A stretch of 64,000 nt of DNA from Escherichia phage fjerdesal. Shown piece by piece: positions 1 through 64,000 of this stretch (positions within the stretch are counted from its first letter, which is position 1; the number at the start of each line of letters is the position of its first letter). The position numbers and the translations under genes were made by a program. The notes under the pieces are model-generated. The model ran no database searches and was not told the DNA's origin. It saw only the letters and a list, made by a program, of their open reading frames with translations. Location: sequence record MN850605.1. One strand, written 5' to 3'.

Positions 1-1163
1 TGACTTGACGAATACGGGTAATACCAGTATCATCATAAGTAATCTTACCACCCTTCTGGTTAATTAGCAAGTCTCTCAGAGAAGTTTTCAGGTCTGATTC
101 TAACCAGTCAACACCACGGACGATATCAATCCATTCCCCACCAGAAGTAATCCCTCTACGAACCACTGGAACACCACCATCAAGGTCAATAAAGTTACAG
201 TGACGTACATCTAAAGCAGACTTCTGAATACTTGTCAGAGGTCTCTGATTAGATGGTTGTAGAGAAGCTGCTACACCAGTTAGCTGAGCATTACCCCAAG
301 CAATTGAACCTGCATCATATGGAGCACCATAAGCAATGTATGCCATCTCTGGGTAATCTTCTGCTGCTGCGTGATGCCACAAGCAAACTGTACGAGTGTA
401 CATATTCTTAGCAAGCTGTGCTGGAACATCATTTGCACTGGCTAGTTCTGTGCCTTGCAGTGCTGTTACATCCGAGTTAGCTGTAAAGAAGATTTTCTTG
501 CGAGCCTGAATCTCAGAAGCCATTGCTAAGACAAACTGTTGAGTTCTGTCTTCTGCTGCAATGAAATACCAGTCGGTAGAATAAGCTTCGATAGCTGCCA
601 GAGCAGTTGCTGCTGTATCGGCAGTTGTACTTGCAATATATACAGTCTGTGCTGTGGTTGTTACTTTCACAAAGTCATTATCACCAGCTTTGGTAATAAT
701 CATTGTGGCAGAGCCATTGCTACCAGTTACATTCACAGAAACCTTATCTTTGATTGTTGGGTCAGCTTCAATCTGTGTTTTAAACTGTTGCAACACTACC
801 TCAGCAGTGTCTGAATCTTGTGCTGTGTACTGGTATGGTTGAGAAATTCCACCGCCAACAGCTACAGTAATTGAGTAGTCTGTACTTTCGGTAACGGCAT
901 CAGGAATTGATACAGTGTACTGCATAGCACGTCTACCAATATAAAGCTGAGTTACTTTAGGAGTCTGACTCCAAAGTTGTTTAGCAGCCTTATATGCAGC
1001 AGAGTTTTCATCGAAATCTTCAGCAACTTCAGTTAAGGAAGTGTAACCACGTACTCTTTCTTCAAAGTTATCTGTTGAAGCTAAGAATAGTGGCAAACCA
1101 AAACCTTCTCTTGTAGTTCCTGCGGTGTTCAATGTAATATCTACATTAACAATTGGATTCCAC
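1..1163 (-). CDS. putative tail sheath-like structural protein, N-terminal part (gene runs off window start)
   Basis: Open frame from ATG at 1163 to position 1 without stop (not in ORF track because no stop in window); follows head/neck genes; sheath assignment by position and loose resemblance only. Confidence 0.45.
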
Positions 1164-1165
1164 AT

Positions 1166-1765
1166 TTATTTTACCCCTTTGGAGTCTACATCTAGATGGA
1201 TAGTATATTCTGGTGGCTCTTGTCCTTCTTCATAAACCAACTCACCATCAACAATGACACGCTCAATAATACTTCCGCGTTCATCTTTCAGGACTGAGTT
1301 TTTTACAAGAGTTACAACAAGAGGCGCAGAATTTTCGAAATCTGTATTGAGATAAGTATAGTCATTCGGGATAGCTCCAGTGTCTAGTACTGTAGCTCCT
1401 GTTTCTTCAAGGATTAAATCTCTGACTGAACTCATCTCTAATCGTTGTTTAAGCTCAAGCATAATACTGTGAGCACCTTTACCATTTACCGTAATCAATA
1501 CAGGAATCTGAAAAGCAATTCTGTAGCAAACTACATCATCCTCAACAAACTTATCAAGAACCCAACCATAAGGTGTTGCAGCATCTTGACAATATACGGT
1601 GATAAATGGCTGGTCAGGTTTTAAACCTTTGTCATTTGAGTTATCAGAAGGGTAAGCCCTAATTACGTTTGGCCTATTATTTTTATCACGAGCTAATCTG
1701 TGACCAATAACATCCACTAAGGTTCTAACTAGACCTTTTTCAAGTTCTGCTGTTTCTAACTGCAT
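1166..1765 (-). CDS. hypothetical structural protein (neck/tail completion region)
   Basis: 199-aa ORF in structural operon, tightly packed with neighbours. Confidence 0.55.
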   Translation of the reverse strand: MQLETAELEKGLVRTLVDVIGHRLARDKNNRPNVIRAYPSDNSNDKGLKPDQPFITVYCQDAATPYGWVLDKFVEDDVVCYRIAFQIPVLITVNGKGAHSIMLELKQRLEMSSVRDLILEETGATVLDTGAIPNDYTYLNTDFENSAPLVVTLVKNSVLKDERGSIIERVIVDGELVYEEGQEPPEYTIHLDVDSKGVK

Positions 1766-2141
1766 TCATTTTATCCCTTCTAATAATGATATATTCATAA
1801 TGGGACGTATGGGCTAATTGCTGTGACCAATCCATAGTCATAAATACTTCATACTCATGACCATCAATCATAACAATATCAGACTCATTCCACTCTACAT
1901 CATCTGAAGTTCTAAGCTTATATGTGGTATACAGGATTCTTGTATCGGTAAGTCTAATACCTTCCGGTAAAGCAATCTGTGTACCGTTCTTTACAGAACC
2001 TTTGATATATGGCTGGATATTACCTTTACAGTTAACCTCTACAATATCTTGTGAAGCTACCCAATCACCATCATCATTATAATAACCATCTTCAGAGACT
2101 TTACGCTTTACTACAAAGCTGTGTCTGTTTAAGAGTCTCAT
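1740..2141 (-). CDS. hypothetical structural protein
   Basis: 133-aa ORF, 4-nt overlap with upstream gene. Confidence 0.55.
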   Translation of the reverse strand: MRLLNRHSFVVKRKVSEDGYYNDDGDWVASQDIVEVNCKGNIQPYIKGSVKNGTQIALPEGIRLTDTRILYTTYKLRTSDDVEWNESDIVMIDGHEYEVFMTMDWSQQLAHTSHYEYIIIRRDKMNAVRNSRT

Positions 2142-2620
2142 TTCTTAATACCCTTCTTAGTAGAAATTTTATAAGCAAGGTTATCCCTTAAGTCACCTGT
2201 CTCAACAAGAGGTGCGTTAAAGCCTTTTTTCTTGACTGTGGAAGGTGCGTTAGGAGGGAGGATAGCAGAATTACCAAAACCCCTTTTAATTGCCTTTTGA
2301 GCATTCTTTGCAAATGCTTCTAAGGTATTTGAAGGGTCTGTGTTGAGACTGCTAAGTTGCTTATATAGATTCTTCTTAGTCTGCTCTAACAAGGTCTGTT
2401 TGTTTAGCATCATAGTGATTTCAAACAACCTACGATATACTTTACCAGAAGCTGAAGGAACCCCAATAACTTCTTGTAAATACATTAAAGCAGGATAAGA
2501 AAAACCAGAGCTATGTTGACCTTGTTCTTGAAAATACCCAACTTGAGCATTAGCCGTTTGCAAGTTCTTCATAGCCCCGACTAATTTTGCTCTAGCGGGG
2601 TGAATAACCCTTTTAACCAT
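2138..2620 (-). CDS. hypothetical head-tail joining protein
   Basis: 160-aa ORF, overlapping start/stop coupling in structural operon. Confidence 0.55.
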   Translation of the reverse strand: MVKRVIHPARAKLVGAMKNLQTANAQVGYFQEQGQHSSGFSYPALMYLQEVIGVPSASGKVYRRLFEITMMLNKQTLLEQTKKNLYKQLSSLNTDPSNTLEAFAKNAQKAIKRGFGNSAILPPNAPSTVKKKGFNAPLVETGDLRDNLAYKISTKKGIKK

Positions 2621-3069
2621 TATTCATCTCGCTCGATAATAAATACGCCATTAACACGGTTGCAGTAATCTCTGCCTTCGTATCTGGCAGCATCACCATA
2701 TTCTGTGTATTTCTTGACAGAGCAAGGATTCTGACGACGCATGTCAATATCACACTGATTAATACCACCTGCATAGGGTAGTCCTGAAACAGAGCTTTTA
2801 ACAAGGTCGTCATAAACAGCTTTCAGAGACTTGAATCTGGAAGAGTTACGTAAATAAACACCACCAACCTTCTCATCTCCCATCTTGGCTACTTGAAAGA
2901 GTAAATATTTAAGAGCTTTGATGGCTGCTTTCTTTTCATCCTTTCCAGATTCTAGATAGAACCACTCTAGCACAGACTGCTCAATAAGAATTTCATCATT
3001 ATTAGTGTCTGTGCAGAGGATTCTTACTCTATCAAGAGGGTTATTGGCTGGGTCGCCTGTATAACACAT
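2620..3069 (-). CDS. hypothetical head completion protein
   Basis: 149-aa ORF immediately downstream of major capsid gene. Confidence 0.55.
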   Translation of the reverse strand: MCYTGDPANNPLDRVRILCTDTNNDEILIEQSVLEWFYLESGKDEKKAAIKALKYLLFQVAKMGDEKVGGVYLRNSSRFKSLKAVYDDLVKSSVSGLPYAGGINQCDIDMRRQNPCSVKKYTEYGDAARYEGRDYCNRVNGVFIIERDE

Positions 3070-3091
3070 TCATAACCCTCCTTACCTATCA

Positions 3092-4198
3092 TTACTCAGA
3101 GTCTGAGCGAACGTCAACCAGCAGTTGAGGACGTGTGCAGTATGGCAGCATGTAAGAGTGAGCTTCGAAGTCAATACCTTCATCACGGTCTTTTTCGTAT
3201 TCAAATACGTACAACTCCTGACCCAGAGTATTTGCGTAGCCCATCTTCGGACATGGAGCGTAAGCTACTTCAAAGATGTTGTTTGCTTCACCAAGCATAG
3301 AAACGTTAGGGAAAGCGTGCCCTACACCTACAGTTCCATCCTGAGTAACACCATCGATGCTAACCAGAGTATGGGTCTTGCCGCGCTTGTCTTTGAACTT
3401 ACCGTTGTACTGGACAAACTTAACACCACCGTAGTAGAACGTGTTCATATGAGCCTGAACACCATCAGAACCACCAGTTCTCAGAGAGCCAGTAATCTGT
3501 TGCCATGCCAGCGGAGTCTGCTGTGCAAGGTATGCGTCACGAATCTTCGGATGCTTGGTAAGTTTACTGAAGAAAGTTCTGTCAACAACTACGTGAATCT
3601 CTTCACCGTTGATTACAGTACCAGTCTTAGCTTCGTCTTCCATGTGCATACGTAGGTCTTCGATGTGAGCATCAATATCAGAGTTCGGATTGTCAAGGTC
3701 GAAGTAGATAGTCTTCTTAGTTACATCGAACTGTTTGTACAGGTCTGCGTACAGAACACCATTAGCGTCGATAACTTTACCCTTCAGAGCTTGCATGAAC
3801 AAGAACTCACGAGTAATATCGAACTTGGTGCGAATCTTCATCAGCTTCTTAGCACGAACGATAGCTTCAGTGGTTAGTTCATTTGCAGTACCTGGCTGAC
3901 GTACACCCTGAATCTCATCAGGAGTAATGCTTTCAACTTCCTTGAAGTACATCATTGGGAAGCTGATTTGACGAACACGCTCAGGAGCACTTGTTTCAGC
4001 TTTACGGCTAGTGCGGTCTACAGCATCAAGCAAGCTGATATCCCAATCTGTCAAGTCCATCAGGAAGGTTGTCTGAGTTTGTGGTGCTGAACGGAACAGA
4101 CCTAAGTTGGAAATATACCCATAAGTGTTTGGGATAGACTGGACTTCACGAGTCAGGTCAGCAAGTAAAAATCTGCTTTTTTCAGAATTAGTCAACAT
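3092..4198 (-). CDS. major capsid protein (HK97-fold, lambda gpE-like position)
   Basis: 368-aa ORF following protease and decoration-like gene; size and order typical of a major capsid protein. Confidence 0.8.
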   Translation of the reverse strand: MLTNSEKSRFLLADLTREVQSIPNTYGYISNLGLFRSAPQTQTTFLMDLTDWDISLLDAVDRTSRKAETSAPERVRQISFPMMYFKEVESITPDEIQGVRQPGTANELTTEAIVRAKKLMKIRTKFDITREFLFMQALKGKVIDANGVLYADLYKQFDVTKKTIYFDLDNPNSDIDAHIEDLRMHMEDEAKTGTVINGEEIHVVVDRTFFSKLTKHPKIRDAYLAQQTPLAWQQITGSLRTGGSDGVQAHMNTFYYGGVKFVQYNGKFKDKRGKTHTLVSIDGVTQDGTVGVGHAFPNVSMLGEANNIFEVAYAPCPKMGYANTLGQELYVFEYEKDRDEGIDFEAHSYMLPYCTRPQLLVDVRSDSE

Positions 4199-4231
4199 TG
4201 TAAAATTCTCCAGAATGTCTTATTATTGTTA

Positions 4232-4609
4232 TTACAGGCCAGTTGGTACGAAATCAATACCTTTAGCAGCCAGAGCTTTCTTGACTTCAGCAGCATTAAC
4301 GCTTGATTCAAGAGTCAGCAGGTCTTTTAGTTCTGCATCACGGTGGATACCTACCACTTTCAACTGACCATGATAAGACAGTTGCAGGTCTGCGTAGAAA
4401 TTAACGATACATACAGAGTCTGCTTGGGCTTCTTCTCCAGCTTGTACCTTAGTACCATCTGCTTTCAGAACTTCACCTACACGGTATTCTGTTGAAGCAA
4501 CCGGAGTGTACTCTTTACGAGAGTGGCCTGTTGGGGTAATCTGTTCCCAAAGAATGATATCATTCAGAGGTTCTCTGTTACCTAACTTAGTAAAACCTTG
4601 ATATGCCAT
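4232..4609 (-). CDS. putative head decoration protein (gpD-like position)
   Basis: 125-aa ORF between prohead protease and major capsid gene. Confidence 0.5.
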   Translation of the reverse strand: MAYQGFTKLGNREPLNDIILWEQITPTGHSRKEYTPVASTEYRVGEVLKADGTKVQAGEEAQADSVCIVNFYADLQLSYHGQLKVVGIHRDAELKDLLTLESSVNAAEVKKALAAKGIDFVPTGL

Positions 4610-4620
4610 TATTGTGTTCC

Positions 4621-5967
4621 TTATTTGATAAGAGATTTTAGAGCATTCTGGAGAGCCAGTTTGCGTTGTTCAGCGGTGTCTTCGGAAGCATTCTTAGCTG
4701 GTTCTTTTTCTTCTTCAACCAAATCAGCTTCGCCGTCATTACCCACTTCTTCCATAGCGTTGGAATGTTCAAGAACAGCACCAGCAGTTTCTTTCAGCTT
4801 GGTAATTTCTGATTCTTTTTCTTCCATTGCAGAAGCATGGGACGCGATAGTTTCATTAAGTTTCTGGTTAGCACCTTCCATAGCATTCATAAACAGAACG
4901 CTCAGAGGGTTATCAAGACCAGCACCTAAAATAGCCGTTGCAGCTTCTTTTGCATCAAACCCAAAAGCTTCAGCAGAAGCAGAAATCTTATTAGTCAAAT
5001 CTGACAAAGCAGCTTCCTGTTCTTTAGCTTTCATTTGAGCAACCTGAAGACGCAAAGCTTCTAGTTCTTGCTTTTCTTGTTCAGTCATTTCTTCACCTGA
5101 ATTGTTAACGTTTAAACTTACAGGAGCCTCTTCAGAACCTTGTAAGTAATTTAAGAAATCATCTTGAGACATGATTGAGTTAATTAAACCAAGTTCAAGA
5201 GCTTCCTGAGCAGAATAAACATTCGCCTCAGTATTCTTTACAGCTTCTTCAGAGAGATTACGAGATTCGGCTACAAAACCTGTAAAGGTTGCGTAGGTAT
5301 CATTAATTCTCTTTTGAAGTCTTTCTTTGCTTTCTTCTGAAAGTGCTTGGAATGGTGAACCCATACCTTTAAACTCACCAGCTTTGATGACGTTAATTGT
5401 CACGCCATTCTTTTCAAATGCTTTAGTTAATTCCTGATGAACCATAATTACACCAATAGAACCAACATCTGCATCTGGTGATGCAATAATTTCTTCAGCA
5501 GAAGATGCAAGAGCGTATGCAGCGGAACAAGCGAACTCATCTACATAAGCAATAATTTTCTTTTGGCCTCTTGAAGCCATAATGTGACGTGCTAATTCAA
5601 AGCAACCTGAAGCTTCACCACCACCAGAATCAATGTGCAGAACAATAGTCTTGATTGACTCATCTGCTAAAGCTTCGTCAAAGCCTCTACGCAAACCTTC
5701 ATAAGAGCTTAATCCACCTGTACACATTGCATCAATGAATGTCATACGATGGGTTAAACCACCCATAATAGGGATAATAGCAATGTCATCTTTTACTTTT
5801 AAAAGACTTCTTGCTTCACCTTTGGGTTTATCAAAGTTTACTGCTGCTTGGACATCACCCAGCAATCTGTTATTCACATAAGTTGCTGCTGAGTGAGCTA
5901 ATGATTCAGTGGCTAGTAAAGGTTGGTTGAATAATCTATCAGCAAGTCTGAAGATATTCGAACTCAT
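4621..5967 (-). CDS. prohead protease (S49/ClpP-like) with C-terminal scaffold-like coiled coil
   Basis: N-terminal region with S49 peptidase-like motifs (IPIMGG..., DSGGGE...), C-terminal charged coiled-coil; located between portal and capsid genes. Confidence 0.75.
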   Translation of the reverse strand: MSSNIFRLADRLFNQPLLATESLAHSAATYVNNRLLGDVQAAVNFDKPKGEARSLLKVKDDIAIIPIMGGLTHRMTFIDAMCTGGLSSYEGLRRGFDEALADESIKTIVLHIDSGGGEASGCFELARHIMASRGQKKIIAYVDEFACSAAYALASSAEEIIASPDADVGSIGVIMVHQELTKAFEKNGVTINVIKAGEFKGMGSPFQALSEESKERLQKRINDTYATFTGFVAESRNLSEEAVKNTEANVYSAQEALELGLINSIMSQDDFLNYLQGSEEAPVSLNVNNSGEEMTEQEKQELEALRLQVAQMKAKEQEAALSDLTNKISASAEAFGFDAKEAATAILGAGLDNPLSVLFMNAMEGANQKLNETIASHASAMEEKESEITKLKETAGAVLEHSNAMEEVGNDGEADLVEEEKEPAKNASEDTAEQRKLALQNALKSLIK

Positions 5968-5978
5968 TTTTACTCACC

Positions 5979-6311
5979 CTATTTGTTTAAATCTACAGAG
6001 ACTGAAGAGATAACATAGATACCTTCTTCAGCAAAGAATTGAGGTTTGCTAAGAGCACCAGTTGCCACGCATTTATCGTTAGCATCCCACAAGCTATAGT
6101 GTGAGACCGTTGCAGAAGCTGGAACAGTAATATTAACTGTGTCTTCTGAGGCAATTAAGCCATTATCCGGTTCAGAAAAATAAATAGCCACTGGCTGAGT
6201 AACCTTATTTGCTGTAGGGTCTGCCGTTGGGTCTACATTGTGTAAAATAATAGTCGTTGGGGTTAGCGTGGCGAGGATTTTATTCTTACCATCAATAGTT
6301 AATGTTCCCAT
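5979..6311 (-). CDS. hypothetical protein (head module)
   Basis: 110-aa ORF. Confidence 0.5.
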   Translation of the reverse strand: MGTLTIDGKNKILATLTPTTIILHNVDPTADPTANKVTQPVAIYFSEPDNGLIASEDTVNITVPASATVSHYSLWDANDKCVATGALSKPQFFAEEGIYVISSVSVDLNK

Positions 6312-6811
6312 TAATTAAACCTTACTTTTTGTTTAAGGACTGTTGAATGGTTACCAGATTCATCTACCACATTTACAATCATATCATATACTTTGCCTTT
6401 GACAAGTACTTTGTAATCATTTTGTGAAAAAATGTATTCAAGTCTGTTTGTTTCTTTATTAACTGTCATTGGAGATTGAAATGCAGTGTCGAGGGTAATG
6501 AAAGCGGCTTCAATGCTATTAACATTGATACGTTTATTCTCGCAGTTATATAACTTTACACCCAAAAGGCATGAACTGTCAAATGGAATTTTAACAATTT
6601 CACTACAATTTCCTGAAATAAACGGTTTTCCACTCATTGGTGCATCAAGTAACCTACAAATAGTGAAAACGTCAGAGGCTCCACCATCACTTACATAACC
6701 TGAAAGGCTAACCCTTGAGCCAGCCTCTACAGATAATTTGTCAGTGATAATAAGAACACCTCTATACGAATGCACTCGTGTAGCATTTGAAATAGAGATA
6801 ACTTCAGCCAT
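6311..6811 (-). CDS. hypothetical protein (head module)
   Basis: 166-aa ORF directly downstream of portal. Confidence 0.5.
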   Translation of the reverse strand: MAEVISISNATRVHSYRGVLIITDKLSVEAGSRVSLSGYVSDGGASDVFTICRLLDAPMSGKPFISGNCSEIVKIPFDSSCLLGVKLYNCENKRINVNSIEAAFITLDTAFQSPMTVNKETNRLEYIFSQNDYKVLVKGKVYDMIVNVVDESGNHSTVLKQKVRFN

Positions 6812-8286
6812 TATTTATTTGCCTTATTTGCTGTGCTTGGGTCTTTCGCTGAAGGTGTCTTTGCAGTACCTTCTCCAGCGGTCTTATAACCATCTCCTGA
6901 GCGGCTTTGGCTATTTGGAGAAAGCTTTTCAGATACTGGCTGAGACTCATCAGCAGGAGGAAGACCAATATGCTCTCTAAGCTTGTTAGATAGCTCTTTG
7001 TCAACTTCCAAAGCACCTACTGCAACAGTCTTCTGGATATAAGAACCAATTGCTTCAAGGTCTGGAGTTTCGATATCATCATATGTGATTTGCACATGTT
7101 CTTCATCATCCCACATATTAAGAGCATAAGTCTGAGCAACTAAATCGCGGTTAATTACGTTCTTAATTTGCTTCAGCAGAATATCTACTGACATTGCTAG
7201 TAAGCTTGTCTTAGAATCTGCAAGAGAGAATGAACCATATTTTGACTGACCCATAGCAAGAACATCTGACATAAACGCCATCATAATCTGCTTAGAATAT
7301 CTGTCAATAATAGAACCTGTGTCGTATGCTTTAGCACCCTGTCTAGAAACTAATGAGAACTCAAAAATATCCTCTTTAGTATCTGGGTCGATATATCTAG
7401 GCCAGATTAAACCTGCTCTATCATTAGCAATCATATCGTTAACAACAGTTTTGCAGTATTGTACGAAAGCTTTCTTTTCAGGTTCTGCATTTTCATCCAG
7501 ATAATCTGGTGGTAACCCAATTTTTGGCATACCTACCAAGTCTCTTGAAACGCCAACAGCTTCATACTCTTCAATCTGTACTTTATACTTCCACGGTACA
7601 TAAGCATTAAGTAATGGTGAACGACCTTCTGGGTTTCCATATTCATCATCATACTTAAACAGCATGAATTTAGCTCGTGGAAGTTTTCTTGTTAGTGGTC
7701 TTTCTCCAAGATTAATTGCTCCAGCAATATGTGAAACATTTCTCAGATTCTGTCTAACACCAGTAACTCTTCTAAAGTCTTCGTCAAAATACCACTTATC
7801 AAGTGTTGATTGGTTTCTGATTGGTAATTTAGCCCATCCAATTAGACCATCATCAAATTTTGACTGGTACTTTCCTTTTTTGCCCTGTCGCTTCTTATAA
7901 ACTTTCTCGTTAACACAGAACCCATAAGTGCAGAATGACATTACAGAGTTAATAAAATCTGCCCAATCATGCTCCATGTCATCCATTAAAGAATTAAAGA
8001 AGTCTGCTCTTTCAAGCATTTTAGGGTCTTGCTCTTTTCCCTTTGGAGGTACAAATCTCCAGTTGACTTTTCTGACAAACATCTTAATAATATTTACAGA
8101 TGCTGCTACAGCAGGGTCACGCATCATTAATTGGAAAGTTTTAATACTTTCAGGGAACCTTAGTGCCTGACGAGGTTCTTCATAGATTCTTCCATTCTTA
8201 ACCTTCAGACCCAAAGAACCTACTTCACCCATTCTAAATGGTGGTAAGCTTTCTTGTGTTTCTGTAATATCTGCCATTCTTCTCAC
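6811..8286 (-). CDS. portal protein
   Basis: 491-aa ORF immediately downstream of large terminase; size and position. Confidence 0.8.
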   Translation of the reverse strand: MRRMADITETQESLPPFRMGEVGSLGLKVKNGRIYEEPRQALRFPESIKTFQLMMRDPAVAASVNIIKMFVRKVNWRFVPPKGKEQDPKMLERADFFNSLMDDMEHDWADFINSVMSFCTYGFCVNEKVYKKRQGKKGKYQSKFDDGLIGWAKLPIRNQSTLDKWYFDEDFRRVTGVRQNLRNVSHIAGAINLGERPLTRKLPRAKFMLFKYDDEYGNPEGRSPLLNAYVPWKYKVQIEEYEAVGVSRDLVGMPKIGLPPDYLDENAEPEKKAFVQYCKTVVNDMIANDRAGLIWPRYIDPDTKEDIFEFSLVSRQGAKAYDTGSIIDRYSKQIMMAFMSDVLAMGQSKYGSFSLADSKTSLLAMSVDILLKQIKNVINRDLVAQTYALNMWDDEEHVQITYDDIETPDLEAIGSYIQKTVAVGALEVDKELSNKLREHIGLPPADESQPVSEKLSPNSQSRSGDGYKTAGEGTAKTPSAKDPSTANKANK

Positions 8287-8293
8287 CTAGCTA

Positions 8294-9910
8294 TCAACGT
8301 CTAAGCCCCTCATATGGATTTCCCCTCACTAAGTCTGTGTGAGCACCCATTGATGGTGGCTTGAATAATTTAACTTCGTTAAGACTGTTGAAAGCATCAC
8401 TGGTAGCATCCACTTGGTCATCTTTAGTTTTGCCATCACCACAAAAGCCTTCAAGCTCTTGGAAATAAGCTTCGTTCCAACTACCTCTCAAAACTTTTAC
8501 AAGTCCAGCTTCAGAAGCAGCAGAAAACCCCGCAAATCGGGTAACTTTATCTTTATTTGTTGGTTTAGCTCTTGCACGATAGCCTTTCTCAGCAAGTTTC
8601 CTGATGAGGGATGTTGCGTAGGATTTACCAGCAGCGCCTGGGTCTTGAGGGATAAAAATACCAGTTCGCTTACCGTCACTTTCAGCAGTCAAATTAATTT
8701 GTGTTTCGACTCCAGAGGGTCTATCTCTAAATCTTACTACATCAATGATATAATAGCAACCGTCTTTTTTAGATTTACCCATCTTAACACCTGCTGTCCA
8801 GTCTGGATTAGGGTTAACCTCAGATGGTAAAGTTGCTGCTAAGTCCCATGCTCTAACATCAAATATATCTTCTGGGAGTGAATCAACAATCTCACACCAT
8901 TGTCTTTGCCAGTAGTTTGAACCTTCTGCACGAGCCTTCCAGTTACCGAAACGAAGTCTTGCAACGTTTACAGGGGTGTTGTTTTCAAGCTTACCGCGAT
9001 ACTTTGGTTCTAAGAAGTCAAGAATTGGGTTATCATCAATCGTACCAGAGATGAAGGTGTATGTTTGAGGAATCTCAAGAGGGAACATTTCAAGAATCTT
9101 GTCTCTCTCCCAATCAGAAACCATCACACCATCATTCATTACATACCAACGAATACGACCACACTTTTCAGGGTCTGGGTAACCTTCTTCATCTAAGAAT
9201 GGTTCTACCCAATCGTAAATAAAGTGGTCTCTATCTGGGTTCATGGAAATCTTCATGTATGAATCACCTTCAGCACCAGAACGTAGACGGGTTTGTAGGT
9301 ATGAAATCTGTGAAGCAGAGAAGTGTGTACCTTCGTCAAAGTAAATAGCTGAGTATTCAATACCCTGATGGCCTTCAGCGTGCTTTTCAAGTTCTAGATA
9401 GGTAAACTTGATAGTCGCCCCAGAAGGGAATGTGATAGTCATTTTCTGCTCATGAGGAATCCCACCAAACTTACCAAATAGTTTCTTTGCAGCAGGCCAT
9501 AAACCACCTTGTAACTGTGTTGTATTTCGACGGAAATATACAGCATTATAGTTAGGGTCTTCAATAAATCTTAAAGAGTCCATTAACAATGCAGCAGTTT
9601 TACCAGCACCAGCAGCACCACCATAAAGAACCAAGTCAGCATTAGTGTTTAAAAAGACCTCTTGAGAACCCGGTTGAGGGGCTACATAGTTCTTATCAGT
9701 CATCAATTTAAAGATAAGGCGAACTTGGTCTGGTGTGTATCTTAATAAAGTCAGAATTTGAGTTGGAAGGAATTTAGAGGGGTCTTTACCGAATGATTTG
9801 ATAATTTCTTTTACTTCATCAGAAAGCCCCAACTCTCCAGCTAGGACTTTCCTAACATCTTCCACTCGCTTCTGCTTAACAGCATTTAAGTCCATTAAGC
9901 ACCTCCGCAA
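8294..9910 (-). CDS. terminase large subunit
   Basis: 538 aa with Walker A (GGAAGAGKT) and C-terminal nuclease-like region. Confidence 0.9.
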   Translation of the reverse strand: MRRCLMDLNAVKQKRVEDVRKVLAGELGLSDEVKEIIKSFGKDPSKFLPTQILTLLRYTPDQVRLIFKLMTDKNYVAPQPGSQEVFLNTNADLVLYGGAAGAGKTAALLMDSLRFIEDPNYNAVYFRRNTTQLQGGLWPAAKKLFGKFGGIPHEQKMTITFPSGATIKFTYLELEKHAEGHQGIEYSAIYFDEGTHFSASQISYLQTRLRSGAEGDSYMKISMNPDRDHFIYDWVEPFLDEEGYPDPEKCGRIRWYVMNDGVMVSDWERDKILEMFPLEIPQTYTFISGTIDDNPILDFLEPKYRGKLENNTPVNVARLRFGNWKARAEGSNYWQRQWCEIVDSLPEDIFDVRAWDLAATLPSEVNPNPDWTAGVKMGKSKKDGCYYIIDVVRFRDRPSGVETQINLTAESDGKRTGIFIPQDPGAAGKSYATSLIRKLAEKGYRARAKPTNKDKVTRFAGFSAASEAGLVKVLRGSWNEAYFQELEGFCGDGKTKDDQVDATSDAFNSLNEVKLFKPPSMGAHTDLVRGNPYEGLRR

Positions 9911-9916
9911 ATAGAA

Positions 9917-10117
9917 TTATTCAGAGTCTGTAGCAGTCTCTTCTTTCTTAACTTCGAACTTTGCATCAACAGCATCAAGAAGTGCATCCATAGAGGCTTC
10001 TTTGATATCAATACCTGTTGCTACAGATAATCTATCTGCAATTGCCATGATAGTGTTCTGCATAAATTCTAGCTTTTTGTTAGCTTCATAAAGTTCTTTA
10101 TAAACGGTCTCACTCAT
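9917..10117 (-). CDS. hypothetical small protein upstream of terminase
   Basis: 66-aa ORF with GGAGA Shine-Dalgarno 7 nt upstream of ATG. Confidence 0.5.
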   Translation of the reverse strand: MSETVYKELYEANKKLEFMQNTIMAIADRLSVATGIDIKEASMDALLDAVDAKFEVKKEETATDSE

Positions 10118-10164
10118 TATGTTTTCTCCAAATAATTAACCATGTTTCTCCTTAAAAAAGACGG

Positions 10165-10195
10165 CACAGAGACCGTCAAGGAGAAACCACAATGT
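10165..10195 (-). terminator. putative rho-independent terminator
   Basis: Minus strand GACGGTCTCTGTGCCGTC hairpin followed by TTTTTT. Confidence 0.5.
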
Positions 10196-10339
10196 ACGTC
10201 AGAGACATACTGTATAAGCCTTCTTATAAAGTATAACTCTGTAAAAAAGCCCTGTCTAAAAATACTCTTCGGTAGCGAAAGGAAGAATACTTATAGCAGG
10301 GCATTATTATTATTTTAATTGAGAGAGAGTAAAATAACT

Positions 10340-10415
10340 TGGAGAATCCGAAGGGACTCGAACCCTTATAAACCTGTTTTGCAGACAGGCACATATCCAT
10401 TTCTGTCACGGATTC
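10340..10415 (-). tRNA. tRNA-Cys (anticodon GCA)
   Basis: Perfect 7-bp acceptor stem, T-arm AAGGG/TTCGAGT/CCCTT, anticodon loop CTGCAAA, U73, encoded CCA. Confidence 0.75.
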
Positions 10416-10419
10416 AAAT

Positions 10420-10512
10420 TGGAGGAAGATACCAGACTTGAACTGGTACACCGATTTCTCAGCTACTGGCAGTTTAGCAAACTGCTCCCTTACCTTTTAG
10501 GGTTAATCTTCC
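10420..10512 (-). tRNA. tRNA-Ser (anticodon GCT), type II
   Basis: Acceptor GGAAGAT/ATCTTCC, anticodon stem GCAGT/ACTGC loop TTGCTAA, long variable arm, T-arm ACCAG/TTCAAGT/CTGGT. Confidence 0.7.
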
Positions 10513-10513
10513 A

Positions 10514-11248
10514 TTATTTCTGTAATGCGCTCTTCATTTCTGGTGTTGCAATAGTGTCAATCACACCAGTTTTACAAGCATCGTCAAACCAGTCTGGTAA
10601 GATACCTGCTAAGAACCCATTGATATTCGTTTTAAGGTACTCTGCAATAAGGGCAGCTTCTTCTTCAATCATCTGCACAACTTCATCTGCATAAGCTGTA
10701 ATCTTTGAAATACCTTCATTAATCTTACTGACAGCTTGGTTAGCTAAATCAGAAACAGTATCAAGACCCTTATCAATAGCATCTTGTAAGTCACTTAACA
10801 CACCATTAACACTATCTAGTGTACTGTTCATCATGTCAATAGCTTTTTGACCATACTCTGTAGCAACACCCATGATACCACTGAATGGTTTACAACCAAC
10901 TTGTTCTCCTGCTGCACCCATAACATTGGAATACCCCTTTGCTACCTGCATACGTGATGAAAACTCATCAATAGATTTTTGACCGTAGTCTGTCAGAGTT
11001 TTAGTAGTTGCTGTAGTGCTTGTAAGGCTTGTTGTAAAGCTGTTTAGAAGGACTGTTGTAAGTCCAGCAGCAACAAGTTTCTCCTTCATTGTAGGGTCTG
11101 TTACAGAACTAATAGAGCTTACAAGTGATGTAGAAGCAGCTACGGTTCCACCGAGAACTGCTGCACCAGTAATAAGCGGGTTAGAGAACCCTTTACCAGT
11201 TTTTAAGAGATTAAAAATCTCCTTACCTTGTTCTGTCATCTCTTTCAT
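10514..11248 (-). CDS. hypothetical protein (Ser/Thr-rich)
   Basis: ORF 10514..11311 in track; start trimmed to ATG at 11248 because upstream part overlaps tRNA-Phe; AGGTG SD. Confidence 0.5.
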   Translation of the reverse strand: MKEMTEQGKEIFNLLKTGKGFSNPLITGAAVLGGTVAASTSLVSSISSVTDPTMKEKLVAAGLTTVLLNSFTTSLTSTTATTKTLTDYGQKSIDEFSSRMQVAKGYSNVMGAAGEQVGCKPFSGIMGVATEYGQKAIDMMNSTLDSVNGVLSDLQDAIDKGLDTVSDLANQAVSKINEGISKITAYADEVVQMIEEEAALIAEYLKTNINGFLAGILPDWFDDACKTGVIDTIATPEMKSALQK

Positions 11249-11266
11249 TAAGCACCTTTGAAATTG

Positions 11267-11343
11267 GTAGTCCAGTGGGATTTGAACCCTCTTCTCATGT
11301 TTTTCAGACACGCGCTTTAACCATATAAGCTACTTGGACTATA
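11267..11343 (-). tRNA. tRNA-Phe (anticodon GAA)
   Basis: T-loop TTCAAAT, anticodon stem CGTGT/ACATG loop CTGAAAA, D-stem GCTT/AAGC; 5' region slightly noncanonical. Confidence 0.6.
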
Positions 11344-11348
11344 AATTG

Positions 11349-11424
11349 GGGTGACCTACGGGATTTGAACCCGTATAGACCATGTTCACAGCATGGGTCA
11401 TTACCGTTTATGATAAGGCCACAT
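11349..11424 (-). tRNA. tRNA-His (anticodon GTG)
   Basis: Acceptor GTGGCCT/AGGTCAC, anticodon stem CCATG/CATGG loop CTGTGAA, C73, encoded CCA. Confidence 0.7.
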
Positions 11425-11455
11425 TTAAGGACTCTCGCAAGAATCCTTAGAAGTG

Positions 11456-11531
11456 GCAGCGGCATAAGGATTTGAACCTTAATAGGACAGCTTCAGAGGC
11501 TGCTGCATTGCCAGTTATGCTATACCGCTAA
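11456..11531 (-). tRNA. tRNA-Gln (anticodon CTG)
   Basis: D-stem GCAT/ATGC, anticodon stem GCAGC/GCTGT loop CTCTGAA, T-arm TAAGG/TTCAAAT/CCTTA, G73. Confidence 0.7.
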
Positions 11532-11536
11532 ATTTG

Positions 11537-11615
11537 GTACTCCATATCGGATTCGAACCGATACATAACACAGATTTTAAGTCTGGCCTCTCTGCCAATT
11601 GGAGTAATGGAGCAT
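11537..11615 (-). tRNA. tRNA with anticodon TAA (Leu-type anticodon, short variable arm)
   Basis: Acceptor GCTCCAT/ATGGAGT, T-arm ATCGG/TTCGAAT/CCGAT, anticodon loop CTTAAAA, A73; only 76 nt plus CCA. Confidence 0.6.
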
Positions 11616-11617
11616 TG

Positions 11618-11693
11618 GCGGGGGATGTTGGAATTGAACCAACTTCTTCGATTTCAAAGACCGAGGTTTTAACCTTGTAAACTAATCCCCTTT
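11618..11693 (-). tRNA. tRNA-Gln (anticodon TTG)
   Basis: T-arm GTTGG/TTCAATT/CCAAC, anticodon stem TCGGT/ATCGA loop CTTTGAA, G73, A1-C72 mismatch. Confidence 0.6.
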
Positions 11694-11699
11694 AAATCT

Positions 11700-12257
11700 T
11701 TACTTTCTCAGTGGATGAATAAAGAATGCCAACATAACTCTTTCCCTTGAGAATGCTCTTTCTTCTGGGACAACACTTTTTAGTTTCCATCCAATATAAA
11801 TTCTCCAGTAAAATTGTTTACCAAAGATTTTAATTGATGGGATAAAAGCGAATAATCCCCAAGCATTACTGTTCCACATTAGGAGATAACCTGTCTGATT
11901 ATCTTCGGGGTCAGAACTTACGTTGATATTACCTTTCCACTTAGTAACATCTCTTACATCTCTTCCTAATACATGGTAAGAGAAGTTATAAGCTTTGTTT
12001 CTCCAGAGCCATCCGACTCTTTGCATGTAGACACCTAGTTTACCAATCCATCTAATATTAGCCCATCTTTTAACGTGACCTTCATCACCATCAATTGGGT
12101 TGTCATATGTCTCCATCCATCTGAACCCGAAAGGTAAGTGTCCTTTCTTCTCACTGTAGAATGGAACTACAAAAGGTGCTAAGATAACTGCTAAGATTGC
12201 TGCAAATGGCTCTAACAAAGCTAAGAAAATCCATGAAGCATACTTCAAATATCTCAT
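11700..12257 (-). CDS. hypothetical membrane protein embedded in tRNA cluster
   Basis: 185-aa ORF with hydrophobic N-terminal segments. Confidence 0.55.
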   Translation of the reverse strand: MRYLKYASWIFLALLEPFAAILAVILAPFVVPFYSEKKGHLPFGFRWMETYDNPIDGDEGHVKRWANIRWIGKLGVYMQRVGWLWRNKAYNFSYHVLGRDVRDVTKWKGNINVSSDPEDNQTGYLLMWNSNAWGLFAFIPSIKIFGKQFYWRIYIGWKLKSVVPEERAFSRERVMLAFFIHPLRK

Positions 12258-12276
12258 CTAAATAGCCTCTTTAAAT

Positions 12277-12352
12277 TGGCGCAGGATAAGGGATTCGAAC
12301 CCCTATTAACAGCTTCGTAGACTGTTGCTCTATCCATTTGAACTAATCCTGC
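12277..12352 (-). tRNA. tRNA-Arg (anticodon ACG)
   Basis: Perfect acceptor GCAGGAT/ATCCTGC, anticodon stem ACAGT/GCTGT loop CTACGAA, encoded CCA. Confidence 0.75.
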
Positions 12353-12357
12353 AAAAT

Positions 12358-12435
12358 TGGTGTTCCAAGACGGATTCGAACCGTCACTAATACAAGGTTT
12401 GAGCTTGCATCCTCTGCCAATTGGGATACTGGAAC
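12358..12435 (-). tRNA. tRNA with anticodon CAA (Leu-type anticodon, short variable arm)
   Basis: Acceptor GTTCCAG/TTGGAAC, T-arm GACGG/TTCGAAT/CCGTC, anticodon stem GCAAG/CTTGT loop CTCAAAC, A73. Confidence 0.6.
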
Positions 12436-12436
12436 A

Positions 12437-12511
12437 TGGTACTCACTAAAGGACTTGAACCTTTTTCTTCATCTTGTAAGGGTGATGTTTTACCATATAA
12501 ACTAAGCGAGT
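12437..12511 (-). tRNA. tRNA-Val (anticodon TAC)
   Basis: D-stem GTTT/AAAC, T-arm AAAGG/TTCAAGT/CCTTT, anticodon loop CTTACAA, A73. Confidence 0.7.
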
Positions 12512-12518
12512 ATGAAAG

Positions 12519-12607
12519 AGGTCTGAAGTTGTGCCGCTAACTCAACTTCGTGGAATTTGTTACGGTCTTCAGTTGACTCAAAGCGGTCTTTCACTTGACC
12601 TCTGAAT
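12519..12607 (-). ncRNA. structured non-tRNA spacer element (GAGGTC...GACCTC closing stem, internal GAAGACCG motifs)
   Basis: 89-bp gap in tRNA array; terminal inverted repeat and internal hairpin, no canonical T-loop. Confidence 0.3.
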
Positions 12608-12683
12608 TGGTGCTCCCACAAGGACTCGAACCCTGATAAGTTGCTTACAAGGCAACCATAATAACCAATTATACGATAGGAGC
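12608..12683 (-). tRNA. tRNA-Thr (anticodon TGT)
   Basis: Anticodon stem GTTGC/GCAAC loop CTTGTAA, T-arm CAGGG/TTCGAGT/CCTTG, encoded CCA. Confidence 0.75.
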
Positions 12684-12690
12684 ATTAATT

Positions 12691-12765
12691 TGGAGCATCC
12701 AGAGGGAATCGAACCCTCAACCTCAGTTTGGAAGACTGTAATTTTCCCGTTTAAACTATGGATGC
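12691..12765 (-). tRNA. tRNA-Gly (anticodon TCC)
   Basis: Acceptor GCATCCA/TGGATGC, T-arm GAGGG/TTCGATT/CCCTC, loop CTTCCAA, U73. Confidence 0.75.
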
Positions 12766-12771
12766 ACTAAT

Positions 12772-12846
12772 TGGTGGAGTCACTGAGAATTGAACTCAGT
12801 TCCCAAGTTTGCAAAACTCGAATTTTAACCATATAAACTATGACCC
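12772..12846 (-). tRNA. tRNA-Ala (anticodon TGC)
   Basis: Acceptor with G3-U70 wobble (Ala identity), anticodon loop TTTGCAA, T-arm CTGAG/TTCAATT/CTCAG. Confidence 0.75.
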
Positions 12847-12854
12847 CCATTGTT

Positions 12855-12930
12855 TGGTACAGGTGGAGGGAATTGAACCCATCGTCTTACTGATTAAGAG
12901 TCAGCCGCATAACCATTTTGCTACACCTGC
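12855..12930 (-). tRNA. tRNA-Lys (anticodon CTT)
   Basis: Acceptor GCAGGTG/CACCTGT, anticodon stem GCTGA/TCAGT loop CTCTTAA, T-loop TTCAATT. Confidence 0.65.
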
Positions 12931-12937
12931 ATTAATT

Positions 12938-13014
12938 TGGTACACCTAGAGAGATTCGAACTCACACTGAGCAGATTCTAAGTCTGCTGCCTCTACCAGT
13001 TGGGCTATAGGTGC
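12938..13014 (-). tRNA. tRNA with anticodon TAG (Leu-type anticodon, short variable arm)
   Basis: Canonical D-arm GCC/AACTGGTAGA/GGC, perfect anticodon stem GCAGA/TCTGC loop CTTAGAA, T-loop TTCGAAT, A73. Confidence 0.65.
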
Positions 13015-13020
13015 ATTAAA

Positions 13021-13101
13021 TCTTTTTAGAGAACTTCTAAGAACCTGAGCAACAAGGTTCCACAACAAGCGACTAATAACCTTAGAAGCCCTCTAAAAAG
13101 A
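13021..13101. repeat. long inverted repeat (about 20-bp arms, about 40-nt loop) in tRNA cluster
   Basis: tctttttagagaacttctaag ... cttagaagccctctaaaaaga are reverse complements. Confidence 0.5.
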
Positions 13102-13268
13102 CCTAAATAGGTCTTTGCATAGTCTTGTTTAATCCGGTGACTAGAACCTTTGGAGAGCTTGATATTATCTCTTCTCCGTGACACCTACTAGGTGCTTTGA
13201 CAGTGTACGACAATACACGAGGGATAAACCGACAATGCGAACAAGCATGGACGGAGTAAATCTTATTA

Positions 13269-13358
13269 GGCGGTAAGTAAAGGAGTCGAACCCTCACCGT
13301 ATCTCTACAGTGGCAACAGTTTTCAAGACTGTTTGGCTGCCATTAGCCGCTACCTACC
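13269..13358 (-). tRNA. tRNA-Ser (anticodon TGA), type II
   Basis: Acceptor GGTAGGT/ACTTACC, anticodon stem ACAGT/ACTGT loop CTTGAAA, long variable arm, G73. Confidence 0.7.
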
Positions 13359-13371
13359 CCTAATAAGACTT

Positions 13372-13454
13372 TGGCATGGGACGGAGGAGTTGAACCCCTT
13401 TGAAACGGTTTTGGAGGCCGTTGCTCATGCCTTAGAGTCTTAACATCGTCCCAT
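13372..13454 (-). tRNA. tRNA-like gene, possibly tRNA-Trp (anticodon CCA) with atypical D-arm
   Basis: Perfect acceptor ATGGGAC/GTCCCAT, G73, encoded CCA, T-loop TTCAACT; anticodon stem AACGG/CCGTT enclosing 9-nt loop CCTCCAAAA. Confidence 0.45.
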
Positions 13455-13596
13455 ATTATAATTCGAAGCTTACCCTGTTATCTCAACACTGTCAAGCTTC
13501 TTCTCAGATTATTTACATGTTCTGGAAAACATGAGATACAGACCACCTCCCTACAGGAAGACCCGCTAAGGCCGTCTAAGTAATCTGCTAACTATT

Positions 13597-13673
13597 TGGT
13601 ACACCCTACAGGATTCGAACCTGTAACTAACGATTTAGAAGACCGTTGCTCTATCCAATTGAACTAAGGGTGC
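13597..13673 (-). tRNA. tRNA-Arg (anticodon TCT)
   Basis: D-arm GTTC/AATTGGATA/GAGC, anticodon stem ACGGT/ATCGT loop CTTCTAA, T-arm ACAGG/TTCGAAT/CCTGT. Confidence 0.75.
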
Positions 13674-13875
13674 ATTATCTTTAAAGACTCTCTTAGAAAG
13701 CCCTTAAAGATGCCCACCTTATTAATCATACCGTGGGCGAGTACGCCAAATTCTTTGATGAGGGATTGGAAGACCTCACTGGTGTTTAGCCTATCAAGCT
13801 ACTGCCAGAAAAACATTGTCGTTTGCATTTATTTTAAATTTGCAAAATAGACGCTACGCAACGAAAACTAAGGTT

Positions 13876-13904
13876 ACTATAAAGTAGTCACATCTCAATG
13901 TCAA
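13876..13904 (-). promoter_or_regulatory. sigma70-type promoter inside tRNA cluster (TTGACA-N17-TATAGT)
   Basis: Minus-strand TTGACATTGAGATGTGACTACTTTATAGT; reads toward tRNA-Arg(TCT) sub-cluster. Confidence 0.55.
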
Positions 13905-13919
13905 CAACTTTATTGAAAT

Positions 13920-13995
13920 TGGTACTGGTAGGTGGAATCGAACCACCGATGTTCCCTTATCAGGGGAGTGTTATAACCTTCTTAACTATACCAGC
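13920..13995 (-). tRNA. tRNA-Ile (anticodon GAT)
   Basis: D-arm GTTA/AGAAGGTTA/TAAC, T-arm GGTGG/TTCGATT/CCACC, loop CTGATAA. Confidence 0.7.
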
Positions 13996-13996
13996 T

Positions 13997-14073
13997 TGGA
14001 GGTTCAGATGGGAATCGAACCCACATTCATAGGGCTTATGAGACCCTTGCATTACCTTATCTGCGACTGAACC
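13997..14073 (-). tRNA. tRNA-Met (anticodon CAT)
   Basis: Acceptor GGTTCAG/CTGAACC, anticodon stem AGGGT/GCCCT loop CTCATAA. Confidence 0.7.
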
Positions 14074-14077
14074 ATAT

Positions 14078-14153
14078 TGGTAGAAGTGGAGGGATTCGAA
14101 CCCATCGCCTGTCAGATTAAAAGTCTGCCGCATCACCATTCTGCTACACTTCC
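14078..14153 (-). tRNA. tRNA-Lys (anticodon TTT)
   Basis: Acceptor GGAAGTG/CACTTCT, loop CTTTTAA, T-loop TTCGAAT. Confidence 0.65.
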
Positions 14154-14163
14154 ATTAAATTAT

Positions 14164-14297
14164 CTTTGTAGATAAGCTACCCAGACTTGCTTAAGGTCTG
14201 TAGCGATGTGCCTTTTTTGGGTTTAAATCTAGAATTTACCCATTCACCCTTTGTGGTCGCATACTCACAAGTAAGCTTAATAACTTATCTACAAAGG
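14164..14297. repeat. 13-bp perfect inverted repeat (ctttgtagataag / cttatctacaaag) separated by about 108 bp
   Basis: Exact reverse-complement arms at 14164-14176 and 14285-14297. Confidence 0.5.
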
Positions 14298-14299
14298 TA

Positions 14300-14440
14300 A
14301 TTACCAGACCGTTGTTTATCATCTTAAGTGCTACCATTACACCAACTCGACATCTGCCGAGTGAAGGAATCGAACCTTCGCCTTTTCTTTACCGGAGAAA
14401 TAGATTGTTTAAGTTTTGCTGTAAACGGCCTTCTGTAAAT
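14300..14440 (-). ncRNA. candidate Y-RNA-like element containing a circularly permuted tRNA-like module
   Basis: Minus strand order: T-arm GAAGG/TTCGATT/CCTTC (14363-14379), closed acceptor-like hairpin ACTCGGC-AGAT-GTCGAGT (14345-14362), D-arm-like GTG/TAATGGTAG/CAC (14328-14343); flanked by AGGCCGTT / AACGGTCT complementary segments; no anticodon arm. Confidence 0.35.
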
Positions 14441-14586
14441 TTGTTGAGCCAGACCAAGTTTTAAATTTTCAAAATTAAATTGGCTTGAAAATATCATACG
14501 TTCTTGCTGAATTTGGTCTTCTGCTCCTTTAAAGAATACTCGTAAGAACTCTTTAAGGGAGGGGCTAAATAGCCCTCTCAAAATTG

Positions 14587-14661
14587 GCGGCTACGATGAG
14601 ACTTGAACTCACATCATCTCCCGTGACAGGGGAGTATTTTCTCCAGTTAAACTACATAGCC
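14587..14661 (-). tRNA. tRNA-Asp (anticodon GTC)
   Basis: Acceptor GGCTATG/CGTAGCC, perfect anticodon stem CTCCC/GGGAG loop CTGTCAC, G73, encoded CCA. Confidence 0.75.
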
Positions 14662-14666
14662 TTTAT

Positions 14667-14754
14667 TGGTGTGCCGTGTAGGAGTCGAACCTACCGAGTC
14701 TCAATGACAAGGGATTTACAGTCCCCACCGCTACCATCTACGGGATAACGACAC
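14667..14754 (-). tRNA. tRNA-Tyr (anticodon GTA), type II
   Basis: T-arm GTAGG/TTCGACT/CCTAC, anticodon loop CTGTAAA, long variable arm. Confidence 0.7.
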
Positions 14755-14762
14755 ATTTAATT

Positions 14763-14839
14763 TGGCGGTTAGTCAGGGATTCGAACCCTGTGCCATTCGC
14801 TTAACAGGCGACCGCACATACCTTATGTGCTTCCTAACC
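14763..14839 (-). tRNA. tRNA-Asn (anticodon GTT)
   Basis: T-arm CAGGG/TTCGAAT/CCCTG, anticodon loop CTGTTAA, G73. Confidence 0.65.
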
Positions 14840-14917
14840 TTAATACATTGCCAGACCGTGTTTTTTCTTTTATCCGCAAAAAAGTATTTTGTTGCTGAAT
14901 ACGGTCTTCTGCAAAAT

Positions 14918-14994
14918 TGGAGGCGGGTGCAGGAGTCGAACCTGCCGATACCATGCTAATGAGACATGTGAGACGCCCTTTCTCTATACCCGCA
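14918..14994 (-). tRNA. tRNA with anticodon CAT (Met or lysidine-type Ile2)
   Basis: T-arm GCAGG/TTCGACT/CCTGC, anticodon stem CATGT/GCATG loop CTCATTA. Confidence 0.6.
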
Positions 14995-15085
14995 ATTCTT
15001 AATGACCAGACCAAATCTCTTCTTTGTCCGATTTACCTTCAGATGAATAAGATTAAGTTTGCTGTAATTGGTCTTCTGTCAAAAC

Positions 15086-15163
15086 TGGCGTTCCAGAAGG
15101 GATTTGAACCCTCAGATATCCACTTTGAAAGAGTGGTGACTATACCATTTTGTCTACTGGAAC
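15086..15163 (-). tRNA. tRNA-Glu (anticodon TTC)
   Basis: Acceptor GTTCCAG/CTGGAAC, perfect anticodon stem CCACT/AGTGG loop CTTTCAA, G73. Confidence 0.75.
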
Positions 15164-15170
15164 ATTAATT

Positions 15171-15247
15171 TGGTCTCTGTTGGAGGACTTGAACCTCCGG
15201 CCTTACCGCCCCAAACGGAACGCTCTACCAATCTGAGCTAAACAGAG
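15171..15247 (-). tRNA. tRNA-Pro (anticodon TGG)
   Basis: Perfect acceptor CTCTGTT/AACAGAG, D-arm GCTC/AGATTGGTA/GAGC, loop TTTGGGG, T-arm GGAGG/TTCAAGT/CCTCC. Confidence 0.75.
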
Positions 15248-15365
15248 ATAAACTTTTCAAACTCTATGTAACCACTTTAACATTATTTTTTAGTGGTTGT
15301 CAAGAACTTTTTTAAAATATTTTTCAGTATCTTAGAAAAGCTCTCATTTCGCTTCTATGTAGAAC

Positions 15366-15394
15366 ATATTAAAGGGTATTAAACACATTGTCAA
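15366..15394 (-). promoter_or_regulatory. sigma70-type promoter embedded in hairpin (TTGACA-N17-TAATAT), heading the tRNA cluster
   Basis: Minus strand AGGGTATTGACAATGTGTTTAATACCCTTTAATAT; hairpin arms AGGGTATT/AATACCCT flank the -35. Confidence 0.5.
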
Positions 15395-15412
15395 TACCCT
15401 TTTTAAAACTTT

Positions 15413-16828
15413 TTACCAGATATAACGGTCAATCATTACTGCTTTGAGCATTACACTGATTGGGTCAAACTTCTCACCACCAAGCAGAGCTTTTAAAGTG
15501 GCTGGAGAGAACCCTGATACCATTGCTACACCGTTATCCTTAACAGATACTTCGCAAGTACCATTACGGTTTGCTAAGTACCAGAATACCAGTTGTGGCA
15601 TCTCATATCCAGCTTTTTTGTACTTACTCTGAATTGCTTCAAAGTTTGTACGACCGTTAGCTCCATCAACCTGATTGAACTCCATATCGGAGAAGATGAT
15701 AAGCTTACTTGGCATATCTTTCTGAGTCAAGTTGTTTCTTTTACCTGTTTCAAGAATGCGGTCAAAAGCTGCTTGTAAGTTAGTTGAGCCATATTCAACG
15801 TGTCGCATCACCTGACGATGACGGTTTCGTAAATCACCACTCAGTTCGATGAAGTGAGGGTTTGTTGAATAAACCATTAACTCATTCTTAAAGCAACCTG
15901 TATTGCGTTCTGCTACATACAAGGCAAGTGATACACCAATATCCAGAGCAGTAATGGAGCCAAAATTCACCCAAGACATTGAACTTGATACATCAGACAT
16001 ACACAAGATGTTTTCACCTTCTGCCATCCAGTTTGGTAGTGCTTTCCACTGCTCATTAGCAACATCTGCATTACCATACTTGACAGATTTAATCACATCG
16101 TATGGGTAAACAGCACCAGCGTTAATCTTAGTCTCACCTTTTGATAAGGACTCGATGTAAGCTTTGTAACGCTCTCCATCTTTACGGTTAAACAGTTTTT
16201 GGTAACGTGCAGCAGCAAGTGAAGGAATCTTACTGTAGTCAATCTTACCAAACTCATTAGCAGAGATTTTTTGCTCAACTGTATCAGATAGTGCAGACAA
16301 CAGTGTGCGGTACTCTTTCTCACTCAAGTTGGCAAACTTGCAGAAACGTTTTACAAACTGCTTATGACGTGGTTTGACTCGTGGTAACCACTTAGCCGCC
16401 AAACCTGCTGTTGCAGGGTCTAGTAATGCTGCTTCTAAATGTTTGAAGGCATCTGTCTCGAAACGAGTACCTACGAAGATTTTGAAGTCATCAAAACGAC
16501 CAAGTTCTGCAATCTTATCCATAATGCGAAGAACCTGCGTAGACTCTAAAACTTTGTCTTCAATTGCTTGAAGCAAAACAGTTCTGAAGGCTTTACGCTC
16601 ACCCATACCTTCTCGTACATCTCGCATATGAAGCAAAATACGAACTGCAACATCAACATCCTCACGCAAAGCTTTGTAGAACAGGTCTGGTAAGATTTCT
16701 ACGTTGCTACGGCTTGAACCAGCAGCTTTGTAAAAGTCTACAAGAGCAGACATTGATGAAGTATGGTTTACAGCACCATTTTCAGTTCGACCTGCATGAA
16801 GGTGCGCATGTTTAAATAATTCGCTCAT
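15413..16828 (-). CDS. vWA-domain protein, possibly Ro60/TROVE-like (Rsr-like)
   Basis: 471 aa; MIDAS motif DVSSS (CMSDVSSSMSW) and downstream beta-strand LIIFSDMEF typical of vWA; N-terminal ~280 aa helical region with loose resemblance to Ro60 motifs (LVDFYKAAGSS, YPYDVIKSVKYG); no adjacent AAA+ partner. Confidence 0.6.
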   Translation of the reverse strand: MSELFKHAHLHAGRTENGAVNHTSSMSALVDFYKAAGSSRSNVEILPDLFYKALREDVDVAVRILLHMRDVREGMGERKAFRTVLLQAIEDKVLESTQVLRIMDKIAELGRFDDFKIFVGTRFETDAFKHLEAALLDPATAGLAAKWLPRVKPRHKQFVKRFCKFANLSEKEYRTLLSALSDTVEQKISANEFGKIDYSKIPSLAAARYQKLFNRKDGERYKAYIESLSKGETKINAGAVYPYDVIKSVKYGNADVANEQWKALPNWMAEGENILCMSDVSSSMSWVNFGSITALDIGVSLALYVAERNTGCFKNELMVYSTNPHFIELSGDLRNRHRQVMRHVEYGSTNLQAAFDRILETGKRNNLTQKDMPSKLIIFSDMEFNQVDGANGRTNFEAIQSKYKKAGYEMPQLVFWYLANRNGTCEVSVKDNGVAMVSGFSPATLKALLGGEKFDPISVMLKAVMIDRYIW

Positions 16829-16861
16829 ATTTTACTCTCTTCTCTCATTTGTTTGTTGATG

Positions 16862-16892
16862 TGACAGACTTTAGAGCAACTTTGTAGAGTCT
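16862..16892 (-). promoter_or_regulatory. putative promoter (TTGACA-N18-TAAAGT) within hairpin, upstream of vWA gene
   Basis: Minus strand TTGACAGACTCTACAAAGTTGCTCTAAAGTCTGTC; 8-bp arms GACAGACT/AGTCTGTC. Confidence 0.4.
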
Positions 16893-16909
16893 GTCAACAC
16901 CTTTTAAAA

Positions 16910-17281
16910 TTATTTTTTGAGGGTTGCAACAGCAGAGAACGTTGGTTTGTTATCTGTCTGTTGTTGACCACCATTATCAGGAGTCTTCTTAGTGTCTGCT
17001 GCAAGTGCTTTCATCTCACCTGCTGAGTGAGTAAAGATAGTTTTACCTACCTCAATCATGCTCTTGATGGTTACGTCGTCTGTGTTTAACCCGAACTCTG
17101 CAAGCTTAGCAGCGTCCCTTGTAACAATCGCCTCAAACAACTTTGCAGCAAACTCAGCAGAATTATCAATGGTCAGTTGAGCTTTTACAAGTGAGCTTTT
17201 GTTACGAGAGCCTTTTGGTCTTCCAGATGGGTTTCCAGATTGGCCTTTTTTAAACTGGCCTTTGTTTGTTCTGTTTTTCAT
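16910..17281 (-). CDS. hypothetical protein with basic Gly/Ser-rich N-terminus
   Basis: 123-aa ORF, first gene of the minus-strand block after the divergent promoter region. Confidence 0.55.
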   Translation of the reverse strand: MKNRTNKGQFKKGQSGNPSGRPKGSRNKSSLVKAQLTIDNSAEFAAKLFEAIVTRDAAKLAEFGLNTDDVTIKSMIEVGKTIFTHSAGEMKALAADTKKTPDNGGQQQTDNKPTFSAVATLKK

Positions 17282-17402
17282 TGGTATGCCTCTTATAAGA
17301 CCTCTTAAAAGGCTTTTAAGATAAAAGATAGATATCCAGAAAGATATCTGTTTAAATAGCCTTTTTAGAGGAACCTTTTAAGTTATCTTCTAAGTATTTA
17401 TA

Positions 17403-17431
17403 AGCCTACACCTTGTCAAGTACTTTGTCAA
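17403..17431 (-). promoter_or_regulatory. putative minus-strand promoter (TTGACA-N17-TAGGCT) in divergent control region
   Basis: Overlaps conserved motif CCTTGTCAAGTACTTTGTCAAC. Confidence 0.35.
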
Positions 17432-17456
17432 CAACTTTTTTAACTTGCAATAGTTC

Positions 17457-17485
17457 TTGACTTGTTGTATGGATTACTGTACCAT
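17457..17485 (+). promoter_or_regulatory. putative plus-strand promoter (TTGACT-N17-TACCAT)
   Basis: Precedes AAGGAGA SD and ATG at 17531. Confidence 0.4.
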
Positions 17486-17530
17486 CTTACTTAAAGCTGT
17501 AGGTCTGCCTTGTTCTACAAAGGAGACTTA

Positions 17531-17692
17531 ATGAGAAAATCAAATAAACCGAAGAAAGGTAAGAATACCAATCACTGTAAGGAATCAAAAAGGGTAGAAT
17601 TAATCTACTATTCGTCCTCTGAAATTGGTCTGTACCTGTTCTTTCAAAATTACAGAAGACAAGAGGATTATCTATGTGTAGTTCCCAATTAG
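17531..17692 (+). CDS. hypothetical small basic protein
   Basis: Internal ATG of track ORF 17510..17692 with strong SD AAGGAGA 5 nt upstream. Confidence 0.45.
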   Translation: MRKSNKPKKGKNTNHCKESKRVELIYYSSSEIGLYLFFQNYRRQEDYLCVVPN

Positions 17693-17907
17693 AAATCGCA
17701 GATATTATAGATTTATATCAAACTGCAAAGAGTCATGGCTATATAACCTCAATTGGAAAGAATAGTCACTATGATGCTTTGACTGGAATGTATTTCAGGG
17801 CAATGGCTCAATCTAGTGAACAACACTTAATGGTTTCTTCCAGTGAGTTTACTTCGTTTCTCTATTGCAGCAAAATTATAAACCGCAGGAGAACTGAAAA
17901 ATGTTAA
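17674..17907 (+). CDS. hypothetical protein
   Basis: 77-aa ORF, GAGGA SD. Confidence 0.45.
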   Translation: MCSSQLEIADIIDLYQTAKSHGYITSIGKNSHYDALTGMYFRAMAQSSEQHLMVSSSEFTSFLYCSKIINRRRTEKC

Positions 17908-18491
17908 CAGTAAGTTTTAATTACAATAGTGATGGCTCTGTATCAATTAATTCACCATATGCAAATGACCTACTTAAAGAGCTAGTAAACCAGTGTGAAA
18001 GAGGTCTTCACTATGTTCAAAATTCTTTTAAACAGAAAACTATTGCTAATAACTTGATGCGTGTAACAGTGACGGCATCGAATCCAAATTATGACTTTGA
18101 TAGTGAAAGTCCGTACTCATTAGTTGCGCTTGGAGAGAGCAGCCAATTCAAACTTGTTTGCCACGACTCAGAAACATTCCTTAAGGTATTTTCAAACCTT
18201 ATCCATAATAATAAGTACAGCTACGTTGATGGTAGTGTAAACTTCTATCCAGCAAATTATACATGTTTGTTGGTTGATAATATGAGAAAAAGTAAGCAAG
18301 AGCCTACGGAAATTTCATTTGATGTGAACTCTAGTCCAGACGCAGAAACAAGTAAGAACTTTGATATGAGTTACGCATTGTCACTTAGTAAGAAATCCGA
18401 GTTCATTGATTATGTCAATGGATTTGGTTTTAAGTTTGATGAGAGTATGAATCTTAAAAAACTTAAGAACCTACTTAAGACCAAAGCTTAA
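17901..18491 (+). CDS. hypothetical protein
   Basis: 196-aa ORF followed by terminator hairpin. Confidence 0.55.
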   Translation: MLTVSFNYNSDGSVSINSPYANDLLKELVNQCERGLHYVQNSFKQKTIANNLMRVTVTASNPNYDFDSESPYSLVALGESSQFKLVCHDSETFLKVFSNLIHNNKYSYVDGSVNFYPANYTCLLVDNMRKSKQEPTEISFDVNSSPDAETSKNFDMSYALSLSKKSEFIDYVNGFGFKFDESMNLKKLKNLLKTKA

Positions 18492-18502
18492 GTGTGAATA
18501 GG

Positions 18503-18528
18503 GGCTGATGCCCCTTTAACTATTTATA
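18503..18528 (+). terminator. putative rho-independent terminator
   Basis: GGGGCTGATGCCCC hairpin followed by TTTAACTATTT. Confidence 0.45.
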
Positions 18529-18538
18529 AGGATATTTA

Positions 18539-18910
18539 ATGAAAGCTAAGAGTGCAAAAGACTTTTATTGCTTCCTACAATCCTATGTCAATTCCGTGCA
18601 AAATGGTGAAAGGTACAGCCTTAATGATGTTATCCCAACACCTTTGACATGGAGACTCAGCAAATGGCCTGAAGAAGATATTACACCAACAATCGAACAT
18701 CGTACCTACAAACCCGAAATCAATATTCCAGACTCTGAGAATCTATTATATCCAATGTTCCATATTGTTGGTCTTGGAAGATTCCTTATGGATATCCAGT
18801 ATGTAATTGGTAAAGGTTATAAGGTTAAAGGTATTGTTGTTGGTGACGTATCTCCGCATCACAAAGGTTATTTTAGACTAAACGCACATTTAGAGGCTAA
18901 AAAGAAATGA
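18539..18910 (+). CDS. hypothetical protein, paralog of N-terminal domain of next gene
   Basis: 123 aa; shares motifs (KxGxRYxxxxxxxxxLP...YKP...FFMDLQY) with 18907..20040. Confidence 0.55.
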   Translation: MKAKSAKDFYCFLQSYVNSVQNGERYSLNDVIPTPLTWRLSKWPEEDITPTIEHRTYKPEINIPDSENLLYPMFHIVGLGRFLMDIQYVIGKGYKVKGIVVGDVSPHHKGYFRLNAHLEAKKK

Positions 18911-20040
18911 TTAAAGCAAAGACTTACCCAGACTTCAAAGAGTTTGTGAAGGGCTTCATTGCAAACGTAAAGGCTGGTAAGAGATATGATTTTAGAACAT
19001 ATCAAGAGGCTATTTTACCGCTTACCTACAGTTCGTATTGGCCTGAAGCTGATATTGCAGAAGTCGATGAGTTTGACTACAAACCAGACTACAAAGTTCC
19101 ATTTAGTGATGAGTTGCTTTACAGCATTGGTGCTCAAATGAGAACTTCTGACTTCTTCATGGACTTACAATATGCAATTATCAATGGTAAAGACGTTGAC
19201 ACAATTTATTGTGAATGGCTGGCAAGAGTTAAACCATTCTCAATGTTGAATGCTAAGTTGAAGGATGCTATCAAGCCACCAGCAATCACTCAGCAACCAA
19301 CCAATCAAACAGTAAATGAAGGTGGTACGCTTACCCTAAGTGTTATTGCAACGAATGCCACTGGATATCAATGGAAAAAGGATGGAGAGGATATTCCTAG
19401 TGCCACCTCTGCAACTTATACAAAACAGTCCGTAGTACCTTCTGATGCTGGCTCATACACTTGTGTTGTATCTGGAGAGGCTGGAACAAGTGTTACCTCA
19501 GATGCGGCAACAGTTGCTGTTAATGCACTGCCTGTGATTACACAGCAGCCTTCTGGTCAGACTGTCAATGAGGGTGGAAGCATTAACTTGGAAGTGACTG
19601 CAACAGGTGCGACAGGTTACCAGTGGAAGAAAGATGGCTCTGACATTCCTTCAGCTACAAATGCTACCTATAGCAAGTCTGGTGCTCTGCCAGCAGATGC
19701 AGGCTCATATACTTGCGTTGTAACAGGTGCGGGTGGTGCAGTGACATCTAATGCTGCTGTAGTAACTGTGAACGCACTTCCAGTAATTACTCAACAGCCA
19801 ACCAATCAAGAAATCAATGAAGGTGAGACCTTAACGCTGAATGTTGTGGCAACAGGTGCGACAGGTTACCAGTGGAAGAAAGGTGAGGAAGACATCCTCG
19901 ATGCAACTACTGCAACTTACACCAAAGAAGGTGCGACCGCTGCTGATGCAGGAAGCTACACCTGTGTAGTTACTGGTGCAGGTGGCTCTGTAACATCTAA
20001 TGCAGCAACAGTTACAGTTAACCCAGCAGGGGAGGCGTAA
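18907..20040 (+). CDS. protein with N-terminal paralogous domain and three tandem Ig-like domains
   Basis: 377 aa; three ~80-aa repeats (ITQQPTNQTVNEGG...ATGYQWKKDG...DAGSYTCVV) resembling Ig-like/I-set domains. Confidence 0.6.
   Translation: MIKAKTYPDFKEFVKGFIANVKAGKRYDFRTYQEAILPLTYSSYWPEADIAEVDEFDYKPDYKVPFSDELLYSIGAQMRTSDFFMDLQYAIINGKDVDTIYCEWLARVKPFSMLNAKLKDAIKPPAITQQPTNQTVNEGGTLTLSVIATNATGYQWKKDGEDIPSATSATYTKQSVVPSDAGSYTCVVSGEAGTSVTSDAATVAVNALPVITQQPSGQTVNEGGSINLEVTATGATGYQWKKDGSDIPSATNATYSKSGALPADAGSYTCVVTGAGGAVTSNAAVVTVNALPVITQQPTNQEINEGETLTLNVVATGATGYQWKKGEEDILDATTATYTKEGATAADAGSYTCVVTGAGGSVTSNAATVTVNPAGEA
19276..20030 (+). repeat. three tandem ~250-bp direct repeats encoding the Ig-like domains
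   Basis: Nucleotide-level repetition visible (cagtggaagaaag..., tcatacacttg...). Confidence 0.6.
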
Positions 20041-20504
20041 TGCAACTCTCAAGAAAAGGTTTAGATGCTATTAAGTTCTTCGAAGGTCTGGAGTTAGAGG
20101 CTTACGAAGATTCTGCCGGAATCCCAACAATCGGGTATGGGACAATCCGTATTGACGGAAAACCTGTTAAGATGGGTATGAAGATTACCGCTGAACAAGC
20201 TGAACAGTATCTTCTCGCAGATGTTGAAAAGTTTGTTGCAGCAGTGAACAAAGCCGTCAATGTTCCAACTTCTCAGAATGAGTTTGACGCACTTGTAAGT
20301 GAAACATACAACATTGGTATCACAGCTATGCAGGATTCCACATTTATCAAGCGCCACAATGCTGGTAATAAGGTGGGTTGTGCAGAAGCTATGCAGTGGT
20401 GGAACAAGGTTACAGTCAAAGGTAAGAAGGTCACTTCAAACGGACTGAAAAACAGACGTAGAATGGAAGCTGACATTTATCTTGACAGTGTATACCCAAA
20501 GTAA
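20040..20504 (+). CDS. endolysin, GH24-type lysozyme
   Basis: 154 aa; N-terminal EGxxLxAYxDxxGxxTIGYG motif typical of phage lysozymes. Confidence 0.8.
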   Translation: MQLSRKGLDAIKFFEGLELEAYEDSAGIPTIGYGTIRIDGKPVKMGMKITAEQAEQYLLADVEKFVAAVNKAVNVPTSQNEFDALVSETYNIGITAMQDSTFIKRHNAGNKVGCAEAMQWWNKVTVKGKKVTSNGLKNRRRMEADIYLDSVYPK

Positions 20505-20514
20505 TATCTTCATA

Positions 20515-20540
20515 GGCTCCTTCGGGAGCCTTTTTTATTT
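20515..20540 (+). terminator. rho-independent terminator
   Basis: GGCTCC-TTCG-GGAGCC hairpin followed by TTTTTTATTTT. Confidence 0.6.
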
Positions 20541-20555
20541 TCTAAGGAGAAAACT

Positions 20556-20954
20556 ATGAAACTTTGGGCTAGTGACTTTGGGACTTTTAAGTACACTCGT
20601 AATGGCTCGCTTGTACGCATTGTCGGGAACAATGTGGTTTCAAGAGGTGACAAGGTATATACACGGTTTACTGTAGAGCTTGTTGAACTGTCACCTATTG
20701 AGTCTGTGAACAATGGCCTGTTCAAGTTTGAGACTTACAATGTCAACGAACATGGACAATTCAACCCTCTCGGTGAAAGTGGACTTGATATTATTTCAGA
20801 GCACCCATTGACAAAAGAGCAACTTGCAAGTTATTATAAAACTGTTCTGGAAAGGCAGTTAGCAACACATGAACAAGAAGCTAACTATCATTTACAACAT
20901 TGCGAAGCTTTAAGAGCAAAAATCGAACAAGCAGAGAGAGGTTTCTATGAATAA
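20556..20954 (+). CDS. hypothetical protein
   Basis: 132-aa ORF with SD AAGGAGA. Confidence 0.55.
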   Translation: MKLWASDFGTFKYTRNGSLVRIVGNNVVSRGDKVYTRFTVELVELSPIESVNNGLFKFETYNVNEHGQFNPLGESGLDIISEHPLTKEQLASYYKTVLERQLATHEQEANYHLQHCEALRAKIEQAERGFYE

Positions 20955-21336
20955 AGAGATTCAAGTAAAAGTTGACACTTTTGGCCATGATGGCCGTGAA
21001 GACGCTGGTCTTGCTGATGCAGTAATTTTTGAGTGTAATGGTAATATCAGCCTTCGTTTTACAGGCTCAGGTAGCACACTACGTAGGATGCGAGATGATG
21101 CAGATGGCTGCCCTGTATTTGGTTGGTATGACATGGAGTTCCCACTTTATGCAATCCATTATCCAGATGGTGGGGAAGATTGGACAACTCAATCAATCCG
21201 TGATGAGCTTAACGGTATTCCAGTTGAGCAAGAAGAGCAAGAGCCTGTTGAACTCACCTTCACTTTTATCAAAGAAGAGAAAGTTGGTGATTTGTCTGTA
21301 ACTGAAGCAATTCAAGTCTCACAGGTTATTCGTTAA
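20947..21336 (+). CDS. hypothetical protein
   Basis: 129-aa ORF, overlapping coupling. Confidence 0.5.
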   Translation: MNKEIQVKVDTFGHDGREDAGLADAVIFECNGNISLRFTGSGSTLRRMRDDADGCPVFGWYDMEFPLYAIHYPDGGEDWTTQSIRDELNGIPVEQEEQEPVELTFTFIKEEKVGDLSVTEAIQVSQVIR

Positions 21337-21629
21337 TGAGTAAAGTACAGGTTGTTTTCCCTATTTGTGACTTCTCACTAGAGCGTGAACTTGACCTGTA
21401 CGAAGAAATTACTGACGAAATCATCTGGTCTGTTGTAGAAGAGGCTATCAAGAAGCTGTATGGTGGCCTCTTAAACCCATCAAGTAAAAAGCTCAACACT
21501 AAACAAGTAGCTGATACGTACACTGCATACGATGCCTACAACAAGCCTTTTGAAAATACCTGCTTTGACCTTATGGTAGGTAATAATAAAGTCAACTATT
21601 TCTTCGTCAGAGAGTTTAACGATGAGTAA
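21336..21629 (+). CDS. hypothetical protein
   Basis: 97-aa ORF. Confidence 0.5.
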   Translation: MSKVQVVFPICDFSLERELDLYEEITDEIIWSVVEEAIKKLYGGLLNPSSKKLNTKQVADTYTAYDAYNKPFENTCFDLMVGNNKVNYFFVREFNDE

Positions 21630-21966
21630 GCTCCATGTCACAGTGTACAAAAACTTCTCAGATATCAAAGAGTCTTTAACAAATAAGCTTGACTTACAAC
21701 GTAAAAGACTCTTTTTAATGTACGATATAGACAACTACAACCATCCTAAAGAGTTCAACTACAAAGATGGTACAAAGGTTGTTGAGTTTGAAGATTCTGT
21801 GACGGTGTATGTCAAATATGACTTACCAGCAAAGTACATAGGGATGTTAGAGTATTACATATTCAAACATACAGGTATGCGTGGTGAAGCTGTCAAGATA
21901 TCTTCTATAGAAGTTTTTGAGAAACCTAACACACAACTTAAAAAGTATTTAATGAGGAAACTGTAA
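21622..21966 (+). CDS. hypothetical protein
   Basis: 114-aa ORF. Confidence 0.5.
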   Translation: MSKLHVTVYKNFSDIKESLTNKLDLQRKRLFLMYDIDNYNHPKEFNYKDGTKVVEFEDSVTVYVKYDLPAKYIGMLEYYIFKHTGMRGEAVKISSIEVFEKPNTQLKKYLMRKL

Positions 21967-22547
21967 TGTCCGAAGAGCAACAGGATATCATTCCACAAGT
22001 AACATTAGTCCAACATTTTGGAAACATTGAAGGGTGTGTTGCACTTTTTCAACCGAGTATCAATTCCCCTGCAAAAGTTTGCAAGTTGACTATGAATGTT
22101 AATAACATTAGTGTCTGCCTTGTTGATGAAGTCCAGTACTTCAAGTTTAATGACAGAGAGGTTGATGCTGCACTATTGAAGTACCGAGCAAGCCTAGAAA
22201 AAGACATCGACCACAAAGAACTTGTAACACTGTTTGGTGACCTTCACAAGCTTCTTGAAAAGGTTATTAAGCGCACATATTACATGAACAATGGTTCAAT
22301 CATCACCACTTTGATTTCACCATGTATTTCAGAGCCAATTTTAACTGATGATGGTGGATACTACGTGGTAGCATCAGCAGATTCTGATTGGTGGATGAAG
22401 AACACAGCACTTAAAACAGTGATTGATGCTATCCGTGAACACATCCCTTCATTCAGCCCGTGGAAAGGTAAAAGTGATGATTTCATTGCACTATTGAGTG
22501 AAGAGAGTAACAAGCGCAGTGCATTACTGCCTAAAAAATACTCTTGA
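21966..22547 (+). CDS. hypothetical protein
   Basis: 193-aa ORF. Confidence 0.5.
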   Translation: MSEEQQDIIPQVTLVQHFGNIEGCVALFQPSINSPAKVCKLTMNVNNISVCLVDEVQYFKFNDREVDAALLKYRASLEKDIDHKELVTLFGDLHKLLEKVIKRTYYMNNGSIITTLISPCISEPILTDDGGYYVVASADSDWWMKNTALKTVIDAIREHIPSFSPWKGKSDDFIALLSEESNKRSALLPKKYS

Positions 22548-22630
22548 CCGAGTATACAAAACTGATTATGATGGGAGCTATCGAGAGGTAGTTCCCTTTT
22601 TAGTTTCTAGAGAAGAGACATGGTAAAAGA

Positions 22631-22849
22631 ATGAAAAAGTTAACTACAGTTGAAGATTACTACAAACTTTCCCTGTTAGAACAGTATCGCAGAAGCCAGA
22701 ATATCAGAAAATGCTATGGTAAGTACGCTGAAGGCGATTTTTACCATTGCTATGATGCAGATTTAAAAGGCGTAACACCTAGAGGGAAAGTTCTGCAAAG
22801 ATTTGTTGACCTTGAATGGAACAAACGATTGAGAGGGGTTGGGAAATGA
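22631..22849 (+). CDS. hypothetical protein
   Basis: 72-aa ORF. Confidence 0.45.
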   Translation: MKKLTTVEDYYKLSLLEQYRRSQNIRKCYGKYAEGDFYHCYDADLKGVTPRGKVLQRFVDLEWNKRLRGVGK

Positions 22850-23349
22850 TTTACGAAGAAAGATACAAAATAGATTACCAGAAGACTGGTCATCATGTCT
22901 CCCTAAGAGTAACAAAACCAAATGGAGATACCGGTATCATAGCACATTTTGGTGGTGATTACTGGTACGGTACAGGTTGCTTTGAAGGCTACAGTCAAGA
23001 ATACTTGAAAGCTTTCTACAGAGACTTTACAAACGACTACAATAGGGTTGTTGACGAAAAGAACAAGTGTATTAAGCATGAATACCATGCCAGAGGTTGT
23101 CTAAATATTGTTATGATACTAGTGTTCTTCTTAGCAACGTTACTAGCTGTATCAGCAATCAGCTACATAGCTCAAGACTTGACCATTACACAGATTACTG
23201 CAAAGTTGCATGATGTCTGGTACTTGTATGTTGTTCCTTTAGCTGGTATCATCATCTCACTAATGAGGTTCAGAGTTCATAAGAAACGACTTAAGGATTC
23301 TGAGGTTAAACTTGAAGAGGTAAGTAAAGAATGCAACCTACAATTATAG
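22846..23349 (+). CDS. hypothetical membrane protein (two C-terminal TM segments)
   Basis: Start at internal ATG with GAGAGGGG SD (ATGA overlap with upstream stop); hydrophobic segments LNIVMILVFFLATLLAV and YLYVVPLAGIIISL. Confidence 0.5.
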   Translation: MIYEERYKIDYQKTGHHVSLRVTKPNGDTGIIAHFGGDYWYGTGCFEGYSQEYLKAFYRDFTNDYNRVVDEKNKCIKHEYHARGCLNIVMILVFFLATLLAVSAISYIAQDLTITQITAKLHDVWYLYVVPLAGIIISLMRFRVHKKRLKDSEVKLEEVSKECNLQL

Positions 23350-23425
23350 CTGTATGTGTTCGTTTTGCAATCGCTGAAATGATTAACAAGGTAATCTTAA
23401 AAGATGCCTATGGAGAGACTAAGTA

Positions 23426-23650
23426 ATGATTAAGACACCTGTACCAATTTTTGGATTTCCTTCTATAGAAGAGTTCAAAGTTTATCTTGACAAAAACTTC
23501 TATAATGAGCAACCTGTAACGCTTCTGAAGAGTGACTTATCAGAACTTCTTGATATGGTTATCAAGGCAACTTCTGAGAAGGAACCTGAGCAGAAAGCTG
23601 AGAAGAAGACTAGCAAGAAATCCGATAAGAAGACTGAAAAGTCTGAGTAG
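23426..23650 (+). CDS. hypothetical protein with Lys/Glu-rich C-terminus
   Basis: 74-aa ORF. Confidence 0.45.
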   Translation: MIKTPVPIFGFPSIEEFKVYLDKNFYNEQPVTLLKSDLSELLDMVIKATSEKEPEQKAEKKTSKKSDKKTEKSE

Positions 23651-23704
23651 TAACTTGAGGGGGTTACTCGATAGCCCCTTTGTAGAAACTTAGAAGGTAG
23701 CGAA

Positions 23705-24133
23705 ATGAAAGAGCATGTAGGTAAAGAGCTTGACATTGTAGATGCAAAGACACAGAGGTATATAGCTACTGTTAAGTTTCTTGGAATTAGTGATATGAGT
23801 GATGGTTATCCTCTCAACTGCATAGTACTAGACAAATTTAAGGTTTGTGGTATTAATTTTAATGAGGATAACTTTATAAGCTTTGATAAGGACGGTTTCT
23901 GGCGTGGTAAGAGCCACCCTCAGGCAAATGAGTTTGATATGCGTCTAGTAATACCACAAAAAGGTAACCCACAAAACGTAAAAGATATCCTTGTAGAAGC
24001 CTATGAAGAAGGTATAATTGATATTGTGCATGATGTTGAAAAAGCTTTAAAGCTTGTTATGCCACATTTAGAATCTGGAAAGCTGACTTTAGAGATGCTT
24101 AATAGGGTTATTCGGAGAGCTTATGAAGGTTAA
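23705..24133 (+). CDS. hypothetical protein
   Basis: 142-aa ORF. Confidence 0.5.
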   Translation: MKEHVGKELDIVDAKTQRYIATVKFLGISDMSDGYPLNCIVLDKFKVCGINFNEDNFISFDKDGFWRGKSHPQANEFDMRLVIPQKGNPQNVKDILVEAYEEGIIDIVHDVEKALKLVMPHLESGKLTLEMLNRVIRRAYEG

Positions 24134-24587
24134 AGAGATAGTACAAAGAGCAATGCTTGACAACTCGACTAAAGATGAGATGTACACAGAAATCTGTGAT
24201 AAGTTGAACTGTTCAAGACATGCTGCTAAGATTCTTGTACATTGTTTTATTTGGGAATGTTCAGAAGCTTATATGAAACACGTAGCTTTTGAGAGTTCTC
24301 ATTTACTCGGTGATGCAAAAATAGGTGTAGCACTAAAAGAGCCTGAGATGAAAACAGTACCTAAAGTTGGTAATGTGTATAAACTAAAAAATTTTATTAC
24401 AGGCGAGATTGTTGCAGAAGGTGAAGTGCAACAGGTTTATCATGATGGTAAATATCTGTTTAAGATATTCGAGTATGATAGTCGTTACAGACACTTATGT
24501 GGGATTACATTTTTAGTTTCAGAAGATGACCTCATCAAGAACAATAGTAATAAATTCGCAGTACCAGAATATCAAGTTTTACGATAA
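24123..24587 (+). CDS. hypothetical protein
   Basis: 154-aa ORF. Confidence 0.5.
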   Translation: MKVKEIVQRAMLDNSTKDEMYTEICDKLNCSRHAAKILVHCFIWECSEAYMKHVAFESSHLLGDAKIGVALKEPEMKTVPKVGNVYKLKNFITGEIVAEGEVQQVYHDGKYLFKIFEYDSRYRHLCGITFLVSEDDLIKNNSNKFAVPEYQVLR

Positions 24588-24600
24588 TGGTGTGATAGAT

Positions 24601-25149
24601 ATGGAAAAAGATAACTTAAAAGATGTTGAAGGTAACTATCTAGTACTTGACTGGAGTGATGTTCGAGAAGCACTCTCCGAAGAAAATCTTGACTGGTTCG
24701 AACAAATTATCTTTGCAGTACGGCATAACAGAGAAGTTGAAAATGGTAAAGAGCCACTTGAAGGAATCTTTGTAGAAAGGTCTTATCCGTTCTATGAAGA
24801 CACTTTGCAGAAAGTTAAAATGTACTTTAGACAGAAGAACCGTAAAGTGGTCACTATGGTATCTCTTGGTGGACAGAGTATGTCTGTGATGGAAGATATC
24901 AACCCTAAGAGACCGAGTAAAGGCGTTTGTATAAAAATCACAGGACATGAAGAGTATATCTCAGTTGATGACTTTAGTGCATTCTGTAATGGCTCTTGTG
25001 TCTTTAATGGTTTTCACTATGATATCCGAGTTTACCCAATCAAGGGTGATGATATCATGATGCAGGTATTCGATAATAACAATGGATTTACTCATTTTTA
25101 TCAGACAACCAAGTCATCATTGAAAACAGTTCTGGAAACACTGATTTAA
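24601..25149 (+). CDS. hypothetical protein
   Basis: Track ORF 24526..25149 trimmed to internal ATG to avoid 62-nt overlap with upstream gene; start uncertain. Confidence 0.45.
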   Translation: MEKDNLKDVEGNYLVLDWSDVREALSEENLDWFEQIIFAVRHNREVENGKEPLEGIFVERSYPFYEDTLQKVKMYFRQKNRKVVTMVSLGGQSMSVMEDINPKRPSKGVCIKITGHEEYISVDDFSAFCNGSCVFNGFHYDIRVYPIKGDDIMMQVFDNNNGFTHFYQTTKSSLKTVLETLI

Positions 25150-25160
25150 AATATCTTAAG

Positions 25161-25186
25161 AGCCTCCTTAATTGGGGGCTTTTTAA
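25161..25186 (+). terminator. rho-independent terminator ending the plus-strand block
   Basis: AGCCTCC-TTAATTG-GGGGCT hairpin followed by TTTTT. Confidence 0.55.
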
Positions 25187-26744
25187 TTTTTATAAAATTT
25201 TATCGGTTGTCCCAACCTCTGGGTCACCATCATATGTGAATAAAATATCTATCCTTCTTAACAACCTTCTTAATCTTACTCTCTATATAGTTATATAGTA
25301 CTATATAGTATCTTAGTAACTATCTAGTGGTCTTAATAGCCCTCTGTATAGCCCTTCTAAATAGCCATCTAAACACTCTTCTAACAAGCCTTCTAAACAA
25401 CCTATACAATCATCTTAACCATCTCTCTATATCCTCTTAGAAGCTCCTATACACCTCTTAATCTCTAGGTTAGCTATGTTACTCTCTATAGGTGTTCACT
25501 AGGTACTACTAAGCCTCTATATAGACTGTTTTAACAAACTTAACAGGAATATCTTCACAGACCTTATCTCACAAGGTCTAACACGGTACTAACAAGGTAT
25601 CTTATAAGCCTGTTATTACCTGTATTTTTAAAAGGCTGTATAGGTAATTATTCAGAATCTTAAAATTTTTATAAAATAGGGCTATCAAGTCATTTTTTAG
25701 GGTCTTTGAAGGAACTGAAAAATATCTGATTAGGATGTATATCTGCTTGGTAGCCCTTAACAGCCCCTTAACACCCCCTTTGCAAAATTTTAAAATATCC
25801 TTAACAATCTCTTAACAGTTCTCACATCTTCTTAACAACCCTTCAAAGGTCTTAACAGATTCTTAACAGAACTAACAAGGCTGTAACAGTTTTCTAACAA
25901 GTGCTGAATAGGCTTTACAGAATCTTAACAGATGACTAACAAGAGCTAACAAGTTAATTTTAAAGAGTTATTTTGTTAAGATAATTAACAAGTTCCTAAC
26001 AAGTGTTTAATCTTTTTAACAAGCTATTAACATGGTCACTATCTCTTGGTCTATAGTTCCCTTTCCCTCTTAGTGATTCTTTAAACATACCTCTTAAAAG
26101 CTCTCTATAGCTCTTTATAAGCTCTTTTAAGTCTCTTCCTAGTAGTTACACCCCAACTATACAGAAAGCTTTTTATAGGGCTTTACAGGAGCTTTTAAGG
26201 CTATGTCAAAGGCTCTTACAAGGCTTTTACATGGTCTTAACAGAGATTTAACAAGGGGCTAACAAGTCTCTAACAAGTGCCTTAAAAGCATAACTATGTA
26301 GGGATTGTTAAGAAATTGTTAAGAAAATGTTAAGGGGGCTAGCATTTACGTAACTTTTAAGCTACTTTATATCCCCTATAACATACTTTTAAGACACTAA
26401 CAAGCCCTTTTTAGATATTCACAAGATAGCTAACGAGATGATAAAGCTTACACCCTTATAAGATTCTTTTAAGGCTGTAGGAAGCTTTATAAAGAGCTTT
26501 TAAGGGTGAGTTAATGCAATCCCTTAAGTTAGGTTGATAAGGCTGTTATAGAGCTTTATAGAGCGTTTAAACGGTTGCCCTTCCCTTTCGGGTTATGGGC
26601 TTTTATTTAAGTTGATTTGATAAGAGATTATAGAGTAGACTATAGAGTTATTGCTTTTAAGGTCTGGTAAGATTCTATCGAATCAGTAGGGTAGATTCTG
26701 GAAAGGAAAGGAAAGGGATTGTATAGAGGTTATTACATAGACGT
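25187..26744. repeat. 1.6-kb ORF-free motif-dense region (CTTAACAR / CTAACAAG array; GCTTTATAAAGAGCTTTTAAGG family)
   Basis: No ORF of 60 aa or more on any strand; many short direct repeats; lies between convergent plus- and minus-strand gene blocks. Confidence 0.6.
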
Positions 26745-26790
26745 AAAAAAGCCCCTATGAGAAGGAGCTTTGCAGGTATCTGGGGCTATT
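26745..26790 (-). terminator. putative terminator for minus-strand early array
   Basis: Minus strand GCCCC...GGGGC hairpin followed by TTTTTT. Confidence 0.35.
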
Positions 26791-26807
26791 TAGCCCCGTT
26801 GCGTCGA

Positions 26808-27056
26808 TTAGTTGTAACCTTGTTTATTGTAGTACAGTGAGATAATCAAGTCACCCCAGTAATGATAGTGATGCTCGTCGTTTAATGCCTCTTTTACAGC
26901 GTCTTTCCAGAAGTCATCAGTAGGGTTATAATCTGGGATAACTTGCTTGATAACTGTCTTCACTAATGAAAAGCATTCATCAGTTCCACCGATATCAAAT
27001 TTAACGTCCAGAGTATAACAGCCATAAGCATTGACAGTTGCGCGGATAGTTGCCAT
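26808..27056 (-). CDS. hypothetical early protein
   Basis: 82-aa ORF preceded by conserved promoter-hairpin-SD cassette. Confidence 0.55.
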   Translation of the reverse strand: MATIRATVNAYGCYTLDVKFDIGGTDECFSLVKTVIKQVIPDYNPTDDFWKDAVKEALNDEHHYHYWGDLIISLYYNKQGYN

Positions 27057-27122
27057 TTTTTGAATCTCCTAGTTTAAGGACTTTACTTAGTGGGGAAGGT
27101 CATTCCCTCCCCGTTGATTAGT

Positions 27123-27151
27123 AATTTACTGCATGTTGGCGTATGTTGCAA
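27123..27151 (-). promoter_or_regulatory. early promoter cassette type A (TTGCAA-N17-TAAATT) followed by 5' hairpin and SD
   Basis: -10 overlaps stop codon of upstream gene; hairpin GGGGAGGG/CCTTCCCC then AGGAGA SD. Confidence 0.55.
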
Positions 27152-27389
27152 GCCTTTTTTCGTTGTATTTTGTCAGAATCTCACAAGATAAAACATCATA
27201 TTTTGTAACCGCTTTGCCTTTGTCGAGGTCAAAGAATCCGAACGCTTTACCATCTTTGAATCCGACAACTTCGTAAGATTCTTTGATGATTTCACCATTG
27301 AACAAATCACTTTCGATACGGTGAAATAATGCTACATCTTCTTTGTCGGTTGCAATTTGTAAAAGTGTGGTTAATTCTACGTTTTCCAT
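27126..27389 (-). CDS. hypothetical early protein
   Basis: 87-aa ORF. Confidence 0.55.
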   Translation of the reverse strand: MENVELTTLLQIATDKEDVALFHRIESDLFNGEIIKESYEVVGFKDGKAFGFFDLDKGKAVTKYDVLSCEILTKYNEKRLATYANMQ

Positions 27390-27449
27390 CTTGATGCCCC
27401 TAGTTTAAGGATTTTATTGAGTGGGGGAGGTCATCCCCCGTTAATGAGT

Positions 27450-27478
27450 AATTTACAGATTTTTGATTGTCTCGTCAA
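27450..27478 (-). promoter_or_regulatory. early promoter cassette type A (TTGACG-N17-TAAATT)
   Basis: Conserved GTAAATTAC -10 region followed by hairpin and SD. Confidence 0.55.
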
Positions 27479-27983
27479 TGTCTTTTTCAATAGCTTTTAA
27501 AGTTTTTTCTAAGTTCTTGATATTGAAAGATAAACCCTCTCCCAATGTTTTGCTGTAACCACTAGGGCGCAAGTCATGCAGTTCGATTTCTTCCACTTCG
27601 AAGAGACTAACCAACTCACCGCTTACACTGTAAGCCATTGAAACAGTATTTACAGGGGCTTTATAGAACTTGTTTAAGGACTTGATAGAACGCTCATAAG
27701 CCATTTTATAACCGTTTAAAAGGTCTTTAACGTGGTTGCGAACGTTTTTACACTCATCTAAGTAAATCCCTAAGAATAGCGGTAATAACTCTGCTACAGC
27801 TTGCATAAAGTGAGAGACTACAACGGTTGCAACATTACGACGATGTACATAATAAGCCCCATTTTCTGATTTAGTGATGGTTGCAAAGTGTACCCCATTG
27901 CAGCGAAATTCGTAGGTATCTTTAACAGGCTTAGCCATTACAGCATTTGAACGAATGTAGTTGATAGCTTGAAATTTGTTCAT
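27453..27983 (-). CDS. hypothetical early protein
   Basis: Track ORF 27453..28028 trimmed to ATG positioned by conserved cassette SD. Confidence 0.5.
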   Translation of the reverse strand: MNKFQAINYIRSNAVMAKPVKDTYEFRCNGVHFATITKSENGAYYVHRRNVATVVVSHFMQAVAELLPLFLGIYLDECKNVRNHVKDLLNGYKMAYERSIKSLNKFYKAPVNTVSMAYSVSGELVSLFEVEEIELHDLRPSGYSKTLGEGLSFNIKNLEKTLKAIEKDIDETIKNL

Positions 27984-28046
27984 TTTTGAATCTCCTAGTT
28001 TAAGGACTTTATTTAGTGGGGAGGTCATTACCTCCCGTTGATTAGT

Positions 28047-28075
28047 AATTTACTTGTTTTGATATCTGATTGCAA
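28047..28075 (-). promoter_or_regulatory. early promoter cassette type A (TTGCAA-N17-TAAATT)
   Basis: Same architecture as other cassettes. Confidence 0.55.
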
Positions 28076-28203
28076 GCAATTTTTTAAGTTTATCTATAAA
28101 GAATCTTTTAAGTTAATCCCTTTTAGATAAACCCCCTCGAACAAATCTACCAATGTCAAGGGGCGTTGTCAATACTTTTTGAAAGTTTTTTGTAAGTTAT
28201 TGA

Positions 28204-28545
28204 TTAACTGATGAATATTTTTTCAGGTTTTACATAGCTGATACGCTGACTTTTTAGCAGGTCATCCCAGATTAACGCGGCGATATGGGCATAACCGGAT
28301 TCACGTAAAAGCTTCATTGTTTTACTTCTCGTTTCAAAACGGCTTGCGTAGTACTCACTATTTAAAACCGTTTTATTCCCTTCGTTATCTACATGGATAA
28401 TCTGCATCACTTGAAAGGGGCTTGTGTCCTCGCCTTTGTTCCACTGTTCAAAGTATTTTAGGCACTGCATAGGTGACATCTTATCACTTACTTGAGTTGA
28501 CCAAGATGAATTTTCTTTATCGGTAATTACGGTTACATAAGCCAT
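28204..28545 (-). CDS. hypothetical early protein
   Basis: 113-aa ORF. Confidence 0.55.
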   Translation of the reverse strand: MAYVTVITDKENSSWSTQVSDKMSPMQCLKYFEQWNKGEDTSPFQVMQIIHVDNEGNKTVLNSEYYASRFETRSKTMKLLRESGYAHIAALIWDDLLKSQRISYVKPEKIFIS

Positions 28546-28610
28546 TTTTGAATCTCCTAGTTTAAGGATTGTACTTAGTGGGGAAGGTCATTCCCTCCCC
28601 GTTGATTGAC

Positions 28611-28639
28611 AATTTACAGATTTTTATCAGGCTTGTCTA
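28611..28639 (-). promoter_or_regulatory. early promoter cassette type A (TAGACA-N17-TAAATT)
   Basis: Same architecture. Confidence 0.5.
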
Positions 28640-28870
28640 GTCTTTTTCAATGATAATTTCATACTGACCATCTACGCTGTCAAAATAGATACCGTCTTCA
28701 TCTTCTGTCTTAAAGTAACATTGTATATCATCACTAGCGGGATAGTCTTGTCTTGCTATCTGACAGACCTGAACAGCATTTTCTTTACTTCCTGTAAACT
28801 CCTCAAGCCCTTTAAAATCACATGAATGACCATTACAAATAGAAAGGATAAGATAAACGGTTGTAAGCAT
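28637..28870 (-). CDS. hypothetical small secreted/membrane protein (Cys-containing)
   Basis: 77 aa with N-terminal hydrophobic segment MLTTVYLILSICNGHSC. Confidence 0.5.
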   Translation of the reverse strand: MLTTVYLILSICNGHSCDFKGLEEFTGSKENAVQVCQIARQDYPASDDIQCYFKTEDEDGIYFDSVDGQYEIIIEKD

Positions 28871-28936
28871 GATTTAAGCCTCTTAAAAGCCCCTGTGAGG
28901 GGCTAATCAGTGTTTATAAGGTGATTGCATAGGTTT

Positions 28937-29479
28937 TTAGAAAAAGCTCTTTAAATCTCTCTCTGTGATGTTTCCCGCTAGTGTATCCATGATGTCACAA
29001 AAAACCTGAATACTATCCGACTGTTGAATACTTTTAGCAAGAAGCTCCAGAGACTCATCAAGATAATTTAAATTTGGGTTATCCAATGAAGGAAGACAAA
29101 AAGGCGAAAACATCGCATTAAACTCGGTTACGTAAACCTTTTTAATCCAATTTAAATCGAAGTATTCTGTAAAACTTGCTACGCCAGACATATTATCACA
29201 AGAATAATCATCATTCAGGTCATCCTCTGGGATATCAAGTTCTAAGATAACAATATTTTGGGTTTTCATCTGGAAAGCGGCCGTAATAGTGGCATTACCT
29301 AACGCTTGCTGGATGCCTTCGGCTGTTATCTCTTCCTCATCGTCGCCATAGATTTTATTTTCTGGATACACGTAAAAATTGCCGTCCATGTCCGAACAAT
29401 TCCATGCACCTGATGGCTTGTCACCGTTATTAATCAGGTTGAGGAAATTTTCTTGAGTAGTACCGTGAAAGCATTTCAT
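28937..29479 (-). CDS. hypothetical early protein, possible ADP-ribosyltransferase fold (HGT motif)
   Basis: 180 aa; N-terminal FHGTTQENFLNLINNG resembles the H-G-[ST]...N...I...G NAD-binding motif of H-Y-E class ARTs (PARP/diphtheria-toxin/Tpt1-like), followed by GNFYVYPE; unverified. Confidence 0.5.
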   Translation of the reverse strand: MKCFHGTTQENFLNLINNGDKPSGAWNCSDMDGNFYVYPENKIYGDDEEEITAEGIQQALGNATITAAFQMKTQNIVILELDIPEDDLNDDYSCDNMSGVASFTEYFDLNWIKKVYVTEFNAMFSPFCLPSLDNPNLNYLDESLELLAKSIQQSDSIQVFCDIMDTLAGNITERDLKSFF

Positions 29480-29530
29480 TTTTGAATCTCCAGTTTAGGA
29501 TTTAGTGGTAAAGCTCTTTATCTGGGGCTT

Positions 29531-29559
29531 ACTTTATCGAACTATAAGCCCCTTGTAAA
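29531..29559 (-). promoter_or_regulatory. early promoter cassette type B (TTTACA-N17-TAAAGT) with GGGGCTTA/TAAGCCCC hairpin
   Basis: Near-identical cassette copies at about 30333, 31404 and 31751. Confidence 0.5.
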
Positions 29560-29564
29560 GTACT

Positions 29565-29768
29565 TTATTTGTTATTTTTTACTACTTTTAAAACCGCACG
29601 ATAGCCTAAGCAATAGGAATCACCGAAGAGCGACCGACCCATGAAGGAGTCCTCTGTAATATCTTTCGCCGTGACGGTTTTTTCTACGCCGTGAAAGAGA
29701 ACTACATCACCGACTTTAATATCTTTGATGTGTGTAGTTTCAATGGTTAAACCGTTAATAATAGCCAT
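29565..29768 (-). CDS. hypothetical early protein
   Basis: 67-aa ORF. Confidence 0.5.
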   Translation of the reverse strand: MAIINGLTIETTHIKDIKVGDVVLFHGVEKTVTAKDITEDSFMGRSLFGDSYCLGYRAVLKVVKNNK

Positions 29769-29831
29769 TTTTGAATCTCCAGTTTAGGACTTTATTTAGT
29801 GGGGAAGGTCATTCCCGCCCCGTTGATGTGT

Positions 29832-29860
29832 AATTTAATCTATCTGAAAACCAATGTCAA
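29832..29860 (-). promoter_or_regulatory. early promoter cassette type A (TTGACA-N17-TAAATT)
   Basis: Consensus -35; preceded on plus strand by T14 tract. Confidence 0.55.
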
Positions 29861-29875
29861 CAATTTTTTTTTTTT

Positions 29876-30280
29876 TTAGAGTTCTGCATAAATTGCATCA
29901 CAGATACCACGAAAATCATGATTTGTCAAATTACGTTGTAACCAAGTGGCGAAAAAGTCAGCGATTGCAAAGTTAGCGTCATACTCGACAGATAGCCACA
30001 CTTTAACAGCAAACCGAAACATTTTCAAATCAAGCTCTTTATTCATTACCTTAGATTTGCCTAACATGTCGGACATTTCATATTGTGCACCGTCTAGCGT
30101 GATACCTGCTGCAACGTCAGCCAATGAGTTTTTTACGTTTTCAACGTCTAAGATAACGCTTTGAATCTTCCCAATAATGTTGTGCAATGTTTCGTCCGGT
30201 GCTGATGACGTAATAACATTAATCCGGTTAACGGTCAAACGTGCTTTTAAGATTGATAACTCGCGATTATTAATAGCCAT
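29876..30280 (-). CDS. hypothetical early protein
   Basis: Track ORF 29876..30295 trimmed: upstream MENLK codons are part of conserved cassette; SD-positioned ATG gives MAINNRE... Confidence 0.5.
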   Translation of the reverse strand: MAINNRELSILKARLTVNRINVITSSAPDETLHNIIGKIQSVILDVENVKNSLADVAAGITLDGAQYEMSDMLGKSKVMNKELDLKMFRFAVKVWLSVEYDANFAIADFFATWLQRNLTNHDFRGICDAIYAEL

Positions 30281-30332
30281 TTTTAAGTTCTCCAATTTAG
30301 GATTTAGTGGTAAAGCTCTTTATCTGGGGCTT

Positions 30333-30361
30333 ACTTTATCGAACTATAAGCCCCTTGTAAA
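30333..30361 (-). promoter_or_regulatory. early promoter cassette type B (TTTACA-N17-TAAAGT)
   Basis: Cassette copy. Confidence 0.5.
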
Positions 30362-30366
30362 GTACT

Positions 30367-30639
30367 TTATACTAAATGCAGCTTTTTACCTTTTACTATG
30401 ATGTAACTCGATGCGCTATTGCTTTGCACATCCTGATAAATTCTGCGCAAACGGCCTTCGTAGTATACTTTCCAACTGGTTGGAATCTTTTTCCCGTATC
30501 CTGTAGCAGTTTTTTGTAGTCCTGCAAGTTGCCAATCTAAGATATGTTGTTCGGCTTGTAAATCCTCGAAGTGCATTACACCGTTCACATAGTGACGAAG
30601 GGTTACGTTTAAGGTGCGACCGTTGTTAGTAGTATACAT
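30367..30639 (-). CDS. hypothetical early protein
   Basis: 90-aa ORF. Confidence 0.5.
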   Translation of the reverse strand: MYTTNNGRTLNVTLRHYVNGVMHFEDLQAEQHILDWQLAGLQKTATGYGKKIPTSWKVYYEGRLRRIYQDVQSNSASSYIIVKGKKLHLV

Positions 30640-30701
30640 TTTGAATCTCCTAGTTTAAGGACTTTGTTTAGTGGGGAGGTCATTACCTCCCGTTGATTAG
30701 T

Positions 30702-30730
30702 AATTTACTTGTTTTAAAAACCAAAATCAA
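30702..30730 (-). promoter_or_regulatory. early promoter cassette type A (TTGATT-N17-TAAATT)
   Basis: Cassette copy. Confidence 0.5.
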
Positions 30731-31059
30731 GAGAAATTTTTTCGTTTGCTCAATTCTTGAACAATTACAGCGTAGTAGTCTTTTAAGTCACTGACATTTA
30801 AAGCATTTATCAGAGAATTATAATCATCGACTAACTGAAAATCATCTTTGAAAATGTCGCTGATTTGATAAGTTTTTGATTGAAATCTGAAGCTCATTTC
30901 TAACCGTTTTATTTGTTCATCACTTAAACGCTCCAGAAAGCTCATTACAAGGCTATTATTGACCTGTTGCGTGATTGCCTTATTTGCTAGATTATAGGCT
31001 TTATATGCCTTATATAGCGCGAAAATGGCAATGATTGCAGTGATACCAGTCATTAACAT
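30727..31059 (-). CDS. hypothetical membrane protein
   Basis: 110 aa with N-terminal TM segment. Confidence 0.5.
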   Translation of the reverse strand: MLMTGITAIIAIFALYKAYKAYNLANKAITQQVNNSLVMSFLERLSDEQIKRLEMSFRFQSKTYQISDIFKDDFQLVDDYNSLINALNVSDLKDYYAVIVQELSKRKNFS

Positions 31060-31349
31060 GGTGTTTCCTCTTTACGTGATACTTTGCCATTTACAGTTAT
31101 CTCATAAGAATCTAGTAAGTCACTTTTAGATTTTACTGGACTTTTAAAAGTATCATCATAAATATTTACTTGCAATACAGGTTTTTTATACTCCCTGCAA
31201 CTATTCCATAAACAAATCACTACACGACGGCCTTTTATTTTACCGTGCAACCATTCCATAACATCATGATTATTTCTTGATGTCTCGATAAAATCAATTT
31301 TGTTGAGTAACTTGCTTAGATTTTCACGAACTTTATTGGATAATTTCAT
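31053..31349 (-). CDS. hypothetical early protein
   Basis: 98-aa ORF. Confidence 0.5.
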   Translation of the reverse strand: MKLSNKVRENLSKLLNKIDFIETSRNNHDVMEWLHGKIKGRRVVICLWNSCREYKKPVLQVNIYDDTFKSPVKSKSDLLDSYEITVNGKVSRKEETPC

Positions 31350-31403
31350 TTTTGAGTCTCCTAGTTTAAGGGTTAATTTGATAAAGCTCTTTATCTGGGG
31401 CTT

Positions 31404-31432
31404 AAGATATCAACTTTTAAGCCCCTTGTAAA
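31404..31432 (-). promoter_or_regulatory. early promoter cassette type B variant (TTTACA-N17-TATCTT)
   Basis: Cassette copy. Confidence 0.45.
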
Positions 31433-31440
31433 GTACTTTA

Positions 31441-31698
31441 TCAGATTAAATTGCCAGTTAATGATAAGTGCATTTTGTAACCTTGTTTAGTGAATACGTT
31501 CACTTTACCGAGTGTTTTTACACCTTTAAAAAGGTTATTTGAACTGCGTTTTAAGGTTAAATGTTTATCAGCCTTCACGCCCCACCTTACATTAGATTGT
31601 TTTCCGTTGTCAACCACTTTCCCGCATAACTTTTTAGCCATAACGCGAGCGTCATCACGAGTTTTTGCAGCAATTACAACGTTTTTGATAATAGCCAT
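31441..31698 (-). CDS. hypothetical early basic protein
   Basis: Track ORF 31441..31713 trimmed to cassette-positioned ATG (MAIIKNV...). Confidence 0.5.
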   Translation of the reverse strand: MAIIKNVVIAAKTRDDARVMAKKLCGKVVDNGKQSNVRWGVKADKHLTLKRSSNNLFKGVKTLGKVNVFTKQGYKMHLSLTGNLI

Positions 31699-31750
31699 TT
31701 TTAAGTTCTCCAATTTAGGATTTAGTGGTAAAGCTCTTTATCTGGGGCTT

Positions 31751-31779
31751 ACTTTATCGAACTATAAGCCCCTTGTAAA
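31751..31779 (-). promoter_or_regulatory. early promoter cassette type B (TTTACA-N17-TAAAGT)
   Basis: Cassette copy. Confidence 0.5.
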
Positions 31780-31784
31780 GTACT

Positions 31785-32165
31785 TTATTTAATTTTGAAG
31801 ATAGTTACGTAACCATCACTACCGATTATTTGAGACACTCCAGCTTTTTCTACTTGATAGCCCATATTTTCAAGATGATAAACAGCATCATCATAACCAT
31901 ATGCGCCACCCTGATAACGTCTCTTATCGCATTTTATCAGGTTTTTACCACGTCCCGCAAGTGCATGCAAAATGGCTTTTTCACTTGAAAGAGTACCATC
32001 TAGCATTGTCGCCGTGTAATGGTTGATTTTATTCCCGTTAATATCATACTTGAAATTGAACGAGTGAACAACAATAACGTTACCTTTAAAATTCTCATCA
32101 AGTGACTTCTCCAGTACGCTACGAAAGTTGTCTTTGTTGATGAATTTAGGTGCACGATATTTCAT
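31785..32165 (-). CDS. hypothetical early protein (first gene of array)
   Basis: 126-aa ORF. Confidence 0.55.
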   Translation of the reverse strand: MKYRAPKFINKDNFRSVLEKSLDENFKGNVIVVHSFNFKYDINGNKINHYTATMLDGTLSSEKAILHALAGRGKNLIKCDKRRYQGGAYGYDDAVYHLENMGYQVEKAGVSQIIGSDGYVTIFKIK

Positions 32166-32214
32166 TTTTGAATCTCCTAGTTTAAGGACTTTAATTTTTG
32201 GGGTCCGGCATTTC

Positions 32215-32227
32215 CCCCCCCCCCCCG
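32215..32227. repeat. homopolymeric C13 (G13 on minus strand) in 5' leader hairpin position
   Basis: 13 consecutive C at 32215-32227, replacing the GGGGAGGG arm seen in other cassettes. Confidence 0.7.
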
Positions 32228-32236
32228 TTGATGCAA

Positions 32237-32265
32237 ATACTAGATAACCCCGTTCAAAGAGTCAA
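32237..32265 (-). promoter_or_regulatory. strong sigma70-type promoter (TTGACT-N17-TAGTAT) heading the early gene array
   Basis: Minus strand TTGACTCTTTGAACGGGGTTATCTAGTAT followed by CAACGGGG leader. Confidence 0.6.
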
Positions 32266-32385
32266 GAAAATTTTAAAAATATTTTTGGGAAAACTGTAAT
32301 GAAACGTGCGCACACGACTACCACAAAACAGAACACAAATCAAGAATTATTTTTCAATCCGCTACAAATTTTTCTCTTGACTTTT

Positions 32386-32416
32386 GGGGAGAGGGGGAGT
32401 AAGAGGGGGAGAGGGG
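32386..32416 (+). other. G-quadruplex-forming motif (G4-N3-G5-N7-G5-N3-G4)
   Basis: GGGGAGAGGGGGAGTAAGAGGGGGAGAGGGG on plus strand. Confidence 0.5.
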
Positions 32417-32440
32417 TTGGTCTGGCTCTCTATAAAAACC

Positions 32441-32624
32441 TACCTGCACAATTCTAAAATGATTTTTCTTGCCCGACCTGAGCGGGGTCTGCACGTTTTG
32501 AAAATGAAAAAGCTCTTTGGAGATTACCTGCACAGTTTGAAAATGAATTTTTCTCTTTGGAGTTCAAAATACTCTCTACAGATTTCTCTATAGAGATATA
32601 CCTGCACAATTCTGAAATGAAAAA
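32441..32624. promoter_or_regulatory. iteron-like direct repeats (TACCTGCACARTTYTRAAATGAA, 3 copies plus 1 degenerate)
   Basis: Copies at about 32441, 32488 (degenerate), 32524, 32598. Confidence 0.5.
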
Positions 32625-32693
32625 GCCCTCCTTACCTGAAAAATTTACCAGATAAGAAAGGCTTAGTCTATTGTGAATATCCTACGAAGTTTC

Positions 32694-33479
32694 TTAGTTC
32701 TTTGCGGCTAAGAAGGTAACTTCTGGCGAAGAGAAAACTGTCTCGATATCCTCATCAGTTCTTGCATAGATGTAAGTATCTGCATCACTGCCAAATGTTA
32801 CTGCAATCCTGTGATTGCTCTTCGACAGGTGGGTAACTAGAGCGTTACTTAGAGACATCTTTTCAACCGGAGGGTTACTTTGATGTATCTTACCTTTTCT
32901 TCGTCTGAAGAGGGTAACTGCATTATCCGTGAACACAACTACACCTGCGAAGTATTCTGGTTCACAGTAGTTCTTCCAACCTGAGCGTAACTTGTGGTAC
33001 ATCTCTCCTTCATAGACATATAGATAAACATCTACGCTCTTCATTACCTGATTGATGATAACTGTGACGGCTTGAGGGTCCAACCCACCGATACCTGCAC
33101 CAATCATAGGTAAACCAACTTTCTTCAACTGATTAACTTCACAGTATCTGTTAAGTTGCTTCAAAGATGACTCTAAAGCACTGTATCGGGCATCTTTACC
33201 AGTCTTAAGCTGAGTGTAAAGGTTAGCTATACGACCTTGTTTTAAACGTGCTACGGAGAAATTACCTAGTAAATTTTCACAGGGTTTGTGGCCTATACCA
33301 CCTGCATATAGATAAACTTCTGTATCGGTCTCATATGCTTCTGGGTAAAGTTTAGAAATCTTGTCAGCGATACCTGCACCCATTAAATTCATACAGTTGC
33401 AACCGTGACCAATGATGTCAAACTTACCTTTATCAAATGCAGCAAAGATGTCACCATTGATGATTTTTACAATACCCAT
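32694..33479 (-). CDS. macro-domain protein (ADP-ribose binding/processing) with C-terminal extension
   Basis: 261 aa; N-terminal INGDIFAA...FDIIGHGCNCMNLMGAGIADKI and VGLPMIGAGIGGL match macro-domain glycine-rich motifs. Confidence 0.6.
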   Translation of the reverse strand: MGIVKIINGDIFAAFDKGKFDIIGHGCNCMNLMGAGIADKISKLYPEAYETDTEVYLYAGGIGHKPCENLLGNFSVARLKQGRIANLYTQLKTGKDARYSALESSLKQLNRYCEVNQLKKVGLPMIGAGIGGLDPQAVTVIINQVMKSVDVYLYVYEGEMYHKLRSGWKNYCEPEYFAGVVVFTDNAVTLFRRRKGKIHQSNPPVEKMSLSNALVTHLSKSNHRIAVTFGSDADTYIYARTDEDIETVFSSPEVTFLAAKN

Positions 33480-33680
33480 TTAACATCTCTCCCAAGATTC
33501 TTTATCTTCTGAAGGTTTTACACGTTGCCCTTCATGGTCTACCCAGATGCACCCACAACCTTCACAGATTACTGGCATTGCATAACCAGCTTTAAAGTCA
33601 TCTTCAGTGATGAGACCTTTTAAGTCACCTGTATCACGTCCGAACATTTCGATAGAACAATCTTTGCAGAAGTCAGCCAT
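33480..33680 (-). CDS. hypothetical small Cys-rich (zinc-ribbon-like) protein
   Basis: CKDC...CEGCGC motifs; start chosen at internal ATG, uncertain (track ORF 33480..33758). Confidence 0.35.
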   Translation of the reverse strand: MADFCKDCSIEMFGRDTGDLKGLITEDDFKAGYAMPVICEGCGCIWVDHEGQRVKPSEDKESWERC

Positions 33681-33900
33681 TGATAATTGCCTCTTGAATG
33701 ATGATACCTTTACCACAACGACTTTTAAAGTCTTCCAATGGCTGGGAGATAAAGCCACGTAAGCAATAACTGAATGCTAATTTTTTCCTGTAGATTATCA
33801 CATCATTTGCTGTAAAAGGAATCACTTCATTTCTTCCAATGGATACTGCTGACCGGATAATTTTCCGTGTCTTTTTATCTCTGGCTAGTATTACTTTCAT
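33673..33900 (-). CDS. hypothetical protein
   Basis: 75-aa ORF. Confidence 0.4.
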   Translation of the reverse strand: MKVILARDKKTRKIIRSAVSIGRNEVIPFTANDVIIYRKKLAFSYCLRGFISQPLEDFKSRCGKGIIIQEAIING

Positions 33901-34240
33901 AGTTTACCTTCTCAGTTAGTTCATATAAATCAACATGCTCAATACTATCAATGTTGATACCAATCTTTTTGAAGCGTTCTATCACTTCGTTGTCAGTCAT
34001 CCATATCAGACACCAATGATTGTGGATGGATTCTTCAAGAAGGTCAACACAATCTTTAAAAGTTTTTGTATCACTTCTTGTTCCAACTACTGCGATTGTT
34101 CCATATAACCACTTACCATTACCATAAGTTACTTGTGCTACACCAACTTCTTTATCGTTCTCGTAGTAAACGGCTACAAAGTCTCTTCCATTAAGCTGCA
34201 TTTGTAAGTTCCTCTGTTGGTAATTCACCATTTTCAGCAA
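33875..34240 (-). CDS. hypothetical protein
   Basis: 121-aa ORF. Confidence 0.5.
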   Translation of the reverse strand: MLKMVNYQQRNLQMQLNGRDFVAVYYENDKEVGVAQVTYGNGKWLYGTIAVVGTRSDTKTFKDCVDLLEESIHNHWCLIWMTDNEVIERFKKIGINIDSIEHVDLYELTEKVNYESNTSQR

Positions 34241-34505
34241 AGTATTGAAGGTACGGCAACAGTTCTTTTACCTGTTCTTGATTGAGTTTCATTCTTTGGT
34301 TACCTACAAAATCTTTGCCTACTAATGCTGGGATATCAAGTGTTTTCCAGCCACCATCTAGGTACTGAACAGAGACCTCTTTAGCGCCTAACCAGATACA
34401 TGGTTCATATGATGAACTTTCTTGTAAAGTACAAATCTCTCCTTTAGCATCTTTAAATTCTGCATAAGAAAATCCACGATTTGTTGGCTGGAATTGCATA
34501 ATCAT
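34191..34505 (-). CDS. hypothetical protein
   Basis: 104-aa ORF. Confidence 0.5.
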   Translation of the reverse strand: MIMQFQPTNRGFSYAEFKDAKGEICTLQESSSYEPCIWLGAKEVSVQYLDGGWKTLDIPALVGKDFVGNQRMKLNQEQVKELLPYLQYFAENGELPTEELTNAA

Positions 34506-34771
34506 TTCCTCGTTTTTAGAACTGCTAAGATTTCTTTAGAGTCTGGTAAGAACCATGTGTAGTGATTCTCTTTGATTTCTGGATGAGTGTCAACCTTTAT
34601 TTTGCACTCTTTACCAACATGCTTAAGTTGTGCTGTGACACCTTGCATAAAGATATGACACATCACGTTATCCATAATGGTTGGTGAGAAATCAACCCGC
34701 ATATAAGTTTCTTTTGGTCGTGGTAGCAGTAAGTACCCTTCTACATAGAAAGTATCTTCGTTCTCTGTCAT
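34502..34771 (-). CDS. hypothetical protein
   Basis: 89-aa ORF. Confidence 0.5.
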   Translation of the reverse strand: MTENEDTFYVEGYLLLPRPKETYMRVDFSPTIMDNVMCHIFMQGVTAQLKHVGKECKIKVDTHPEIKENHYTWFLPDSKEILAVLKTRK

Positions 34772-35037
34772 TGCTGCTTATTCCCTAATAAAATCATGTC
34801 AATAAGGTTATTAGCTTTGATTGTACACTGGTAAAATCCGTCACGGTAGAACTCAAGTGCTGCTGCTACATCACTACCTGTGTTGCCTTTGATGATATAC
34901 CGTGATTCTTCTTGAGTGTACTTATCACTCTCACTTACTTGGGAGTTTTTGAATGTACTGCTCACTTTGTTCGTTGAACACCCTGACATAATTATCAGTA
35001 ACACAAACATTATAAAACTCTGGCTTAGTTTTTTCAT
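34768..35037 (-). CDS. putative lipoprotein, possible o-spanin (Rz1-like) overlapping next gene
   Basis: Signal peptide with lipobox-like IIMSGC; 3' part overlaps 34931..35278 in another frame. Confidence 0.4.
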   Translation of the reverse strand: MKKLSQSFIMFVLLIIMSGCSTNKVSSTFKNSQVSESDKYTQEESRYIIKGNTGSDVAAALEFYRDGFYQCTIKANNLIDMILLGNKQQ

Positions 35038-35278
35038 ATGTTAGTACCTCTTTTGTGTGCTTATTCTTAGCAAGCACATCTTTCAAATCATTTTTGTAAT
35101 TGGTGCTCAGTGTAGCTAATCCTTCCTGATAAGCGTCTTTAGCTACACTTATCAGCTTCTCATTGTTTAGCTCAGTTTCAGCAACTTGGTAGTCTCTGTA
35201 AGAGTATCCTCCCCAGACACCTGCCCCAACTAAGAAAACAATTATGAAAGTAGCTTGACAGAACTCTTTAAATGTCAT
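34931..35278 (-). CDS. putative i-spanin-like protein (N-terminal TM, periplasmic coiled coil)
   Basis: 115 aa; TM segment FIIVFLVGAGVWGG then charged helical region. Confidence 0.4.
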   Translation of the reverse strand: MTFKEFCQATFIIVFLVGAGVWGGYSYRDYQVAETELNNEKLISVAKDAYQEGLATLSTNYKNDLKDVLAKNKHTKEVLTYEKTKPEFYNVCVTDNYVRVFNEQSEQYIQKLPSK

Positions 35279-35299
35279 TTAACAATCTCCTAAAATGAA

Positions 35300-35326
35300 A
35301 AAGGCTCCCGAAGGAGCCTGTATCTT
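35300..35326 (-). terminator. rho-independent terminator
   Basis: Minus strand GGCTCC-TTCG-GGAGCC hairpin followed by TTTTT. Confidence 0.55.
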
Positions 35327-35330
35327 AACC

Positions 35331-35810
35331 TTAACCGAGGACTTTAGCAAGGATATTCGCAGCCATCGAAGAAGCTTTTGCAGCAGCAACTACGCCAGCT
35401 TTGACAGTGCTATCCTTAATAGCAGATACCGTTGCAGCATCAGTAAAGAGATAAGTGATTGTTTTGGAACCACTTGTAAAGGAAAGCATAAGAGTAGTTT
35501 CCAGATTGAAAGAGCGATACGGAGCACCTTCTTTAACGATACCTTCAGCACCTAACTCTGAAGCCTTACCCATATCATAGATAGTCATCAGGTTTTCTTT
35601 GTGTGCAGTCGTTGAACCAACACCTTTTACGTGCTTCTTAACGTTCAACAATGCACGATATTCACGAATGCTACCATCAGCTTTTACATTAACAGCACGG
35701 AAAATTTTACCTTCAAAGTTGCCTTGAATCATTTTACGAACTACTTCAGATTTGTTTGCCGTATCGTCCAGTGCTACCGTAATGATATTGTTCATAAGTT
35801 CTTCTCTCAA
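35331..35810 (-). CDS. hypothetical protein
   Basis: 159-aa ORF. Confidence 0.55.
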   Translation of the reverse strand: MREELMNNIITVALDDTANKSEVVRKMIQGNFEGKIFRAVNVKADGSIREYRALLNVKKHVKGVGSTTAHKENLMTIYDMGKASELGAEGIVKEGAPYRSFNLETTLMLSFTSGSKTITYLFTDAATVSAIKDSTVKAGVVAAAKASSMAANILAKVLG

Positions 35811-36502
35811 TGTTTAACTAACATAGTTTTAATGTGTGGAAGGATTCTGTTTACCTTCTGAACATTATTCTCTGTATCTTCTATAAAGCATACTATATTA
35901 AAGTAAGGAAGAATGCAAGACTGAATCATCCTCACTTTCAAACTTTCTGCACTTATAGAGTTAGTTCCAAAACCACGCATAAAAAGCAAGTAATCATGCT
36001 CTATATTGTGCCTTAAAAACATCTCAGTAGGTATTCTCTGAGATTCACCTCTTGCTGTCAAGAGTCCAACTGCTGCATGATTTGCAATTGCATCAATAAT
36101 GTTGAAAACATATGTTGGCTTTGCTCTTACAGAATCAAGAAGATTAGTGTACTGTGAGAATGACCCATCAGTCAATTCCGTTGAGCAATCTTCGTGATTA
36201 AAATTTGTAAGAACACCATCAATATCTGCTAAGATGAGGTTACCTTTTTCTACAAGCTCTTTATTGACTATGACTAAACTATCACGCCTTACACCTATAG
36301 TTTGTCCAGTCTCTTTGTCCACAACGTTCACAATTGGTTCTGCTGTGTGGAACTCTTCCAGTGAACATACAACTTCTCTTGCAGTGTCTTCAAAATCCCT
36401 GAACTGTTCTGGAGTCCATACACAGGAATCAAGACCTAACTCATGAGGATGCAAGTCATAAGCGTGGCACAGGACTTCATCAGACTTTCTTAATTTTTTC
36501 AT
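35807..36502 (-). CDS. HAD-superfamily phosphatase-like protein (putative nucleotidase)
   Basis: 231 aa; LILADIDGVLTNF matches HAD motif I (DxDGx). Confidence 0.5.
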   Translation of the reverse strand: MKKLRKSDEVLCHAYDLHPHELGLDSCVWTPEQFRDFEDTAREVVCSLEEFHTAEPIVNVVDKETGQTIGVRRDSLVIVNKELVEKGNLILADIDGVLTNFNHEDCSTELTDGSFSQYTNLLDSVRAKPTYVFNIIDAIANHAAVGLLTARGESQRIPTEMFLRHNIEHDYLLFMRGFGTNSISAESLKVRMIQSCILPYFNIVCFIEDTENNVQKVNRILPHIKTMLVKH

Positions 36503-37028
36503 GATTTACCTTAGAAATGTTTGTTGCAAATTCACATTGAGCGATAACTTTCATATTGTTATAGACATCTTGAGAGTATTTCTTAGCTTTAGGGATTCTG
36601 TACGAATACCCAGCATTATATGATGCTAAAACTTTTTGTAAAGTCTTCTTTGACTTTGGGTGACCATGTACCTTCGTCCAAAACTCAAGCTCTTTATGTG
36701 TTTCTTTTGCGGCATAGTCAAAATCTTTTAAGAGTTTCTTTTTAGCAACATTAGGACTAATTTTGTTACGCTTTACAACAGTCTTCAAGTGATTCTGGAA
36801 GATACCGTAGTCATGGGTCTTTTTATTTTCTACCTTCAGACCTAACTCTGACTCTTGTAAGGCTATAGCTGCTAGAGTGATACCCCAACCTTTACCCATG
36901 TTATTCTCACCATACTGGTAAGCTTTTAACATGTTCACTTTTTGGCTAATTGATAGCTCTGGGCAGTCAACTGCATAAGATAAGTGTGCTGTAAACATTA
37001 AGCACAAACCTAGAATCAATTTCTTCAT
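36480..37028 (-). CDS. secreted lytic transglycosylase (SLT-domain) with signal peptide
   Basis: Signal peptide MKKLILGLCLMFTAHLSYA; SLT-like motifs QESELG, GIFQ, YNAGYS. Confidence 0.55.
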   Translation of the reverse strand: MKKLILGLCLMFTAHLSYAVDCPELSISQKVNMLKAYQYGENNMGKGWGITLAAIALQESELGLKVENKKTHDYGIFQNHLKTVVKRNKISPNVAKKKLLKDFDYAAKETHKELEFWTKVHGHPKSKKTLQKVLASYNAGYSYRIPKAKKYSQDVYNNMKVIAQCEFATNISKVNHEKIKKV

Positions 37029-37095
37029 TGGTTCTCCTGTTTAGTTTATCGTGACAACAATTATACAGCACTCTGCACAAAATACAAATAAAAAA

Positions 37096-37122
37096 GGCCG
37101 CCGAAGCAGCCTTTTAAGAAAT
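37096..37122 (-). terminator. putative rho-independent terminator after rIIB
   Basis: Minus strand GC-rich hairpin followed by TTTTTTT. Confidence 0.45.
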
Positions 37123-37128
37123 TACTTA

Positions 37129-38238
37129 TTAGATTTCACGTTTACGTTGAGAGATAAGTTCACCAGCAGTGCCAACGATGACATGCAAAGCTTCAGTCTT
37201 ACCGTCCCATGCTTCCAGCACTTTACGTTGATTATCAACGATTGCTGCAACTTCATAACGAGAGGAACGCATCTTCATATCGTTGTAATCAGTTGGAACA
37301 GATACAACATCTCGTGGGTGGACACGAACTTTCAGGATTGTATCACCTGAGAAGCTGCGAACATAATCCCAAGCACCAACATGAAGACCTTGAGAGCAAG
37401 TCACGTTACGGTTATTATCAACCATCCAACGTGGCATCTCTACAATGTTACCCAAATCGTTAGGAACTTTGTAGGTGTGGGAGTCAACCAGCTTACCTTC
37501 ACGAGTAGAGACTTTCTTCCAACCAATGATGTAGCCTTCTTCATCAATCTCAACATCGAGATGAGATATGAATCCCCAAAGCTGTTCTACAGAGTCTTTT
37601 GATGGGTTTTCCATCAGTTTTTCGAAGAACATTACAAGTCGTTCAAAACCTTTATCACCAGTCTTCATCATGTGAAGAATACGGTCAACCAGAGTAGAAC
37701 GCATCTCAACAGCACCGTAGAAGAGCTTGTCACCTTTGATTGTGATAGCACCCTGAGTGAAGTTTTCGATAGACTTACGAATGTTCATCAGTTCAAATGC
37801 TTTCTTGAACTCACCTTTCACAACATGAACTACAATCTCTTGATAGTTTGGATGAGTAGACTCAACAATTTCAGATTCTGAACCATAAGTCATAATTACA
37901 GAATCACCAGTAATCATGTACTCAATCTTGTCATCTTTCTGCATAGCTTCGTGCAGTTTATTTACTGGAGCTTGCTGTACAGTGTCTTTAACGACCTTTT
38001 CAACTGGTTTGCCAGCTTTCTTTTTAAAAGTCTTAGCAACTTGTTTCAAAGTCTTCGTAGCTGGTGTAGAAGTTACCTTTTTATTCCCTTTTAGGGTTGC
38101 TTCATGACGCTCTACAGCACGACCAACTGAACGGGTTGAAGTGTTAAATTTCTGTGCAATAGCTGTTTTGGTCAGCTTACCTTCTTTAACCAGTTTGTAA
38201 ATTTCTGCGTCAATCTGTGCTTTAGTTTTAGTAGTCAT
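37129..38238 (-). CDS. rIIB: rIIB-like protein
   Basis: 369-aa ORF immediately downstream of rIIA homolog; size and position as in T4-type rII locus. Confidence 0.6.
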   Translation of the reverse strand: MTTKTKAQIDAEIYKLVKEGKLTKTAIAQKFNTSTRSVGRAVERHEATLKGNKKVTSTPATKTLKQVAKTFKKKAGKPVEKVVKDTVQQAPVNKLHEAMQKDDKIEYMITGDSVIMTYGSESEIVESTHPNYQEIVVHVVKGEFKKAFELMNIRKSIENFTQGAITIKGDKLFYGAVEMRSTLVDRILHMMKTGDKGFERLVMFFEKLMENPSKDSVEQLWGFISHLDVEIDEEGYIIGWKKVSTREGKLVDSHTYKVPNDLGNIVEMPRWMVDNNRNVTCSQGLHVGAWDYVRSFSGDTILKVRVHPRDVVSVPTDYNDMKMRSSRYEVAAIVDNQRKVLEAWDGKTEALHVIVGTAGELISQRKREI

Positions 38239-38282
38239 CTTATTACTCTCTCTTGTTAGTTAATCAATCAATTTGTGAGGCT

Positions 38283-38312
38283 ATTTTAAGGGGCTTTGAA
38301 GCCCCTTGTCAA
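38283..38312 (-). promoter_or_regulatory. promoter with hairpin in spacer (TTGACA-N18-TAAAAT)
   Basis: Minus strand TTGACAAGGGGCTTCAAAGCCCCTTAAAAT; perfect GGGGCTT/AAGCCCC hairpin between -35 and -10. Confidence 0.45.
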
Positions 38313-38317
38313 ACACT

Positions 38318-40684
38318 TTAATCGTAAATTGTAGTCCCTTCTGGAACACACTTCACATCAAAGCCTAAAAACTTACTCACTTCGATAGGTGATACTTTAT
38401 TCCAATCTAAGTGTGAAAGCAAGAAGTTTTCTTGTTTTCTTTTTGAAAGATAGTTTGTCAGCTTAATAACCATGCGGTCACCCGCTTTCTTAATCTTTTT
38501 GTACAGTTTTGTGTCATTATCAAGGCATGACTTCAAATCCTGAAGAACACTGATAGTGTAAGTGTATGCAAACGGTGCAGCCACATACTGAATCTTACCA
38601 AACATTGCCTCAACAGCATCTTCATTCCCTTCTAAGAAGATTGTCTTAATAGTATCCCTTGAATAACAATACCCGCGAGAAATCTTCCTGTTATTAAACG
38701 TAAAGTTTCTGGCAATAATCCAACTGCTTGTAAGGTCAAGGACACCATTCATATAGATACGTGTCATATATCTGTTATGGTTAATCCAGTGAACATCAGT
38801 TAAGCTGTCGTTCAAGAGTTTCTCATCTACTTCAATCCAATCTTCTGGTATCTTTTTCCAATTTGCTTTTCGGAAAACATAGACTGTCTTACCTGTAACA
38901 TTAGCAACTGACTTAGCTACATCTTCTGGAGATGAGCAAAAACATCTACCATCAACTGTGTCACCAACTGCCTTAATATAAAGCTGAGGTTCTTCAATTG
39001 TGTCTAAGTCCTCTGAAACCTCTTTATAGGAAGCTACAGATTCTGCTGGAACAGCTTTCCAGAGTTTTACAACACCTCTCACAGCCTCTTTACGCTGATA
39101 ATGATGCTCCTTATCAGACATTTTCACAATCTTTAACAAGCTTTTATCAAGTTTGTGTAGATTGATTAAATCATCTAACTCTTTTTCAGTCGAGAATACA
39201 AACACAATACCATTGTATCTGTGGAACAGGCCTGACTCGTTAGCGTAGTCTCGACATGCACCACGCAAGATTTGATTTCGTCCTACAGTCTTCTCAGTAC
39301 CGTTTTTATTGCGACGGTCATTAATCACGAACAAAAACTGTTCAATTTGGCTTTTACGCATTGCACCAAAGATATTGAACATACTTGCCTCTTGAGTGTA
39401 GGAAAGTGCTGTTGCACGAATCTTACTCTCTAAAGAGTTGAACTTGACATAAGCAACTGGGTCATAAAGGTAATCTACTTTAGGGATGTTGTTTCCGTTC
39501 CTATCAACCTTAATATTACCTTTACCGTCACGTTCATAAATGACTGAGCCGTCTTCTGCGTAGATAATCCCACGACGAATGTTTAGCAATTCTTCTTCCA
39601 GAGAATCAAGCTTAACGCCTCCCCACTCTAGCTTTGGACACACAGCATTAAACATCTCTCGTGAGTTCAAACGTAACTCAGCATAAGCCTGTGCAGCATC
39701 CATGAGTGTAGGTTGGCTATTAACTTTCTTGATAACATCCTTTGTAATGGCTTCAGTTATCTTTTTAGTAGCCTCAATGATAACATTTTTTGTCGTGTCA
39801 TTCATCTGCAATGCTTCACGAGAAGCTGCAATAGCAACTGAACCAATAGGCATGTAGATGTTTACAAGGTCTACGCTCCTACGGAAAAATTCTGGCAATA
39901 CTTTGAAGAAATCATCACCAAGTAATGCTTCCATATTAACAGGGTAGGCAATGTTACCCATCACCACATTAAACTCTGTCCTGTTACCACTAGAACGCCA
40001 GCTTTGCTTATGAATCATGGCATCATAAACACCTTCTTCACGGGCAATGACGTTCATATCTGCTAATACATCGTCGTACTCAATATTACTTTCTGGTTTT
40101 ACAGTGAAGTATGAGTACACATTCCCAGCTTCTTCAAAGAACTTTGAGATACGGTGGTCAGCAACTGCCACACGTACAGCTAAACCATTAGGTTCTTTTG
40201 TTGGGTTAGTTGTCAGCTTAGTTACTTGAGGGATACCATTCTCAAGATAAACAGAGTACTTATTAACAACACCGTCAACATAGCTAGATACTGTGAATGA
40301 CTGAGCAATTGCAAATGGTGACTTTGAGCCGATACCCATTGCACCAATGTAGTCATTAGAGTCATTCTTCGTAGAAGCTCCATAGTTTAGGTACAAACTC
40401 ATAACTTTATCATGAGTCAATCCAGTTCCAAAATCACGAACTTCGAAGTAAGGCTCAAAACGAGTAGGTAAATGCACATGGAATGGAATGTTCTCTTTTC
40501 CAGCTTCTTTCTGAGCATCTACTGCGTTACATGACAGTTCACGAATCACTGCCCTTTCTTTAAAGGTGTATACACCAGAACTCAAAAGGCTGAACATCTC
40601 AGGTGTCATTGTAATCTGTGCTTGAGACGTCTCTAAAGAAGTTGAACTCTTAATCACTTCTGCGTGGTCATTTACCATGCGCAT
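38318..40684 (-). CDS. rIIA: rIIA-like protein
   Basis: 788 aa; N-terminal FSLLSSGVYTFKERAVIRELSCNAVDA closely matches T4 rIIA N-terminus as recalled. Confidence 0.75.
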   Translation of the reverse strand: MRMVNDHAEVIKSSTSLETSQAQITMTPEMFSLLSSGVYTFKERAVIRELSCNAVDAQKEAGKENIPFHVHLPTRFEPYFEVRDFGTGLTHDKVMSLYLNYGASTKNDSNDYIGAMGIGSKSPFAIAQSFTVSSYVDGVVNKYSVYLENGIPQVTKLTTNPTKEPNGLAVRVAVADHRISKFFEEAGNVYSYFTVKPESNIEYDDVLADMNVIAREEGVYDAMIHKQSWRSSGNRTEFNVVMGNIAYPVNMEALLGDDFFKVLPEFFRRSVDLVNIYMPIGSVAIAASREALQMNDTTKNVIIEATKKITEAITKDVIKKVNSQPTLMDAAQAYAELRLNSREMFNAVCPKLEWGGVKLDSLEEELLNIRRGIIYAEDGSVIYERDGKGNIKVDRNGNNIPKVDYLYDPVAYVKFNSLESKIRATALSYTQEASMFNIFGAMRKSQIEQFLFVINDRRNKNGTEKTVGRNQILRGACRDYANESGLFHRYNGIVFVFSTEKELDDLINLHKLDKSLLKIVKMSDKEHHYQRKEAVRGVVKLWKAVPAESVASYKEVSEDLDTIEEPQLYIKAVGDTVDGRCFCSSPEDVAKSVANVTGKTVYVFRKANWKKIPEDWIEVDEKLLNDSLTDVHWINHNRYMTRIYMNGVLDLTSSWIIARNFTFNNRKISRGYCYSRDTIKTIFLEGNEDAVEAMFGKIQYVAAPFAYTYTISVLQDLKSCLDNDTKLYKKIKKAGDRMVIKLTNYLSKRKQENFLLSHLDWNKVSPIEVSKFLGFDVKCVPEGTTIYD

Positions 40685-40870
40685 AATACTTTCCTCTTAG
40701 TTTACTGTTAAATTACTTATTAAACATTTTACCAGAACCACCACACACAGGGCAACAACCTGCTCTTGTATACCCTTCCCCATTGCAGTAGTCACACTTC
40801 TTGTGTTCTGCAAAGTACTTGCAAAGAAGGTAAACAAATACTGCTACGCTACCGAGTGACAGTAAAATTT

Positions 40871-41224
40871 CTATCCAATATGCTTGCATGACTCACCTCT
40901 CATATTTTTGTAAAGGATAAAGCTTCTGTCATGAACGATACTTGTAGATACTGCAAAGTTACTTTCAAGCATCTGTTTGTTTGGATTGTAGAAGCTTTTT
41001 TTAAACTCGTCAAGTGCAAATTGGTGATTATCTGGAAGACCTTTTACGCAAACCTTTATCGTGATTGCTGCTGCGACCTTGCCAGTCAGTTCTTCTTTAG
41101 CTGCTACTAAAATTTTGTTAAGGAATTTATGACCATCTTCCGGCTTCTTAATGTTCTCCCAACGTTCTTCTAAGACAATGTTGATGTTCATCTCTTTGAT
41201 TTTCATAGTATTCACCAAGTCCAA
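40871..41224 (-). CDS. hypothetical protein
   Basis: 117-aa ORF. Confidence 0.5.
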   Translation of the reverse strand: MDLVNTMKIKEMNINIVLEERWENIKKPEDGHKFLNKILVAAKEELTGKVAAAITIKVCVKGLPDNHQFALDEFKKSFYNPNKQMLESNFAVSTSIVHDRSFILYKNMRGESCKHIG

Positions 41225-41556
41225 TTAACTAATATGCCATCAAAACCTTTTGCTAAAGGTACACCCTCGTGTTCATAAAATTCAGGGTTAACTTCGAATC
41301 CACGATTTTCAATATATTCTATCATGTATTTCATCACAAAGCTAACCTCTTCATAGTTATCTGGGTCTCGACCAAAGAACTGCTCTATGACAAACATGCC
41401 TTCTTTTGTAGCAAATTGGCAGTGGTGGTTATAGATGCCTTCACAAAACTTTTCAAACTTTTCTTTACCTAAAACTTCTAAGATGTCTGTGTAGGCAACT
41501 TGTAAGTATTTAGGTTGGGTAGGTTTCTTATTAAACCATATAGAAAGGTTATCCAT
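41212..41556 (-). CDS. hypothetical protein
   Basis: 114-aa ORF. Confidence 0.5.
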   Translation of the reverse strand: MDNLSIWFNKKPTQPKYLQVAYTDILEVLGKEKFEKFCEGIYNHHCQFATKEGMFVIEQFFGRDPDNYEEVSFVMKYMIEYIENRGFEVNPEFYEHEGVPLAKGFDGILVNWTW

Positions 41557-41580
41557 AGCATTCTCCAGAAATTAAAAAGG

Positions 41581-41606
41581 CTCCCGTAGGAGCCTCTTAT
41601 CATATA
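41581..41606 (-). terminator. rho-independent terminator
   Basis: Minus strand GGCTCC-TACG-GGAGCC hairpin followed by TTTTT. Confidence 0.55.
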
Positions 41607-41609
41607 CTT

Positions 41610-43391
41610 TTAAAGCTGCTTGTCAATATTATTTCGAATATCACCAAGAGTTGTGTAACCGTACTGCTCAGAGTCGCTAAAGACTAAACGTAAAGCACAA
41701 GCTGGATGTTCAAGTGCATCTGCAAAGCTCTGGAATCCATAGCCATCTACAGCTTTCAAATTCTCACCATCCCACATAGGTGCTACACCACCAAAGGCAG
41801 ATTTCTTAACACCACTATCTGTTTTAGGGTCTTTTGCAAGCATAATCTCTTTGCCACCAATGCTTGCAAGAGTTGCTTTGACAGCAAATGCAAAGGTGTC
41901 ACGAGTCATGTACTGGTAAGTGTAAGAGCCTACACCAAACACCACGTTAGAGCTTGCAAACCCCATTTCATACAGACGCTTTAGGATTTCGTTTGCACGT
42001 TCCAACGTGATAGAGTCACCATAGATAAGTCCAATGTGCTCATCCAGTACCTTAAAACCTTTAGAGTTGATAGTTCCTCCAAAGATGTTATACAATGTCT
42101 TAATAGCTCCATCAATCTCTGCTACAGGGCGTGTTACAACGTTTGCAGAGCCAACCATATAAGCGTTCTTCAACATCACTGTGTCAGCAACTTCAAAGTC
42201 TTCTCTGTCAACAACCATTTCGTAGCCTTCTGACAGTAGCCATCCAGCAATACCATAGCTGACGTTTTCAAGCTTCATGTTCAGAACAGCATTCAGCATT
42301 GTGTCACTGGCTTCCAGCTTACTAAGGTGCTCATAATAAGCCTTTTTAGCGCACTCTAAGTGGATTGCTTTATAACCTGTGACAATGTGTACAGGGTCTC
42401 CAGAGTCAGGACGAATTACCAGTTTGCCATCACGTTCCATAATTTCTTTACGGAGTGCTGGTAAGATTTCTGACACAGTTCTCCAGAAGTTATAAGTATC
42501 TGAAACAATACTTGCAATACCCGTTGGGTAAGTTTCTGTTAAGAAACGACGGAAGGTTTGTAACTCACCTTTAAAGCGTCTTTCTTCTTCAATCAACTCA
42601 TTGCCACCTTCCCAAGCAATGTTTGCACACATTACAGAGTGCTCAGTGGCTGGTACAGAGCTACCAATATCAGAGATTGGGTAGGACTGTCCATAGATTC
42701 GTTTAGCCGTATACACAGCAGGGAAGCTATCAGTTCCTTTAAAGCTGGTTAAGTGACCTACAGCGTTAAATGCGTCATCAGTAAAGCCGGACATACCACG
42801 CATAGCAAAATCATGGCACTGATAAGGTAAATGTAAGTCATTGTCACAAGTAAGGTCAGCCCACTTCTTACAGATGCGTTTGTAATGCAATGCAATAGTT
42901 GCAATGGTGCAAGCCTTCCAAATTTCAGCAGAGAAAGCATCTTCCAGATAACCTGCTACCCAATGAAAACCTGAAACAGTGTTCTGAAAGACAATCATCG
43001 GGACACGCATTGGAACAACTGTGCCTTCTTCTACAGCGTATACTTCAACTGGTAGATAACCTAAGTCGTGAAGTGCTTCCCAATGCTCTCGACCGATAGC
43101 ATCTTTACCCAGAACACCATTCATGACTTCTAAGATTTCATCAATGGCTTCTTTTTTATCACGTTCAAAGAAAGTGGCATTCCAGTGGTCTATCAAGTAA
43201 TCTTTAACAAAACGTTGAATACCAAAAGCCACTACACCGTCAATTGCTAAAGGGCTGTTAAACCATTTATCACTACGTGGTGTTAGGTTGAACATCAAGT
43301 ACTCTGTTGCGCTAGGATACTGGTAAACATGACCAGATTTGTAAGCATCTGCATTTAAACCTGCTGGTACTGCATAAAGTGATTTAGTCAT
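41610..43391 (-). CDS. nicotinamide phosphoribosyltransferase family protein (NAMPT/NadV-like; possible NARP1 Namat)
   Basis: 593 aa; N-terminal NADAYKSGH... and overall NAPRTase-family look; adjacent to Prs-like gene. Confidence 0.7.
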   Translation of the reverse strand: MTKSLYAVPAGLNADAYKSGHVYQYPSATEYLMFNLTPRSDKWFNSPLAIDGVVAFGIQRFVKDYLIDHWNATFFERDKKEAIDEILEVMNGVLGKDAIGREHWEALHDLGYLPVEVYAVEEGTVVPMRVPMIVFQNTVSGFHWVAGYLEDAFSAEIWKACTIATIALHYKRICKKWADLTCDNDLHLPYQCHDFAMRGMSGFTDDAFNAVGHLTSFKGTDSFPAVYTAKRIYGQSYPISDIGSSVPATEHSVMCANIAWEGGNELIEEERRFKGELQTFRRFLTETYPTGIASIVSDTYNFWRTVSEILPALRKEIMERDGKLVIRPDSGDPVHIVTGYKAIHLECAKKAYYEHLSKLEASDTMLNAVLNMKLENVSYGIAGWLLSEGYEMVVDREDFEVADTVMLKNAYMVGSANVVTRPVAEIDGAIKTLYNIFGGTINSKGFKVLDEHIGLIYGDSITLERANEILKRLYEMGFASSNVVFGVGSYTYQYMTRDTFAFAVKATLASIGGKEIMLAKDPKTDSGVKKSAFGGVAPMWDGENLKAVDGYGFQSFADALEHPACALRLVFSDSEQYGYTTLGDIRNNIDKQL

Positions 43392-43436
43392 CTTTTAATC
43401 TCTCTCAAAATGGGGCTTGGAAGCCCCTATAAAGTT

Positions 43437-44318
43437 TTAATCAAGGTTTGCTACAGTAACTTGGCTATAATGTGTTAAGCCACGGTCTTTAGCTTCTCCT
43501 AAAGAGTTTGTAGTGTAGATATGGTCAATACCATTGTCAAGCAAGTTTTCAACATCTTTAGAGAAGATACCATGTGTTACATAGAGTTCCACACGTTTTG
43601 CACCTGCTTCACGAAGATGCTTAGCTGCTTCTATGAAGGTTCGACCACCATCACAGATATCATCCAGAATCATGACTGTTTTATCTGTCAAATCAACATC
43701 ATCAAGGATTCGCATACCAGTAATTTCACCAGTCTTAAGGTTACGCACCTTAGACATTGTGATATATGGTTTATCCACCTCTTTAGCGGTCTCTGCAACC
43801 TTCTTAGCAGCACCTGCATCTGGGGCTACTAAGTAATCAACCAGTGGGTCATTTGCATAGTGGACTGCAATCTCCTTTTGAGGAATACTCTGGAAGCAGT
43901 TAAACAGGTTATCTGGAACGTAACTGTGAGGGTCAACTGCACAGACTGCACCAAACCCCATTGCATTTATCTGTTTAGCAAAAACCTTTAAAGCTGCTGC
44001 GTCGCCTTTAAACATGTGACGGTCATAACGTGCATTTGGTAAGTAGTAAAAGATGACAGTCTTTAAAGCATAATCATGAGGAATTAAATCATCAATTGCT
44101 TCTTTAGCAAGTGCCACAGCAAACAATGTATCCTTATCATAACCTTTTACAATCATAATCACATTGTTGATGGATGATGCTGCATAAGCAGTGAAATCAA
44201 CAAACTCTGGCGAAAAGTGTCCACCAATCTCACCAGAAGGAAATTGGATGATGTTAAACTCATCTTCATGAGTTCCTTTAGTTGGTGAATGAACTGTAAC
44301 ACGGATAGATGTTTTCAT
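43437..44318 (-). CDS. ribose-phosphate pyrophosphokinase family protein (Prs-like; possible NARP1 Adps)
   Basis: PRPP-binding motif VMILDDICDGGRT; start set at SD-preceded ATG (track ORF extends to 44333). Confidence 0.7.
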   Translation of the reverse strand: MKTSIRVTVHSPTKGTHEDEFNIIQFPSGEIGGHFSPEFVDFTAYAASSINNVIMIVKGYDKDTLFAVALAKEAIDDLIPHDYALKTVIFYYLPNARYDRHMFKGDAAALKVFAKQINAMGFGAVCAVDPHSYVPDNLFNCFQSIPQKEIAVHYANDPLVDYLVAPDAGAAKKVAETAKEVDKPYITMSKVRNLKTGEITGMRILDDVDLTDKTVMILDDICDGGRTFIEAAKHLREAGAKRVELYVTHGIFSKDVENLLDNGIDHIYTTNSLGEAKDRGLTHYSQVTVANLD

Positions 44319-44329
44319 AGTTTTCTCTC

Positions 44330-44608
44330 TCAATCAAAAGTTACGTTTGTTACTGCCATTGCAGATTTGCATTTTGCAGGGTCTACAACGTGATAAAGTA
44401 CACTACAGTTACCTGTGCTGTCTGGTACAGGTTTAACCCATTGTTGCTTGACAGTTGGTTCGCCTAAGTCTTTGTAAGAACCATCTGTAAAGTTGTTTAC
44501 CATCTCAAGTGCAATTGGCTCTGGAACATGACCACGTATCATGTACATTTCACAACCATTACCTCCTTCACTGACTAATGGTAAAATCTCCCACTTTTCT
44601 TTAGCCAT
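44330..44608 (-). CDS. hypothetical protein
   Basis: 92-aa ORF. Confidence 0.5.
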   Translation of the reverse strand: MAKEKWEILPLVSEGGNGCEMYMIRGHVPEPIALEMVNNFTDGSYKDLGEPTVKQQWVKPVPDSTGNCSVLYHVVDPAKCKSAMAVTNVTFD

Positions 44609-45116
44609 TATAAGTTGCCCTATAAACTGTCTCGAACTTCAACAGGAGAGATATTGCCAAATCTGTATAGTTGTTGTCAAGCACATCTGGCATATTATTT
44701 TTGATATATCTCTCTTGCTCTTCATAGGTCATCTTAGGGGCACTTAAAAGGCTATCTCCTTGCTTCTGGTTATCAGCTTTAGTCTGAATAAACCAGTTTG
44801 CACAGTGATGTTCACCACCTTTTGTAACAGGTTTGTGGTGGCCTAATGTGAAGGATTGACTGCCTGTGTATCTGCAAAGTTTATTGAGTACTGTAATGGT
44901 GTTCTTCACAACAAAACATTCATACAGGTTGTCTATGGTGTAGTATGGATAATATCGAAATAATGCTCTTTCACGAGTACTCTCACGATTCCAGAGAATC
45001 ATGTGATTGGAGTTGGAAGGGTCGTATTGGTGGGAGTCAATGAACTCTTGACGTTCCTCAAAACTGAGTCTTAACACTGACATTGCAGCAGAACGTTTCA
45101 GATTTGACAGATACAT
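44601..45116 (-). CDS. HNH homing endonuclease
   Basis: 171 aa; HNH motif LGHHKPVTKGGEHHCANWFIQTKADNQKQG. Confidence 0.65.
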   Translation of the reverse strand: MYLSNLKRSAAMSVLRLSFEERQEFIDSHQYDPSNSNHMILWNRESTRERALFRYYPYYTIDNLYECFVVKNTITVLNKLCRYTGSQSFTLGHHKPVTKGGEHHCANWFIQTKADNQKQGDSLLSAPKMTYEEQERYIKNNMPDVLDNNYTDLAISLLLKFETVYRATYNG

Positions 45117-45167
45117 ATTATCTCCAAAATAAAAAGGGAACCTTTACAGTTCCCTTATAGTATCTGC

Positions 45168-45488
45168 TTACTGAGCTACTTTCAAGATTCTTGTGAATGG
45201 AATTTCACTTTCTTCCATTAACTCTTTAGTTTCTTTGGTAACTTTCACAAAGTTATCTAGGCAGATAATCTTCTTATCTTTCTTACTATAGGTTAATTTA
45301 ACCTTTTCAATATCTTTCTCAGAGCTTTTCTCTTCATTGAAGAGTTTTACAGCCTCTTTGAATGGGAGATATGAGCCATCATTATCACTAATGAATCCTG
45401 TACCACAATAGTAGGAGTTATGCTCTCTAGCCATAAACTGGCACAGTAAGAAAATCTGTAATTTACGAGTGTTATAAACTTTGCTCAT
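45168..45488 (-). CDS. hypothetical protein
   Basis: 106-aa ORF. Confidence 0.5.
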   Translation of the reverse strand: MSKVYNTRKLQIFLLCQFMAREHNSYYCGTGFISDNDGSYLPFKEAVKLFNEEKSSEKDIEKVKLTYSKKDKKIICLDNFVKVTKETKELMEESEIPFTRILKVAQ

Positions 45489-45490
45489 GA

Positions 45491-45775
45491 TTATTTAGCC
45501 TTCTTATTACGTTTACGGTTACGAGCTTTCTTAGCTGCTCGTTTAATAGCTGCTGCACCAGACGGACGGTGGGCTTGTTTCTTACCACCTTTGCCACGGC
45601 CTACATAGATGTAAGGCTGCTGTTCAATTTGGCTTGTAATAACCTGTGCAACCGCTGAAGCATCTACACCGACCTGCTTTCCAGTCATAGAAACAATTGC
45701 TGCTGCTTTTGCCAGTGCCTTCAAGAATCCAGCTTTCATATTACCTAAAATTCCCATTTTTAGTCTCTCTCTCAT
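45491..45775 (-). CDS. hypothetical protein with highly basic C-terminus
   Basis: 94 aa ending KRAAKKARNRKRNKKAK. Confidence 0.5.
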   Translation of the reverse strand: MRERLKMGILGNMKAGFLKALAKAAAIVSMTGKQVGVDASAVAQVITSQIEQQPYIYVGRGKGGKKQAHRPSGAAAIKRAAKKARNRKRNKKAK

Positions 45776-45855
45776 TAAAGTTTAATACAGGGCTTATGAA
45801 GTTCTTCTTCAGTGATACCAATTGGAGTTATACCTTAGTCCATTTGCCAGAATAA

Positions 45856-46341
45856 TCACTCTGCTCTCCACTGGCAATCACCTTGCCACCCATACTCTTT
45901 TCTCCAGAGGTTTTGGTTATCAGAACCACGATATGGTTTAACTGTTGGTTTAGATGAATCATACTTACCATCAATCACCACGTCAACATATTTCATCACA
46001 TCAAGGTGAATTTTTTCATGTAACTGAAAACCTGTCCATAGCCAGATAGATTTCTCTGGATAGATTGATTTAACCTTCTGACAAATCTTAGTGACTTCTC
46101 CAATGTTACGGTCATCCAATGGTTCTCCACCGAGGATAGACAGCCCACTTAAAGAGTCATCTTCCAAAAGTCTTAGAATGCCATAAAGGTTTGCATAAGT
46201 GAACTCTTTACCAGCATTAAACTTCCAAGACTCCCTGTTAAAGCAACCTTCACAGTGATGTTTGCAGCCAGCTACGAAGAGACTTACACGGACCCCTTCA
46301 CCATTAGCTGTGTCAAATGGCCTAATCTCCATGTAATTCAT
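45856..46341 (-). CDS. nrdG: anaerobic ribonucleotide reductase activating protein (radical SAM)
   Basis: CxxxCxxC radical-SAM motif (CKHHCEGC); start at SD-preceded ATG. Confidence 0.8.
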   Translation of the reverse strand: MNYMEIRPFDTANGEGVRVSLFVAGCKHHCEGCFNRESWKFNAGKEFTYANLYGILRLLEDDSLSGLSILGGEPLDDRNIGEVTKICQKVKSIYPEKSIWLWTGFQLHEKIHLDVMKYVDVVIDGKYDSSKPTVKPYRGSDNQNLWRKEYGWQGDCQWRAE

Positions 46342-46463
46342 TAGTTTAACCTCCAAATCAAAGGGTTTGGTAATCCAATTACTGACGCTACTAATGTATA
46401 TACAAATGCCACCATTAAGAAAATGACAAACGCACCTATAACCCTATACATTCACAAATTACC

Positions 46464-46763
46464 TCACCAATACATATAAGTGTTCTTAGCGGCTTTCTTT
46501 GGAGACTTGCTATCAATATCAAAATCTTCATCTAAGAAGGATGTCTTAGAAAGCTGCCTTATTTGTGTTCTTGTAAGACGTTTAGTGGCCTTCTTAATCT
46601 CTCTACAAGGCTGACTTGTAAAGTCATAAGAGCCACCTTTTCTGGACATCATATCAGAATGGAAGTAGACATCTGAAGCATTTTCTCTGTTACGTACCTC
46701 ATTCCTCCACTCATAGAGTCCGTGAACGTTCTTTAAACCTTTTCTTCGAATTGTTTTACTCAT
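46464..46763 (-). CDS. hypothetical protein
   Basis: 99-aa ORF. Confidence 0.5.
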   Translation of the reverse strand: MSKTIRRKGLKNVHGLYEWRNEVRNRENASDVYFHSDMMSRKGGSYDFTSQPCREIKKATKRLTRTQIRQLSKTSFLDEDFDIDSKSPKKAAKNTYMYW

Positions 46764-47155
46764 TCAAACACCACCTGACAAGGAACCTGTTTAGTAATAA
46801 ACTCTTCACAATGCTCTTTAATGAAGTTTTGTAATGGTACACAGTCTTGTGCACAAGTCATTAGCATAATGTACTCTGGATTCATAATATTTTCAAGACT
46901 GTAGAAGACAACATCGTCAGATAGCTCGTGACCATCTTCTTCAGACCAAGTTCCAGTGACTACAGCTAATTTGTCAAGTAATTCATTAGGCAAAGCTACA
47001 CCATCTTCTACGGAATCACTCAGAACATTGTCGCCAATATACAATGTGAAGGTCGTATGGAATGTTGAATATCTTACGTGATTCTTTTCGCAAGAGCCAC
47101 ACTCTGAGGCATAATCTTTAATCCACTCTAACTGTTTTTTGTTCAACTTAATCAT
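46760..47155 (-). CDS. hypothetical protein
   Basis: 131-aa ORF. Confidence 0.5.
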   Translation of the reverse strand: MIKLNKKQLEWIKDYASECGSCEKNHVRYSTFHTTFTLYIGDNVLSDSVEDGVALPNELLDKLAVVTGTWSEEDGHELSDDVVFYSLENIMNPEYIMLMTCAQDCVPLQNFIKEHCEEFITKQVPCQVVFE

Positions 47156-47352
47156 AATTTCACCTTAGTTGGCAATGCACTGAATGCTATGACTAACCCT
47201 AAAAATGGTTTGAAGCATGACCATAAATCCATCTGACCCTGATATGCGAAACTCCATTGTGGGTCTGAAAAACCCCATACCATAACACTAACCCCAAAGA
47301 AGAAGATTAGAATGTGGAGAATGTATATCAACGCTTTTGATATTTTAAACAT
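47152..47352 (-). CDS. hypothetical small membrane protein
   Basis: 66 aa, two hydrophobic segments. Confidence 0.45.
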   Translation of the reverse strand: MFKISKALIYILHILIFFFGVSVMVWGFSDPQWSFAYQGQMDLWSCFKPFLGLVIAFSALPTKVKL

Positions 47353-47506
47353 TTTAACTTGCCTCTTAATTCACAATAAGAGAGTCCTAAAAAGAACCCT
47401 AGTAAGACAGAACCTATGAACAACCCAATAATACTCTCTGCCATATCTAACATCCAATAAAAAAGGTGATGTAAGCCTATCAAGACTCACATCACCATGT
47501 CAAGTT

Positions 47507-49651
47507 TTACATAGAAACTCTGTCACGAATCTCAGCGATTTTTGCATCGTTCATTCGGGATTCACCTTTAATCTTAGTCCATCCAAGATACCCACACACC
47601 CTGTTAATCACAGAGATATCATGTGAGTGACAAACTTCACACTCTTCAATATCTGATTTTGGTCTGTTACCACAATGCTCACAGATTGCTAAGTCAAAGT
47701 TAAGTCCCTGATAGAAACCTTTCAACATCCCTCTTGTAATACAACTTTTAAGTGCTGATAAGTTTTCTGGGTTAGCTACTCTTACATACTGGATTCTACC
47801 GCCTCTACAGATATGGAAGAATGGTTCTTCTAAGTCCTGCTTCTCAAATGGTGAGATGTCTGCTGCAACATTCATATGGAAACTGTTTGTAAAGTATTCC
47901 TTATCAGAAACGCCTTTGATAACGCCAAACATATCTCTGAACTGTTTTAGTTGAGTTCCGCAAAGTGATTCTGCTGGAGTACCATAGACGGCATATAAGA
48001 AGCCATCTTCATTTTTAAACTCTTCGGTTTTCATGTTGATGTATGCCAGAACATCATATGCAAAACTATAGCTTCCAACTTCATGAAGTCGTTTACCTTC
48101 AGCAAGAACAGACAACTCATCAAGCGCAGTAACACCAAAAGAAGCTGTGAAGGACTTCACAATATCCCAACCAACCTTGTCAGTAGGTTTCTTAGTTCCT
48201 TTGTACAGACCACCTTGTGTGAATGCAAGAGGGTTAGAACTTGCTGGCATATTAGCAATCATTTCGTAGCGTTTCTTATGGAAACTACGAATCATCTCTA
48301 GGTACTTATCAAGCTCTTTCCAGAAATCTAAACCATTCTCTTTAGAATACTGGTAAATCATTGGTAAGTTCAAAGATACAGCACCAATGTTAGCACGACC
48401 AACGTAGAACTCTTCTCCACCCTCATTAAGATATGGAGATAAGAAAGCTCTACAACCCATCGGTGAAATTACCTTACCAGAACGCTCAAAAGCCTCTGCT
48501 ACAGCACCATGACCAGACACACTTAAGAAATCTGGGTACATTGCTTTAGAGCAACACTCAATAGCTTTACTGTACAGTTGACCTTGACAGATATTCTCAT
48601 CATGTCTCTTCTGGTCATAAATATAAACCAGTTTAGGGAATACAACAGGTTTTTTGCTCTTGCCTTGTCCATTCATACGAACATCTAGGAGAGTACTTGC
48701 AATCATGTATTGGAGTCGATTATCCTCATTAGACATATCTGAGTCAAGTAAACCAAATGTTAAAGTTGTGAATGCAAAATCACCACGGCTACAAGGTACG
48801 GTATTTAGTTTCATCTCAAGTGACTGAAAACCTTGAGTCAGTTCAATTTGTAACTGCTCCATTACATAATTGTGGTAATGCTCTTTAGGAATACCATAAG
48901 ATGATGCTTTCTCAGCATGATAGCGTAGAGACTTCTTAGCATACGGTACAAGTACCTTATCAATCTCTGCTAAAGTAAAACCACCAAATTGCTGTGCAGT
49001 TGCTGAAAGTACTACGTCACCAATAACCTGCAACGCTGACAGTACAGATTTAGGTTCACAGTACTCAATGCCGGACATTTCAAAGCCACCTTTTAGTACT
49101 TTACCAATGTCAAACAGGCAACAGTTAATACCACCAAAAATCAGGTCTCTCAAATCGTGGATATAGATAAAGCCTTTCTCAATGGCTTCAAGTTCCTCTG
49201 GTGTTAGATGATACTGTTTAAAGATTTCTTTAGTCAGGTAACCACGGATAATTGAACCTTTCGTAGAAATTAAACTGCTGTCAAAGTTAGCATTTTCACG
49301 GTCACCTAAGAAGAGTGTGTCTCTAGTCTTTTGGTAAAGTTCATCCCAATTTTGAGCAACCTCTTTACGGTAATTTCTGTATGTTGAGTAAGACTCGTAA
49401 ATCTCGTGATTAACTTCTGCCAAAGCACCCTCAACAATACTGTGAATATCATTTACTGAAATGAGCAAATTATTCTGCTTAGTGGACTTTACCAGAATCC
49501 TCATGAATGCTGACTCAAGAGCTTGGGTAACATCTGGTGGCAGTTCTTTATATCCAACCCTGTTAGCTGACTTTGTTACTGCCGCTAAAACTTTTTTGAT
49601 ATCAGGTTCTTCAAGTGAGCCATTCTTTTTAATAATCTGTACTTTGTTCAT
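47507..49651 (-). CDS. nrdD: anaerobic ribonucleoside-triphosphate reductase
   Basis: 714 aa; C-terminal Cys cluster and glycyl-radical motif RVCGYLG. Confidence 0.85.
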   Translation of the reverse strand: MNKVQIIKKNGSLEEPDIKKVLAAVTKSANRVGYKELPPDVTQALESAFMRILVKSTKQNNLLISVNDIHSIVEGALAEVNHEIYESYSTYRNYRKEVAQNWDELYQKTRDTLFLGDRENANFDSSLISTKGSIIRGYLTKEIFKQYHLTPEELEAIEKGFIYIHDLRDLIFGGINCCLFDIGKVLKGGFEMSGIEYCEPKSVLSALQVIGDVVLSATAQQFGGFTLAEIDKVLVPYAKKSLRYHAEKASSYGIPKEHYHNYVMEQLQIELTQGFQSLEMKLNTVPCSRGDFAFTTLTFGLLDSDMSNEDNRLQYMIASTLLDVRMNGQGKSKKPVVFPKLVYIYDQKRHDENICQGQLYSKAIECCSKAMYPDFLSVSGHGAVAEAFERSGKVISPMGCRAFLSPYLNEGGEEFYVGRANIGAVSLNLPMIYQYSKENGLDFWKELDKYLEMIRSFHKKRYEMIANMPASSNPLAFTQGGLYKGTKKPTDKVGWDIVKSFTASFGVTALDELSVLAEGKRLHEVGSYSFAYDVLAYINMKTEEFKNEDGFLYAVYGTPAESLCGTQLKQFRDMFGVIKGVSDKEYFTNSFHMNVAADISPFEKQDLEEPFFHICRGGRIQYVRVANPENLSALKSCITRGMLKGFYQGLNFDLAICEHCGNRPKSDIEECEVCHSHDISVINRVCGYLGWTKIKGESRMNDAKIAEIRDRVSM

Positions 49652-49670
49652 TATTGCCCCTTTACATGCT

Positions 49671-49696
49671 AAAAAGGTCTCCGAAGAGACCCTTTC
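49671..49696 (-). terminator. rho-independent terminator
   Basis: Minus strand GGTCTC-TTCG-GAGACC hairpin followed by TTTTT. Confidence 0.5.
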
Positions 49697-49699
49697 ATT

Positions 49700-49906
49700 T
49701 TAAATCTTTTTAGAAAACTTCGAAACGAGTTTTCTTAGTTTTTCAGTGATGCCTAACTGTATCTCTAATATTTCAAAGATAACCCATAGTAACATGGCCC
49801 CAAACAATGAACCTTGTTCAAAATCAGTAAATAGGTTAACAATCAGCATACCAATCACAATAGCTGGTGCATCAACAACCAAACCTTCCCAAATGCGTTT
49901 AAGCAT
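49700..49906 (-). CDS. hypothetical small membrane protein
   Basis: 68 aa, hydrophobic. Confidence 0.45.
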   Translation of the reverse strand: MLKRIWEGLVVDAPAIVIGMLIVNLFTDFEQGSLFGAMLLWVIFEILEIQLGITEKLRKLVSKFSKKI

Positions 49907-50141
49907 TATTCACCTCTGCCATAAAATTCTGTAGCGTCCCAACAGGCCTTAGGTTTTGTCCATCAGTTTTCATGATGAATGGCATCTGACGAACTGGCAT
50001 CTGTGCAATATCCATCAGGTCTGACAGTTCATAATCCTGCCCTAACATTCTCACAACATGGTCAATACCACGAGCTTTTGCAAAATTCTTTGCAGTCTCA
50101 CACTGAGGGCATCCAGTTTTGGAGTAAATCACATAAGTCAT
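49899..50141 (-). CDS. glutaredoxin-like protein (NrdH/NrdC-like)
   Basis: 80 aa with CPQC redox motif near N-terminus. Confidence 0.7.
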   Translation of the reverse strand: MTYVIYSKTGCPQCETAKNFAKARGIDHVVRMLGQDYELSDLMDIAQMPVRQMPFIMKTDGQNLRPVGTLQNFMAEVNNA

Positions 50142-51214
50142 TAAGGAACCTCTAAAAATCCACTATTCAAATCATCTACAACAGTATTCAATAGGTACGC
50201 ACCGTTCTGTTGCTCCTGATTAGCATTCTGCTCTTTATCAATTTCCATCTTCTTAATCATGTACTTCAAAGGTGGTTCTTTAGGAGCTACAAAATCTCTG
50301 GGAATGCCAAACATATCATACAGTGGGGCAGCATTATAGTAAACCCACTCATGAAGAAGCTTTGTATTTAAGCCAACTACAGCACGTCCTTCGGAGAAGA
50401 TATAATACGACCATTTCTCTTCACTTTCAACTACTTCATCTAAGATTACTTTAATCTCTGGAAGAATTTGTTGAAAAGCTTTCTGCCACTCATCATCTCT
50501 TAAAGTTTCTTTTAAAACTTCAATATCAATTTTAGTGTGAAGGATTTCATCAAGCATAATCTTCTGCACAGCTTGAGCAATACCCTGAAATTTATCTTGA
50601 GCATCAAGTGCAAAAGTACATGCAAAGGATGCCATAAAAGATATACCTTCAAGTGCAGTCACTGCAAATAGCCCTTTCAGAATCACTTTATGGAAGTGTA
50701 AAGGGTCTTTGTCCAGAAGTGAATCACGCACATAACTCAGACGATAGTTTATACCTTCATCCAGTAATTCTTCAAGAACACGATTCACAGTTTTTAATCG
50801 GTCTTGCACAGCAACATTCTGGTTAATCTCATCTAAGATTGTTTCAGGGTTTTTAATACATTGCCTTACAATCTCTGAGTAAGTAAGGGCATGTAGGTTT
50901 TCAATCTCAGACTGCTTCATAATTGCAGTTGCATAGATGTCATCAGAGATAAATGGTGCAAAGGCAAATGCCAAGCTCTTAGCAACTTGAGTATCCGCTT
51001 CCCATTGCCACTTAAGAATCTCAAGCATTACACCTGACATTGATGCTGGGACACTCTCAAAATCAAGACGTGATTGTTCAAAAGGGAACTCATCTTCTGA
51101 CCAGTCTTGTGCTTTTTGTTGTTTATAAAGTTCAAAGATTTTTGGGTAGTGCTTGTTAAGTGAGTCAAAAGTTTTTCTCTCGCCACCTAAAAAGATTGGG
51201 TGCTGGTTAATCAT
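50141..51214 (-). CDS. nrdB: ribonucleotide reductase small (beta) subunit
   Basis: Di-iron RNR small subunit look; start set at ATG with AGGAGA SD (track ORF extends to 51274). Confidence 0.8.
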   Translation of the reverse strand: MINQHPIFLGGERKTFDSLNKHYPKIFELYKQQKAQDWSEDEFPFEQSRLDFESVPASMSGVMLEILKWQWEADTQVAKSLAFAFAPFISDDIYATAIMKQSEIENLHALTYSEIVRQCIKNPETILDEINQNVAVQDRLKTVNRVLEELLDEGINYRLSYVRDSLLDKDPLHFHKVILKGLFAVTALEGISFMASFACTFALDAQDKFQGIAQAVQKIMLDEILHTKIDIEVLKETLRDDEWQKAFQQILPEIKVILDEVVESEEKWSYYIFSEGRAVVGLNTKLLHEWVYYNAAPLYDMFGIPRDFVAPKEPPLKYMIKKMEIDKEQNANQEQQNGAYLLNTVVDDLNSGFLEVP

Positions 51215-51468
51215 AGTGTGATTTCTCCTTTCTTTATCATTTCTAAGGCTTGTTTTCTGTCTAAAACTTCCCAATTTTCTTTGTTAAACATCTCATAAGG
51301 TCTTGCGTAGATTTTACCATCTGCTGTAGAGATGTAAGAGGCTCCAGTGACCCATAAGTCATCATTCTGCTTTATCATGATACCTGTGCTACTCACATAG
51401 TACAATGTTTTGCGGGGTTTGTAGAGCAAGTATATTGGTCGCTCATGTTTTTCTATTAAATCTTTCAT
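51211..51468 (-). CDS. hypothetical small protein between nrdA and nrdB
   Basis: Start chosen at SD-preceded internal ATG of track ORF 51211..51552. Confidence 0.4.
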   Translation of the reverse strand: MKDLIEKHERPIYLLYKPRKTLYYVSSTGIMIKQNDDLWVTGASYISTADGKIYARPYEMFNKENWEVLDRKQALEMIKKGEITL

Positions 51469-51523
51469 GGTCTCTCCAAAGTTATTTTTAGAGGGTCTTT
51501 TACGACCCTCATAGTTGTTAAAA

Positions 51524-53758
51524 CTAAACACCACAACCCTCGCAATAAGCATCTTGCAGTGCAGATTTACCTACACCAATGCGACTGTTAAGGTAGTACA
51601 TGGTTTTCATACCTACCGAGTTGGCATAAATCATGTACTTCAAAGCTTGAGACAATGATACCTTCTTAGCTTTTGCGTAGTCAACATAGAAATCTGAAGA
51701 GATAGCTTGACCAGTGAACTTTTGAACAATTGCATAACAATCAATCATATCAAAGGTGTCAATATCCCAAGCAATTTCATAGACATACTTCAACTCTTCA
51801 TAATCTGGAACAATAAACAGTACGTTACCAGTTGCAGACTTTTTAGTTAAAATAAAGTCACGAATTGGATACAAGCCATTTGTCGTATTAGTTGCTAGTG
51901 AAGAACTCTCATTAGGCATGTAAGCTTCTAATACAGAGTTTCGGATTCCACCATTTTCTTTGATACGTTGTGCTAAGTCATCCCAATCATATCGTAGTTT
52001 TGCATCATGCTTTTCATCAATCTTCTTGTTAGCTGTCTTTGGAGGAACCCAGCCTTCAGGATACTTAGTGAACTTCATGTATTCTGGAACACCACGCTCT
52101 TTAGCAAGTCTCAGAGAGGCTTCATGCAGATAGTAAGAGTGCATTTCAGCAAGCGCATGAAGCTTCGTTTTACCTGCTCGTGAAGAGTAGTTCACGTAGT
52201 TCTTCGCAAGGTAATGAGCCACATTTGTAAGGCCAATCCCAACAGAACGACGCTTCTGAACATGGTTACGCATCGACGGATACGGATAATCCATAAGGTC
52301 AATAACGGAGTCAACCATTGCAAGAGCATAATAAGCAACGTCAGCGTATTCATCTTCTGAAATTCTCCCTGCAACCAAACTAGCTAGGAAGCAAAGAGCC
52401 ACCTCACCATCCTCTTTCACAGCATCGTCTCTGTAAAGGTCTGTCTCTTTCTCAAAACCATACACTGGCAATACAATTTCCATACAAAGATTTGACATCT
52501 TCAATGGTTCTTTAAATGGTGTATGTGTGTTTGCATTGTTAGTGAAGAATGGGTACACACGACCTGTAGCATAACGCTGTTGAATAAACAGCTTAGCAAT
52601 TTCACGAGCCTTTACCCGTCTGTGCTTAACACCTGAATGTACTGCATGACCAACTGCCATAGCAAACTCATCAGCAGATGCTGTGTAGAACATGTCATAG
52701 AGTTTTGGTGCATCTTTGTAAGAGAATAGCAACCAATCTGTATCATACTGAACGCACTGCCAGAAATAATCGTTTGTGCCGAATGAGTAGTCCATCTCGT
52801 TAATACGTTTAGAAGGAACCGTTGTAGGGTGCTTCAAACGCAGTAAATCTTCAATCTGCGGGTCTAGAGCAGTGTAGAAGTTATTAGCTGAACCACCACG
52901 ACTCTTCTGTTTGTTTGCCTCTACAGATGAACGTACAAGCTTGTAATAAGGTAGCTTACCCATGTGCTCAATAGTATTTTGACGGATACCATCACCAATA
53001 GTGCGAGTCTCCATCAGCATACCAATACCAGCTTGCTTTGTAGTCATATCATAAGCAACCTTTGCAGCAATACCAAGAGATTCAGCAGTATCATTTGCCT
53101 TAATCAAACAGCATGACGCATAACCCGATTTAGTTGCTCTTAAACCGTTTAAATAAGGCGTAGGAGCGTTAATCTTCAGGTCAGATAGGTAAGTGTACAG
53201 TTTGATAACATCTTGCAGTCTACGGTGCTTTGGTTGCTTCTCAAAGGCTTTCATAGCCATACCCATAAACATAAATTGTGGTGACTCAAACAGTCTTCCC
53301 GTTTTAATATCACGGATGCCGTACTTGTCTCTGAACTGTTTCAAGACTGCATAACCGTAAGAGATATCTTTTGAGTGCACGATGTAACCTTGCAGGTATT
53401 CAAGCTCTTCCTGTGAATAATCCATCTTCTCCCAAAGTCCTGCTCTCTCCATATTTTTAACGAAGGTAATCAGCGTAGGAACCTTAGTAAAGCCTCCAAA
53501 GGCTTCTTTGTAGATAATCCCTAGAAGTAGCCGCCCAGCCATATCTGAGTACTCTTGAGTTTGTTTGTCAACACAAACATCAATCATGGCTTGGTGCATC
53601 TCTTTTGTGGTACAACCTTCATAGACACGTTTCATAGCTTCCATAGTGACTTCTGACCAGATAATTCCACGCTTATCTGCCCATGATGCCCATTTATTCA
53701 ATCTTTCTGGGTCAAAGCTTACTACTGTACCGTTTGATTTTTTAATTGTCTTAATCAT
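51524..53758 (-). CDS. nrdA: ribonucleotide reductase large (alpha) subunit
   Basis: 744 aa; class I RNR large subunit look with C-terminal CEGCGV-type tail. Confidence 0.85.
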   Translation of the reverse strand: MIKTIKKSNGTVVSFDPERLNKWASWADKRGIIWSEVTMEAMKRVYEGCTTKEMHQAMIDVCVDKQTQEYSDMAGRLLLGIIYKEAFGGFTKVPTLITFVKNMERAGLWEKMDYSQEELEYLQGYIVHSKDISYGYAVLKQFRDKYGIRDIKTGRLFESPQFMFMGMAMKAFEKQPKHRRLQDVIKLYTYLSDLKINAPTPYLNGLRATKSGYASCCLIKANDTAESLGIAAKVAYDMTTKQAGIGMLMETRTIGDGIRQNTIEHMGKLPYYKLVRSSVEANKQKSRGGSANNFYTALDPQIEDLLRLKHPTTVPSKRINEMDYSFGTNDYFWQCVQYDTDWLLFSYKDAPKLYDMFYTASADEFAMAVGHAVHSGVKHRRVKAREIAKLFIQQRYATGRVYPFFTNNANTHTPFKEPLKMSNLCMEIVLPVYGFEKETDLYRDDAVKEDGEVALCFLASLVAGRISEDEYADVAYYALAMVDSVIDLMDYPYPSMRNHVQKRRSVGIGLTNVAHYLAKNYVNYSSRAGKTKLHALAEMHSYYLHEASLRLAKERGVPEYMKFTKYPEGWVPPKTANKKIDEKHDAKLRYDWDDLAQRIKENGGIRNSVLEAYMPNESSSLATNTTNGLYPIRDFILTKKSATGNVLFIVPDYEELKYVYEIAWDIDTFDMIDCYAIVQKFTGQAISSDFYVDYAKAKKVSLSQALKYMIYANSVGMKTMYYLNSRIGVGKSALQDAYCEGCGV

Positions 53759-53777
53759 TTTTGAATCCTACAGATGA

Positions 53778-53800
53778 AAAGAGCCTCCGAAGAGGCTCCC
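53778..53800 (-). terminator. rho-independent terminator
   Basis: Minus strand GGAGCCTC-TTCG-GAGGCTC hairpin followed by TTTT. Confidence 0.5.
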
Positions 53801-53804
53801 TAGT

Positions 53805-54143
53805 TTAAATCTTGAAAATTTGCTCATTCTGCCACATATCGTAAAACTTATCACTTACTTTTGTGACTGAAGAAGTGTGCATACAGTTCAGGGAGAACCA
53901 TGATGATGTATTATCATCCATAATTGTTTCAAGTTTTTGTGTAACGTTCACATCCATGTCTGCAACAACGTAATTACCTCGCATCTTGCAAACAATTCTT
54001 CCAAACAAGATTGCACTTCTCCCTCTTCGGTCATCACAGTACATAACTGTGTCTCCGTGCTTAACGTCTTGTCCGATGCTGTCAACACCTAACTTAGCAC
54101 CTGAGATAATGTCATCATAAGATAGCTTTTTTGCTTTAGACAC
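53805..54143 (-). CDS. hypothetical protein
   Basis: 112-aa ORF. Confidence 0.5.
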   Translation of the reverse strand: MSKAKKLSYDDIISGAKLGVDSIGQDVKHGDTVMYCDDRRGRSAILFGRIVCKMRGNYVVADMDVNVTQKLETIMDDNTSSWFSLNCMHTSSVTKVSDKFYDMWQNEQIFKI

Positions 54144-54468
54144 GGTATTTCTCCAAGTTTCTTTTTAGATATAACCAACCGTAGTCAGTCCTTTCTACAC
54201 CCATAAAGAGTGGAGCCATCACAACTTTACCGAAAGTATTCCTGTGTTGGCAGATTTCAAAGGAATACTCTTTCTCAATATCAATCCCGTATTTGTACAG
54301 GACTGCTTTTAAAACTTGTTCATTGTCCAGAAGAGTATCTGGAGTCTCACCATACTTTTCTAGTAACGGGTCATTCATAAACACCGTCATAGAAATATTG
54401 TAGTTTGAGAAGTGGCTCTTCTGAGCCACACCCTCTTTATTAATGTTCTGTGAATCCATTATAACCAA
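54136..54468 (-). CDS. hypothetical protein
   Basis: 110-aa ORF. Confidence 0.5.
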   Translation of the reverse strand: MVIMDSQNINKEGVAQKSHFSNYNISMTVFMNDPLLEKYGETPDTLLDNEQVLKAVLYKYGIDIEKEYSFEICQHRNTFGKVVMAPLFMGVERTDYGWLYLKRNLEKYRV

Positions 54469-55195
54469 CCCCTTTTAACCAACACTTCAGGTTATTAGCA
54501 TCATAATTCAGTTTCGGGTATGAGGTTACATGGAGCTGCTCACCATCATAGTAGATAATATCTGCAATCCATAGTCCATTCTCTTTACAGAAGTCTTTAT
54601 CTGCTTTAGAGGTAATTGGATTAACTTCTACAAAACCATCTACACCCAAATCCTTTAAGCTATCTACAATACCTTTGCAGATAACGCATGTCTCAGATAC
54701 TACCACAAAAAGTTCTTGGCTTTCAAGTTCTACAATGTATTCACCAAGCTGTACTTTAGGGAGATTTGATTGCTTTATAATCTTCCCATCGGCTGCACGG
54801 ACAATCGCATACCACTCTTTACCATCAACTACTGACATTCTGATAACACACTCTTGACCAGTACGCTTTTCAATGTCTGCAAGACGTTTTAAAGCTTCTT
54901 CATAGTCATCTGTGTACTTCAGGTCATTATTATGGCAAACAGCTTCCATAGCACCGTTATGGTCATGTTGTGACAGGTAAATCAAACCGTCAAGAACATA
55001 TTGTAAATCTGCCTGAGCATCCAGTGTCTCAATGGGGTCTTTCTCTTCAATTGCTTTTACAAGCTCTTTTGCTTCTTCAAGCATACACAGAGATTGAGAT
55101 TTTAAAGATTCCCAATACTCATCACTGTAAGGTTGCTTTTGAGTGTTTCCACAACGAAGGTTCCAGTTTTTTACTGATTCTCTTGAGTTAAACAT
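54440..55195 (-). CDS. hypothetical protein, possible MazG-like NTP pyrophosphohydrolase N-domain with C-terminal CxxC thioredoxin-like region
   Basis: N-terminal EEAKELVKAIEEKDPIETLDAQADLQYVLDGL; C-terminal CVIC motif; weak. Confidence 0.45.
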   Translation of the reverse strand: MFNSRESVKNWNLRCGNTQKQPYSDEYWESLKSQSLCMLEEAKELVKAIEEKDPIETLDAQADLQYVLDGLIYLSQHDHNGAMEAVCHNNDLKYTDDYEEALKRLADIEKRTGQECVIRMSVVDGKEWYAIVRAADGKIIKQSNLPKVQLGEYIVELESQELFVVVSETCVICKGIVDSLKDLGVDGFVEVNPITSKADKDFCKENGLWIADIIYYDGEQLHVTSYPKLNYDANNLKCWLKGVGYNGFTEH

Positions 55196-55434
55196 TCGGA
55201 CTCCTTAAAATATTTGTTAACCTTTAGCTCTCGTGTTTCAATATACTCTAGATGCTCACGTAGCTCTTGACGTTTAAGCATTAGGTGCTGCATTTGAGAT
55301 TCAACAGCTTCAACTTCTTTAATTATTGACTCTCTAGCATTTGCAAGAACGCGCTCAAGTTCTTCAATCTTGCTGTCAACTTTTGCTACATGACTCACAG
55401 CTTTACTTTTGTTAAACATTTTATTCTCTCTCAA
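55171..55434 (-). CDS. hypothetical coiled-coil protein
   Basis: 87-aa ORF. Confidence 0.45.
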   Translation of the reverse strand: MRENKMFNKSKAVSHVAKVDSKIEELERVLANARESIIKEVEAVESQMQHLMLKRQELREHLEYIETRELKVNKYFKESECLTQENQ

Positions 55435-55440
55435 TAGTTA

Positions 55441-55941
55441 TCAAGCACAATTTGCTTTCATGACCTTATGGATTCTTTTTTCAGCATCTTCATAAGTTTC
55501 TTTAGTAATAAACTTAATTGCTGCAATATTGGCATTGTAGAAGAGTCTGAGCTTCGAGTCAATCCTTTTTGTCATTACATCGAATTTATGTTGAAGGTTT
55601 GCTTCACCATAGACTAGGCCACCTTTTGTGTAGTAGGTCTGAATAATGTAAAAGTCAAAAAATTCTTTTCCAAAGCTTTCAATATCTTTTTTAATATACT
55701 CAGAAGAAGTCTCATAAGTCATCCAATCACTTTCCTTAGTGACTACCTTCTTCCGAGTCTTGCCAGCAACTTTTCTTTTGGTCACACTGTTAAGCTGTTT
55801 CTTACCCAAATAGTACTGTCCAGTCTTTTTGCAGTACACTAGGTAGACAAAACCAAAGTGCTTTGCTGGGTCAACTTCACCACATAGTGAAACCCAATGT
55901 CCATATTCAGGACAATTGCCAAAACCTTTTATTTTTCTCAT
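55441..55941 (-). CDS. hypothetical protein, possible GIY-YIG-like endonuclease
   Basis: FGFVYLVYCKKTGQYYLGKK loosely resembles GIY...YIG; weak. Confidence 0.45.
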   Translation of the reverse strand: MRKIKGFGNCPEYGHWVSLCGEVDPAKHFGFVYLVYCKKTGQYYLGKKQLNSVTKRKVAGKTRKKVVTKESDWMTYETSSEYIKKDIESFGKEFFDFYIIQTYYTKGGLVYGEANLQHKFDVMTKRIDSKLRLFYNANIAAIKFITKETYEDAEKRIHKVMKANCA

Positions 55942-56462
55942 TCATAAGCTTCTCCGTGATTTGTAAACTCTTTATGGAGTTCTTCTCTTTTCTTTTTGAC
56001 AACTAATTCAGCCTCAGCGATAGAGTCAAATAAACCTAGATGATAGCAAACTTTATTATGCTTGACTTGTGCAGCCCATCTACCTCTTTGCTTATGGTAA
56101 TATACACCCTTCACACCAGATTTATTATCTCTTCTTTTGGCTGCATTACAGTTATTATCTGACCTGCTACACTCTCTCAAATTGTCGAACCAGTTGTCGT
56201 GCCTGATACCATTCTTATGGTCAACAAATTTTGGTAGGTATCCTTTCATATACAAGAATGCCAGTCTGTGTGCTGCATATCTTTTCCCGAAGAGTTTTAT
56301 GTAGATATAACCACTATGATGTTTAAGACCCGCTACTGAGCCAGCTTTGGCCTTACCTTTTCTATTAACTAACCAAGTAAAGACCCCTGTTTCGGGGTCA
56401 TAGTGCAGGTATTCTTTAAGAGTTTGTTGGGTTAACATTTGGTGTCCATCCATACTTATCAA
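55938..56462 (-). CDS. HNH homing endonuclease with AP2-like DNA-binding domain
   Basis: HNH motif VDHKNGIRHDNWFDNL...N; AP2-like SGVKGVYYHKQRGRWAAQV. Confidence 0.65.
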   Translation of the reverse strand: MISMDGHQMLTQQTLKEYLHYDPETGVFTWLVNRKGKAKAGSVAGLKHHSGYIYIKLFGKRYAAHRLAFLYMKGYLPKFVDHKNGIRHDNWFDNLRECSRSDNNCNAAKRRDNKSGVKGVYYHKQRGRWAAQVKHNKVCYHLGLFDSIAEAELVVKKKREELHKEFTNHGEAYE

Positions 56463-57462
56463 AAGTGAAATCGTCTTTCTTATTTCTTTCCTGATAAGCT
56501 AAGAAAAAGTGTTGCTGCATTAACTCTAAAGGTGTTCTGGTAATTGTTTGACCATCCCACGAGACATAAGTGTATGACTCTTTCTTAGCATAAAGCTCAT
56601 AAATTGCATCAAGACACTCTTTGTAAGTGGTTTTACCTTCAAGGGCTTTCATTATAGTAACCTTACCAACACCCTTTAAACCGAAATAATTATCCGCATT
56701 ATCACCAGCCACGGCTTGATAGCAAAGAAATTTAAAACCTACCCCAACTGTCTTCTTAGCTTTGGGTGTCGATTTTATTGGGCAATCCCAAATTTCACCA
56801 ACGTTGTTATCAGCAATGAAAATCAAAGGTGACTTTTCATAGGTCATATCAATGCAGTAAGTCCCTTCAGCTTGGCGAAGGTCTTTATCAATACTCATCA
56901 AGGCAGCCTTTTTACCCATCTTTTCAGCTTTAGCAATAACGATAGAGTCAGCTTCGAATCCATCAAGAATTAGCTTGAACTCTGGCCTTGACAGAAGATA
57001 CTCGCGACAAGCAACTAAGTGTGTTGGTGTGACAGCATCTTTACGGTTACCTTGATATTGGTGCTCAAGACCTTTAATGTCTTTATGTTTATGCACACCT
57101 TTCTCTGTTAAATAACCTACCCAAGTTCTTTCTTTACCAACAACCTTAAGCCATTCCTGAAGCACCTGTTGAGTAGCCATGATAGCTTCTTTTTCACTCT
57201 TAGCTTCTTTCCAAGTCTGTCTTTCCCATTCATCTTCATCAAATGTCAGGCCAAGCTCTTCCACAAGGATTCTCTGGTCTGCTAACCATCTTGCAGCATC
57301 TTTCGCATTATCAAACGAATCAGATTCTTCTGCTGTGAGTTTATTGACATATTTATATTTTGCTTTCTCAACTACACAAGCACCTTTATAGGCAATACTG
57401 TCAGAGTCAATAAAAACATGTGTAACTGAATCGGGAAGTTTTGTTAATGTGTACTTCTCCAT
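56416..57462 (-). CDS. 5'-3' exonuclease / RNase H (FEN family)
   Basis: 348 aa; acidic active-site clusters (FIDSDS..., FEADSIV..., SIDKD) as in T4 RNase H-type flap endonucleases. Confidence 0.65.
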   Translation of the reverse strand: MEKYTLTKLPDSVTHVFIDSDSIAYKGACVVEKAKYKYVNKLTAEESDSFDNAKDAARWLADQRILVEELGLTFDEDEWERQTWKEAKSEKEAIMATQQVLQEWLKVVGKERTWVGYLTEKGVHKHKDIKGLEHQYQGNRKDAVTPTHLVACREYLLSRPEFKLILDGFEADSIVIAKAEKMGKKAALMSIDKDLRQAEGTYCIDMTYEKSPLIFIADNNVGEIWDCPIKSTPKAKKTVGVGFKFLCYQAVAGDNADNYFGLKGVGKVTIMKALEGKTTYKECLDAIYELYAKKESYTYVSWDGQTITRTPLELMQQHFFLAYQERNKKDDFTFDKYGWTPNVNPTNS

Positions 57463-57482
57463 TATGGCTCTCCATATGAAAA

Positions 57483-57510
57483 AGCCCCATACTAAGTACA
57501 GGGCTTTAAA
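57483..57510 (-). terminator. rho-independent terminator
   Basis: Minus strand AGCCC...GGGCT hairpin followed by TTTTT. Confidence 0.5.
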
Positions 57511-57524
57511 GTAACTTTTAGAGA

Positions 57525-58382
57525 TTAGTCTTCTGTGTCGAAGTCTTCATCTTCTTCGTCATCTGGGTCTGGCAAATCTTCATCATCACCATCATCAGAA
57601 GTATTCGAAGATTTATGGTCTGTTGCGTCTTCTTCAGTGATTTCACCGTTATCTTCAACACCATCAAGACCAAGCATAGCCAGTTCATCTTCATCCAGTT
57701 CAGGTTCACCATTAGCACCGTTACCACCAGTGTAAGGTACAAGGGTATCAATGATAAACTGTTCCTGAATAGGTTTTGTCAGAACATTGTTCTCAAAAGT
57801 GTAGAAGTGAGTAGAAAGAATCACACTACCAAAAGAACCGTTACCAACTGCGATATCTGGATGAATTACATCATAGTTCTTGTCATCTTCATGTTTATCA
57901 GATGCTTGAGCTTTGATTTTCTTCATCGGCTGCTTAACAGCTACACGCTTACCATTTACTTCTTCAATCAGCATTACAGGGAATGACTGTTTAGCTGTCC
58001 ATACAGCACCATCTTTATAAGCTGCTGCACGACTTACTTTCAAGATGTAGTAGGTGTCTGCTTCAAAAGGTGGTTTACAACCAAACTTCTCTTCGAAGTC
58101 ATCTGCATCAACTGCTTCAGTAGTAACTTTGTCCCAGCCTTCTGGGTTTTTCTTAGACTTAGTAAACTCTTTAAACAGCTTGTTACCATCTTCTGCCAGA
58201 ATTGACACACTGTAGTTACAGTCTTTGCCTGGGAATTTCTTATCAATAGACTTACCTTTCCCCGGACGTGGTGAAGTATTCAGGTAATAAAACCAGACAT
58301 CTTTCAGCAGGTAACGCAGAGTTTGACGTTCAGTACCGTTGTATTTCTCTACCGGAGCTTTCATTTTAACAACTTTAGACAT
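57525..58382 (-). CDS. single-stranded DNA-binding protein with acidic C-terminal tail
   Basis: 285 aa ending DDGDDEDLPDPDDEEDEDFDTED; position next to primase-helicase. Confidence 0.55.
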   Translation of the reverse strand: MSKVVKMKAPVEKYNGTERQTLRYLLKDVWFYYLNTSPRPGKGKSIDKKFPGKDCNYSVSILAEDGNKLFKEFTKSKKNPEGWDKVTTEAVDADDFEEKFGCKPPFEADTYYILKVSRAAAYKDGAVWTAKQSFPVMLIEEVNGKRVAVKQPMKKIKAQASDKHEDDKNYDVIHPDIAVGNGSFGSVILSTHFYTFENNVLTKPIQEQFIIDTLVPYTGGNGANGEPELDEDELAMLGLDGVEDNGEITEEDATDHKSSNTSDDGDDEDLPDPDDEEDEDFDTED

Positions 58383-58454
58383 TATTTAAACCTCTATCTC
58401 AATTTATGAAGAGTACCAATTCTAATTTGTTGATACTCTATTGTCAAATACTAA

Positions 58455-58604
58455 TTACTGGAAGTTGTGCTTATCTTTAGAAGCTGCTTTACGTGCAGTT
58501 TTTCCAGTTCTTACACGTTTCTCTTCATAGTATTTTGCTGGTTTTCCAGCAGTGGCTTTTAAGGAATCCCCAAAAACTTTTTCAAATGCTTTAGAGTGTT
58601 TCAT
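58455..58604 (-). CDS. hypothetical small basic protein (below 60-aa ORF-track threshold)
   Basis: 49 codons MKHSKAFEKVFGDSLKATAGKPAKYYEEKRVRTGKTARKAASKDKHNFQ with GGAGA SD 6 nt upstream. Confidence 0.35.
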   Translation of the reverse strand: MKHSKAFEKVFGDSLKATAGKPAKYYEEKRVRTGKTARKAASKDKHNFQ

Positions 58605-58855
58605 GATATTCTCCGATATACTTGATATTCAAACACATTTTCTTTAATTATAAACAGCCAGCTAATATTATGCTGAGGCAGCGCAATGATGACTGTAATC
58701 ATGCTCTGGTGGAAATCTTGTTTTATCTCAACTTCCCCATCGCATTTCATGTGGAGCATTCTATAGAACCTATCAATCTTTGTCAAACACTCTTCCTGAA
58801 ATTTATTTAAACTTTTTCTTCAAAGAAGGGTGTGAACCCCTCTCTTTTATAACTA

Positions 58856-60847
58856 TCACTCAGTTTCAAACGGGCAGTCATCTGCATCCTCACTTAATAC
58901 AGGTGGAATCGTTGAGCTTTGACGTTGTTCTTCAGTATAGACTTCACCAGTCTCACGGTCAAACACTTCATCCTCATAATGAGGCAAAGAGTCATCATAA
59001 TGGTCTTCAGCTTCACCAATACCAAACTGTTGACGAATATTTTCTGCTGCGCCATCAATGTCAACACCACATCCAGAAGCTTTAATAAGACGTCCTGTAT
59101 CTGGATTATACCAAGTATGGCCAGCAATACCTGTTGACTTACCATGACGACGACACTTAGTTAACTTGATTTTTGTCAAGTTTTTCTTAACTGGGTCTGG
59201 GTCAACCTTGTTACGCATTAACAGAATGTTATTCATAGAAATCTGAAAATACGCACCAGAACCTTTGATATCCTCTTCAGAGATATCTCCACCTTCAGAG
59301 TTAGCTTTCTGACCACCTGCACTCTTACGAACGTGACATACGTTTACCTGCGCATACTGGTAGCGTTTGCAACGACGCAATAGCTCAGACAAAACTTCTT
59401 CTTCATCCGTATCAGAACGTGACAGGGCTAACGTGATAGGGTCAAGAATGATAATCTTACAGTCTAAACTGTTAACAAGATAGTCAACAAACTCTAGCAG
59501 GTTATCTTGGTCAATTGCCCCTTGATGGTCAACGATATGGATACGACGGCCTTTAGATAGTTCTGCGTGTGCTCCTTTTAATTCATCCCAATCCCGTTCA
59601 TCATAAGGAATCTCAGAAATCTGCTTGCTCAGGTGGATTGCACAGAGCATCTCCATCAACTCTTCATAGGTATCTTCTACAGGAATTACACCGATATTAT
59701 AATCAGTTTCTTTCCAAGCTGAGTAAATCATCTCACGAGTGTAAGCTGACTTACCTACTGAAGATGGTGCTGCAATAGTTGTAATCTCACCTAGACCATA
59801 ACCACCATAAGTCAGCCTGTTCAAATCTCCGAAAGATTCTGGGAAAGGAATCAATGGAATCTGACCACGATTCTTCATTGCCTCAAAACCATCTGCAAAG
59901 TTCTTGATACCAGCAGGACAGTAACGAGGTGCATTGTAGATACGCTGCTTAAATCCTTCCAGAACTGTATCTTTCTCTTTATAGAACTTTGTCCACCACT
60001 CGTTAAGGTCTTTTACGCCTTCTGGATACTGGAATAAGCGAACCTTCTCAATAGGTAGGATACCAGCAGCCTCTTTGGTAGCTTTAGCACCTGCTTCATC
60101 GTTATCAAAGCACAAGTAAATCTCATCAAATGATGTGATGTACTGATAGTTGTCTTTGATAGACTTAATGTTTGCACCTGATGGAACAGATACGTGACAG
60201 TAATTCTTACGACGAGACTTGTCCTTAATCGCAAGAGAAGTCATATAGATTGCTGTCGCACATTCCATCTCACCTTCCCAGATGAATAGACGGTTACCAC
60301 CTTCTGGAGCAATCCATGAACCGAACATTGCTAGTTCACCTTTAATGTCTCCAACACCACCAGAAAAGTCTTTTAGCTTACCACGTAGGTGCTCTTTTGG
60401 ATGGTCTTCTGGGTAACGGTGACGAACACGGTAGCCAACATGTTCTAGCTTACCATCTTCATTACGTTTGTAAGTTGGATAGAAGTGCGCATCAATTTCA
60501 CCGTCACTGTCAATGTCAACCTTGATACCTAAGCGTTCAAGGACTTTTGCAGGAATCTTCCTATCCTTTAAGTCCATTGCTTCAAGGTTTTCTTTCACAT
60601 CGTCTAAATCCATTCCACGGAAAGTACGGTTTTTATTGTCTGAACCAGTAGAATAAGTGCTCACGATTTGTCCTTTATCAAAATCCCACTCTGGGAAACC
60701 TTTGTTACAACTAAAGCAAGTCATTGAATAAGAATCATCGTCATGATGATAGATTGAACCAGCATCTGATGAACCACAACGTGGACATGCGCAATGACCA
60801 ACAAACTGACCAGCCTCTTTCAATTTACGACCTTTAGACATTAGCAC
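58856..60847 (-). CDS. DNA primase-helicase (T7 gp4-like: zinc ribbon, TOPRIM, DnaB-like helicase)
   Basis: CPRC...CFSC zinc motif, TOPRIM acidic motifs (WEGEMEC, FDNDEAG), Walker A APSSVGKS. Confidence 0.85.
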   Translation of the reverse strand: MLMSKGRKLKEAGQFVGHCACPRCGSSDAGSIYHHDDDSYSMTCFSCNKGFPEWDFDKGQIVSTYSTGSDNKNRTFRGMDLDDVKENLEAMDLKDRKIPAKVLERLGIKVDIDSDGEIDAHFYPTYKRNEDGKLEHVGYRVRHRYPEDHPKEHLRGKLKDFSGGVGDIKGELAMFGSWIAPEGGNRLFIWEGEMECATAIYMTSLAIKDKSRRKNYCHVSVPSGANIKSIKDNYQYITSFDEIYLCFDNDEAGAKATKEAAGILPIEKVRLFQYPEGVKDLNEWWTKFYKEKDTVLEGFKQRIYNAPRYCPAGIKNFADGFEAMKNRGQIPLIPFPESFGDLNRLTYGGYGLGEITTIAAPSSVGKSAYTREMIYSAWKETDYNIGVIPVEDTYEELMEMLCAIHLSKQISEIPYDERDWDELKGAHAELSKGRRIHIVDHQGAIDQDNLLEFVDYLVNSLDCKIIILDPITLALSRSDTDEEEVLSELLRRCKRYQYAQVNVCHVRKSAGGQKANSEGGDISEEDIKGSGAYFQISMNNILLMRNKVDPDPVKKNLTKIKLTKCRRHGKSTGIAGHTWYNPDTGRLIKASGCGVDIDGAAENIRQQFGIGEAEDHYDDSLPHYEDEVFDRETGEVYTEEQRQSSTIPPVLSEDADDCPFETE

Positions 60848-61034
60848 CTCTTCGTTGTAGTTCTGCCTTCAATCCATTTTCAATCTTGTCCAGTTCATGA
60901 ATTTCATCTGCAATCTCTTTCCTTCGTGATTCAACTCTCTTAAGACGTTCAATCATTACCTCATTGGAAAGAGATGAGAGTTCCACTAAACGGTGGTCAA
61001 TAACTTTAAAATTGTCTTTTACTCTCATCTTCAT
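60834..61034 (-). CDS. hypothetical coiled-coil protein
   Basis: 66-aa ORF. Confidence 0.45.
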   Translation of the reverse strand: MKMRVKDNFKVIDHRLVELSSLSNEVMIERLKRVESRRKEIADEIHELDKIENGLKAELQRRGANV

Positions 61035-61042
61035 TCTCTCTT

Positions 61043-61786
61043 TTAAACTTTAATGATGGCTCTTAGCTTGTTCTCAAGGTCTGCAAGAGTACCATTATTA
61101 TGAATAATGTCACGCTCATATTTTGTAGAAATCCCATTTTCTGAAACATGTGATGAAACTTTGTCCACATTGTCTCTTTTTACTTCAATAGTTTGGTGTG
61201 CAAATCTACTCAGCCATTCAGCTTCAGAGTCAAATCTTAAATCACTGATTAAGACAAAACCATATTGGTTTCTAAGTGAGCACATTTCATGGAATCTAAC
61301 CATTCTTTTTTCAAGGTCTTTAGACCAGAACTTGTCGCCCATTACTTTACGGACAACTTCAGTACCCCAAATCTGTTGAATTTGTCTTGATGAGAATTTA
61401 TACTTTTTACTAAACCCCAGACGTGTCAATAGAGTCGGTTTAGCAACCTTCTTAAGCTCCATGATTAATCGTCCGGTTAACTCTGACATAAGCTTGAAGT
61501 CCATATGGTAACGTTCATCTCTGAAGGTGAACTCCATAGCTTCCGTAACTTTAAACATCAGTTCAGAGTATGATAAGTCAAAAACCTGTGGAGTCTCTTT
61601 AGTTTCACCGTACAGGTCATTCCAAGTCAAGTCAAATATCTTTGATGCAGATAGTTTAAGGTTGTCTGCAAAGGCCATTACAGCAACATTGTAGCCATAC
61701 TCATCCTCTAAGATGTTCTTCACAATAGAACATGAGGTGTCTTTTCCAGAACGTGCCTTTCCAGTAAATGCGATAATATTACTCAT
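61043..61786 (-). CDS. deoxynucleoside monophosphate kinase
   Basis: N-terminal IIAFTGKARSGKDT P-loop matches T4 gene 1 dNMP kinase N-terminus as recalled. Confidence 0.7.
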   Translation of the reverse strand: MSNIIAFTGKARSGKDTSCSIVKNILEDEYGYNVAVMAFADNLKLSASKIFDLTWNDLYGETKETPQVFDLSYSELMFKVTEAMEFTFRDERYHMDFKLMSELTGRLIMELKKVAKPTLLTRLGFSKKYKFSSRQIQQIWGTEVVRKVMGDKFWSKDLEKRMVRFHEMCSLRNQYGFVLISDLRFDSEAEWLSRFAHQTIEVKRDNVDKVSSHVSENGISTKYERDIIHNNGTLADLENKLRAIIKV

Positions 61787-61804
61787 TTTATCTCCCTTAA
61801 TTAC

Positions 61805-61831
61805 TAAAAAGCCCCCAACTAAGGAGGCTTG
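61805..61831 (-). terminator. putative rho-independent terminator
   Basis: Minus strand AGCCTCC...GGGGGCT hairpin followed by TTTTT. Confidence 0.45.
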
Positions 61832-61847
61832 TAAGATTTATAAAGAC

Positions 61848-62648
61848 TTAGTGCAGTTGCTCAGCAGACTCTTTTTCAGCCATAGCTGAGATTTGCTTCA
61901 CAAAATCATCACCGAAGTTAATGCGTAGTTTTTCTTCAATGATTGAAGCACCAATGTTCACCAAAACATCATTGATGGCTTGCATACTAACGCCACCAGT
62001 CATCTCCTCAATGAACTCAATACTTACACCCATCATCTGTGAAAGTTGGATTAGTGCAACGATATTCATCATCGTAGAGATAGCTGGAATCATCAGTGCA
62101 ACTTTCACCTGAAGTGGTTCTATATCAGCTACAGAGTCATTTTCAACAGCTTCTTCCAAAGAATCTTTGGTTTGCTGGATAATTTCTTGGATTCGTGGGT
62201 TTAGTTCTTCTACCCCCCAATCAAGTTTTTCATATCGTGACAGCTTCTCTTCCATTCGCTTCTCAAGAGCAGCCATAACAGCACTTGTTGATGAAATTAT
62301 CATGGAAATTAACTCATTATTACCTAATGACAGTAATAAGTCCTTTTCTTCAGAGTTAAGGGAGATATAGTCATTTTTCTGCATCTCCTTAAAAATGAAC
62401 TCTGCAAGAGCATCAACACCTACGACTATAGATGCTAAAGCAAGTGTAGTGTCTGTCAACATCATGTTAACCTGTTCTGCAAAAGCACCGTTATCAGACT
62501 TGTCTTCAGGCAAGTTATAGCTTGAAGGCATAAACTGTTCTGTGTAGTTGTTCCCACGAAGAATCATAGCCATGCTTTCTACGGCATTGATTAAAAATGC
62601 TTCGTCAATACCTTTTTCTTCAAGCATCTTTTCTACATCGATATTCAT
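61848..62648 (-). CDS. hypothetical protein
   Basis: 266-aa ORF. Confidence 0.55.
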   Translation of the reverse strand: MNIDVEKMLEEKGIDEAFLINAVESMAMILRGNNYTEQFMPSSYNLPEDKSDNGAFAEQVNMMLTDTTLALASIVVGVDALAEFIFKEMQKNDYISLNSEEKDLLLSLGNNELISMIISSTSAVMAALEKRMEEKLSRYEKLDWGVEELNPRIQEIIQQTKDSLEEAVENDSVADIEPLQVKVALMIPAISTMMNIVALIQLSQMMGVSIEFIEEMTGGVSMQAINDVLVNIGASIIEEKLRINFGDDFVKQISAMAEKESAEQLH

Positions 62649-62649
62649 A

Positions 62650-63072
62650 TTATTTCTCTCTCAGTTGGTTAAGTTTCTTTCTAGAACATTTTAAGTTTTC
62701 GGATGAAGAAAAGTCAAGTGTCTTTTCAGAACGTGGATAATAGTGCCTATCCCAAGAAGTTTCAACATCGTTAATCAGTGACGCTAGATTACACAGGTCT
62801 GTACCACTTTGCAACCTCTTTTTAAGAGAATCTAGTAAAGCAACTGTGTCTTTAGCTTTACGTCTCGCTGTAGCAACATCTTTCATATGCTCAAATACAG
62901 AGCATTTTAAGTCATCTTCATAGTTTTCAGACAACTCTATTTCATGTTGTATATCAACCATTCTCCTGTGATGGTGAGCATATTCCCGCTGAGCAGCAAT
63001 GTCAAGTTCTTCCAACTTCTGCAAAGCTCTAACAAAGTCAGCTATGTCTGGGTGAACAAACATTTTCTGCAT
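62650..63072 (-). CDS. hypothetical protein
   Basis: 140-aa ORF. Confidence 0.55.
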   Translation of the reverse strand: MQKMFVHPDIADFVRALQKLEELDIAAQREYAHHHRRMVDIQHEIELSENYEDDLKCSVFEHMKDVATARRKAKDTVALLDSLKKRLQSGTDLCNLASLINDVETSWDRHYYPRSEKTLDFSSSENLKCSRKKLNQLREK

Positions 63073-63248
63073 GTAAGCCTCTTTTAAGTAACTATTAAGT
63101 TTTAATCTTTTATCTTAACGTATTCTATACGTTATACTTTAAAGCTTTTTAAAAGCTATTAAATAATCTTTTAAGAGTTTTAAAGTATCTGTATAGTTAA
63201 ACTGTTAAGTAACCTTTTAAGTAAAACCCACTTCGCAAAGATTAACAC

Positions 63249-63269
63249 CTTGTCAAGTACATTGTCAAC
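63249..63269. promoter_or_regulatory. conserved 21-bp motif CCTTGTCAAGTACATTGTCAAC in divergent promoter region
   Basis: Near-identical to CCTTGTCAAGTACTTTGTCAAC at 17411-17431, also in a divergent intergenic region. Confidence 0.45.
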
Positions 63270-63328
63270 TTGCTTTTTATAATTTTTTGCAGTAATGTAT
63301 GAGGTTAATGATTTTAGAGGGAGTAAAA

Positions 63329-64000
63329 ATGGAAAACGTAGATTTTAAAAACTTACATTTGGTTGGTGATACAGAAACTGATGGTTTACTCCTTGAGTTC
63401 ACTAAAGTTCACGTAATGGCCTTTGCAGACTATAAATCTGACGATGAAGAGCCACCTGTATGGGTCTTTACAGATGAGCCTATCCTCGGTCACAAGTACA
63501 CTAAGTACATTAAGGGTGGCTTACGAGAAGGTATTGAGTTTGCGTTAAAGGCAAAACGTCTTTGCATCCATAATGGTCTCGGTTATGACTGGTGGGTTTT
63601 CAATCACATTGCACCTGATTTATGGAACTTTGATAATCCAAAGTGTAAACCGTGGAGTAATTTCTTTCAGGACTCTCTTATCCAGTCTCGTGTTCAGTGG
63701 ATGGATAGACCAACTCCAAAGGGTTATAAAGGTGCTCATGGTTTGGCTGCATGGGGTGCTCGTGTCGGTGTTCGTAAACCAGAGATTGAGCATTGGGGTG
63801 TGTGGAATGCAGAAATCTTCACGCGTGTTGTAGAAGATATTCGTATTAACGCCAAAACTAAACGGGCACTTGATAATGAGTATCTCAAGCTTAAGAAGTG
63901 TGGCATAGACACTTATGAAACCTACATGCGAGCTAAAGAAACATCTTTCTGGATGAGTCAACAAGCTATCAATGGTTGGAAAGCTGATAAAGAGCTTATG
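63329..64000 (+). CDS. DNA polymerase (family A), N-terminal 3'-5' exonuclease domain; partial, continues beyond window
   Basis: ATG at 63329 with GAGGGAG SD; Exo I motif LVGDTETDGL and Exo II-like IHNGLGYDWWVF; no stop within window. Confidence 0.7.
   Translation, partial: MENVDFKNLHLVGDTETDGLLLEFTKVHVMAFADYKSDDEEPPVWVFTDEPILGHKYTKYIKGGLREGIEFALKAKRLCIHNGLGYDWWVFNHIAPDLWNFDNPKCKPWSNFFQDSLIQSRVQWMDRPTPKGYKGAHGLAAWGARVGVRKPEIEHWGVWNAEIFTRVVEDIRINAKTKRALDNEYLKLKKCGIDTYETYMRAKETSFWMSQQAINGWKADKELM

Follow-up and report, generated by a model that had tools for sequence, protein, structure and literature searches.

What does the product of the short gene at positions 28937-29479 of Escherichia phage fjerdesal (MN850605.1) do? 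The gene lies in the window, by which we mean the whole 64,000-nucleotide stretch that was analysed, and its orthologues, BARRY_0019 and bas63_0107, are labelled 'hypothetical protein' in all records examined. A preliminary description made from the sequence had placed a 180-aa protein here and had read its N-terminus as suggestive of an H-Y-E ADP-ribosyltransferase (ART) fold. An ATG-to-TAA ORF of 180 aa does occupy these positions, and its strand, which had been left unstated, is the minus strand.

28937..29479, minus strand: the ART-fold protein, full ORF with its TAA stop; orthologue of bas63_0107 and BARRY_0019; PHROG 3303

The two strings quoted earlier are both present in the translation, FHGTTQENFLNLINNG as residues 4-19 and GNFYVYPE as residues 33-40, and the N-terminus reads MKCFHGTTQENFLNLINNG. 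The start codon was confirmed because M-x-x-[FY]-H-G-T is the N-terminus of every member of the protein family described below; GGAG is found 8 nt 5' of the ATG (29488-29491). Between positions 28000 and 30500 the window is 99.7% identical to Escherichia phage heid, which places it in Felixounavirus (Felix O1-like myoviruses), and the region is matched by 244 phage records, chiefly of that genus. The protein is very acidic, with a pI of 4.05, a net charge of -22 and one Arg, and the median pI of its family is 4.3. The best reading is that the product is small, cytoplasmic and stand-alone.

The gene is bounded by two elements that resemble signals of transcription.

29524..29559, minus strand: 36-nt cassette core directly upstream, with a sigma-70-like promoter and a hairpin
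28884..28904, minus strand: terminator-like hairpin AGCCCCU-CAC-AGGGGCU followed by UUU (UUUU with the last stem base), dG -14.9, z -2.15

The promoter-like part consists of TTTACA (29554-29559), a 17-nt spacer and TAAAGT (29531-29536), and the hairpin GGGGCTTA/TAAGCCCC overlaps the -10 element of the core. The terminator-like element, a GC hairpin of 7 bp, lies 33 nt past the stop codon, and a terminator is annotated at the equivalent place in phage Barry. Because a promoter cassette lies upstream and a terminator-like hairpin downstream, the gene looks monocistronic and readable by the host RNA polymerase, and the sigma-70-like cassette would fit early expression.

Exact copies of the 36-nt core were found in the region at 29524-29559, 30326-30361 and 31744-31779, with a chance expectation of 0. 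Nearly all small minus-strand genes from 27057 to 32237 (about 27.0-32.3 kb) are preceded by one of two repeated cassettes. Cassette D1 (7 copies of ~73 nt) has a GGGGAAGG...CCCTCCCC hairpin, a shared leader and an RBS, and cassette D2 (4 copies of ~100 nt) has the TTTACA-N17-TAAAGT promoter with the GGGGCTTA/TAAGCCCC hairpin across its -10 element. Both resemble the shuffling cassettes called 'promoter-early stem-loop' in T4-type phages. The swapping of genes and alleles in the region could be mediated by D1 and D2. A separate feature lies at 25150-27050, where plus- and minus-strand gene blocks meet in a divergent junction of ~1.9 kb that has no ORF of at least 150 aa; the syntenic region of Bas63 has no annotated CDS. 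At 25868-26291 it contains a 37-nt unit, repeated four times (repeat family D4), in which CTAACAAG / TAACAG motifs abound. The junction may serve as an origin or in regulation.

We then looked for relatives of the protein. PHROGs assigned it to phrog_3303, of 'unknown function', with an E-value of 8e-91. NCBIfam and PADLOC searches gave no match, and the sole Pfam match, to CTD12, had a sub-threshold E-value of 0.035; CTD12 as the family was rejected and the match taken as noise. Searches of PDB sequences with the protein and with family profiles gave nothing significant, and nothing better than E 0.3 by profile. Thus the confident homology to an unrelated family that would have spoken against the ART reading was found in none of the Pfam, NCBIfam, PADLOC and PDB searches. 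Word-indexed searches returned Ounavirinae relatives only. When 1.84 billion cluster representatives were searched exhaustively with an HMM, 325 proteins were matched at E<=1e-3, 138 of them at E<=1e-10. The full-length members among the matches listed are single-domain proteins of ~150-240 aa, in which the match spans the N-terminal 120-170 residues.

By tblastn against 50,697 phage genomes, the family was found in 375 records, with one copy in each. The carriers are Felixounavirus and related Ounavirinae of Escherichia, Salmonella, Shigella, Citrobacter and Erwinia, together with Pakpunavirus phages of Pseudomonas (JG004, PaP1, PaoP5, C11) and 138-kb Vibrio phages. Metagenomic members lie on large phage contigs, within long co-directional arrays of small unknown genes, and all the family contexts examined are those of phages. 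The signature DD[YW]SC[DE]NM was also sought in 185,579 genomes of bacteria and archaea, and no relative was found. The family is phage-restricted as far as these searches show and named by no curated library searched, although it may have been catalogued earlier under another name. No paper was found on the gene, on its family or on an ART in Felixounavirus. It is a new, uncharacterised family; the kind of enzyme that we propose below is already known.

The surroundings of the family members were compared as well. No neighbour gene is common to independent lineages, and no conserved partner or immunity gene was found. The hallmarks of toxin-antitoxin and polymorphic-toxin systems are missing, namely a conserved adjacent immunity or antitoxin gene and an N-terminal delivery domain, the members being single-domain proteins. 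On a marine phage contig of 57 kb, a gene for a 66-aa product (L005 9716-9916) matches AcrIC5 in Pfam and stands ~6 kb downstream of the family member in one array of small genes, which fits an anti-defence or accessory region.

The structure of the protein was predicted with AlphaFold2. The models, built on 24-27 sequences, had a pLDDT of 75.6 and a pTM of 0.76 with a close alignment, and a pLDDT of 83.3 and a pTM of 0.81, with no segment below 50, when relatives of 22-40% identity were included. Both show b1 (residues 2-8), a1 (9-16), a loop, b2 (34-39), a2 (48-70), b3 (74-82), a vestigial b4 (89-90), b5 (101-104) and b6 (112-120), followed by helices to residue 179. The secondary-structure order b1-a-b2-a-b3-b4-b5-b6 typical of ARTs is present in the model, as judged by the order of the elements and not by sheet pairing.

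29117..29479, minus strand: ART-fold core, residues 1-121, from the predicted model

The matches of a Foldseek search were weaker, with a best E-value of 0.05 and TM values of 0.3-0.4, but the first 29 of them were all ARTs. ARTs were returned almost exclusively from three structure libraries, the top matches being R-S-E toxins (cholera, LT, pertussis). Among the viral structures, the neighbours that bear a name are phage proteins with a DarT or Arr annotation. Bacillus phage G is represented there too, by several proteins; this phage reportedly encodes at least 10 ARTs (PMC9503650). The fold suggested in the preliminary description was in this way borne out by structure prediction and fold search, which gave the ART-type order of elements and almost only ART matches, and we regard an ART fold as well supported by the predicted models.

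No profile match to a curated ART family was significant, every match being below threshold. When 117 members were scanned singly against Pfam, 22 touched PARP and 5 touched Tpt1/KptA; by chance, ~0.005 members would be expected for any single Pfam family, compared with the 22 observed for PARP. The PARP match of one member, P0111 (E 6e-4), runs from H-G-T via W-N-C-S to 'IYFYE' on b2 over profile positions 49-103, and another member, P0183, matches PF22546 2CompART (E 2e-4) over a2, b3, D-x-S-C-x-N-M, b5 and b6. The N-terminus of the family profile aligns with 'LFHGTAEKNFDLILKDGIKK' of Tpt1. As to the likeness to PARP that had been proposed from the N-terminus, the PARP1 string cited for it, LLWHGSRTTNFAGILSQGL...GKGIYFAD, occurs exactly in PARP1 PDB chains, and the Pfam PARP profile is collinear with P0111 from H-G-T to the Tyr of b2. 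We also observed near-threshold matches to DUF6912 (Pfam) in 4 of the 117 members, the best with an E-value of 7e-5 and 23.5 bits against a cut-off of 27. These matches (P0060 residues 51-140, P0194 48-99) span a2, b3 and the D-x-S-C-x-N-M region, and DUF6912 may be a related, unrecognised ART-like family. No mention of DUF6912 was found in the literature.

Could HGT...Y be a coincidence, and the match in fold a product of modelling on a shallow alignment, so that the protein would be no ART at all? The small number of sequences behind the models (24-27 only), Foldseek E-values above 0.01 and a probability of 3% in hhalign against Arr would all agree with this. However, the same topology was obtained from two independent alignments, ARTs were nearly the sole matches in three structure libraries, and the sub-threshold matches to three ART Pfam families are far above chance (22 for PARP vs ~0.005), so that we hold this explanation to be very unlikely.

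In ARTs the active-site triad is carried by b1, b2 and b5, and the clades are named H-H-h, H-Y-[EDQ] and R-[ST]-E after it (PMC9503650, PMC9825190). Given these places, H5 would be the first triad residue of the phage protein and Y36 the second. We examined conservation in an alignment of 147 relatives with identities of 22-50%, and the conserved positions fall into four short segments.

29459..29467, minus strand: H5-G6-T7 on b1, predicted NAD-binding His motif and triad position 1, from conservation and the Tpt1 and PARP alignments
29393..29404, minus strand: W26-N-C-S29 loop between a1 and b2, from conservation; low pLDDT
29366..29374, minus strand: Y36-V-Y38 on b2, with the predicted nicotinamide-stacking Tyr, triad position 2, from conservation and the PARP match in P0111
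29189..29209, minus strand: D91-Y-S93-C94-D-N96-M97 signature loop, b4 to b5, from conservation and the Arr D84 register in a non-significant alignment

H5 is kept in 98% of the relatives, G6 in 95% and T7 in 90%, and Y36 in 99%, demonstrating that the HGT motif singled out in the preliminary description is no chance pattern; position 38 is Y, W or H. W26 (100%) and S29 (97%) mark the loop between a1 and b2, which probably forms a wall of the active site. The signature loop is conserved at D91 (100%), S93 (100%), C94 (90%), N96 (88%) and M97 (96%), followed by A101 (88%).

The third triad residue is less plain. No Glu is conserved in the 147-relative alignment, and residues 98-101, at the canonical pre-b5 position, are not acidic. 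E80 and D82 were considered as the catalytic acid and rejected, E80 being kept in just 61% of the members and lying on b3, not b5. D91 is the sole invariant acid and stands at the end of the vestigial b4, 10 residues before b5, which makes it, with moderate confidence and as judged from conservation, the best candidate for the third, catalytic residue. Of the H-Y-E signature suggested earlier, the H on b1 and the Y on b2 are there and the Glu is not. Because no Glu is conserved and D91 is the only invariant acid, the signature is more aptly called H-Y-D-like, as in Arr, than H-Y-E.

Arr (PF12120; 2hw2, 9iba) is a minimal H-Y-D ART, and the order of its motifs is common to the phage family. For the Arr comparison we used an Arr-2 sequence that was checked against PDB 9iba (149/150 residues identical). 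In Arr-ms (2hw2), direct counting gave H19 for the His of 'LHGT', Y49 for the Tyr of 'HIYIT' and, for the second of the two Asp in 'IEDDPN', D84. An hhalign comparison of the family with the Arr profile was non-significant (E 0.013-0.025, 2-3% probability); its best local alignment, likewise non-significant, covers a2 and b3 and sets 'L-x-D-D91' over 'F-E-D-D' of Arr. A permissive extension of this non-significant alignment gave one collinear path, in which H5 meets the His, Y36 the Tyr and D91 the Asp (D84) of Arr. The correspondence is an agreement in motif order and not a proof of kinship. A specific kinship with Arr found no support, since hhalign gave a 3% probability and no member reaches PF12120. 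Features that set the phage family apart from Arr are an a2 of 23 residues, the motifs W-x-C-S and S-C-x-N-M, and a further C-terminal region, helical and ~60 residues long; Arr is bacterial and its substrate is a small molecule, whereas the phage family is confined to phages.

The other ART clades differ more clearly. Unlike the H-Y-E ARTs of the PARP and diphtheria-toxin kind (PF00644), the family has no conserved Glu on b5, a much smaller core and no helical regulatory or donor-loop elaboration, and all its PF00644 matches are below the gathering score. The R-S-E enzymes (cholera/LT/pertussis toxins, T4 Alt/Mod) are marked by an Arg on b1, S-T-S on b2 and an ARTT loop with E-x-E/Q-x-E, and these hallmarks were not found in the protein: b1 carries a His, the single Arg is unconserved and there is no ExE motif. 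Members of the H-H-h clade, Tpt1/KptA and CC0527, and the TreTu/TreX Rhs toxins differ from the family, in which b2 has a Tyr instead of a His, the Arg tetrad, an N-terminal RNA-binding domain and a cognate immunity gene are missing, and the protein is acidic, not basic.

The H-G-T motif aligns both with 'LFHGT' of Tpt1 and with PARP Pfam profile positions 49-76. We considered whether the protein could be a Tpt1/KptA-like RNA 2'-phosphotransferase, or an enzyme that ADP-ribosylates nucleic-acid ends, serving RNA repair together with a phage polynucleotide kinase/RNA ligase. Tpt1/KptA enzymes have an N-terminal winged-helix domain, an R-H-R-R catalytic tetrad and a His on b2. In the phage protein b1 opens the only domain, with no winged helix before it, and b2 has a Tyr, not the His of the H-H-h clade. 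No basic residue is conserved in the 147 relatives beyond K42, the best such column at 66%; with a single Arg and no conserved basic residues, the R-H-R-R tetrad is absent. The extreme acidity of the protein (pI 4.05) also disfavours RNA binding, and the probability of a role in RNA repair seems to us very slight indeed.

Among phage ARTs that act against host proteins, ModA, ModB and AcrIF11 are likewise small, stand-alone and early or accessory, and AcrIF11 provides a precedent for an ART as an anti-defence enzyme. The known phage ARTs have each brought to light a different route to altering the host or to overcoming its immunity. A census of viral ARTs places them in 16 previously defined families, including 'N4-like' and 'p0068-like' ARTs of H-Y-[EDQ] type, and reports that phages of Escherichia, Shigella and Salmonella have p0068-like ARTs, paired with Dmd as the antitoxin (PMC9503650). 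Both are predicted phage ARTs of the clade to which the fjerdesal family would belong, and we asked whether the family is one of them. No Dmd-like neighbour of the ART-fold gene was found by Pfam or PHROGs. In 60 records out of 802 matches, the Dmd carriers are T-even-type phages and one 74-kb unannotated record, with no Felixounavirus. A dmd-adjacent 105-aa ORF ('YYHGS...VFFTE') scored -1 bit with the family HMM and has only HG[ST] in common with the family. Identity with the 'p0068-like + Dmd' system was thus rejected, there being no Dmd neighbour and no match of the dmd-adjacent ORF to the family HMM. The N4-like family has a homologue in phage N4 and is often fused to MuF. The family HMM, which gave a positive control 186 bits, matched none of the N4 ORFs at an E-value under 0.4; identity with the 'N4-like' ARTs was rejected as well, no N4 ORF being matched and no member having a fused domain.

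The same comparison brought a separate observation on T-even phages. In RB69-type and Dhakavirus phages, an ORF of 105-150 aa abuts or overlaps dmd (L013 2172-2621; L014 2174-2491), with the motifs 'YYHGS...RVFFTE...LYRV' and a weak similarity to Arr-ms (E 0.23), and in Shf125875 an annotated ORF runs into dmd in a different frame. This mini-ART and the dmd that it abuts presumably correspond to the toxin-antitoxin pair 'p0068-like ART + Dmd', a prediction of PMC9503650.

ARTs use NAD+, and the preliminary description had seen an NAD theme in the window. Three NAD-related genes are indeed found in it, 3-14 kb from the ART-fold gene.

41610-43391, in the window: NAMPT
43437-44333, in the window: Prs
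32694-33479, minus strand: macro-domain protein of 261 aa, Pfam E 1e-7 over the N-terminal 150 residues

The theme stands at the level of the genome only, with the genes 3-14 kb off and a macro family that is widespread. The macro family has 2,849 phage records and the ART-fold family 375, and the macro gene occurs within the flanks of family members in Ounavirinae only. A functional pairing of the DarT/DarG kind with the macro gene was accordingly rejected as specific evidence, the macro family being far wider and its presence in the flanks limited to Ounavirinae. The product of 32694-33479 is labelled 'putative phosphatase' in related phages, and its macro relatives are of the T4 Tk.4 type; ~110 C-terminal residues lie outside the macro domain and have no assignment. 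In the sampled flanks, NAD-related genes were seen in Ounavirinae and one Vibrio-type contig only. At the genome level, a NAD-salvage gene of the NAMPT or Namat type was present in each carrier lineage that could be checked, and NAMPT-family genes occur in ~4% of phage records; the loci noted are 41610-44333 in the window and those of Pakpunavirus C11 (H59, H165), Erwinia phage EAP4 (H157) and a further locus (L002 15100-16549). The co-occurrence is only suggestive because the independent lineages are few: the ART may be linked to a NAD+ supply secured by the phage, or the co-occurrence may reflect just large lytic genomes.

These genes bear on the possibility that the ART fold serves no transfer to a macromolecule and instead binds, hydrolyses or sequesters NAD+ or an immune signal derived from ADP-ribose (e.g. 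Thoeris gcADPR, His-ADPR), the protein being a NADase, a phosphorylase, a sponge or an anti-defence protein that degrades the signal. Phage domains that handle ADP-ribose more often counter soluble ADP-ribose derivatives, and some ART clades are NADases or phosphorylases (PMC9503650), which lends this explanation some backing. H and Y are ligand-pocket residues whose conservation would be expected for binding alone, the canonical Glu of b5 is absent, and NAD salvage accompanies the family in every lineage that could be checked. On the other hand, the invariant D91, S93, C94 and N96 would suit catalysis better than the binding of a ligand alone, the salvage genes are not close to the ART-fold gene, and there is no similarity to known sponges, the lone match to Tad6 (E 0.0055, 1 of 117 members) being noise. 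We consider this explanation unlikely.

The remaining part of the protein lies outside the core.

28940..29116, minus strand: poorly conserved, acidic, helical C-terminal region, residues 122-180, from alignment, model and composition

This region is a candidate target-recognition module. A protein so acidic could also be a non-enzymatic scaffold with an ART fold, a stoichiometric inhibitor of a host DNA- or RNA-binding protein or of a defence protein that acts as a mimic or decoy, with its conserved residues serving the structure or an interface. What is conserved at ~25% identity, however, is the H-G-T of the NAD pocket, the Tyr and the polar loop and not acidic patches on the surface, and an invariant N-terminal H-G-T is rare among decoys. 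We therefore think such a scaffold quite improbable.

Taken together, these data lead us to propose that the protein is a phage mono-ADP-ribosyltransferase of a new family that acts on a host target, a reading that we favour and consider reasonably likely. That it is a NAD-using enzyme is put at about the same strength, and we are less confident about the class of the target; the protein would probably modify a host molecule chemically during infection. In the proposed mechanism, NAD+ would be bound in the cleft of the split sheet and held by H5-G6-T7 of b1 and by Y36 and Y/W38 of b2, and the invariant loops W26-x-C-S29 and D91-x-S-C-x-N-M would close over the nicotinamide-ribose. D91 would fill the role of the catalytic Glu/Asp of H-Y-[EDQ] enzymes, like D84 of Arr, and a single ADP-ribose would be transferred to a host target chosen by the variable, acidic, helical residues 122-180. 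With a net charge of -22, a basic protein is a likelier partner than a nucleic acid. Because the gene looks like a transcription unit of its own with a host-type promoter, early action is probable, whether it serves the take-over of the host or counters a defence system.

The family comprises at least 325 clusters of sequences and is carried by 375 sequenced phages, yet it is absent from Pfam, NCBIfam and PADLOC and listed as 'unknown' in PHROGs, and its carriers include Felixounavirus and Pakpunavirus, genera used in therapy. A defined target would add an enzyme-substrate pair to phage-host biology and would explain one of many conserved 'hypothetical' early genes, and it might reveal the working of an ART that lacks the canonical glutamate of b5. 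The family is directly testable because the BASEL phage Bas63, which is genetically tractable, infects E. coli K-12; the ART-fold protein is 96.7% identical to its Bas63 orthologue.

Finally, we compared the locus with that of VpaE1_ev108, a phage of the same genus. The ART-fold proteins of the two phages are 54.8% identical, whereas seven flanking proteins are 88-96% identical. The counterpart of 28937-29479 in VpaE1_ev108 (L011 2501-3064) keeps all the signature residues. Such a divergence suggests that one allele has replaced another at a fixed slot, or that diversifying selection is strong, which would be expected of a protein that deals with a host factor that varies. Divergence of one gene among otherwise near-identical phages suggests selection from host variation, and the allelic diversity would fit an arms race. 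A more far-reaching version of our proposal, which we offer tentatively and regard as doubtful in its entirety, is that an enzyme with a non-canonical active site (H, Y and the D-x-S-C-x-N-M loop) disables a host immune or core protein covalently, or destroys an immune signal derived from NAD. It would then represent a new class of anti-defence or host-takeover enzymes common to Felixounavirus, Pakpunavirus and marine Vibrio phages. In an arms race with the target, its alleles would be swapped between phages by way of the promoter/terminator cassettes at its flanks. As a minor observation at the same locus, VpaE1_ev108 has an additional 82-aa gene inserted just upstream of its ART-fold gene (L011 2166-2411).

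Follow-up and report, generated by a model that had tools for sequence, protein, structure and literature searches.

Felix O1 has been in use since 1943, and phages of its type are widely employed in Salmonella and E. coli typing, in biocontrol and in therapy. We know of no replication origin for the Felix O1 subfamily and of no temporal regulator for Felix O1. The Felix O1 genome paper names no origin and gives the temporal regulation of transcription as unknown, and the literature on transcriptomics and origins yielded nothing relevant; the PhageMaP scores for phage Bas63 are given gene by gene. In the T4-type phages, short composite promoter/stem-loop modules recur among the small early ORFs of a plastic region, and relatives differ in gene content at the module boundaries (PeSL cassettes; Arbiol 2010; Comeau 2014; PMC2839356, PMC4122927). 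The locus analyzed here shares these traits, in that any of three different genes follows its promoter cassette among relatives and a deletion in phage LF110P2 ends in one of its cassettes. It differs in belonging to another phage subfamily, in its sequences, and in carrying an upstream repeat array (R1-R4) that has nothing like it in the PeSL cassettes; the type-A stem-loop here lies in the 5′UTR after the promoter, whereas that of a PeSL lies in the terminator before the promoter.

The window (the whole stretch of DNA analyzed, 64,000 nucleotides of Escherichia phage fjerdesal, sequence record MN850605.1) is that of a Felix O1/wV8-like phage (Felixounavirus). It matches 235 phage records, the closest being phage heid (96.8% identity), and its orientation was taken from the wV8 annotation.

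The intergenic gap and its terminator

The local genes and the early promoter are on the minus strand, and a 530-bp gap (32166-32693) sits between a phosphatase gene (wV8 gp12-like) and the terminal cluster of small early genes. Judged from its sequence, this gap is a conserved non-coding boundary of a Felix O1-type phage, separating the long operon that ends in the phosphatase from the small early gene cluster. In the direction of transcription it contains an intrinsic terminator, four repeats, a C-rich block, a -35-like block, a promoter with UP element and a 5′UTR stem-loop. The flanking proteins are one phosphatase and otherwise members of PHROG families without known function. On the Pr103Blw genome map the phosphatase/small-gene cluster junction lies 6.4 kb from the right physical end; a packaging site or genome end was considered for the gap and rejected, because the DTR (window 25750-26339) maps ~6 kb away. 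Experiments have established such DTRs for UAB_Phi87, and PhageTerm predicts them for Pr103Blw. The locus is recombinogenic, with two alleles of its G-rich block, varying downstream genes, a 643-bp deletion variant and, in ECML-1, a different gene upstream.

The Rho-independent terminator at the end of the phosphatase operon (minus strand, 32623-32664) reads AAGCCTTTCTTATCTGG-loop-CAGGTAAGGAGGGCTT and then TTTTTC; the scan match has a stem of 17 pairs with this U-tract directly after it, and it folds at -23.6 kcal/mol (z = -6.7). A terminator is annotated at the corresponding site in wV8, KhF2 and ASO1A, and the four to five lineage variants, which differ in their 5′ arms, all fold as a hairpin followed by a U-tract (U5-6). 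It would halt transcription arriving from the upstream phosphatase operon. The earlier note on this DNA had omitted the terminator, as well as the ORFs that annotators called over the repeats; the "34-bp" fifth copy at 32632-32646 is no repeat but the 3′ arm of the terminator hairpin.

The R1-R4 repeat array

Beyond the terminator lie four minus-strand copies of the core TCATTT-N7-GTGCAG. R1 (core 32602-32620, full unit about 32599-32625) directly follows the terminator U-tract, R2 (core 32528-32546) is preceded by the invariant ACTCCAAAGAG block, R3 (core 32489-32507) is a degenerate copy (32489-32516) that is also preceded by a ACTCCAAAGAG block and has the 3′ flank GTGCAGACCCC, and the R4 core is at 32444-32462. 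The sequence TACCTGCACARTTYTRAAATGA has three matches at ≤3 mismatches (32441, 32525 and 32599) against 0.02 expected, and the three strict copies and one degenerate copy agree with the three to four direct repeats first noticed. In a logo of 69 distinct copies, two invariant hexamers flank a variable 7-nt spacer, and beyond the hexamers the units are near-fully conserved across ~40 bp. A PWM scan of the complete 88-kb genome scores the four copies at 28-33 bits and the next site, an R-like sequence after rIIB, at 13.6 bits, which is inside the shuffle range; a dispersed promoter element was thus rejected, as there is no further significant site. Multi-copy matches in IMG/VR are confined to Ounavirinae-size contigs, and no homologues of the array were found in hosts or plasmids and no arrays beside distant phosphatase homologues.

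Conservation in relatives had been set beforehand as the test of the array, and the repeats were found in all relatives examined (Citrobacter, Shigella and Erwinia phages included), with order and spacing kept. Start-to-start spacings are 45, 39 and 74 bp here (74 bp from R1 to R2), 73-77, 39-41 and 45 bp among the enterobacterial phages, and 37, 37 and 39 bp in Erwinia phage phiEa21-4. Even ECML-1, with its other upstream gene, keeps the copy number, order and spacing of the repeats. The intergenic region is 77-86% identical in the Moogle, phiSUSP1 and Sf13 groups, compared with 73-76% for the adjacent CDS, and the Erwinia phages retain intact repeat cores with a best phosphatase match of just 43.5% identity over 58% of its length.

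Since the repeats are conserved in relatives and found nowhere else in the 88-kb genome, a cis-acting binding array is reasonable, and the array is probably a protein-bound cis-element; the earlier suggestion of a regulator-binding array or origin holds to that extent, its second half being without specific support. The best explanation, a tentative one, is a terminator/promoter boundary whose R array is bound by one conserved protein and insulates or times transcription, not replication. The four, ancestrally perhaps five, same-orientation copies in ~40-bp units between terminator and promoter would act as DNA-level sites for one highly conserved protein, of the phage core or the host, and the multi-site complex would insulate or time transcription over the boundary rather than fire replication. 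Against this, no known operator or box matches the array convincingly; of DnaA, IHF, Fur, CRP, sigma-54 and boxA, compared by eye with their consensus sequences, only DnaA comes near, and only in the Erwinia phage. Conservation of the whole ~40-bp unit is unusual for simple operators and equally compatible with a repeat that acts as RNA, and the region is transcribed, as the RT-PCR result below shows. The strong terminator already insulates, the array is 180-400 bp upstream of the early promoter, and nothing like it accompanies the other early cassettes. It is possible, though rather doubtful, that R1-R4 are in a broader sense the missing cis-acting hub of the Ounavirinae, serving as origin, as docking site of an early-to-middle switch or as boundary element; in the last form the hub would be comparable to the T5 injection-stop region, here 6 kb from the genome end. 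A single-locus array under stronger constraint than the surrounding genes offers a testable handle on the gap in our understanding of regulation.

The repeats might alternatively act as RNA. A plus-strand non-coding RNA of ~250 nt, consisting of a G-rich leader and the four 39-45-nt repeats and ending at the terminator hairpin, could be a decoy or sponge or an antisense regulator, and we regard it as unlikely. Its candidate antisense promoter lies in a highly conserved block (AAAAGTCAAGAGAAAAATTTGTAGCGGATTGAAAA as read on the minus strand, 32351-32385) that is nearly invariant across the enterobacterial relatives and carries a plus-strand TTGACT at 32377-32382, a possible antisense -35; TTGAC and its A/T-rich upstream flank are invariant even where the adjacent block has been swapped, and in the equivalent gap of phiEa21-4 a plus-strand promoter that scores 10/12 (TTGACG-N18-TATACT) lies upstream of the repeats. 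The -10 candidates that follow in the window are poor, however (TAAGAG, without the final T, or TAGCCT); none passes the scan, and no U-tract follows the hairpin when it is read on the plus strand. Conservation of entire ~40-nt units would suit an RNA, as would a Felix O1 "ORF14" amplicon inside the region that was RT-PCR positive with a peak at 25 min, unlike both neighbours (5 min), in an assay in which the two primers shared a tube and which probably did not distinguish the strands.

The order of promoter, tandem repeats and hairpin resembles that of type III antitoxin loci, whose ToxI RNAs, like the pseudo-ToxI of phage phiTE, are made of 36-45-nt tandem non-coding repeats. The plus-strand repeats here, carried by a lytic phage, likewise have a candidate promoter on one side and a hairpin on the other, but no toxin gene is nearby, the promoter is doubtful and the spacing is irregular (74 bp from R1 to R2). 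An Rfam scan of 31000-34000 at E≤10 gave no match within 32166-32693. In RNAalifold runs on both strands of nine genomes, nothing outside the terminator had compensatory support (covariation ~0 on the minus and -1.8 on the plus strand), a predicted long-range pairing between the G-rich block and the terminator arm showing wobble changes only, and mutual information among the 69 copies showed no Watson-Crick covariation within units. With neither an Rfam family nor covariation, the array as a structured RNA was rejected as far as such structure is detectable. Two promoter readings of the repeats themselves were rejected as well: on the minus strand the best sigma-70 candidate is only TTTTCA-17-TATATC, and on the plus strand the invariant AAAT gives a -10-like NAAAAT for which -35 and spacing fail in the enterobacterial phages. 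Of the four Erwinia copies, two reach 9-10/12 as plus-strand promoters, which was treated as a by-product of AT-richness.

That the repeats encode a small protein (wV8 gp13, Felix O1 ORF14 or the opposite-strand Pr103Blw_00144) is extremely improbable. Most relatives do have open frames of 50-105 aa on the two strands, three genomes have them annotated, and the R2-R3-R4 spacings of 39 and 45 bp are both multiples of 3; yet these ORFs have no Shine-Dalgarno sequence, and their start codon, frame and length vary between close relatives. Over the repeats the frame is broken in the window by a 1-nt indel, in wV8 R3 by a 2-nt deletion and in the Moogle group by stop codons, the Erwinia spacing is 37 bp, and most GenBank annotators left the region empty. 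The three annotated ORFs are probably spurious.

It is also improbable that the array is functionless debris, left by tandem duplication of terminator-distal sequence or by cassette recombination and kept similar through gene conversion. R1 does begin in the terminator U-tract, the same TTTTTCATTT follows another terminator at 35302, and the locus is recombinogenic as described above. Debris would nevertheless not be expected to show cross-genus conservation equal to or above that of the adjacent gene, a core that stays the same in all 69 distinct copies beside a 7-nt spacer that changes, or a copy number, order and spacing that are kept in the Erwinia phages and ECML-1.

The G-rich block and the origin reading

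Next to the array, at 32386-32416, is the G-rich block GGGGAGAGGGGGAGTAAGAGGGGGAGAGGGG (plus strand; C-rich on the mRNA-sense strand), a G4 motif whose four G4-5 runs are separated by loops of 3, 7 and 3 nt. Its position is exactly as first reported, and it is the sole motif with four runs of G3 or more in the 64-kb window, with the top G4Hunter score (2.36-2.45). The block is also a 29/31 mirror repeat, largely purine with one T off-centre, and hence an H-DNA candidate. It belongs to allele 1 of a ~55-bp replaceable segment (about 32386-32440) that has two alternative alleles, and an unrelated block replaces it in 12 of 19 Felixounavirus loci; the G-runs are kept in wV8, HY02 and SUSP2 and in the Moogle, Sf13 and phiSUSP1 groups (scores 1.9-2.4), and phiEa21-4 has three runs only. 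Contigs and one GenBank record end inside the motif, as does one deletion junction; the block would be a hotspot at which deletions end and assemblies are interrupted. In its four G-runs, its 29/31 symmetry and the breaks at the motif it is like known G-quadruplex and H-DNA homopurine mirror repeats; unlike them, it is predicted from sequence and dispensable in many relatives. It would be an optional accessory that may form non-B DNA, and its C-rich strand may act as a Rho-loading stretch on read-through RNA.

The block bears on a further interpretation of the array, namely a replication origin in which the repeats are iterons for a phage initiator or host DnaA and the nearby promoters and G-rich block, by way of an R-loop or a G4, assist in opening the DNA or in priming it. 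Like the iteron arrays of λ ori, P1 oriR and iteron plasmids, which have three to five same-orientation asymmetric ~20-bp repeats, the array has at least three direct repeats at one locus with conserved spacing, is unique in its genome and non-coding, and has bipartite cores that suggest a two-contact binder; it also has strong promoters and the window's strongest G4 motif as neighbours. The plus-strand core TGCACA corresponds to the 3′ two-thirds of the DnaA box (TTATNCACA), and the Erwinia-phage copies (CTATGCACA or TTATGCACG) match this box at 8/9 positions. An origin is nonetheless rather unlikely. The copies in E. coli phages (ACCTGCACA) match 5/8 of the specified DnaA-box positions, although DnaA specificity is expected to be equal in both hosts, and the other invariant half, AAATGA, falls outside any DnaA box. 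No initiator-like family is found among the proteins adjoining the array, and no initiator gene overlaps it; the units are spaced 37-45 bp apart instead of with the 11- or 22-bp phasing of classic iterons; and the G4 block is, as noted, replaced in most Felixounavirus loci. Nor is there an outstanding AT-rich unwinding element at the array: the least stable DNA of the window is at 25.2-25.7 kb (beside the DTR) and 63.1 kb (the polymerase/primase divergent region), and the best 50-bp melting window of the region (98.6th percentile) coincides with the conserved AT-rich stretch that is the UP element abutting the -35.

The early promoter cassette and its C13/G13 tract

Between 29477 and 32265, three type-A and four type-B cassettes, all near-identical modules, lie between small ORFs, and DR features are annotated in wV8. 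The early promoter of the type-A cassette in the gap (minus strand, 32237-32265) consists of TTGACT (32265-32260), N17 and TAGTAT (32242-32237). It had been described as a consensus promoter; it matches at 9/12 positions in the promoter scan, so it is good but not "consensus". Both hexamers and the 17-nt spacing are kept in all complete relatives, and ASO1A has a promoter annotated at the same position. Abutting the -35 is an A/T tract, CCAAAAATATTTTTAAAATTTT (minus strand, 32267-32288; about -59 to -38), which is presumably a UP element, by eye match to the consensus NNAAAWWTWTTTTNNNAAANNN; its core AAAAATATTTTTAAAA is invariant or one base different in all complete relatives and near-invariant across genera. 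The arrangement is like that of rrnB P1-type UP promoters, with the start site here being predicted. The promoter cassette is an ordinary one, a predicted strong sigma-70 promoter with UP element that would restart transcription ~350 bp past the terminator. A distal promoter-like element read from the alignment, TTGATT-N17(TG)-TAGTCG (minus strand, 32315-32343), fails the promoter scan criteria, and its function is doubtful because its -10-like hexamer ends in G in all relatives.

The 5′UTR begins with ATCAAC, G13, AAATGCCGGA and CCCC (minus strand, 32200-32232), a degraded 5′ stem-loop that is unique among GenBank phages. The conserved form of this stem-loop is GGGGAGGG-AATGA-CCTTCCCC, and the hairpin is present in relatives with several compensated variants. 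As first noted, the tract is in the position of a hairpin arm: the other two type-A cassettes, upstream of 30639 and 29768, have a 5′ arm there, in the hairpins GGGAGGT..ACCTCCC and GGGGCGGG..CCTTCCCC. The C13 itself had been placed one base off and is at 32214-32226 on the plus strand (G13 at 32226-32214 on the minus), beginning 10 nt downstream of the -10 hexamer at about +7 to +19. It is the sole C or G run of ≥7 in the 64 kb, and C8 occurs 6 times against 0.21 expected. Here G13 takes the place of the 5′ arm within a 25-nt patch that carries roughly 8 differences in a cluster, abolishing a defined hairpin in this strain; the cassette folds no better than shuffles (z = +0.41), compared with z = -2.1 to -2.8 for normal cassettes. 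The tract is, on sequence grounds, a strain-specific degraded version of a conserved 5′UTR hairpin arm, and it may be a sequencing artefact. The hairpin is like ompA-type stabilizing stem-loops in being near the transcript 5′ end and unlike them in being degraded in this strain; about 6 unpaired nt may precede it here, above the presumed optimum for protection.

The early transcript, one copy of a repeated cassette, would open with the stem-loop and then have a mini-hairpin masking the Shine-Dalgarno sequence, namely GTCCTTAAACTAGGAGATTCAAAAATG (minus strand, 32163-32189), in which the Shine-Dalgarno is partly paired with an upstream GTCC(U) and followed by the start codon of the gp14-like gene (minus strand, 31785-32165).

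The proposal that the homopolymer allows slip-strand variation of early expression, as a contingency switch, does not hold up well. A 13-nt run is long enough for slippage, and since related cassettes have G4AG3, G9 (in heid and in one cassette of KhF2) or G13 as this arm, its length does drift. However, the tract is in the 5′UTR, downstream of the -10, and not in an ORF or between -35 and -10; its length therefore alters neither promoter spacing nor reading frame. The G13 version has no match of >92% over 211 bp among 50,697 GenBank phage records, and the UTR versions with G≥9 sought in IMG/VR gave matches that were all unrelated sequences; a patch without counterpart in so many records resembles homopolymer-associated sequencing error. 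Because the version is unmatched in GenBank phages and the hairpin is destroyed rather than tuned, such switching is very improbable. LF110P2 was recovered as a phage genome although the entire cassette is missing from it together with the gene(s) downstream; at least one recovered genome can thus do without the proximal promoter cassette and the gene(s) behind it. Its deletion ends in a type-B cassette, joining the C-rich block to it.

The intergenic gap and its direct repeats

The 528 bp intergenic gap (32166-32693) separates two minus strand genes, the phosphatase/macro-domain gene (32694-33479), which is the homolog of wV8 gp12, and a gp14-like gene (31785-32165). By megablast, 31700-33500 matches 235 phage records, nearly all of them Felix O1/wV8-like myoviruses of E. 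coli, Salmonella, Shigella, and Citrobacter, with phage heid the top match (96.8% identity). The equivalent gap is annotated in wV8 with a rho-independent terminator, a 54-aa "gp13" and a direct repeat "DR_6"; in most other records it is without any annotation. Read along the minus strand, the gap contains an intrinsic terminator, the four direct repeats R1-R4, a block that is C-rich on this mRNA-sense strand and G-rich on the plus strand, a nearly invariant AAAAGTCAAGAGAAAAATTTGTAGCGG block that bears a plus strand TTGACT, a promoter-like TTGATT, 17 nt, TAGTCG, the UP tract, and the early promoter with its leader. TTGATT/TAGTCG is a doubtful promoter, since all relatives have G as the last base of its -10-like hexamer. 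The terminator (32664-32623, minus strand) is strong, with U5 after its hairpin and a fold of -23.6 kcal/mol (z = -6.7); its 5′ arms differ among five lineages, and all five still form a hairpin with a U-tract behind it.

The direct repeats reported in the earlier note are present, as are all the other elements that it lists: the repeat consensus has three matches (0.02 expected), and 32489-32516 holds a fourth copy in degenerate form. A short "copy" at 32632-32646 was rejected as a repeat; it is an arm of the terminator hairpin. In a logo of 69 distinct copies the two hexamers TCATTT and GTGCAG are invariant, the 7-mer between them is variable and A/T-rich, and upstream of them stands G followed by A5 or CT4. 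Further upstream, an invariant ACTCCAAAGRG precedes R2 and R3, and in the Moogle group R4 as well. Copy order and spacing (73-77, 39-41, and 45 bp) are kept in the Felixounavirus, SUSP2, phiSUSP1, Moogle, and Sf13-type phages; in Erwinia phage phiEa21-4 the spacing is 37, 37, and 39 bp, and the motif reads TTTTTCATTTT-N-TGTGCATAG with a C-rich stretch after it. Multi-copy matches in IMG/VR are confined to Ounavirinae-size contigs, and E. coli genomes and plasmids contain no match to the array.

The array is clearly constrained. Identity of the window phage to the Moogle, phiSUSP1, and Sf13 groups is 77-86% in the intergenic DNA and 73-76% in the adjacent coding sequence. The repeat cores are intact in the Erwinia phages, whose best phosphatase match reaches only 43.5% identity across 58% of its length. 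This pattern of sequence identity argues for purifying selection, probably exerted by a very conserved partner. In phage ECML-1 (L053, 1835-2100) a different upstream gene with its own terminator stands in place of the phosphatase gene, and after this terminator there still come an R1-like copy and then R3 and R4; thus, the array appears to travel with its downstream side. We rate R1-R4 as a direct-repeat cis-element, a known kind of element; this particular array appears undescribed in the literature searched. Behind the rIIB terminator (37055-37110, minus strand) come TTATTT-N7-GTGCAG and a perfect extended -10 (TGTATAAT); the likeness of this sequence to the repeats (13.6 bits) is no higher than in shuffled genomes.

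Possible roles of the array

Several roles were considered and rejected. Open reading frames run over the array on either strand, and three of them have been annotated, but they lack a Shine-Dalgarno sequence, and a 1-nt indel (window), a 2-nt deletion (wV8 R3), and stop codons (Moogle group) shift their start, frame, and length from one close relative to another. In the complete genome of Pr103Blw, a close relative, the four copies have scores of 28-33 bits, against 13.6 bits for the next best site and up to 17.7 bits in shuffled genomes, so a dispersed promoter element is rejected. The copies also make poor sigma-70 promoters on both strands, except for two plus strand copies in the Erwinia phage. 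Nor is the array a packaging end. The 581 bp direct terminal repeat (DTR) annotated in Pr103Blw from PhageTerm maps to window 25750-26339, and the physical genome ends should therefore lie there; DTRs of ∼600 bp have been shown experimentally in UAB_Phi87. This DTR homolog is non-coding, contains 18 YTAACAR repeats in 605 bp (0.5 expected), and has the C-rich sequence CCCTTAACAGCCCCTTAACACCCCC at its edge (25754-25778). Farther off in the window, 26 tRNA genes are clustered at 10340-15247 on the minus strand.

The array has no detectable RNA fold. It has no Rfam match, covariation contributes about 0 (minus strand) and -1.8 kcal/mol (plus strand) to the fold, compensated pairs are few with none in the repeat cores, and no Watson-Crick covariation is seen among the repeat-unit copies. 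A non-coding RNA transcribed from the plus strand seems quite improbable. Three observations speak for such an RNA: neither the plus strand TTGACT nor its flank varies, even in relatives in which the adjacent block has been swapped, phiEa21-4 has a 10/12 plus strand promoter at the equivalent place, and the Felix O1 "ORF14" amplicon within the gap is positive by RT-PCR with a maximum at 25 min (both neighbors peaked at 5 min). That RT-PCR, however, was probably not strand-specific, and so fits read-through equally well.

On the Pr103Blw genome map the array lies 6.4 kb inward of the right physical end, at the exact point where a long operon running from primase through rIIA/B to phosphatase gives way to a terminal cluster of small genes, each with its own promoter. 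For this reason we tentatively favor a protein-bound boundary or timing element. The earlier note had proposed a regulator-binding array or replication origin, and its reading is partly supported: protein binding is retained in our favored reading, and an origin appears rather unlikely. In favor of an origin, the direct-repeat array is unique, promoters are close by, a G-rich block is present, and the plus strand core TGCACA fits part of the DnaA box consensus, to which the Erwinia copies fit at 8/9. The E. coli phage copies, on the other hand, fit no more than 5/8 specified DnaA box positions, the other invariant half bears no relation to DnaA boxes, there is no adjacent initiator-like gene, and the conserved AT-rich tract is the presumed UP element. 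In addition, DNA stability in the window is lowest elsewhere, at 25.2-25.7 kb beside the DTR and at 63.1 kb in the divergent polymerase/primase region where strand bias flips. The two least stable stretches there, 25269-25318 and 63084-63183, are the most AT-rich and are partly palindromic, and by the unwinding criterion they are better origin candidates than the gap.

The early promoter cassette and its G13 tract

The promoter TTGACT-N17-TAGTAT is present at 32265-32237 on the minus strand (9/12 to consensus). Its -35 adjoins the A/T tract CCAAAAATATTTTTAAAATTTT, which is essentially invariant across genera and fits the UP-element consensus. The leader comprises ATCAAC, G13, AAATGCCGGA, and CCCC, and the last element is GTCCTTAAACTAGGAGATTCAAAAATG, whose GUCC pairs with the Shine-Dalgarno sequence. 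This is one of seven promoter/stem-loop cassettes of two types (A and B) that span 29477-32265 and correspond to the wV8 DR features and to the 39 and 57 bp repeats in the Felix O1 genome paper. Every cassette pairs GTCC(U) with the Shine-Dalgarno AGGA(G), and the type B hairpin GGGGCTTA..TAAGCCCC covers the promoter spacer and -10. The leaders of the cassettes have fold energies of -16 to -20 kcal/mol (z = -2.1 to -2.8). In relatives the leader at the gap is a clean hairpin, GGGGAGGG-AAUGA-CCUUCCCC, with compensated variants in several lineages (e.g., GGGAGGU/ACCUCCC, GGGGUAAGCAAGCCCC, CGGGCAAGCCAGCCC), and the gene behind it differs from relative to relative, with three unrelated N-termini.

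A 643 bp deletion in one LF110P2 variant (L052, OZ035782, ∼1490-1510), relative to sibling record OZ035766, fuses the C-rich block (...ACTCCCCCTC) to AGATAAAGAG, the 3′ part of a type B cassette, at a CCCC microhomology and takes out the early promoter and downstream gene(s). The promoter-early stem-loop (PeSL) cassettes of T4-type phages (PMC4122927) behave like the gap cassette in gene swaps and deletion. The promoter, hairpin, and homopolymer part of the gap belongs to a known class of phage early cassettes and has a defect specific to this strain.

That defect is the C13 homopolymer of the plus strand (32214-32226, one base from its earlier placement), G13 in the leader and the sole C or G run of at least 7 within the 64 kb. 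The G13 leader has no defined fold (z = +0.41), and G13 lies within a patch of clustered differences without match in 50,697 GenBank phage records; over 211 bp around the patch the closest match is heid (92%), which has G9, and the flanks are 95-97% identical. Slip-strand variation of early expression, as proposed earlier, is very unlikely, since a tract in the 5′UTR ∼10 nt past the -10 can alter neither promoter spacing nor reading frame. G13 may be a degraded hairpin arm particular to this strain, a derivative of that arm that is prone to slippage, or a sequencing error associated with the homopolymer. CATCAAC plus G9-11 also occurs in unrelated GC-rich viral contigs (L042-L051), in apparent homologous coding regions (...QHINGGG...); this poly-G tract inside other phages' genes is unrelated to the gap. 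A second long homopolymer, T14 (A14 on the gene strand) at 29864-29877, lies directly upstream of the -35 TTGACA of another type A cassette, in the UP-element position.

The G-rich block

The G-quadruplex (G4) motif is present exactly at 32386-32416 and is the sole such motif in the window, with its top G4Hunter score (2.36-2.45). It is a 29/31 mirror repeat and thus also an H-DNA candidate. The block is one of two alternative ∼55 bp segments: allele 1, G-rich on the plus strand, is carried by the window, by 7 further Felixounavirus loci, and by every locus of the SUSP2, Moogle, Sf13, and phiSUSP1 types, and allele 2, of unrelated sequence, by 12 Felixounavirus loci. From this distribution the motif appears to be old but dispensable; it is real but optional. 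On read-through RNA it is a C-rich, G-free 31-mer that could, we infer, load Rho or mimic the anti-Shine-Dalgarno sequence.

In practice the block is fragile. Two IMG/VR metagenome contigs (L016, L017) have their 3′ ends within the C-rich motif (...CTCTTACTCC), a Nextera adapter directly following it in L017, and another contig (L021, ∼4040) turns E. coli-like after GACCCCGCTCAGGTCGGGG. The GenBank record of phage Andreotti (L004, 1-40) starts just past the motif with a foldback/inverted-repeat artifact, and the LF110P2 deletion has one end in the block. The contig ends, the Andreotti start, and the deletion are consistent with difficulties of polymerase or assembly at a G-rich tract with structure and do not show a biological end.

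Follow-up and report, generated by a model that had tools for sequence, protein, structure and literature searches.

A two-domain variant of the Tk.4/AdfM macrodomain subfamily encoded in the early region of Escherichia phage fjerdesal

Gene Locus and Expression

The window (the whole 64,000-nt stretch of Escherichia phage fjerdesal, record MN850605.1, that was analysed) carries a complete macrodomain gene, whose product is built of two domains. GGGAGAG lies ahead of the ATG start codon, which directly abuts the TAA with which the upstream ORF ends. Two terminator-like hairpins bracket a co-directional block of ~2.7 kb, which contains spanin genes, small ORFs and the macro gene. The hairpin located past the macro gene is probably the end of the transcription unit.

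32694..33479, minus strand: coding sequence of the two-domain macro protein, complete, with ATG start, 261 aa (from the ORF list)
32623..32664, minus strand: intrinsic-terminator-like hairpin of 17 pairs with a T-run, 30 nt past the macro stop codon
35302..35319, minus strand: upstream terminator-like hairpin

The flanking ORFs (33480-33758 and 31785-32165) contain no Pfam family, and the 530-nt ORF-free spacer downstream of the macro gene gave no match in Rfam. In annotated relatives, only small hypothetical genes flank the macro gene. A polynucleotide kinase gene is also located near it. No ART, NADAR or other ADP-ribose-related gene was found in the 20 window ORFs scanned and the annotated half-genome of a close relative. 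A literature search for Felixounavirus combined with “macro domain” yielded no match.

The ortholog of phage Felix O1 (ORF13 / Felix01p025) is 97% identical to the product of this gene. ORF13 is among the ORFs with maximal expression at 5 min post-infection (Table 3, PMC3185647), which agrees with the preliminary description, where the gene had been placed in the early region. The ortholog of phage SUSP1 was scored “Not Fit” (dispensable) on E. coli K-12, which is consistent with a conditional anti-defence gene.

Macrodomain Fold and Active Site

The N-terminal part of the protein is a bona fide macrodomain, with match scores well beyond chance. This confirms the assignment made in the preliminary description from the letters of the sequence.

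33009..33479, minus strand: macrodomain (Tk.4/Poa1p-like subfamily), aa 1-157, identified by Pfam Macro, AF2, Foldseek and identity to T4 Tk.4

The Pfam Macro HMM (PF01661) matches aa 25-141 at 32.1 bits (gathering cutoff 22, E=1.2e-7), and the phrog_335 profile extends over aa 1-260 (E=2.8e-113). The three-layer alpha/beta/alpha macro fold is found in the AF2 model of the full-length protein (pLDDT 91.6, pTM 0.89; macrodomain residues mostly at a pLDDT >90) and in its Foldseek matches. The best of these are Poa1p, TARG1 and DarG (E~1e-9 to 1e-10, probability 1.0), yeast Poa1p being the top one (6lfr, E=5e-10), and the target-normalised TM scores against Poa1p, TARG1, DarG and viral macrodomains range from 0.77 to 0.87. 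A family profile searched against the PDB matched TARG1, DarG, SCO6735 and Poa1p at E=1e-17 to 1e-11. The domain is predicted to bind or hydrolyse ADP-ribose.

Residue invariance was scored across 33 homologues. The translation contains both Gly-rich loops named in the preliminary description, DIIGHGCNCMNLMGAGIADKI spanning aa 21-41 and VGLPMIGAGIGGL spanning aa 121-133. Their cores, MGAGIA (33-38) and IGAGIGG (126-132), show no or almost no variation. In macrodomains, the first of these loops binds the diphosphate and the distal ribose.

33393..33407, minus strand: H25-G-C-N28-C motif; H25, G26 and N28 are invariant in the 33 homologues
33366..33383, minus strand: Gly-rich loop 1, M33-G-A-G-I-A38; M33 and G36 are invariant, G34, A35 and I37 nearly so
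33279..33323, minus strand: insertion of ~11-15 aa (aa ~53-67, TEVYLYAGGIGHKPC), delimited in alignments
33210..33224, minus strand: N86-L-Y-T-Q90 motif; N86, Y88, T89 and Q90 are invariant, L87 nearly so
33084..33110, minus strand: Gly-rich loop 2, P124-M-I-G-A-G-I-G-G132; P124, G127, G129 and I130 are invariant

The insertion at aa ~53-67 is restricted to the two-domain proteins and is absent in T4 Tk.4 and the other single-domain relatives. Within the active site, N28 aligns with N23 of PhiKZ AdfM and H25 with H32 of TARG1. Q90 takes the place of the catalytic Lys of TARG1 (K84) and DarG (K80), and G131 aligns with D125 of TARG1. As the K84/D125 dyad is replaced by Q90/G131, a TARG1-type Lys/Asp mechanism was rejected.

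A Gln in place of the Lys is also present in SCO6735 of Streptomyces coelicolor (PDB 5E3B), which the family profile matches at E=5e-14. In this enzyme, Gln85 replaces the Lys and is positioned by Asn27; Q90 and N28 of the window protein are their equivalents by transitivity through TARG1 rather than by direct alignment. SCO6735 is a thymidine-ADPr DNA hydrolase, which is dead as Q85A and nearly dead as N27S (PMC9411070), and the N23A substitution in PhiKZ AdfM lowers DNA de-ADP-ribosylation (PMC13309987). SCO6735 differs from the window protein in that it is bacterial chromosomal, distant in sequence and devoid of such a C-terminal domain.

C-Terminal Domain

The C-terminal extension of ~100 aa, considered uncharacterised in the preliminary description, folds confidently as a separate domain.

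32697..33008, minus strand: C-terminal beta-rich domain, aa 158-261, composed of one helix, six strands and a short helix

Modelled alone, aa 158-261 reach a pLDDT of 80.8, and the domain is also confident within the full-length model. The extension is conserved in 242 phage genomes, and the domain exists solely as a fusion partner of this macrodomain in Ounavirinae. Neither Pfam nor NCBIfam gave a match, and a Foldseek search against BFVD yielded nothing but the ortholog from phage SUSP2. A HMMER profile run against 1.84 billion representative proteins retrieved macro-fused relatives and two fragments only, of which one is a truncated gene call starting within the macro domain (P0034) and the other a 54-aa piece (P0045). 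Weak multi-stretch matches to PQQ/beta-propeller and YDG-repeat proteins were rejected as beta-strand repeat noise. Gene fission was considered as well: among the 12,470 ORFs of all loci retrieved, HMM searching revealed no split C-domain gene beside the single-domain macro genes, T4 tk.3-tk.1 included.

Purifying selection acts on the C-terminal domain, whose rate of evolution is two to three times that of the macrodomain. For the gene, dN/dS values of 0.12 and 0.29 were obtained. Moreover, a segment covering it is exchanged in two Felixounavirus contigs (L031 and L032), which are otherwise ~94% identical.

32508..33336, minus strand: segment swapped for a divergent allele (41% aa identity)

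Both the dN/dS values and the exchange for so divergent an allele within a 94%-identical backbone are consistent with a functional gene subject to arms-race turnover. The pI of the domain varies from 4.8 to 9.5 among orthologs and no charge is conserved, which argues against a conserved DNA-binding role; the candidate of a conserved basic DNA-binding surface was rejected on the same pI range. The domain is thus far a module specific to this lineage and quick to evolve, which may bind a partner, either the host toxin, another host protein or DNA.

Relationship to T4 Tk.4 and Other Macrodomains

The protein is a two-domain variant of the Tk.4/AdfM macrodomain subfamily and not a new system. T4 Tk.4 is 35% identical to it over aa 3-157 (E=1e-23), and T4 tk.4 is labelled phrog_335. 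The motifs HGCNC, MG(A/S)G(I/V)A, NLYTQ and PxIGAGIG, as well as a short post-Gln loop, are found in both proteins, and both genes are early/accessory. However, Tk.4 is a single domain of 155 aa, whereas the window protein adds the C-terminal domain of ~104 aa and the insertion of 11-15 aa; at 261 aa, it departs from the single-domain architecture (~155 aa) of the Tk.4 type. According to the HIDEN-SEQ preprint, tk.4 alone among the T4 genes is needed for resistance to DarTG2: it was the sole significant hit when transposon mutants were screened on a DarTG2 host, and its clean knockout sensitised T4. Tk.4 was named AdfM, anti-DarT factor macrodomain (10.1101/2025.11.20.689424). Within the Tk.4 type, this anti-DarTG2 phenotype is that of T4 only, established by genetic evidence in a preprint.

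A neighbour-joining tree unites the two-domain clade and T4 Tk.4 in one clade with a bootstrap of 100, into which the PhiKZ AdfM outgroup is drawn too; the internal nodes of the tree have weak support. The Tk.4/two-domain clade excludes the Adpp of Vibrio phage Gary, which has been tested by experiment, as well as the Pseudomonas and RYC Adpp clades. The NARP1-linked macro protein of Acinetobacter phiAbaA1 falls inside it.

DarG models also detect the macro part of the protein (PADLOC PDLC02990, 48.1 bits, E=2.7e-13; NCBIfam NF048014, 48.3 bits), but the latter match lies below the equivalog cutoff of 250 and spans profile positions 4-153 of 338. With 48 bits against a cutoff of 250 and only partial profile coverage, DarG orthology was rejected. 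By comparison, the PADLOC model scores PhiKZ AdfM (gp104) at 132.9 bits against 48.1 for the window protein. PhiKZ AdfM is DarG-like, with the Lys, and 23% identical to the window protein; it is a biochemically proven phage DNA-ADPr hydrolase (PMC13309987).

The window protein has the same fold as DarG and PhiKZ AdfM (Foldseek E~1e-9 to DarG 5m3e and 5m3i), and shares with them the conserved Asn (N28, PhiKZ N23) and a GGLD loop. The same chemistry, a cleavage at C1'' of ADP-ribose, would be expected. DarG differs by its catalytic Lys (K80, in a PTK motif), which is Q90 here, and by its DarT-binding domain, to which the window C-terminal domain is unrelated; furthermore, no darT was identified beside the window gene among the flanking ORFs, which have no Pfam match. 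Poa1p and TARG1 (OARD1) give the best structural and PDB sequence matches (TARG1 at E=4e-17 with the family profile), but both are eukaryotic single-domain housekeeping enzymes, and TARG1 has the Lys/Asp dyad in place of Q90/G131.

NARP1 Genes and Comparison with Adpp

The window also encodes the NAD+ reconstitution pair that had been recognized in the preliminary description. Both NARP1 genes are located upstream of the macro gene, which is separated from Namat by ~8.1 kb and at least 14 genes.

41610..43391, minus strand: Namat (nicotinamide ADP-ribose transferase), possible functional partner; matches PDB 9W5W/9W5X at E=6e-128
43437..44333, minus strand: Adps-like PRPP-synthetase homologue, possible functional partner; Pfam Pribosyltran and Pribosyl_synth, PDB Prs matches

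The entries 9W5W and 9W5X are Namat (PMC12774641), while true NAMPTs match the product of 41610-43391 at ~1e-40 only. The adjoining Adps homologue is 35% identical (aa 75-279, 96 bits) to the Adps encoded in the Adps-macro-Namat operon of Vibrio phage Wyman. In all Ounavirinae loci with enough flank, NARP1 is found 7.5-10 kb upstream of the gene for the two-domain macro protein. This arrangement is also kept by Pectobacterium phage Wc4, whose Namat and macro proteins are 51% and 44% identical, respectively. In contrast to these loci, T4 has no NARP1 near its gene, and neither do most close single-domain relatives within 10 kb.

NARP1-associated macrodomain proteins, called Adpp, dephosphorylate ADPR-1''P to feed NARP1; the Adpp of Vibrio phage Gary (gp137) is an ADPR-1''P phosphatase in vitro and is needed to defeat aRES, and no Felix-like phage is included in the authors' Table S1 (10.64898/2026.01.28.702374). 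Like Adpp, the window protein has a Poa1p-like macrodomain, which is homologous and shows the same His/Asn/Gln/Gly-loop signature, and Adps and Namat are encoded in the same genome. It is only 28-30% identical to Adpp, in which HQ(C/A)NC, Y(G/A)Q and a longer post-Gln loop are found. Adpp is furthermore single-domain, forms a separate tree clade and is defined operationally by a location within two genes of Adps or Namat, whereas the window gene lies ~8 kb off, outside this range.

A serious rival possibility, though a less likely one than the DNA-directed reading below, is that the window protein fulfils the role of Adpp, converting the ADPR-1''P made by RES-type NAD+ phosphorylases (aRES) to ADP-ribose, from which NARP1 would rebuild NAD+. 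This would correspond to the “NARP1-AP” pathway with its third gene in trans, and would be compatible with a DNA-directed activity. The top structural match, Poa1p, is itself an ADPR-1''P phosphatase, and the NARP1-associated Adpp homologues (28-30%) carry the same H-x-x-N-C, N-x-Y-x-Q and P-x-I-G-x-G motifs. The in vitro activity of Gary Adpp and its requirement against aRES point in the same direction, as do Namat and Adps in the window and the constant presence of NARP1 in sufficiently flanked Ounavirinae loci, even in Wc4. In addition, the cloned aRES systems come from E. coli, Klebsiella and Enterobacter, which belong to the Enterobacterales, as do the bacteria that these phages infect. 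The macro gene is, however, located behind terminator-like sites and outside the operon, and the protein groups with the Tk.4 type (HGCNC/YTQ, short post-Gln loop), not with the Gary type (HQCNC/YGQ, longer loop). The absence of Felix-like phages from Table S1 and of NARP1 within 10 kb of most close single-domain relatives also speaks against such a role, and the co-occurrence in Ounavirinae may just mirror the conserved synteny of the subfamily. Because Adpp carries the same motifs, including the Gln, and the phiAbaA1 macro protein falls inside the Tk.4/Felix clade, sequence does not separate the two activities. The earlier suggestion that the protein handles ADP-ribose-derived immune signals is supported at the level of homology, via NARP1-linked Adpp acting on ADPR-1''P.

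Proposed Function

The location of the macro gene outside the NARP1 operon and the grouping with the Tk.4 type make an AdfM-like DNA de-ADP-ribosylase the best reading, which we adopt tentatively. For the catalytic activity, the substrate, the role of the C-terminal domain and the coupling to NARP1, we infer the following scheme. The protein would be an accessory enzyme directed against host defence, expressed early and useful under certain conditions. Its macrodomain would bind ADP-ribose and cleave off by hydrolysis the group carried at C1'' of the distal ribose, using an Asn28/Gln90-type active site of the SCO6735 kind in place of the Lys employed by DarG and TARG1. Physiologically, the substrate would most likely be the ADP-ribose put by host DarT2-type toxins on thymidines of single-stranded phage DNA. 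Its removal would restore replication, as inferred for T4 Tk.4 (AdfM), the closest characterised relative, and the free ADP-ribose released could serve as a substrate for the phage NARP1 pair (Adps, Namat). Further points in favour of this reading are the detection of the macro part by the DarG models and the precedent of SCO6735, in which a Gln at the catalytic-Lys position, positioned by an Asn, serves for thymidine-ADPr DNA hydrolysis. Against it stand the modest identity to Tk.4 (35%), the weak internal nodes of the tree, the occurrence of the same motifs in Adpp and the DarG-like, Lys-containing nature of PhiKZ AdfM, the biochemically proven enzyme. The reversal of DarT-type modification, already raised in the preliminary description, has support by homology, through the effect of T4 Tk.4 on DarTG2.

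Another ADP-ribose conjugate seems an improbable target, be it protein or RNA ADP-ribosylated by host or phage (e.g., CmdTAC-type mRNA modification) or a C1''-linked immune signal (e.g., His-ADPR of type II Thoeris). Macrodomains of the TARG1/SCO6735 group can also use proteins as substrates (PMC9411070), and a survey of viral NAD/ADPr systems made the case that soluble ADPr derivatives are the main targets of phage macrodomains (PMC9503650). His-ADPR is an ADPR derivative, recognised by a macrodomain in ThsA. However, activity of this kind has been shown for no relative in the subfamily, whose two published phenotypes concern DarTG2 and aRES, and no ADP-ribosyltransferase was found in the window ORFs scanned or the annotated half-genome of the close relative. 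It is very improbable that the protein binds ADP-ribose without catalysis, as a sponge or sensor, or that it is a housekeeping enzyme processing Appr-1''-p or O-acetyl-ADPR, with no part in defence evasion: the database labels (“phosphatase”, “O-acetyl-ADP-ribose deacetylase”), the nearby polynucleotide kinase gene, which hints at RNA repair, and the absence of the TARG1 catalytic Lys/Asp dyad would suit such roles, but the Asn and Gln essential in SCO6735, and the Asn of PhiKZ AdfM, are invariant here, relatives display clear anti-defence phenotypes, and a gene dispensable in a defence-poor laboratory host is nevertheless conserved in 242 genomes.

For an AdfM-like enzyme as well as for an ADPR-1''P phosphatase, the C-terminal domain could add a second mode of action, although we regard this as doubtful. 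While the macrodomain strips off the ADP-ribose adduct, or the phosphate of ADPR-1''P, the C-terminal domain might bind directly to the host enzyme responsible (DarT2 or a RES/NADase) and block it, or tether the hydrolase to the phage replisome or the NARP1 enzymes. If this were true, the protein would be a convergent analogue of the “hydrolyse plus sequester” strategy of DarG, built from an unrelated fold, and the removal of the modification would be coupled to NAD+ resynthesis. Present in ~240 genomes without a recognisable relative, the domain is a tractable piece of phage “dark matter”, and its partner could reveal a new mode of inhibition.

The protein sits between two counter-defence functions described recently within a single macrodomain subfamily, DNA de-ADP-ribosylation and the dephosphorylation of ADPR-1''P for NAD+ reconstitution. 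This position makes it a good test case for the question whether both can be served by one enzyme. Felix O1-type phages are widely used in Salmonella and E. coli typing, biocontrol and therapy. Knowledge of an early anti-ADP-ribosylation enzyme in these phages would help to predict their host range against DarTG- or RES-armed strains.

The macro gene and its locus

The window belongs to a Felix O1-type myovirus (Ounavirinae, Felixounavirus), and the DNA around the macro gene is 92-95% identical to dozens of Felix O1-type genomes. The gene itself (32694-33479, minus strand) is as the preliminary description had it: it starts with ATG and encodes 261 aa, and its translation contains both of the Gly-rich motifs quoted there. 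A small ORF ends immediately before its start codon, upstream of which is a ribosome-binding sequence (GGGAGAG). Annotations of relatives place the gene with spanin genes and small ORFs in a ~2.7-kb co-directional block, bounded by two hairpins and followed by a spacer:

35319-35302, minus strand: terminator-like hairpin at the other end of the block
32664-32623, minus strand: terminator-like hairpin (17 bp and a T-run), 30 nt past the macro gene stop
32166-32693: spacer of ~530 nt with no credible ORF, following the macro gene

This last stretch is conserved in relatives (88% identity in the IMG/VR contig L031) and unannotated in phage heid. It contains the terminator-like hairpins 32664-32623 and 32596-32573 and a promoter-like site (32265-32237); an Rfam scan of it gave no match.

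The assignment to an early region is backed for the ortholog, Felix O1 ORF13 (Felix01p025, 97% identity with the window protein), as it is one of the ORFs whose RT-PCR signal peaked at 5 min post-infection (Whichard et al. 2010, PMC3185647). In a CRISPRi-ART screen on E. coli BW25113 (PMC11879866 supplement), SUSP1 agp094 (795 nt, “Macro domain”), matched to the two-domain form by length and flanking-gene pattern rather than by alignment, was scored “Not Fit”. Dispensability on a laboratory host is what would be expected for a gene needed only against defences which that host lacks.

Several other features of the window were recorded:

10340-15247, minus strand: cluster of 26 tRNA genes, including Met x2, Gln x2, Leu x3, Arg x2, Lys x2 and Ser x2
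~29473-29581, 30271-30371, 31343-31441, 31685-31803: copies of one intergenic repeat family
~27045-27130, 28541-28651, 29754-29877, 30619-30741: copies of the other repeat family
55441-55941, minus strand: SegE-type GIY-YIG protein (E=9e-27)
55938-56462, minus strand: HNH_3 plus AP2 domain protein (E=1e-12)

The repeats (~80-120 nt) occupy intergenic spaces among the small ORFs that follow the macro gene on the minus strand, show 80-99% similarity both to one another and to copies in related phages, and are probably repeated promoter/terminator modules. The last two genes adjoin each other and are homing-endonuclease-like.

Macrodomain and predicted active site

The N-terminal part of the protein is identified as a macrodomain, a known kind of domain, by profile and model alike. 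The Pfam Macro search and structure prediction, both suggested as checks in the preliminary description, agree: the Pfam score exceeds the gathering threshold, and the AlphaFold2 model (pLDDT 91.6, pTM 0.89) has Poa1p, TARG1 and DarG as top Foldseek matches. A profile of 33 homologues retrieved TARG1, DarG, SCO6735, BT1257 and Poa1p from the PDB (E=1e-17 to 1e-11), and phrog_335 matches the protein over its whole length (E=2.8e-113).

Residues H25, G26, N28, M33, G36, A38, N86, Y88, T89, Q90, P124, G127, G129 and I130 are invariant in the alignment of these homologues. Sequence and profile alignments put Q90 where TARG1 (K84) and also DarG and PhiKZ gp104 (“PTK” motif) have their catalytic lysine, and G131 opposite TARG1 D125, which excludes the lysine mechanism of TARG1 and DarG. 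Glutamine at this position need not mean an inactive enzyme, since SCO6735, which hydrolyses thymidine-linked ADP-ribose on DNA, has Gln85 there, held by Asn27; activity is lost in its Q85A mutant and almost lost in N27S (PMC9411070). By transitivity through TARG1, the invariant pair N28/Q90 corresponds to Asn27/Gln85. A direct alignment further pairs N28 with PhiKZ gp104 N23, whose mutation lowers DNA de-ADP-ribosylation. Membership of the DarG, TARG1 or operonic Adpp (ADPR-1''P phosphatase) groups is ruled out by the defining features of each. The protein falls within the Tk.4/phrog_335 subfamily and carries an orphan domain in addition.

A rapidly evolving C-terminal domain

The orphan domain (aa 158-261) is predicted to consist of one helix, six strands and a short helix, with confidence both alone (pLDDT 80.8) and in the full-length model, whose pTM suggests a fixed orientation to the macrodomain. 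The 242 phage records that contain it all have Ounavirinae-sized genomes, and it is always part of the macro gene; more divergent two-domain forms are found in Pectobacterium, Erwinia and Hafnia phages. An HMM search of the fetched loci found no split gene for it beside single-domain macros. It is not related to the DarT-binding domain of DarG.

The rate of evolution is two- to threefold higher in the C-terminal domain than in the macrodomain (50% versus 78% identity, and 24% versus 52% in another comparison). The domain is nonetheless under purifying selection (median dN/dS 0.29 versus 0.12), and its net charge is not conserved. Two IMG/VR Felixounavirus contigs (L031 and L032) match the window at ~94% identity on either flank and carry a 41%-identical two-domain allele of the divergent P0009 type. 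Similarity to the window is lost from codon ~48 of the macro gene until ~190 nt beyond the stop (window 32508-33336), with the breakpoint within the first ~48 codons; this is an allele swap or a hot spot of recombination. In loci L020 and L021, the macro part differs from the window gene by dN ~0.04 and the C-terminal part by only 0.004-0.008, whereas in most other pairs the latter is faster; this discordance suggests intragenic recombination between the two segments. Fast evolution, purifying selection and locus turnover are, at the sequence level, signatures of a functional module engaging a variable partner.

Candidate substrates

Reversal of host ADP-ribosylation or handling of ADP-ribose-derived immune signals, as first proposed, gains support from homology to two experimentally studied relatives, T4 Tk.4 and the Adpp of Vibrio phage Gary. 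Tk.4 (155 aa, also phrog_335) is 35% identical to the window protein (E=1e-23) and shares its HGCNC, NLYTQ and PxIGAGIG motifs. It was the single significant T4 hit on a DarTG2 host, and its clean deletion sensitised T4; the protein was given the name AdfM, anti-DarT factor macrodomain (HIDEN-SEQ preprint). PhiKZ gp104, independently given the same name, is a different, DarG-like protein (133 bits on the DarG HMM, PTK lysine kept) with only 23% identity to the window protein; it strips DarT2-made ADP-ribose in vitro. An AdfM-like DNA de-ADP-ribosylase is our tentative first choice for the window macrodomain.

An Adpp-like activity is ranked second, as a less likely and not exclusive reading. 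Poa1p-like macrodomain genes lie inside 15% of operons of the NAD+ reconstitution pair Adps and Namat (NARP1), and the Adpp of Gary turns ADPR-1''P, which aRES makes by NAD+ phosphorolysis, into ADP-ribose, letting NARP1 defeat aRES (Osterman et al. preprint). The near-identical macro of Vibrio phage Wyman, encoded between Adps and Namat, is 28% identical to the window protein, and the Table S1 sequences of that preprint have the same His/Asn/Gln/Gly-loop signature; no Felix-like phage was found in that table. The Wyman locus (3129-6135) is a textbook three-gene Adps-macro-Namat (NARP1-AP) operon, in which the macro gene bears no annotation other than “hypothetical protein”. The NAD+ reconstitution pair noted earlier in the window is borne out:

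41610-43391, minus strand: Namat homologue, 593 aa (solved Namat structures 9W5W/9W5X at E=6e-128, versus ~1e-40 for true NAMPTs)
adjoining the preceding gene: PRPP-synthetase-like protein, 298 aa

The Namat homologue is ~100 aa longer than crystallised Namat (491-496 aa), and its match is split in two stretches, which points to an insertion at about aa 350-430.

Wherever an Ounavirinae locus offers enough flanking sequence, NARP1 is 7.5-10 kb upstream of the two-domain gene, and Pectobacterium phage Wc4, though distant, is no exception. This co-conservation lends some weight to an Adpp-like role but may just mirror the rigid synteny of Ounavirinae. Other observations speak against that role: at least 14 genes and ~8 kb separate NARP1 from the macro gene, which sits behind terminator-like sites, and most single-domain close relatives, including T4, have no NARP1 within 10 kb. 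The two-domain clade also joins Tk.4 in a large neighbour-joining clade (bootstrap 100, although the PhiKZ outgroup is drawn in too, probably by long-branch attraction, and internal nodes are weak). Characteristic of this clade are HGCNC/YTQ and a short loop following the Gln; Adpps of the Gary, Pseudomonas and RYC types, with HQ[CA]NC, Y[GA]Q and a longer loop, branch elsewhere. The two groups are not cleanly separated, since Acinetobacter phage phiAbaA1 has a NARP1-linked macro that belongs to the Tk.4 clade.

Since in both substrates the leaving group is attached to C1'' of the distal ribose, we infer that one enzyme could plausibly process both, hence the ranking of AdfM-like first and Adpp-like second without exclusion. 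Under either reading, the product would be free ADP-ribose, the substrate of Adps.
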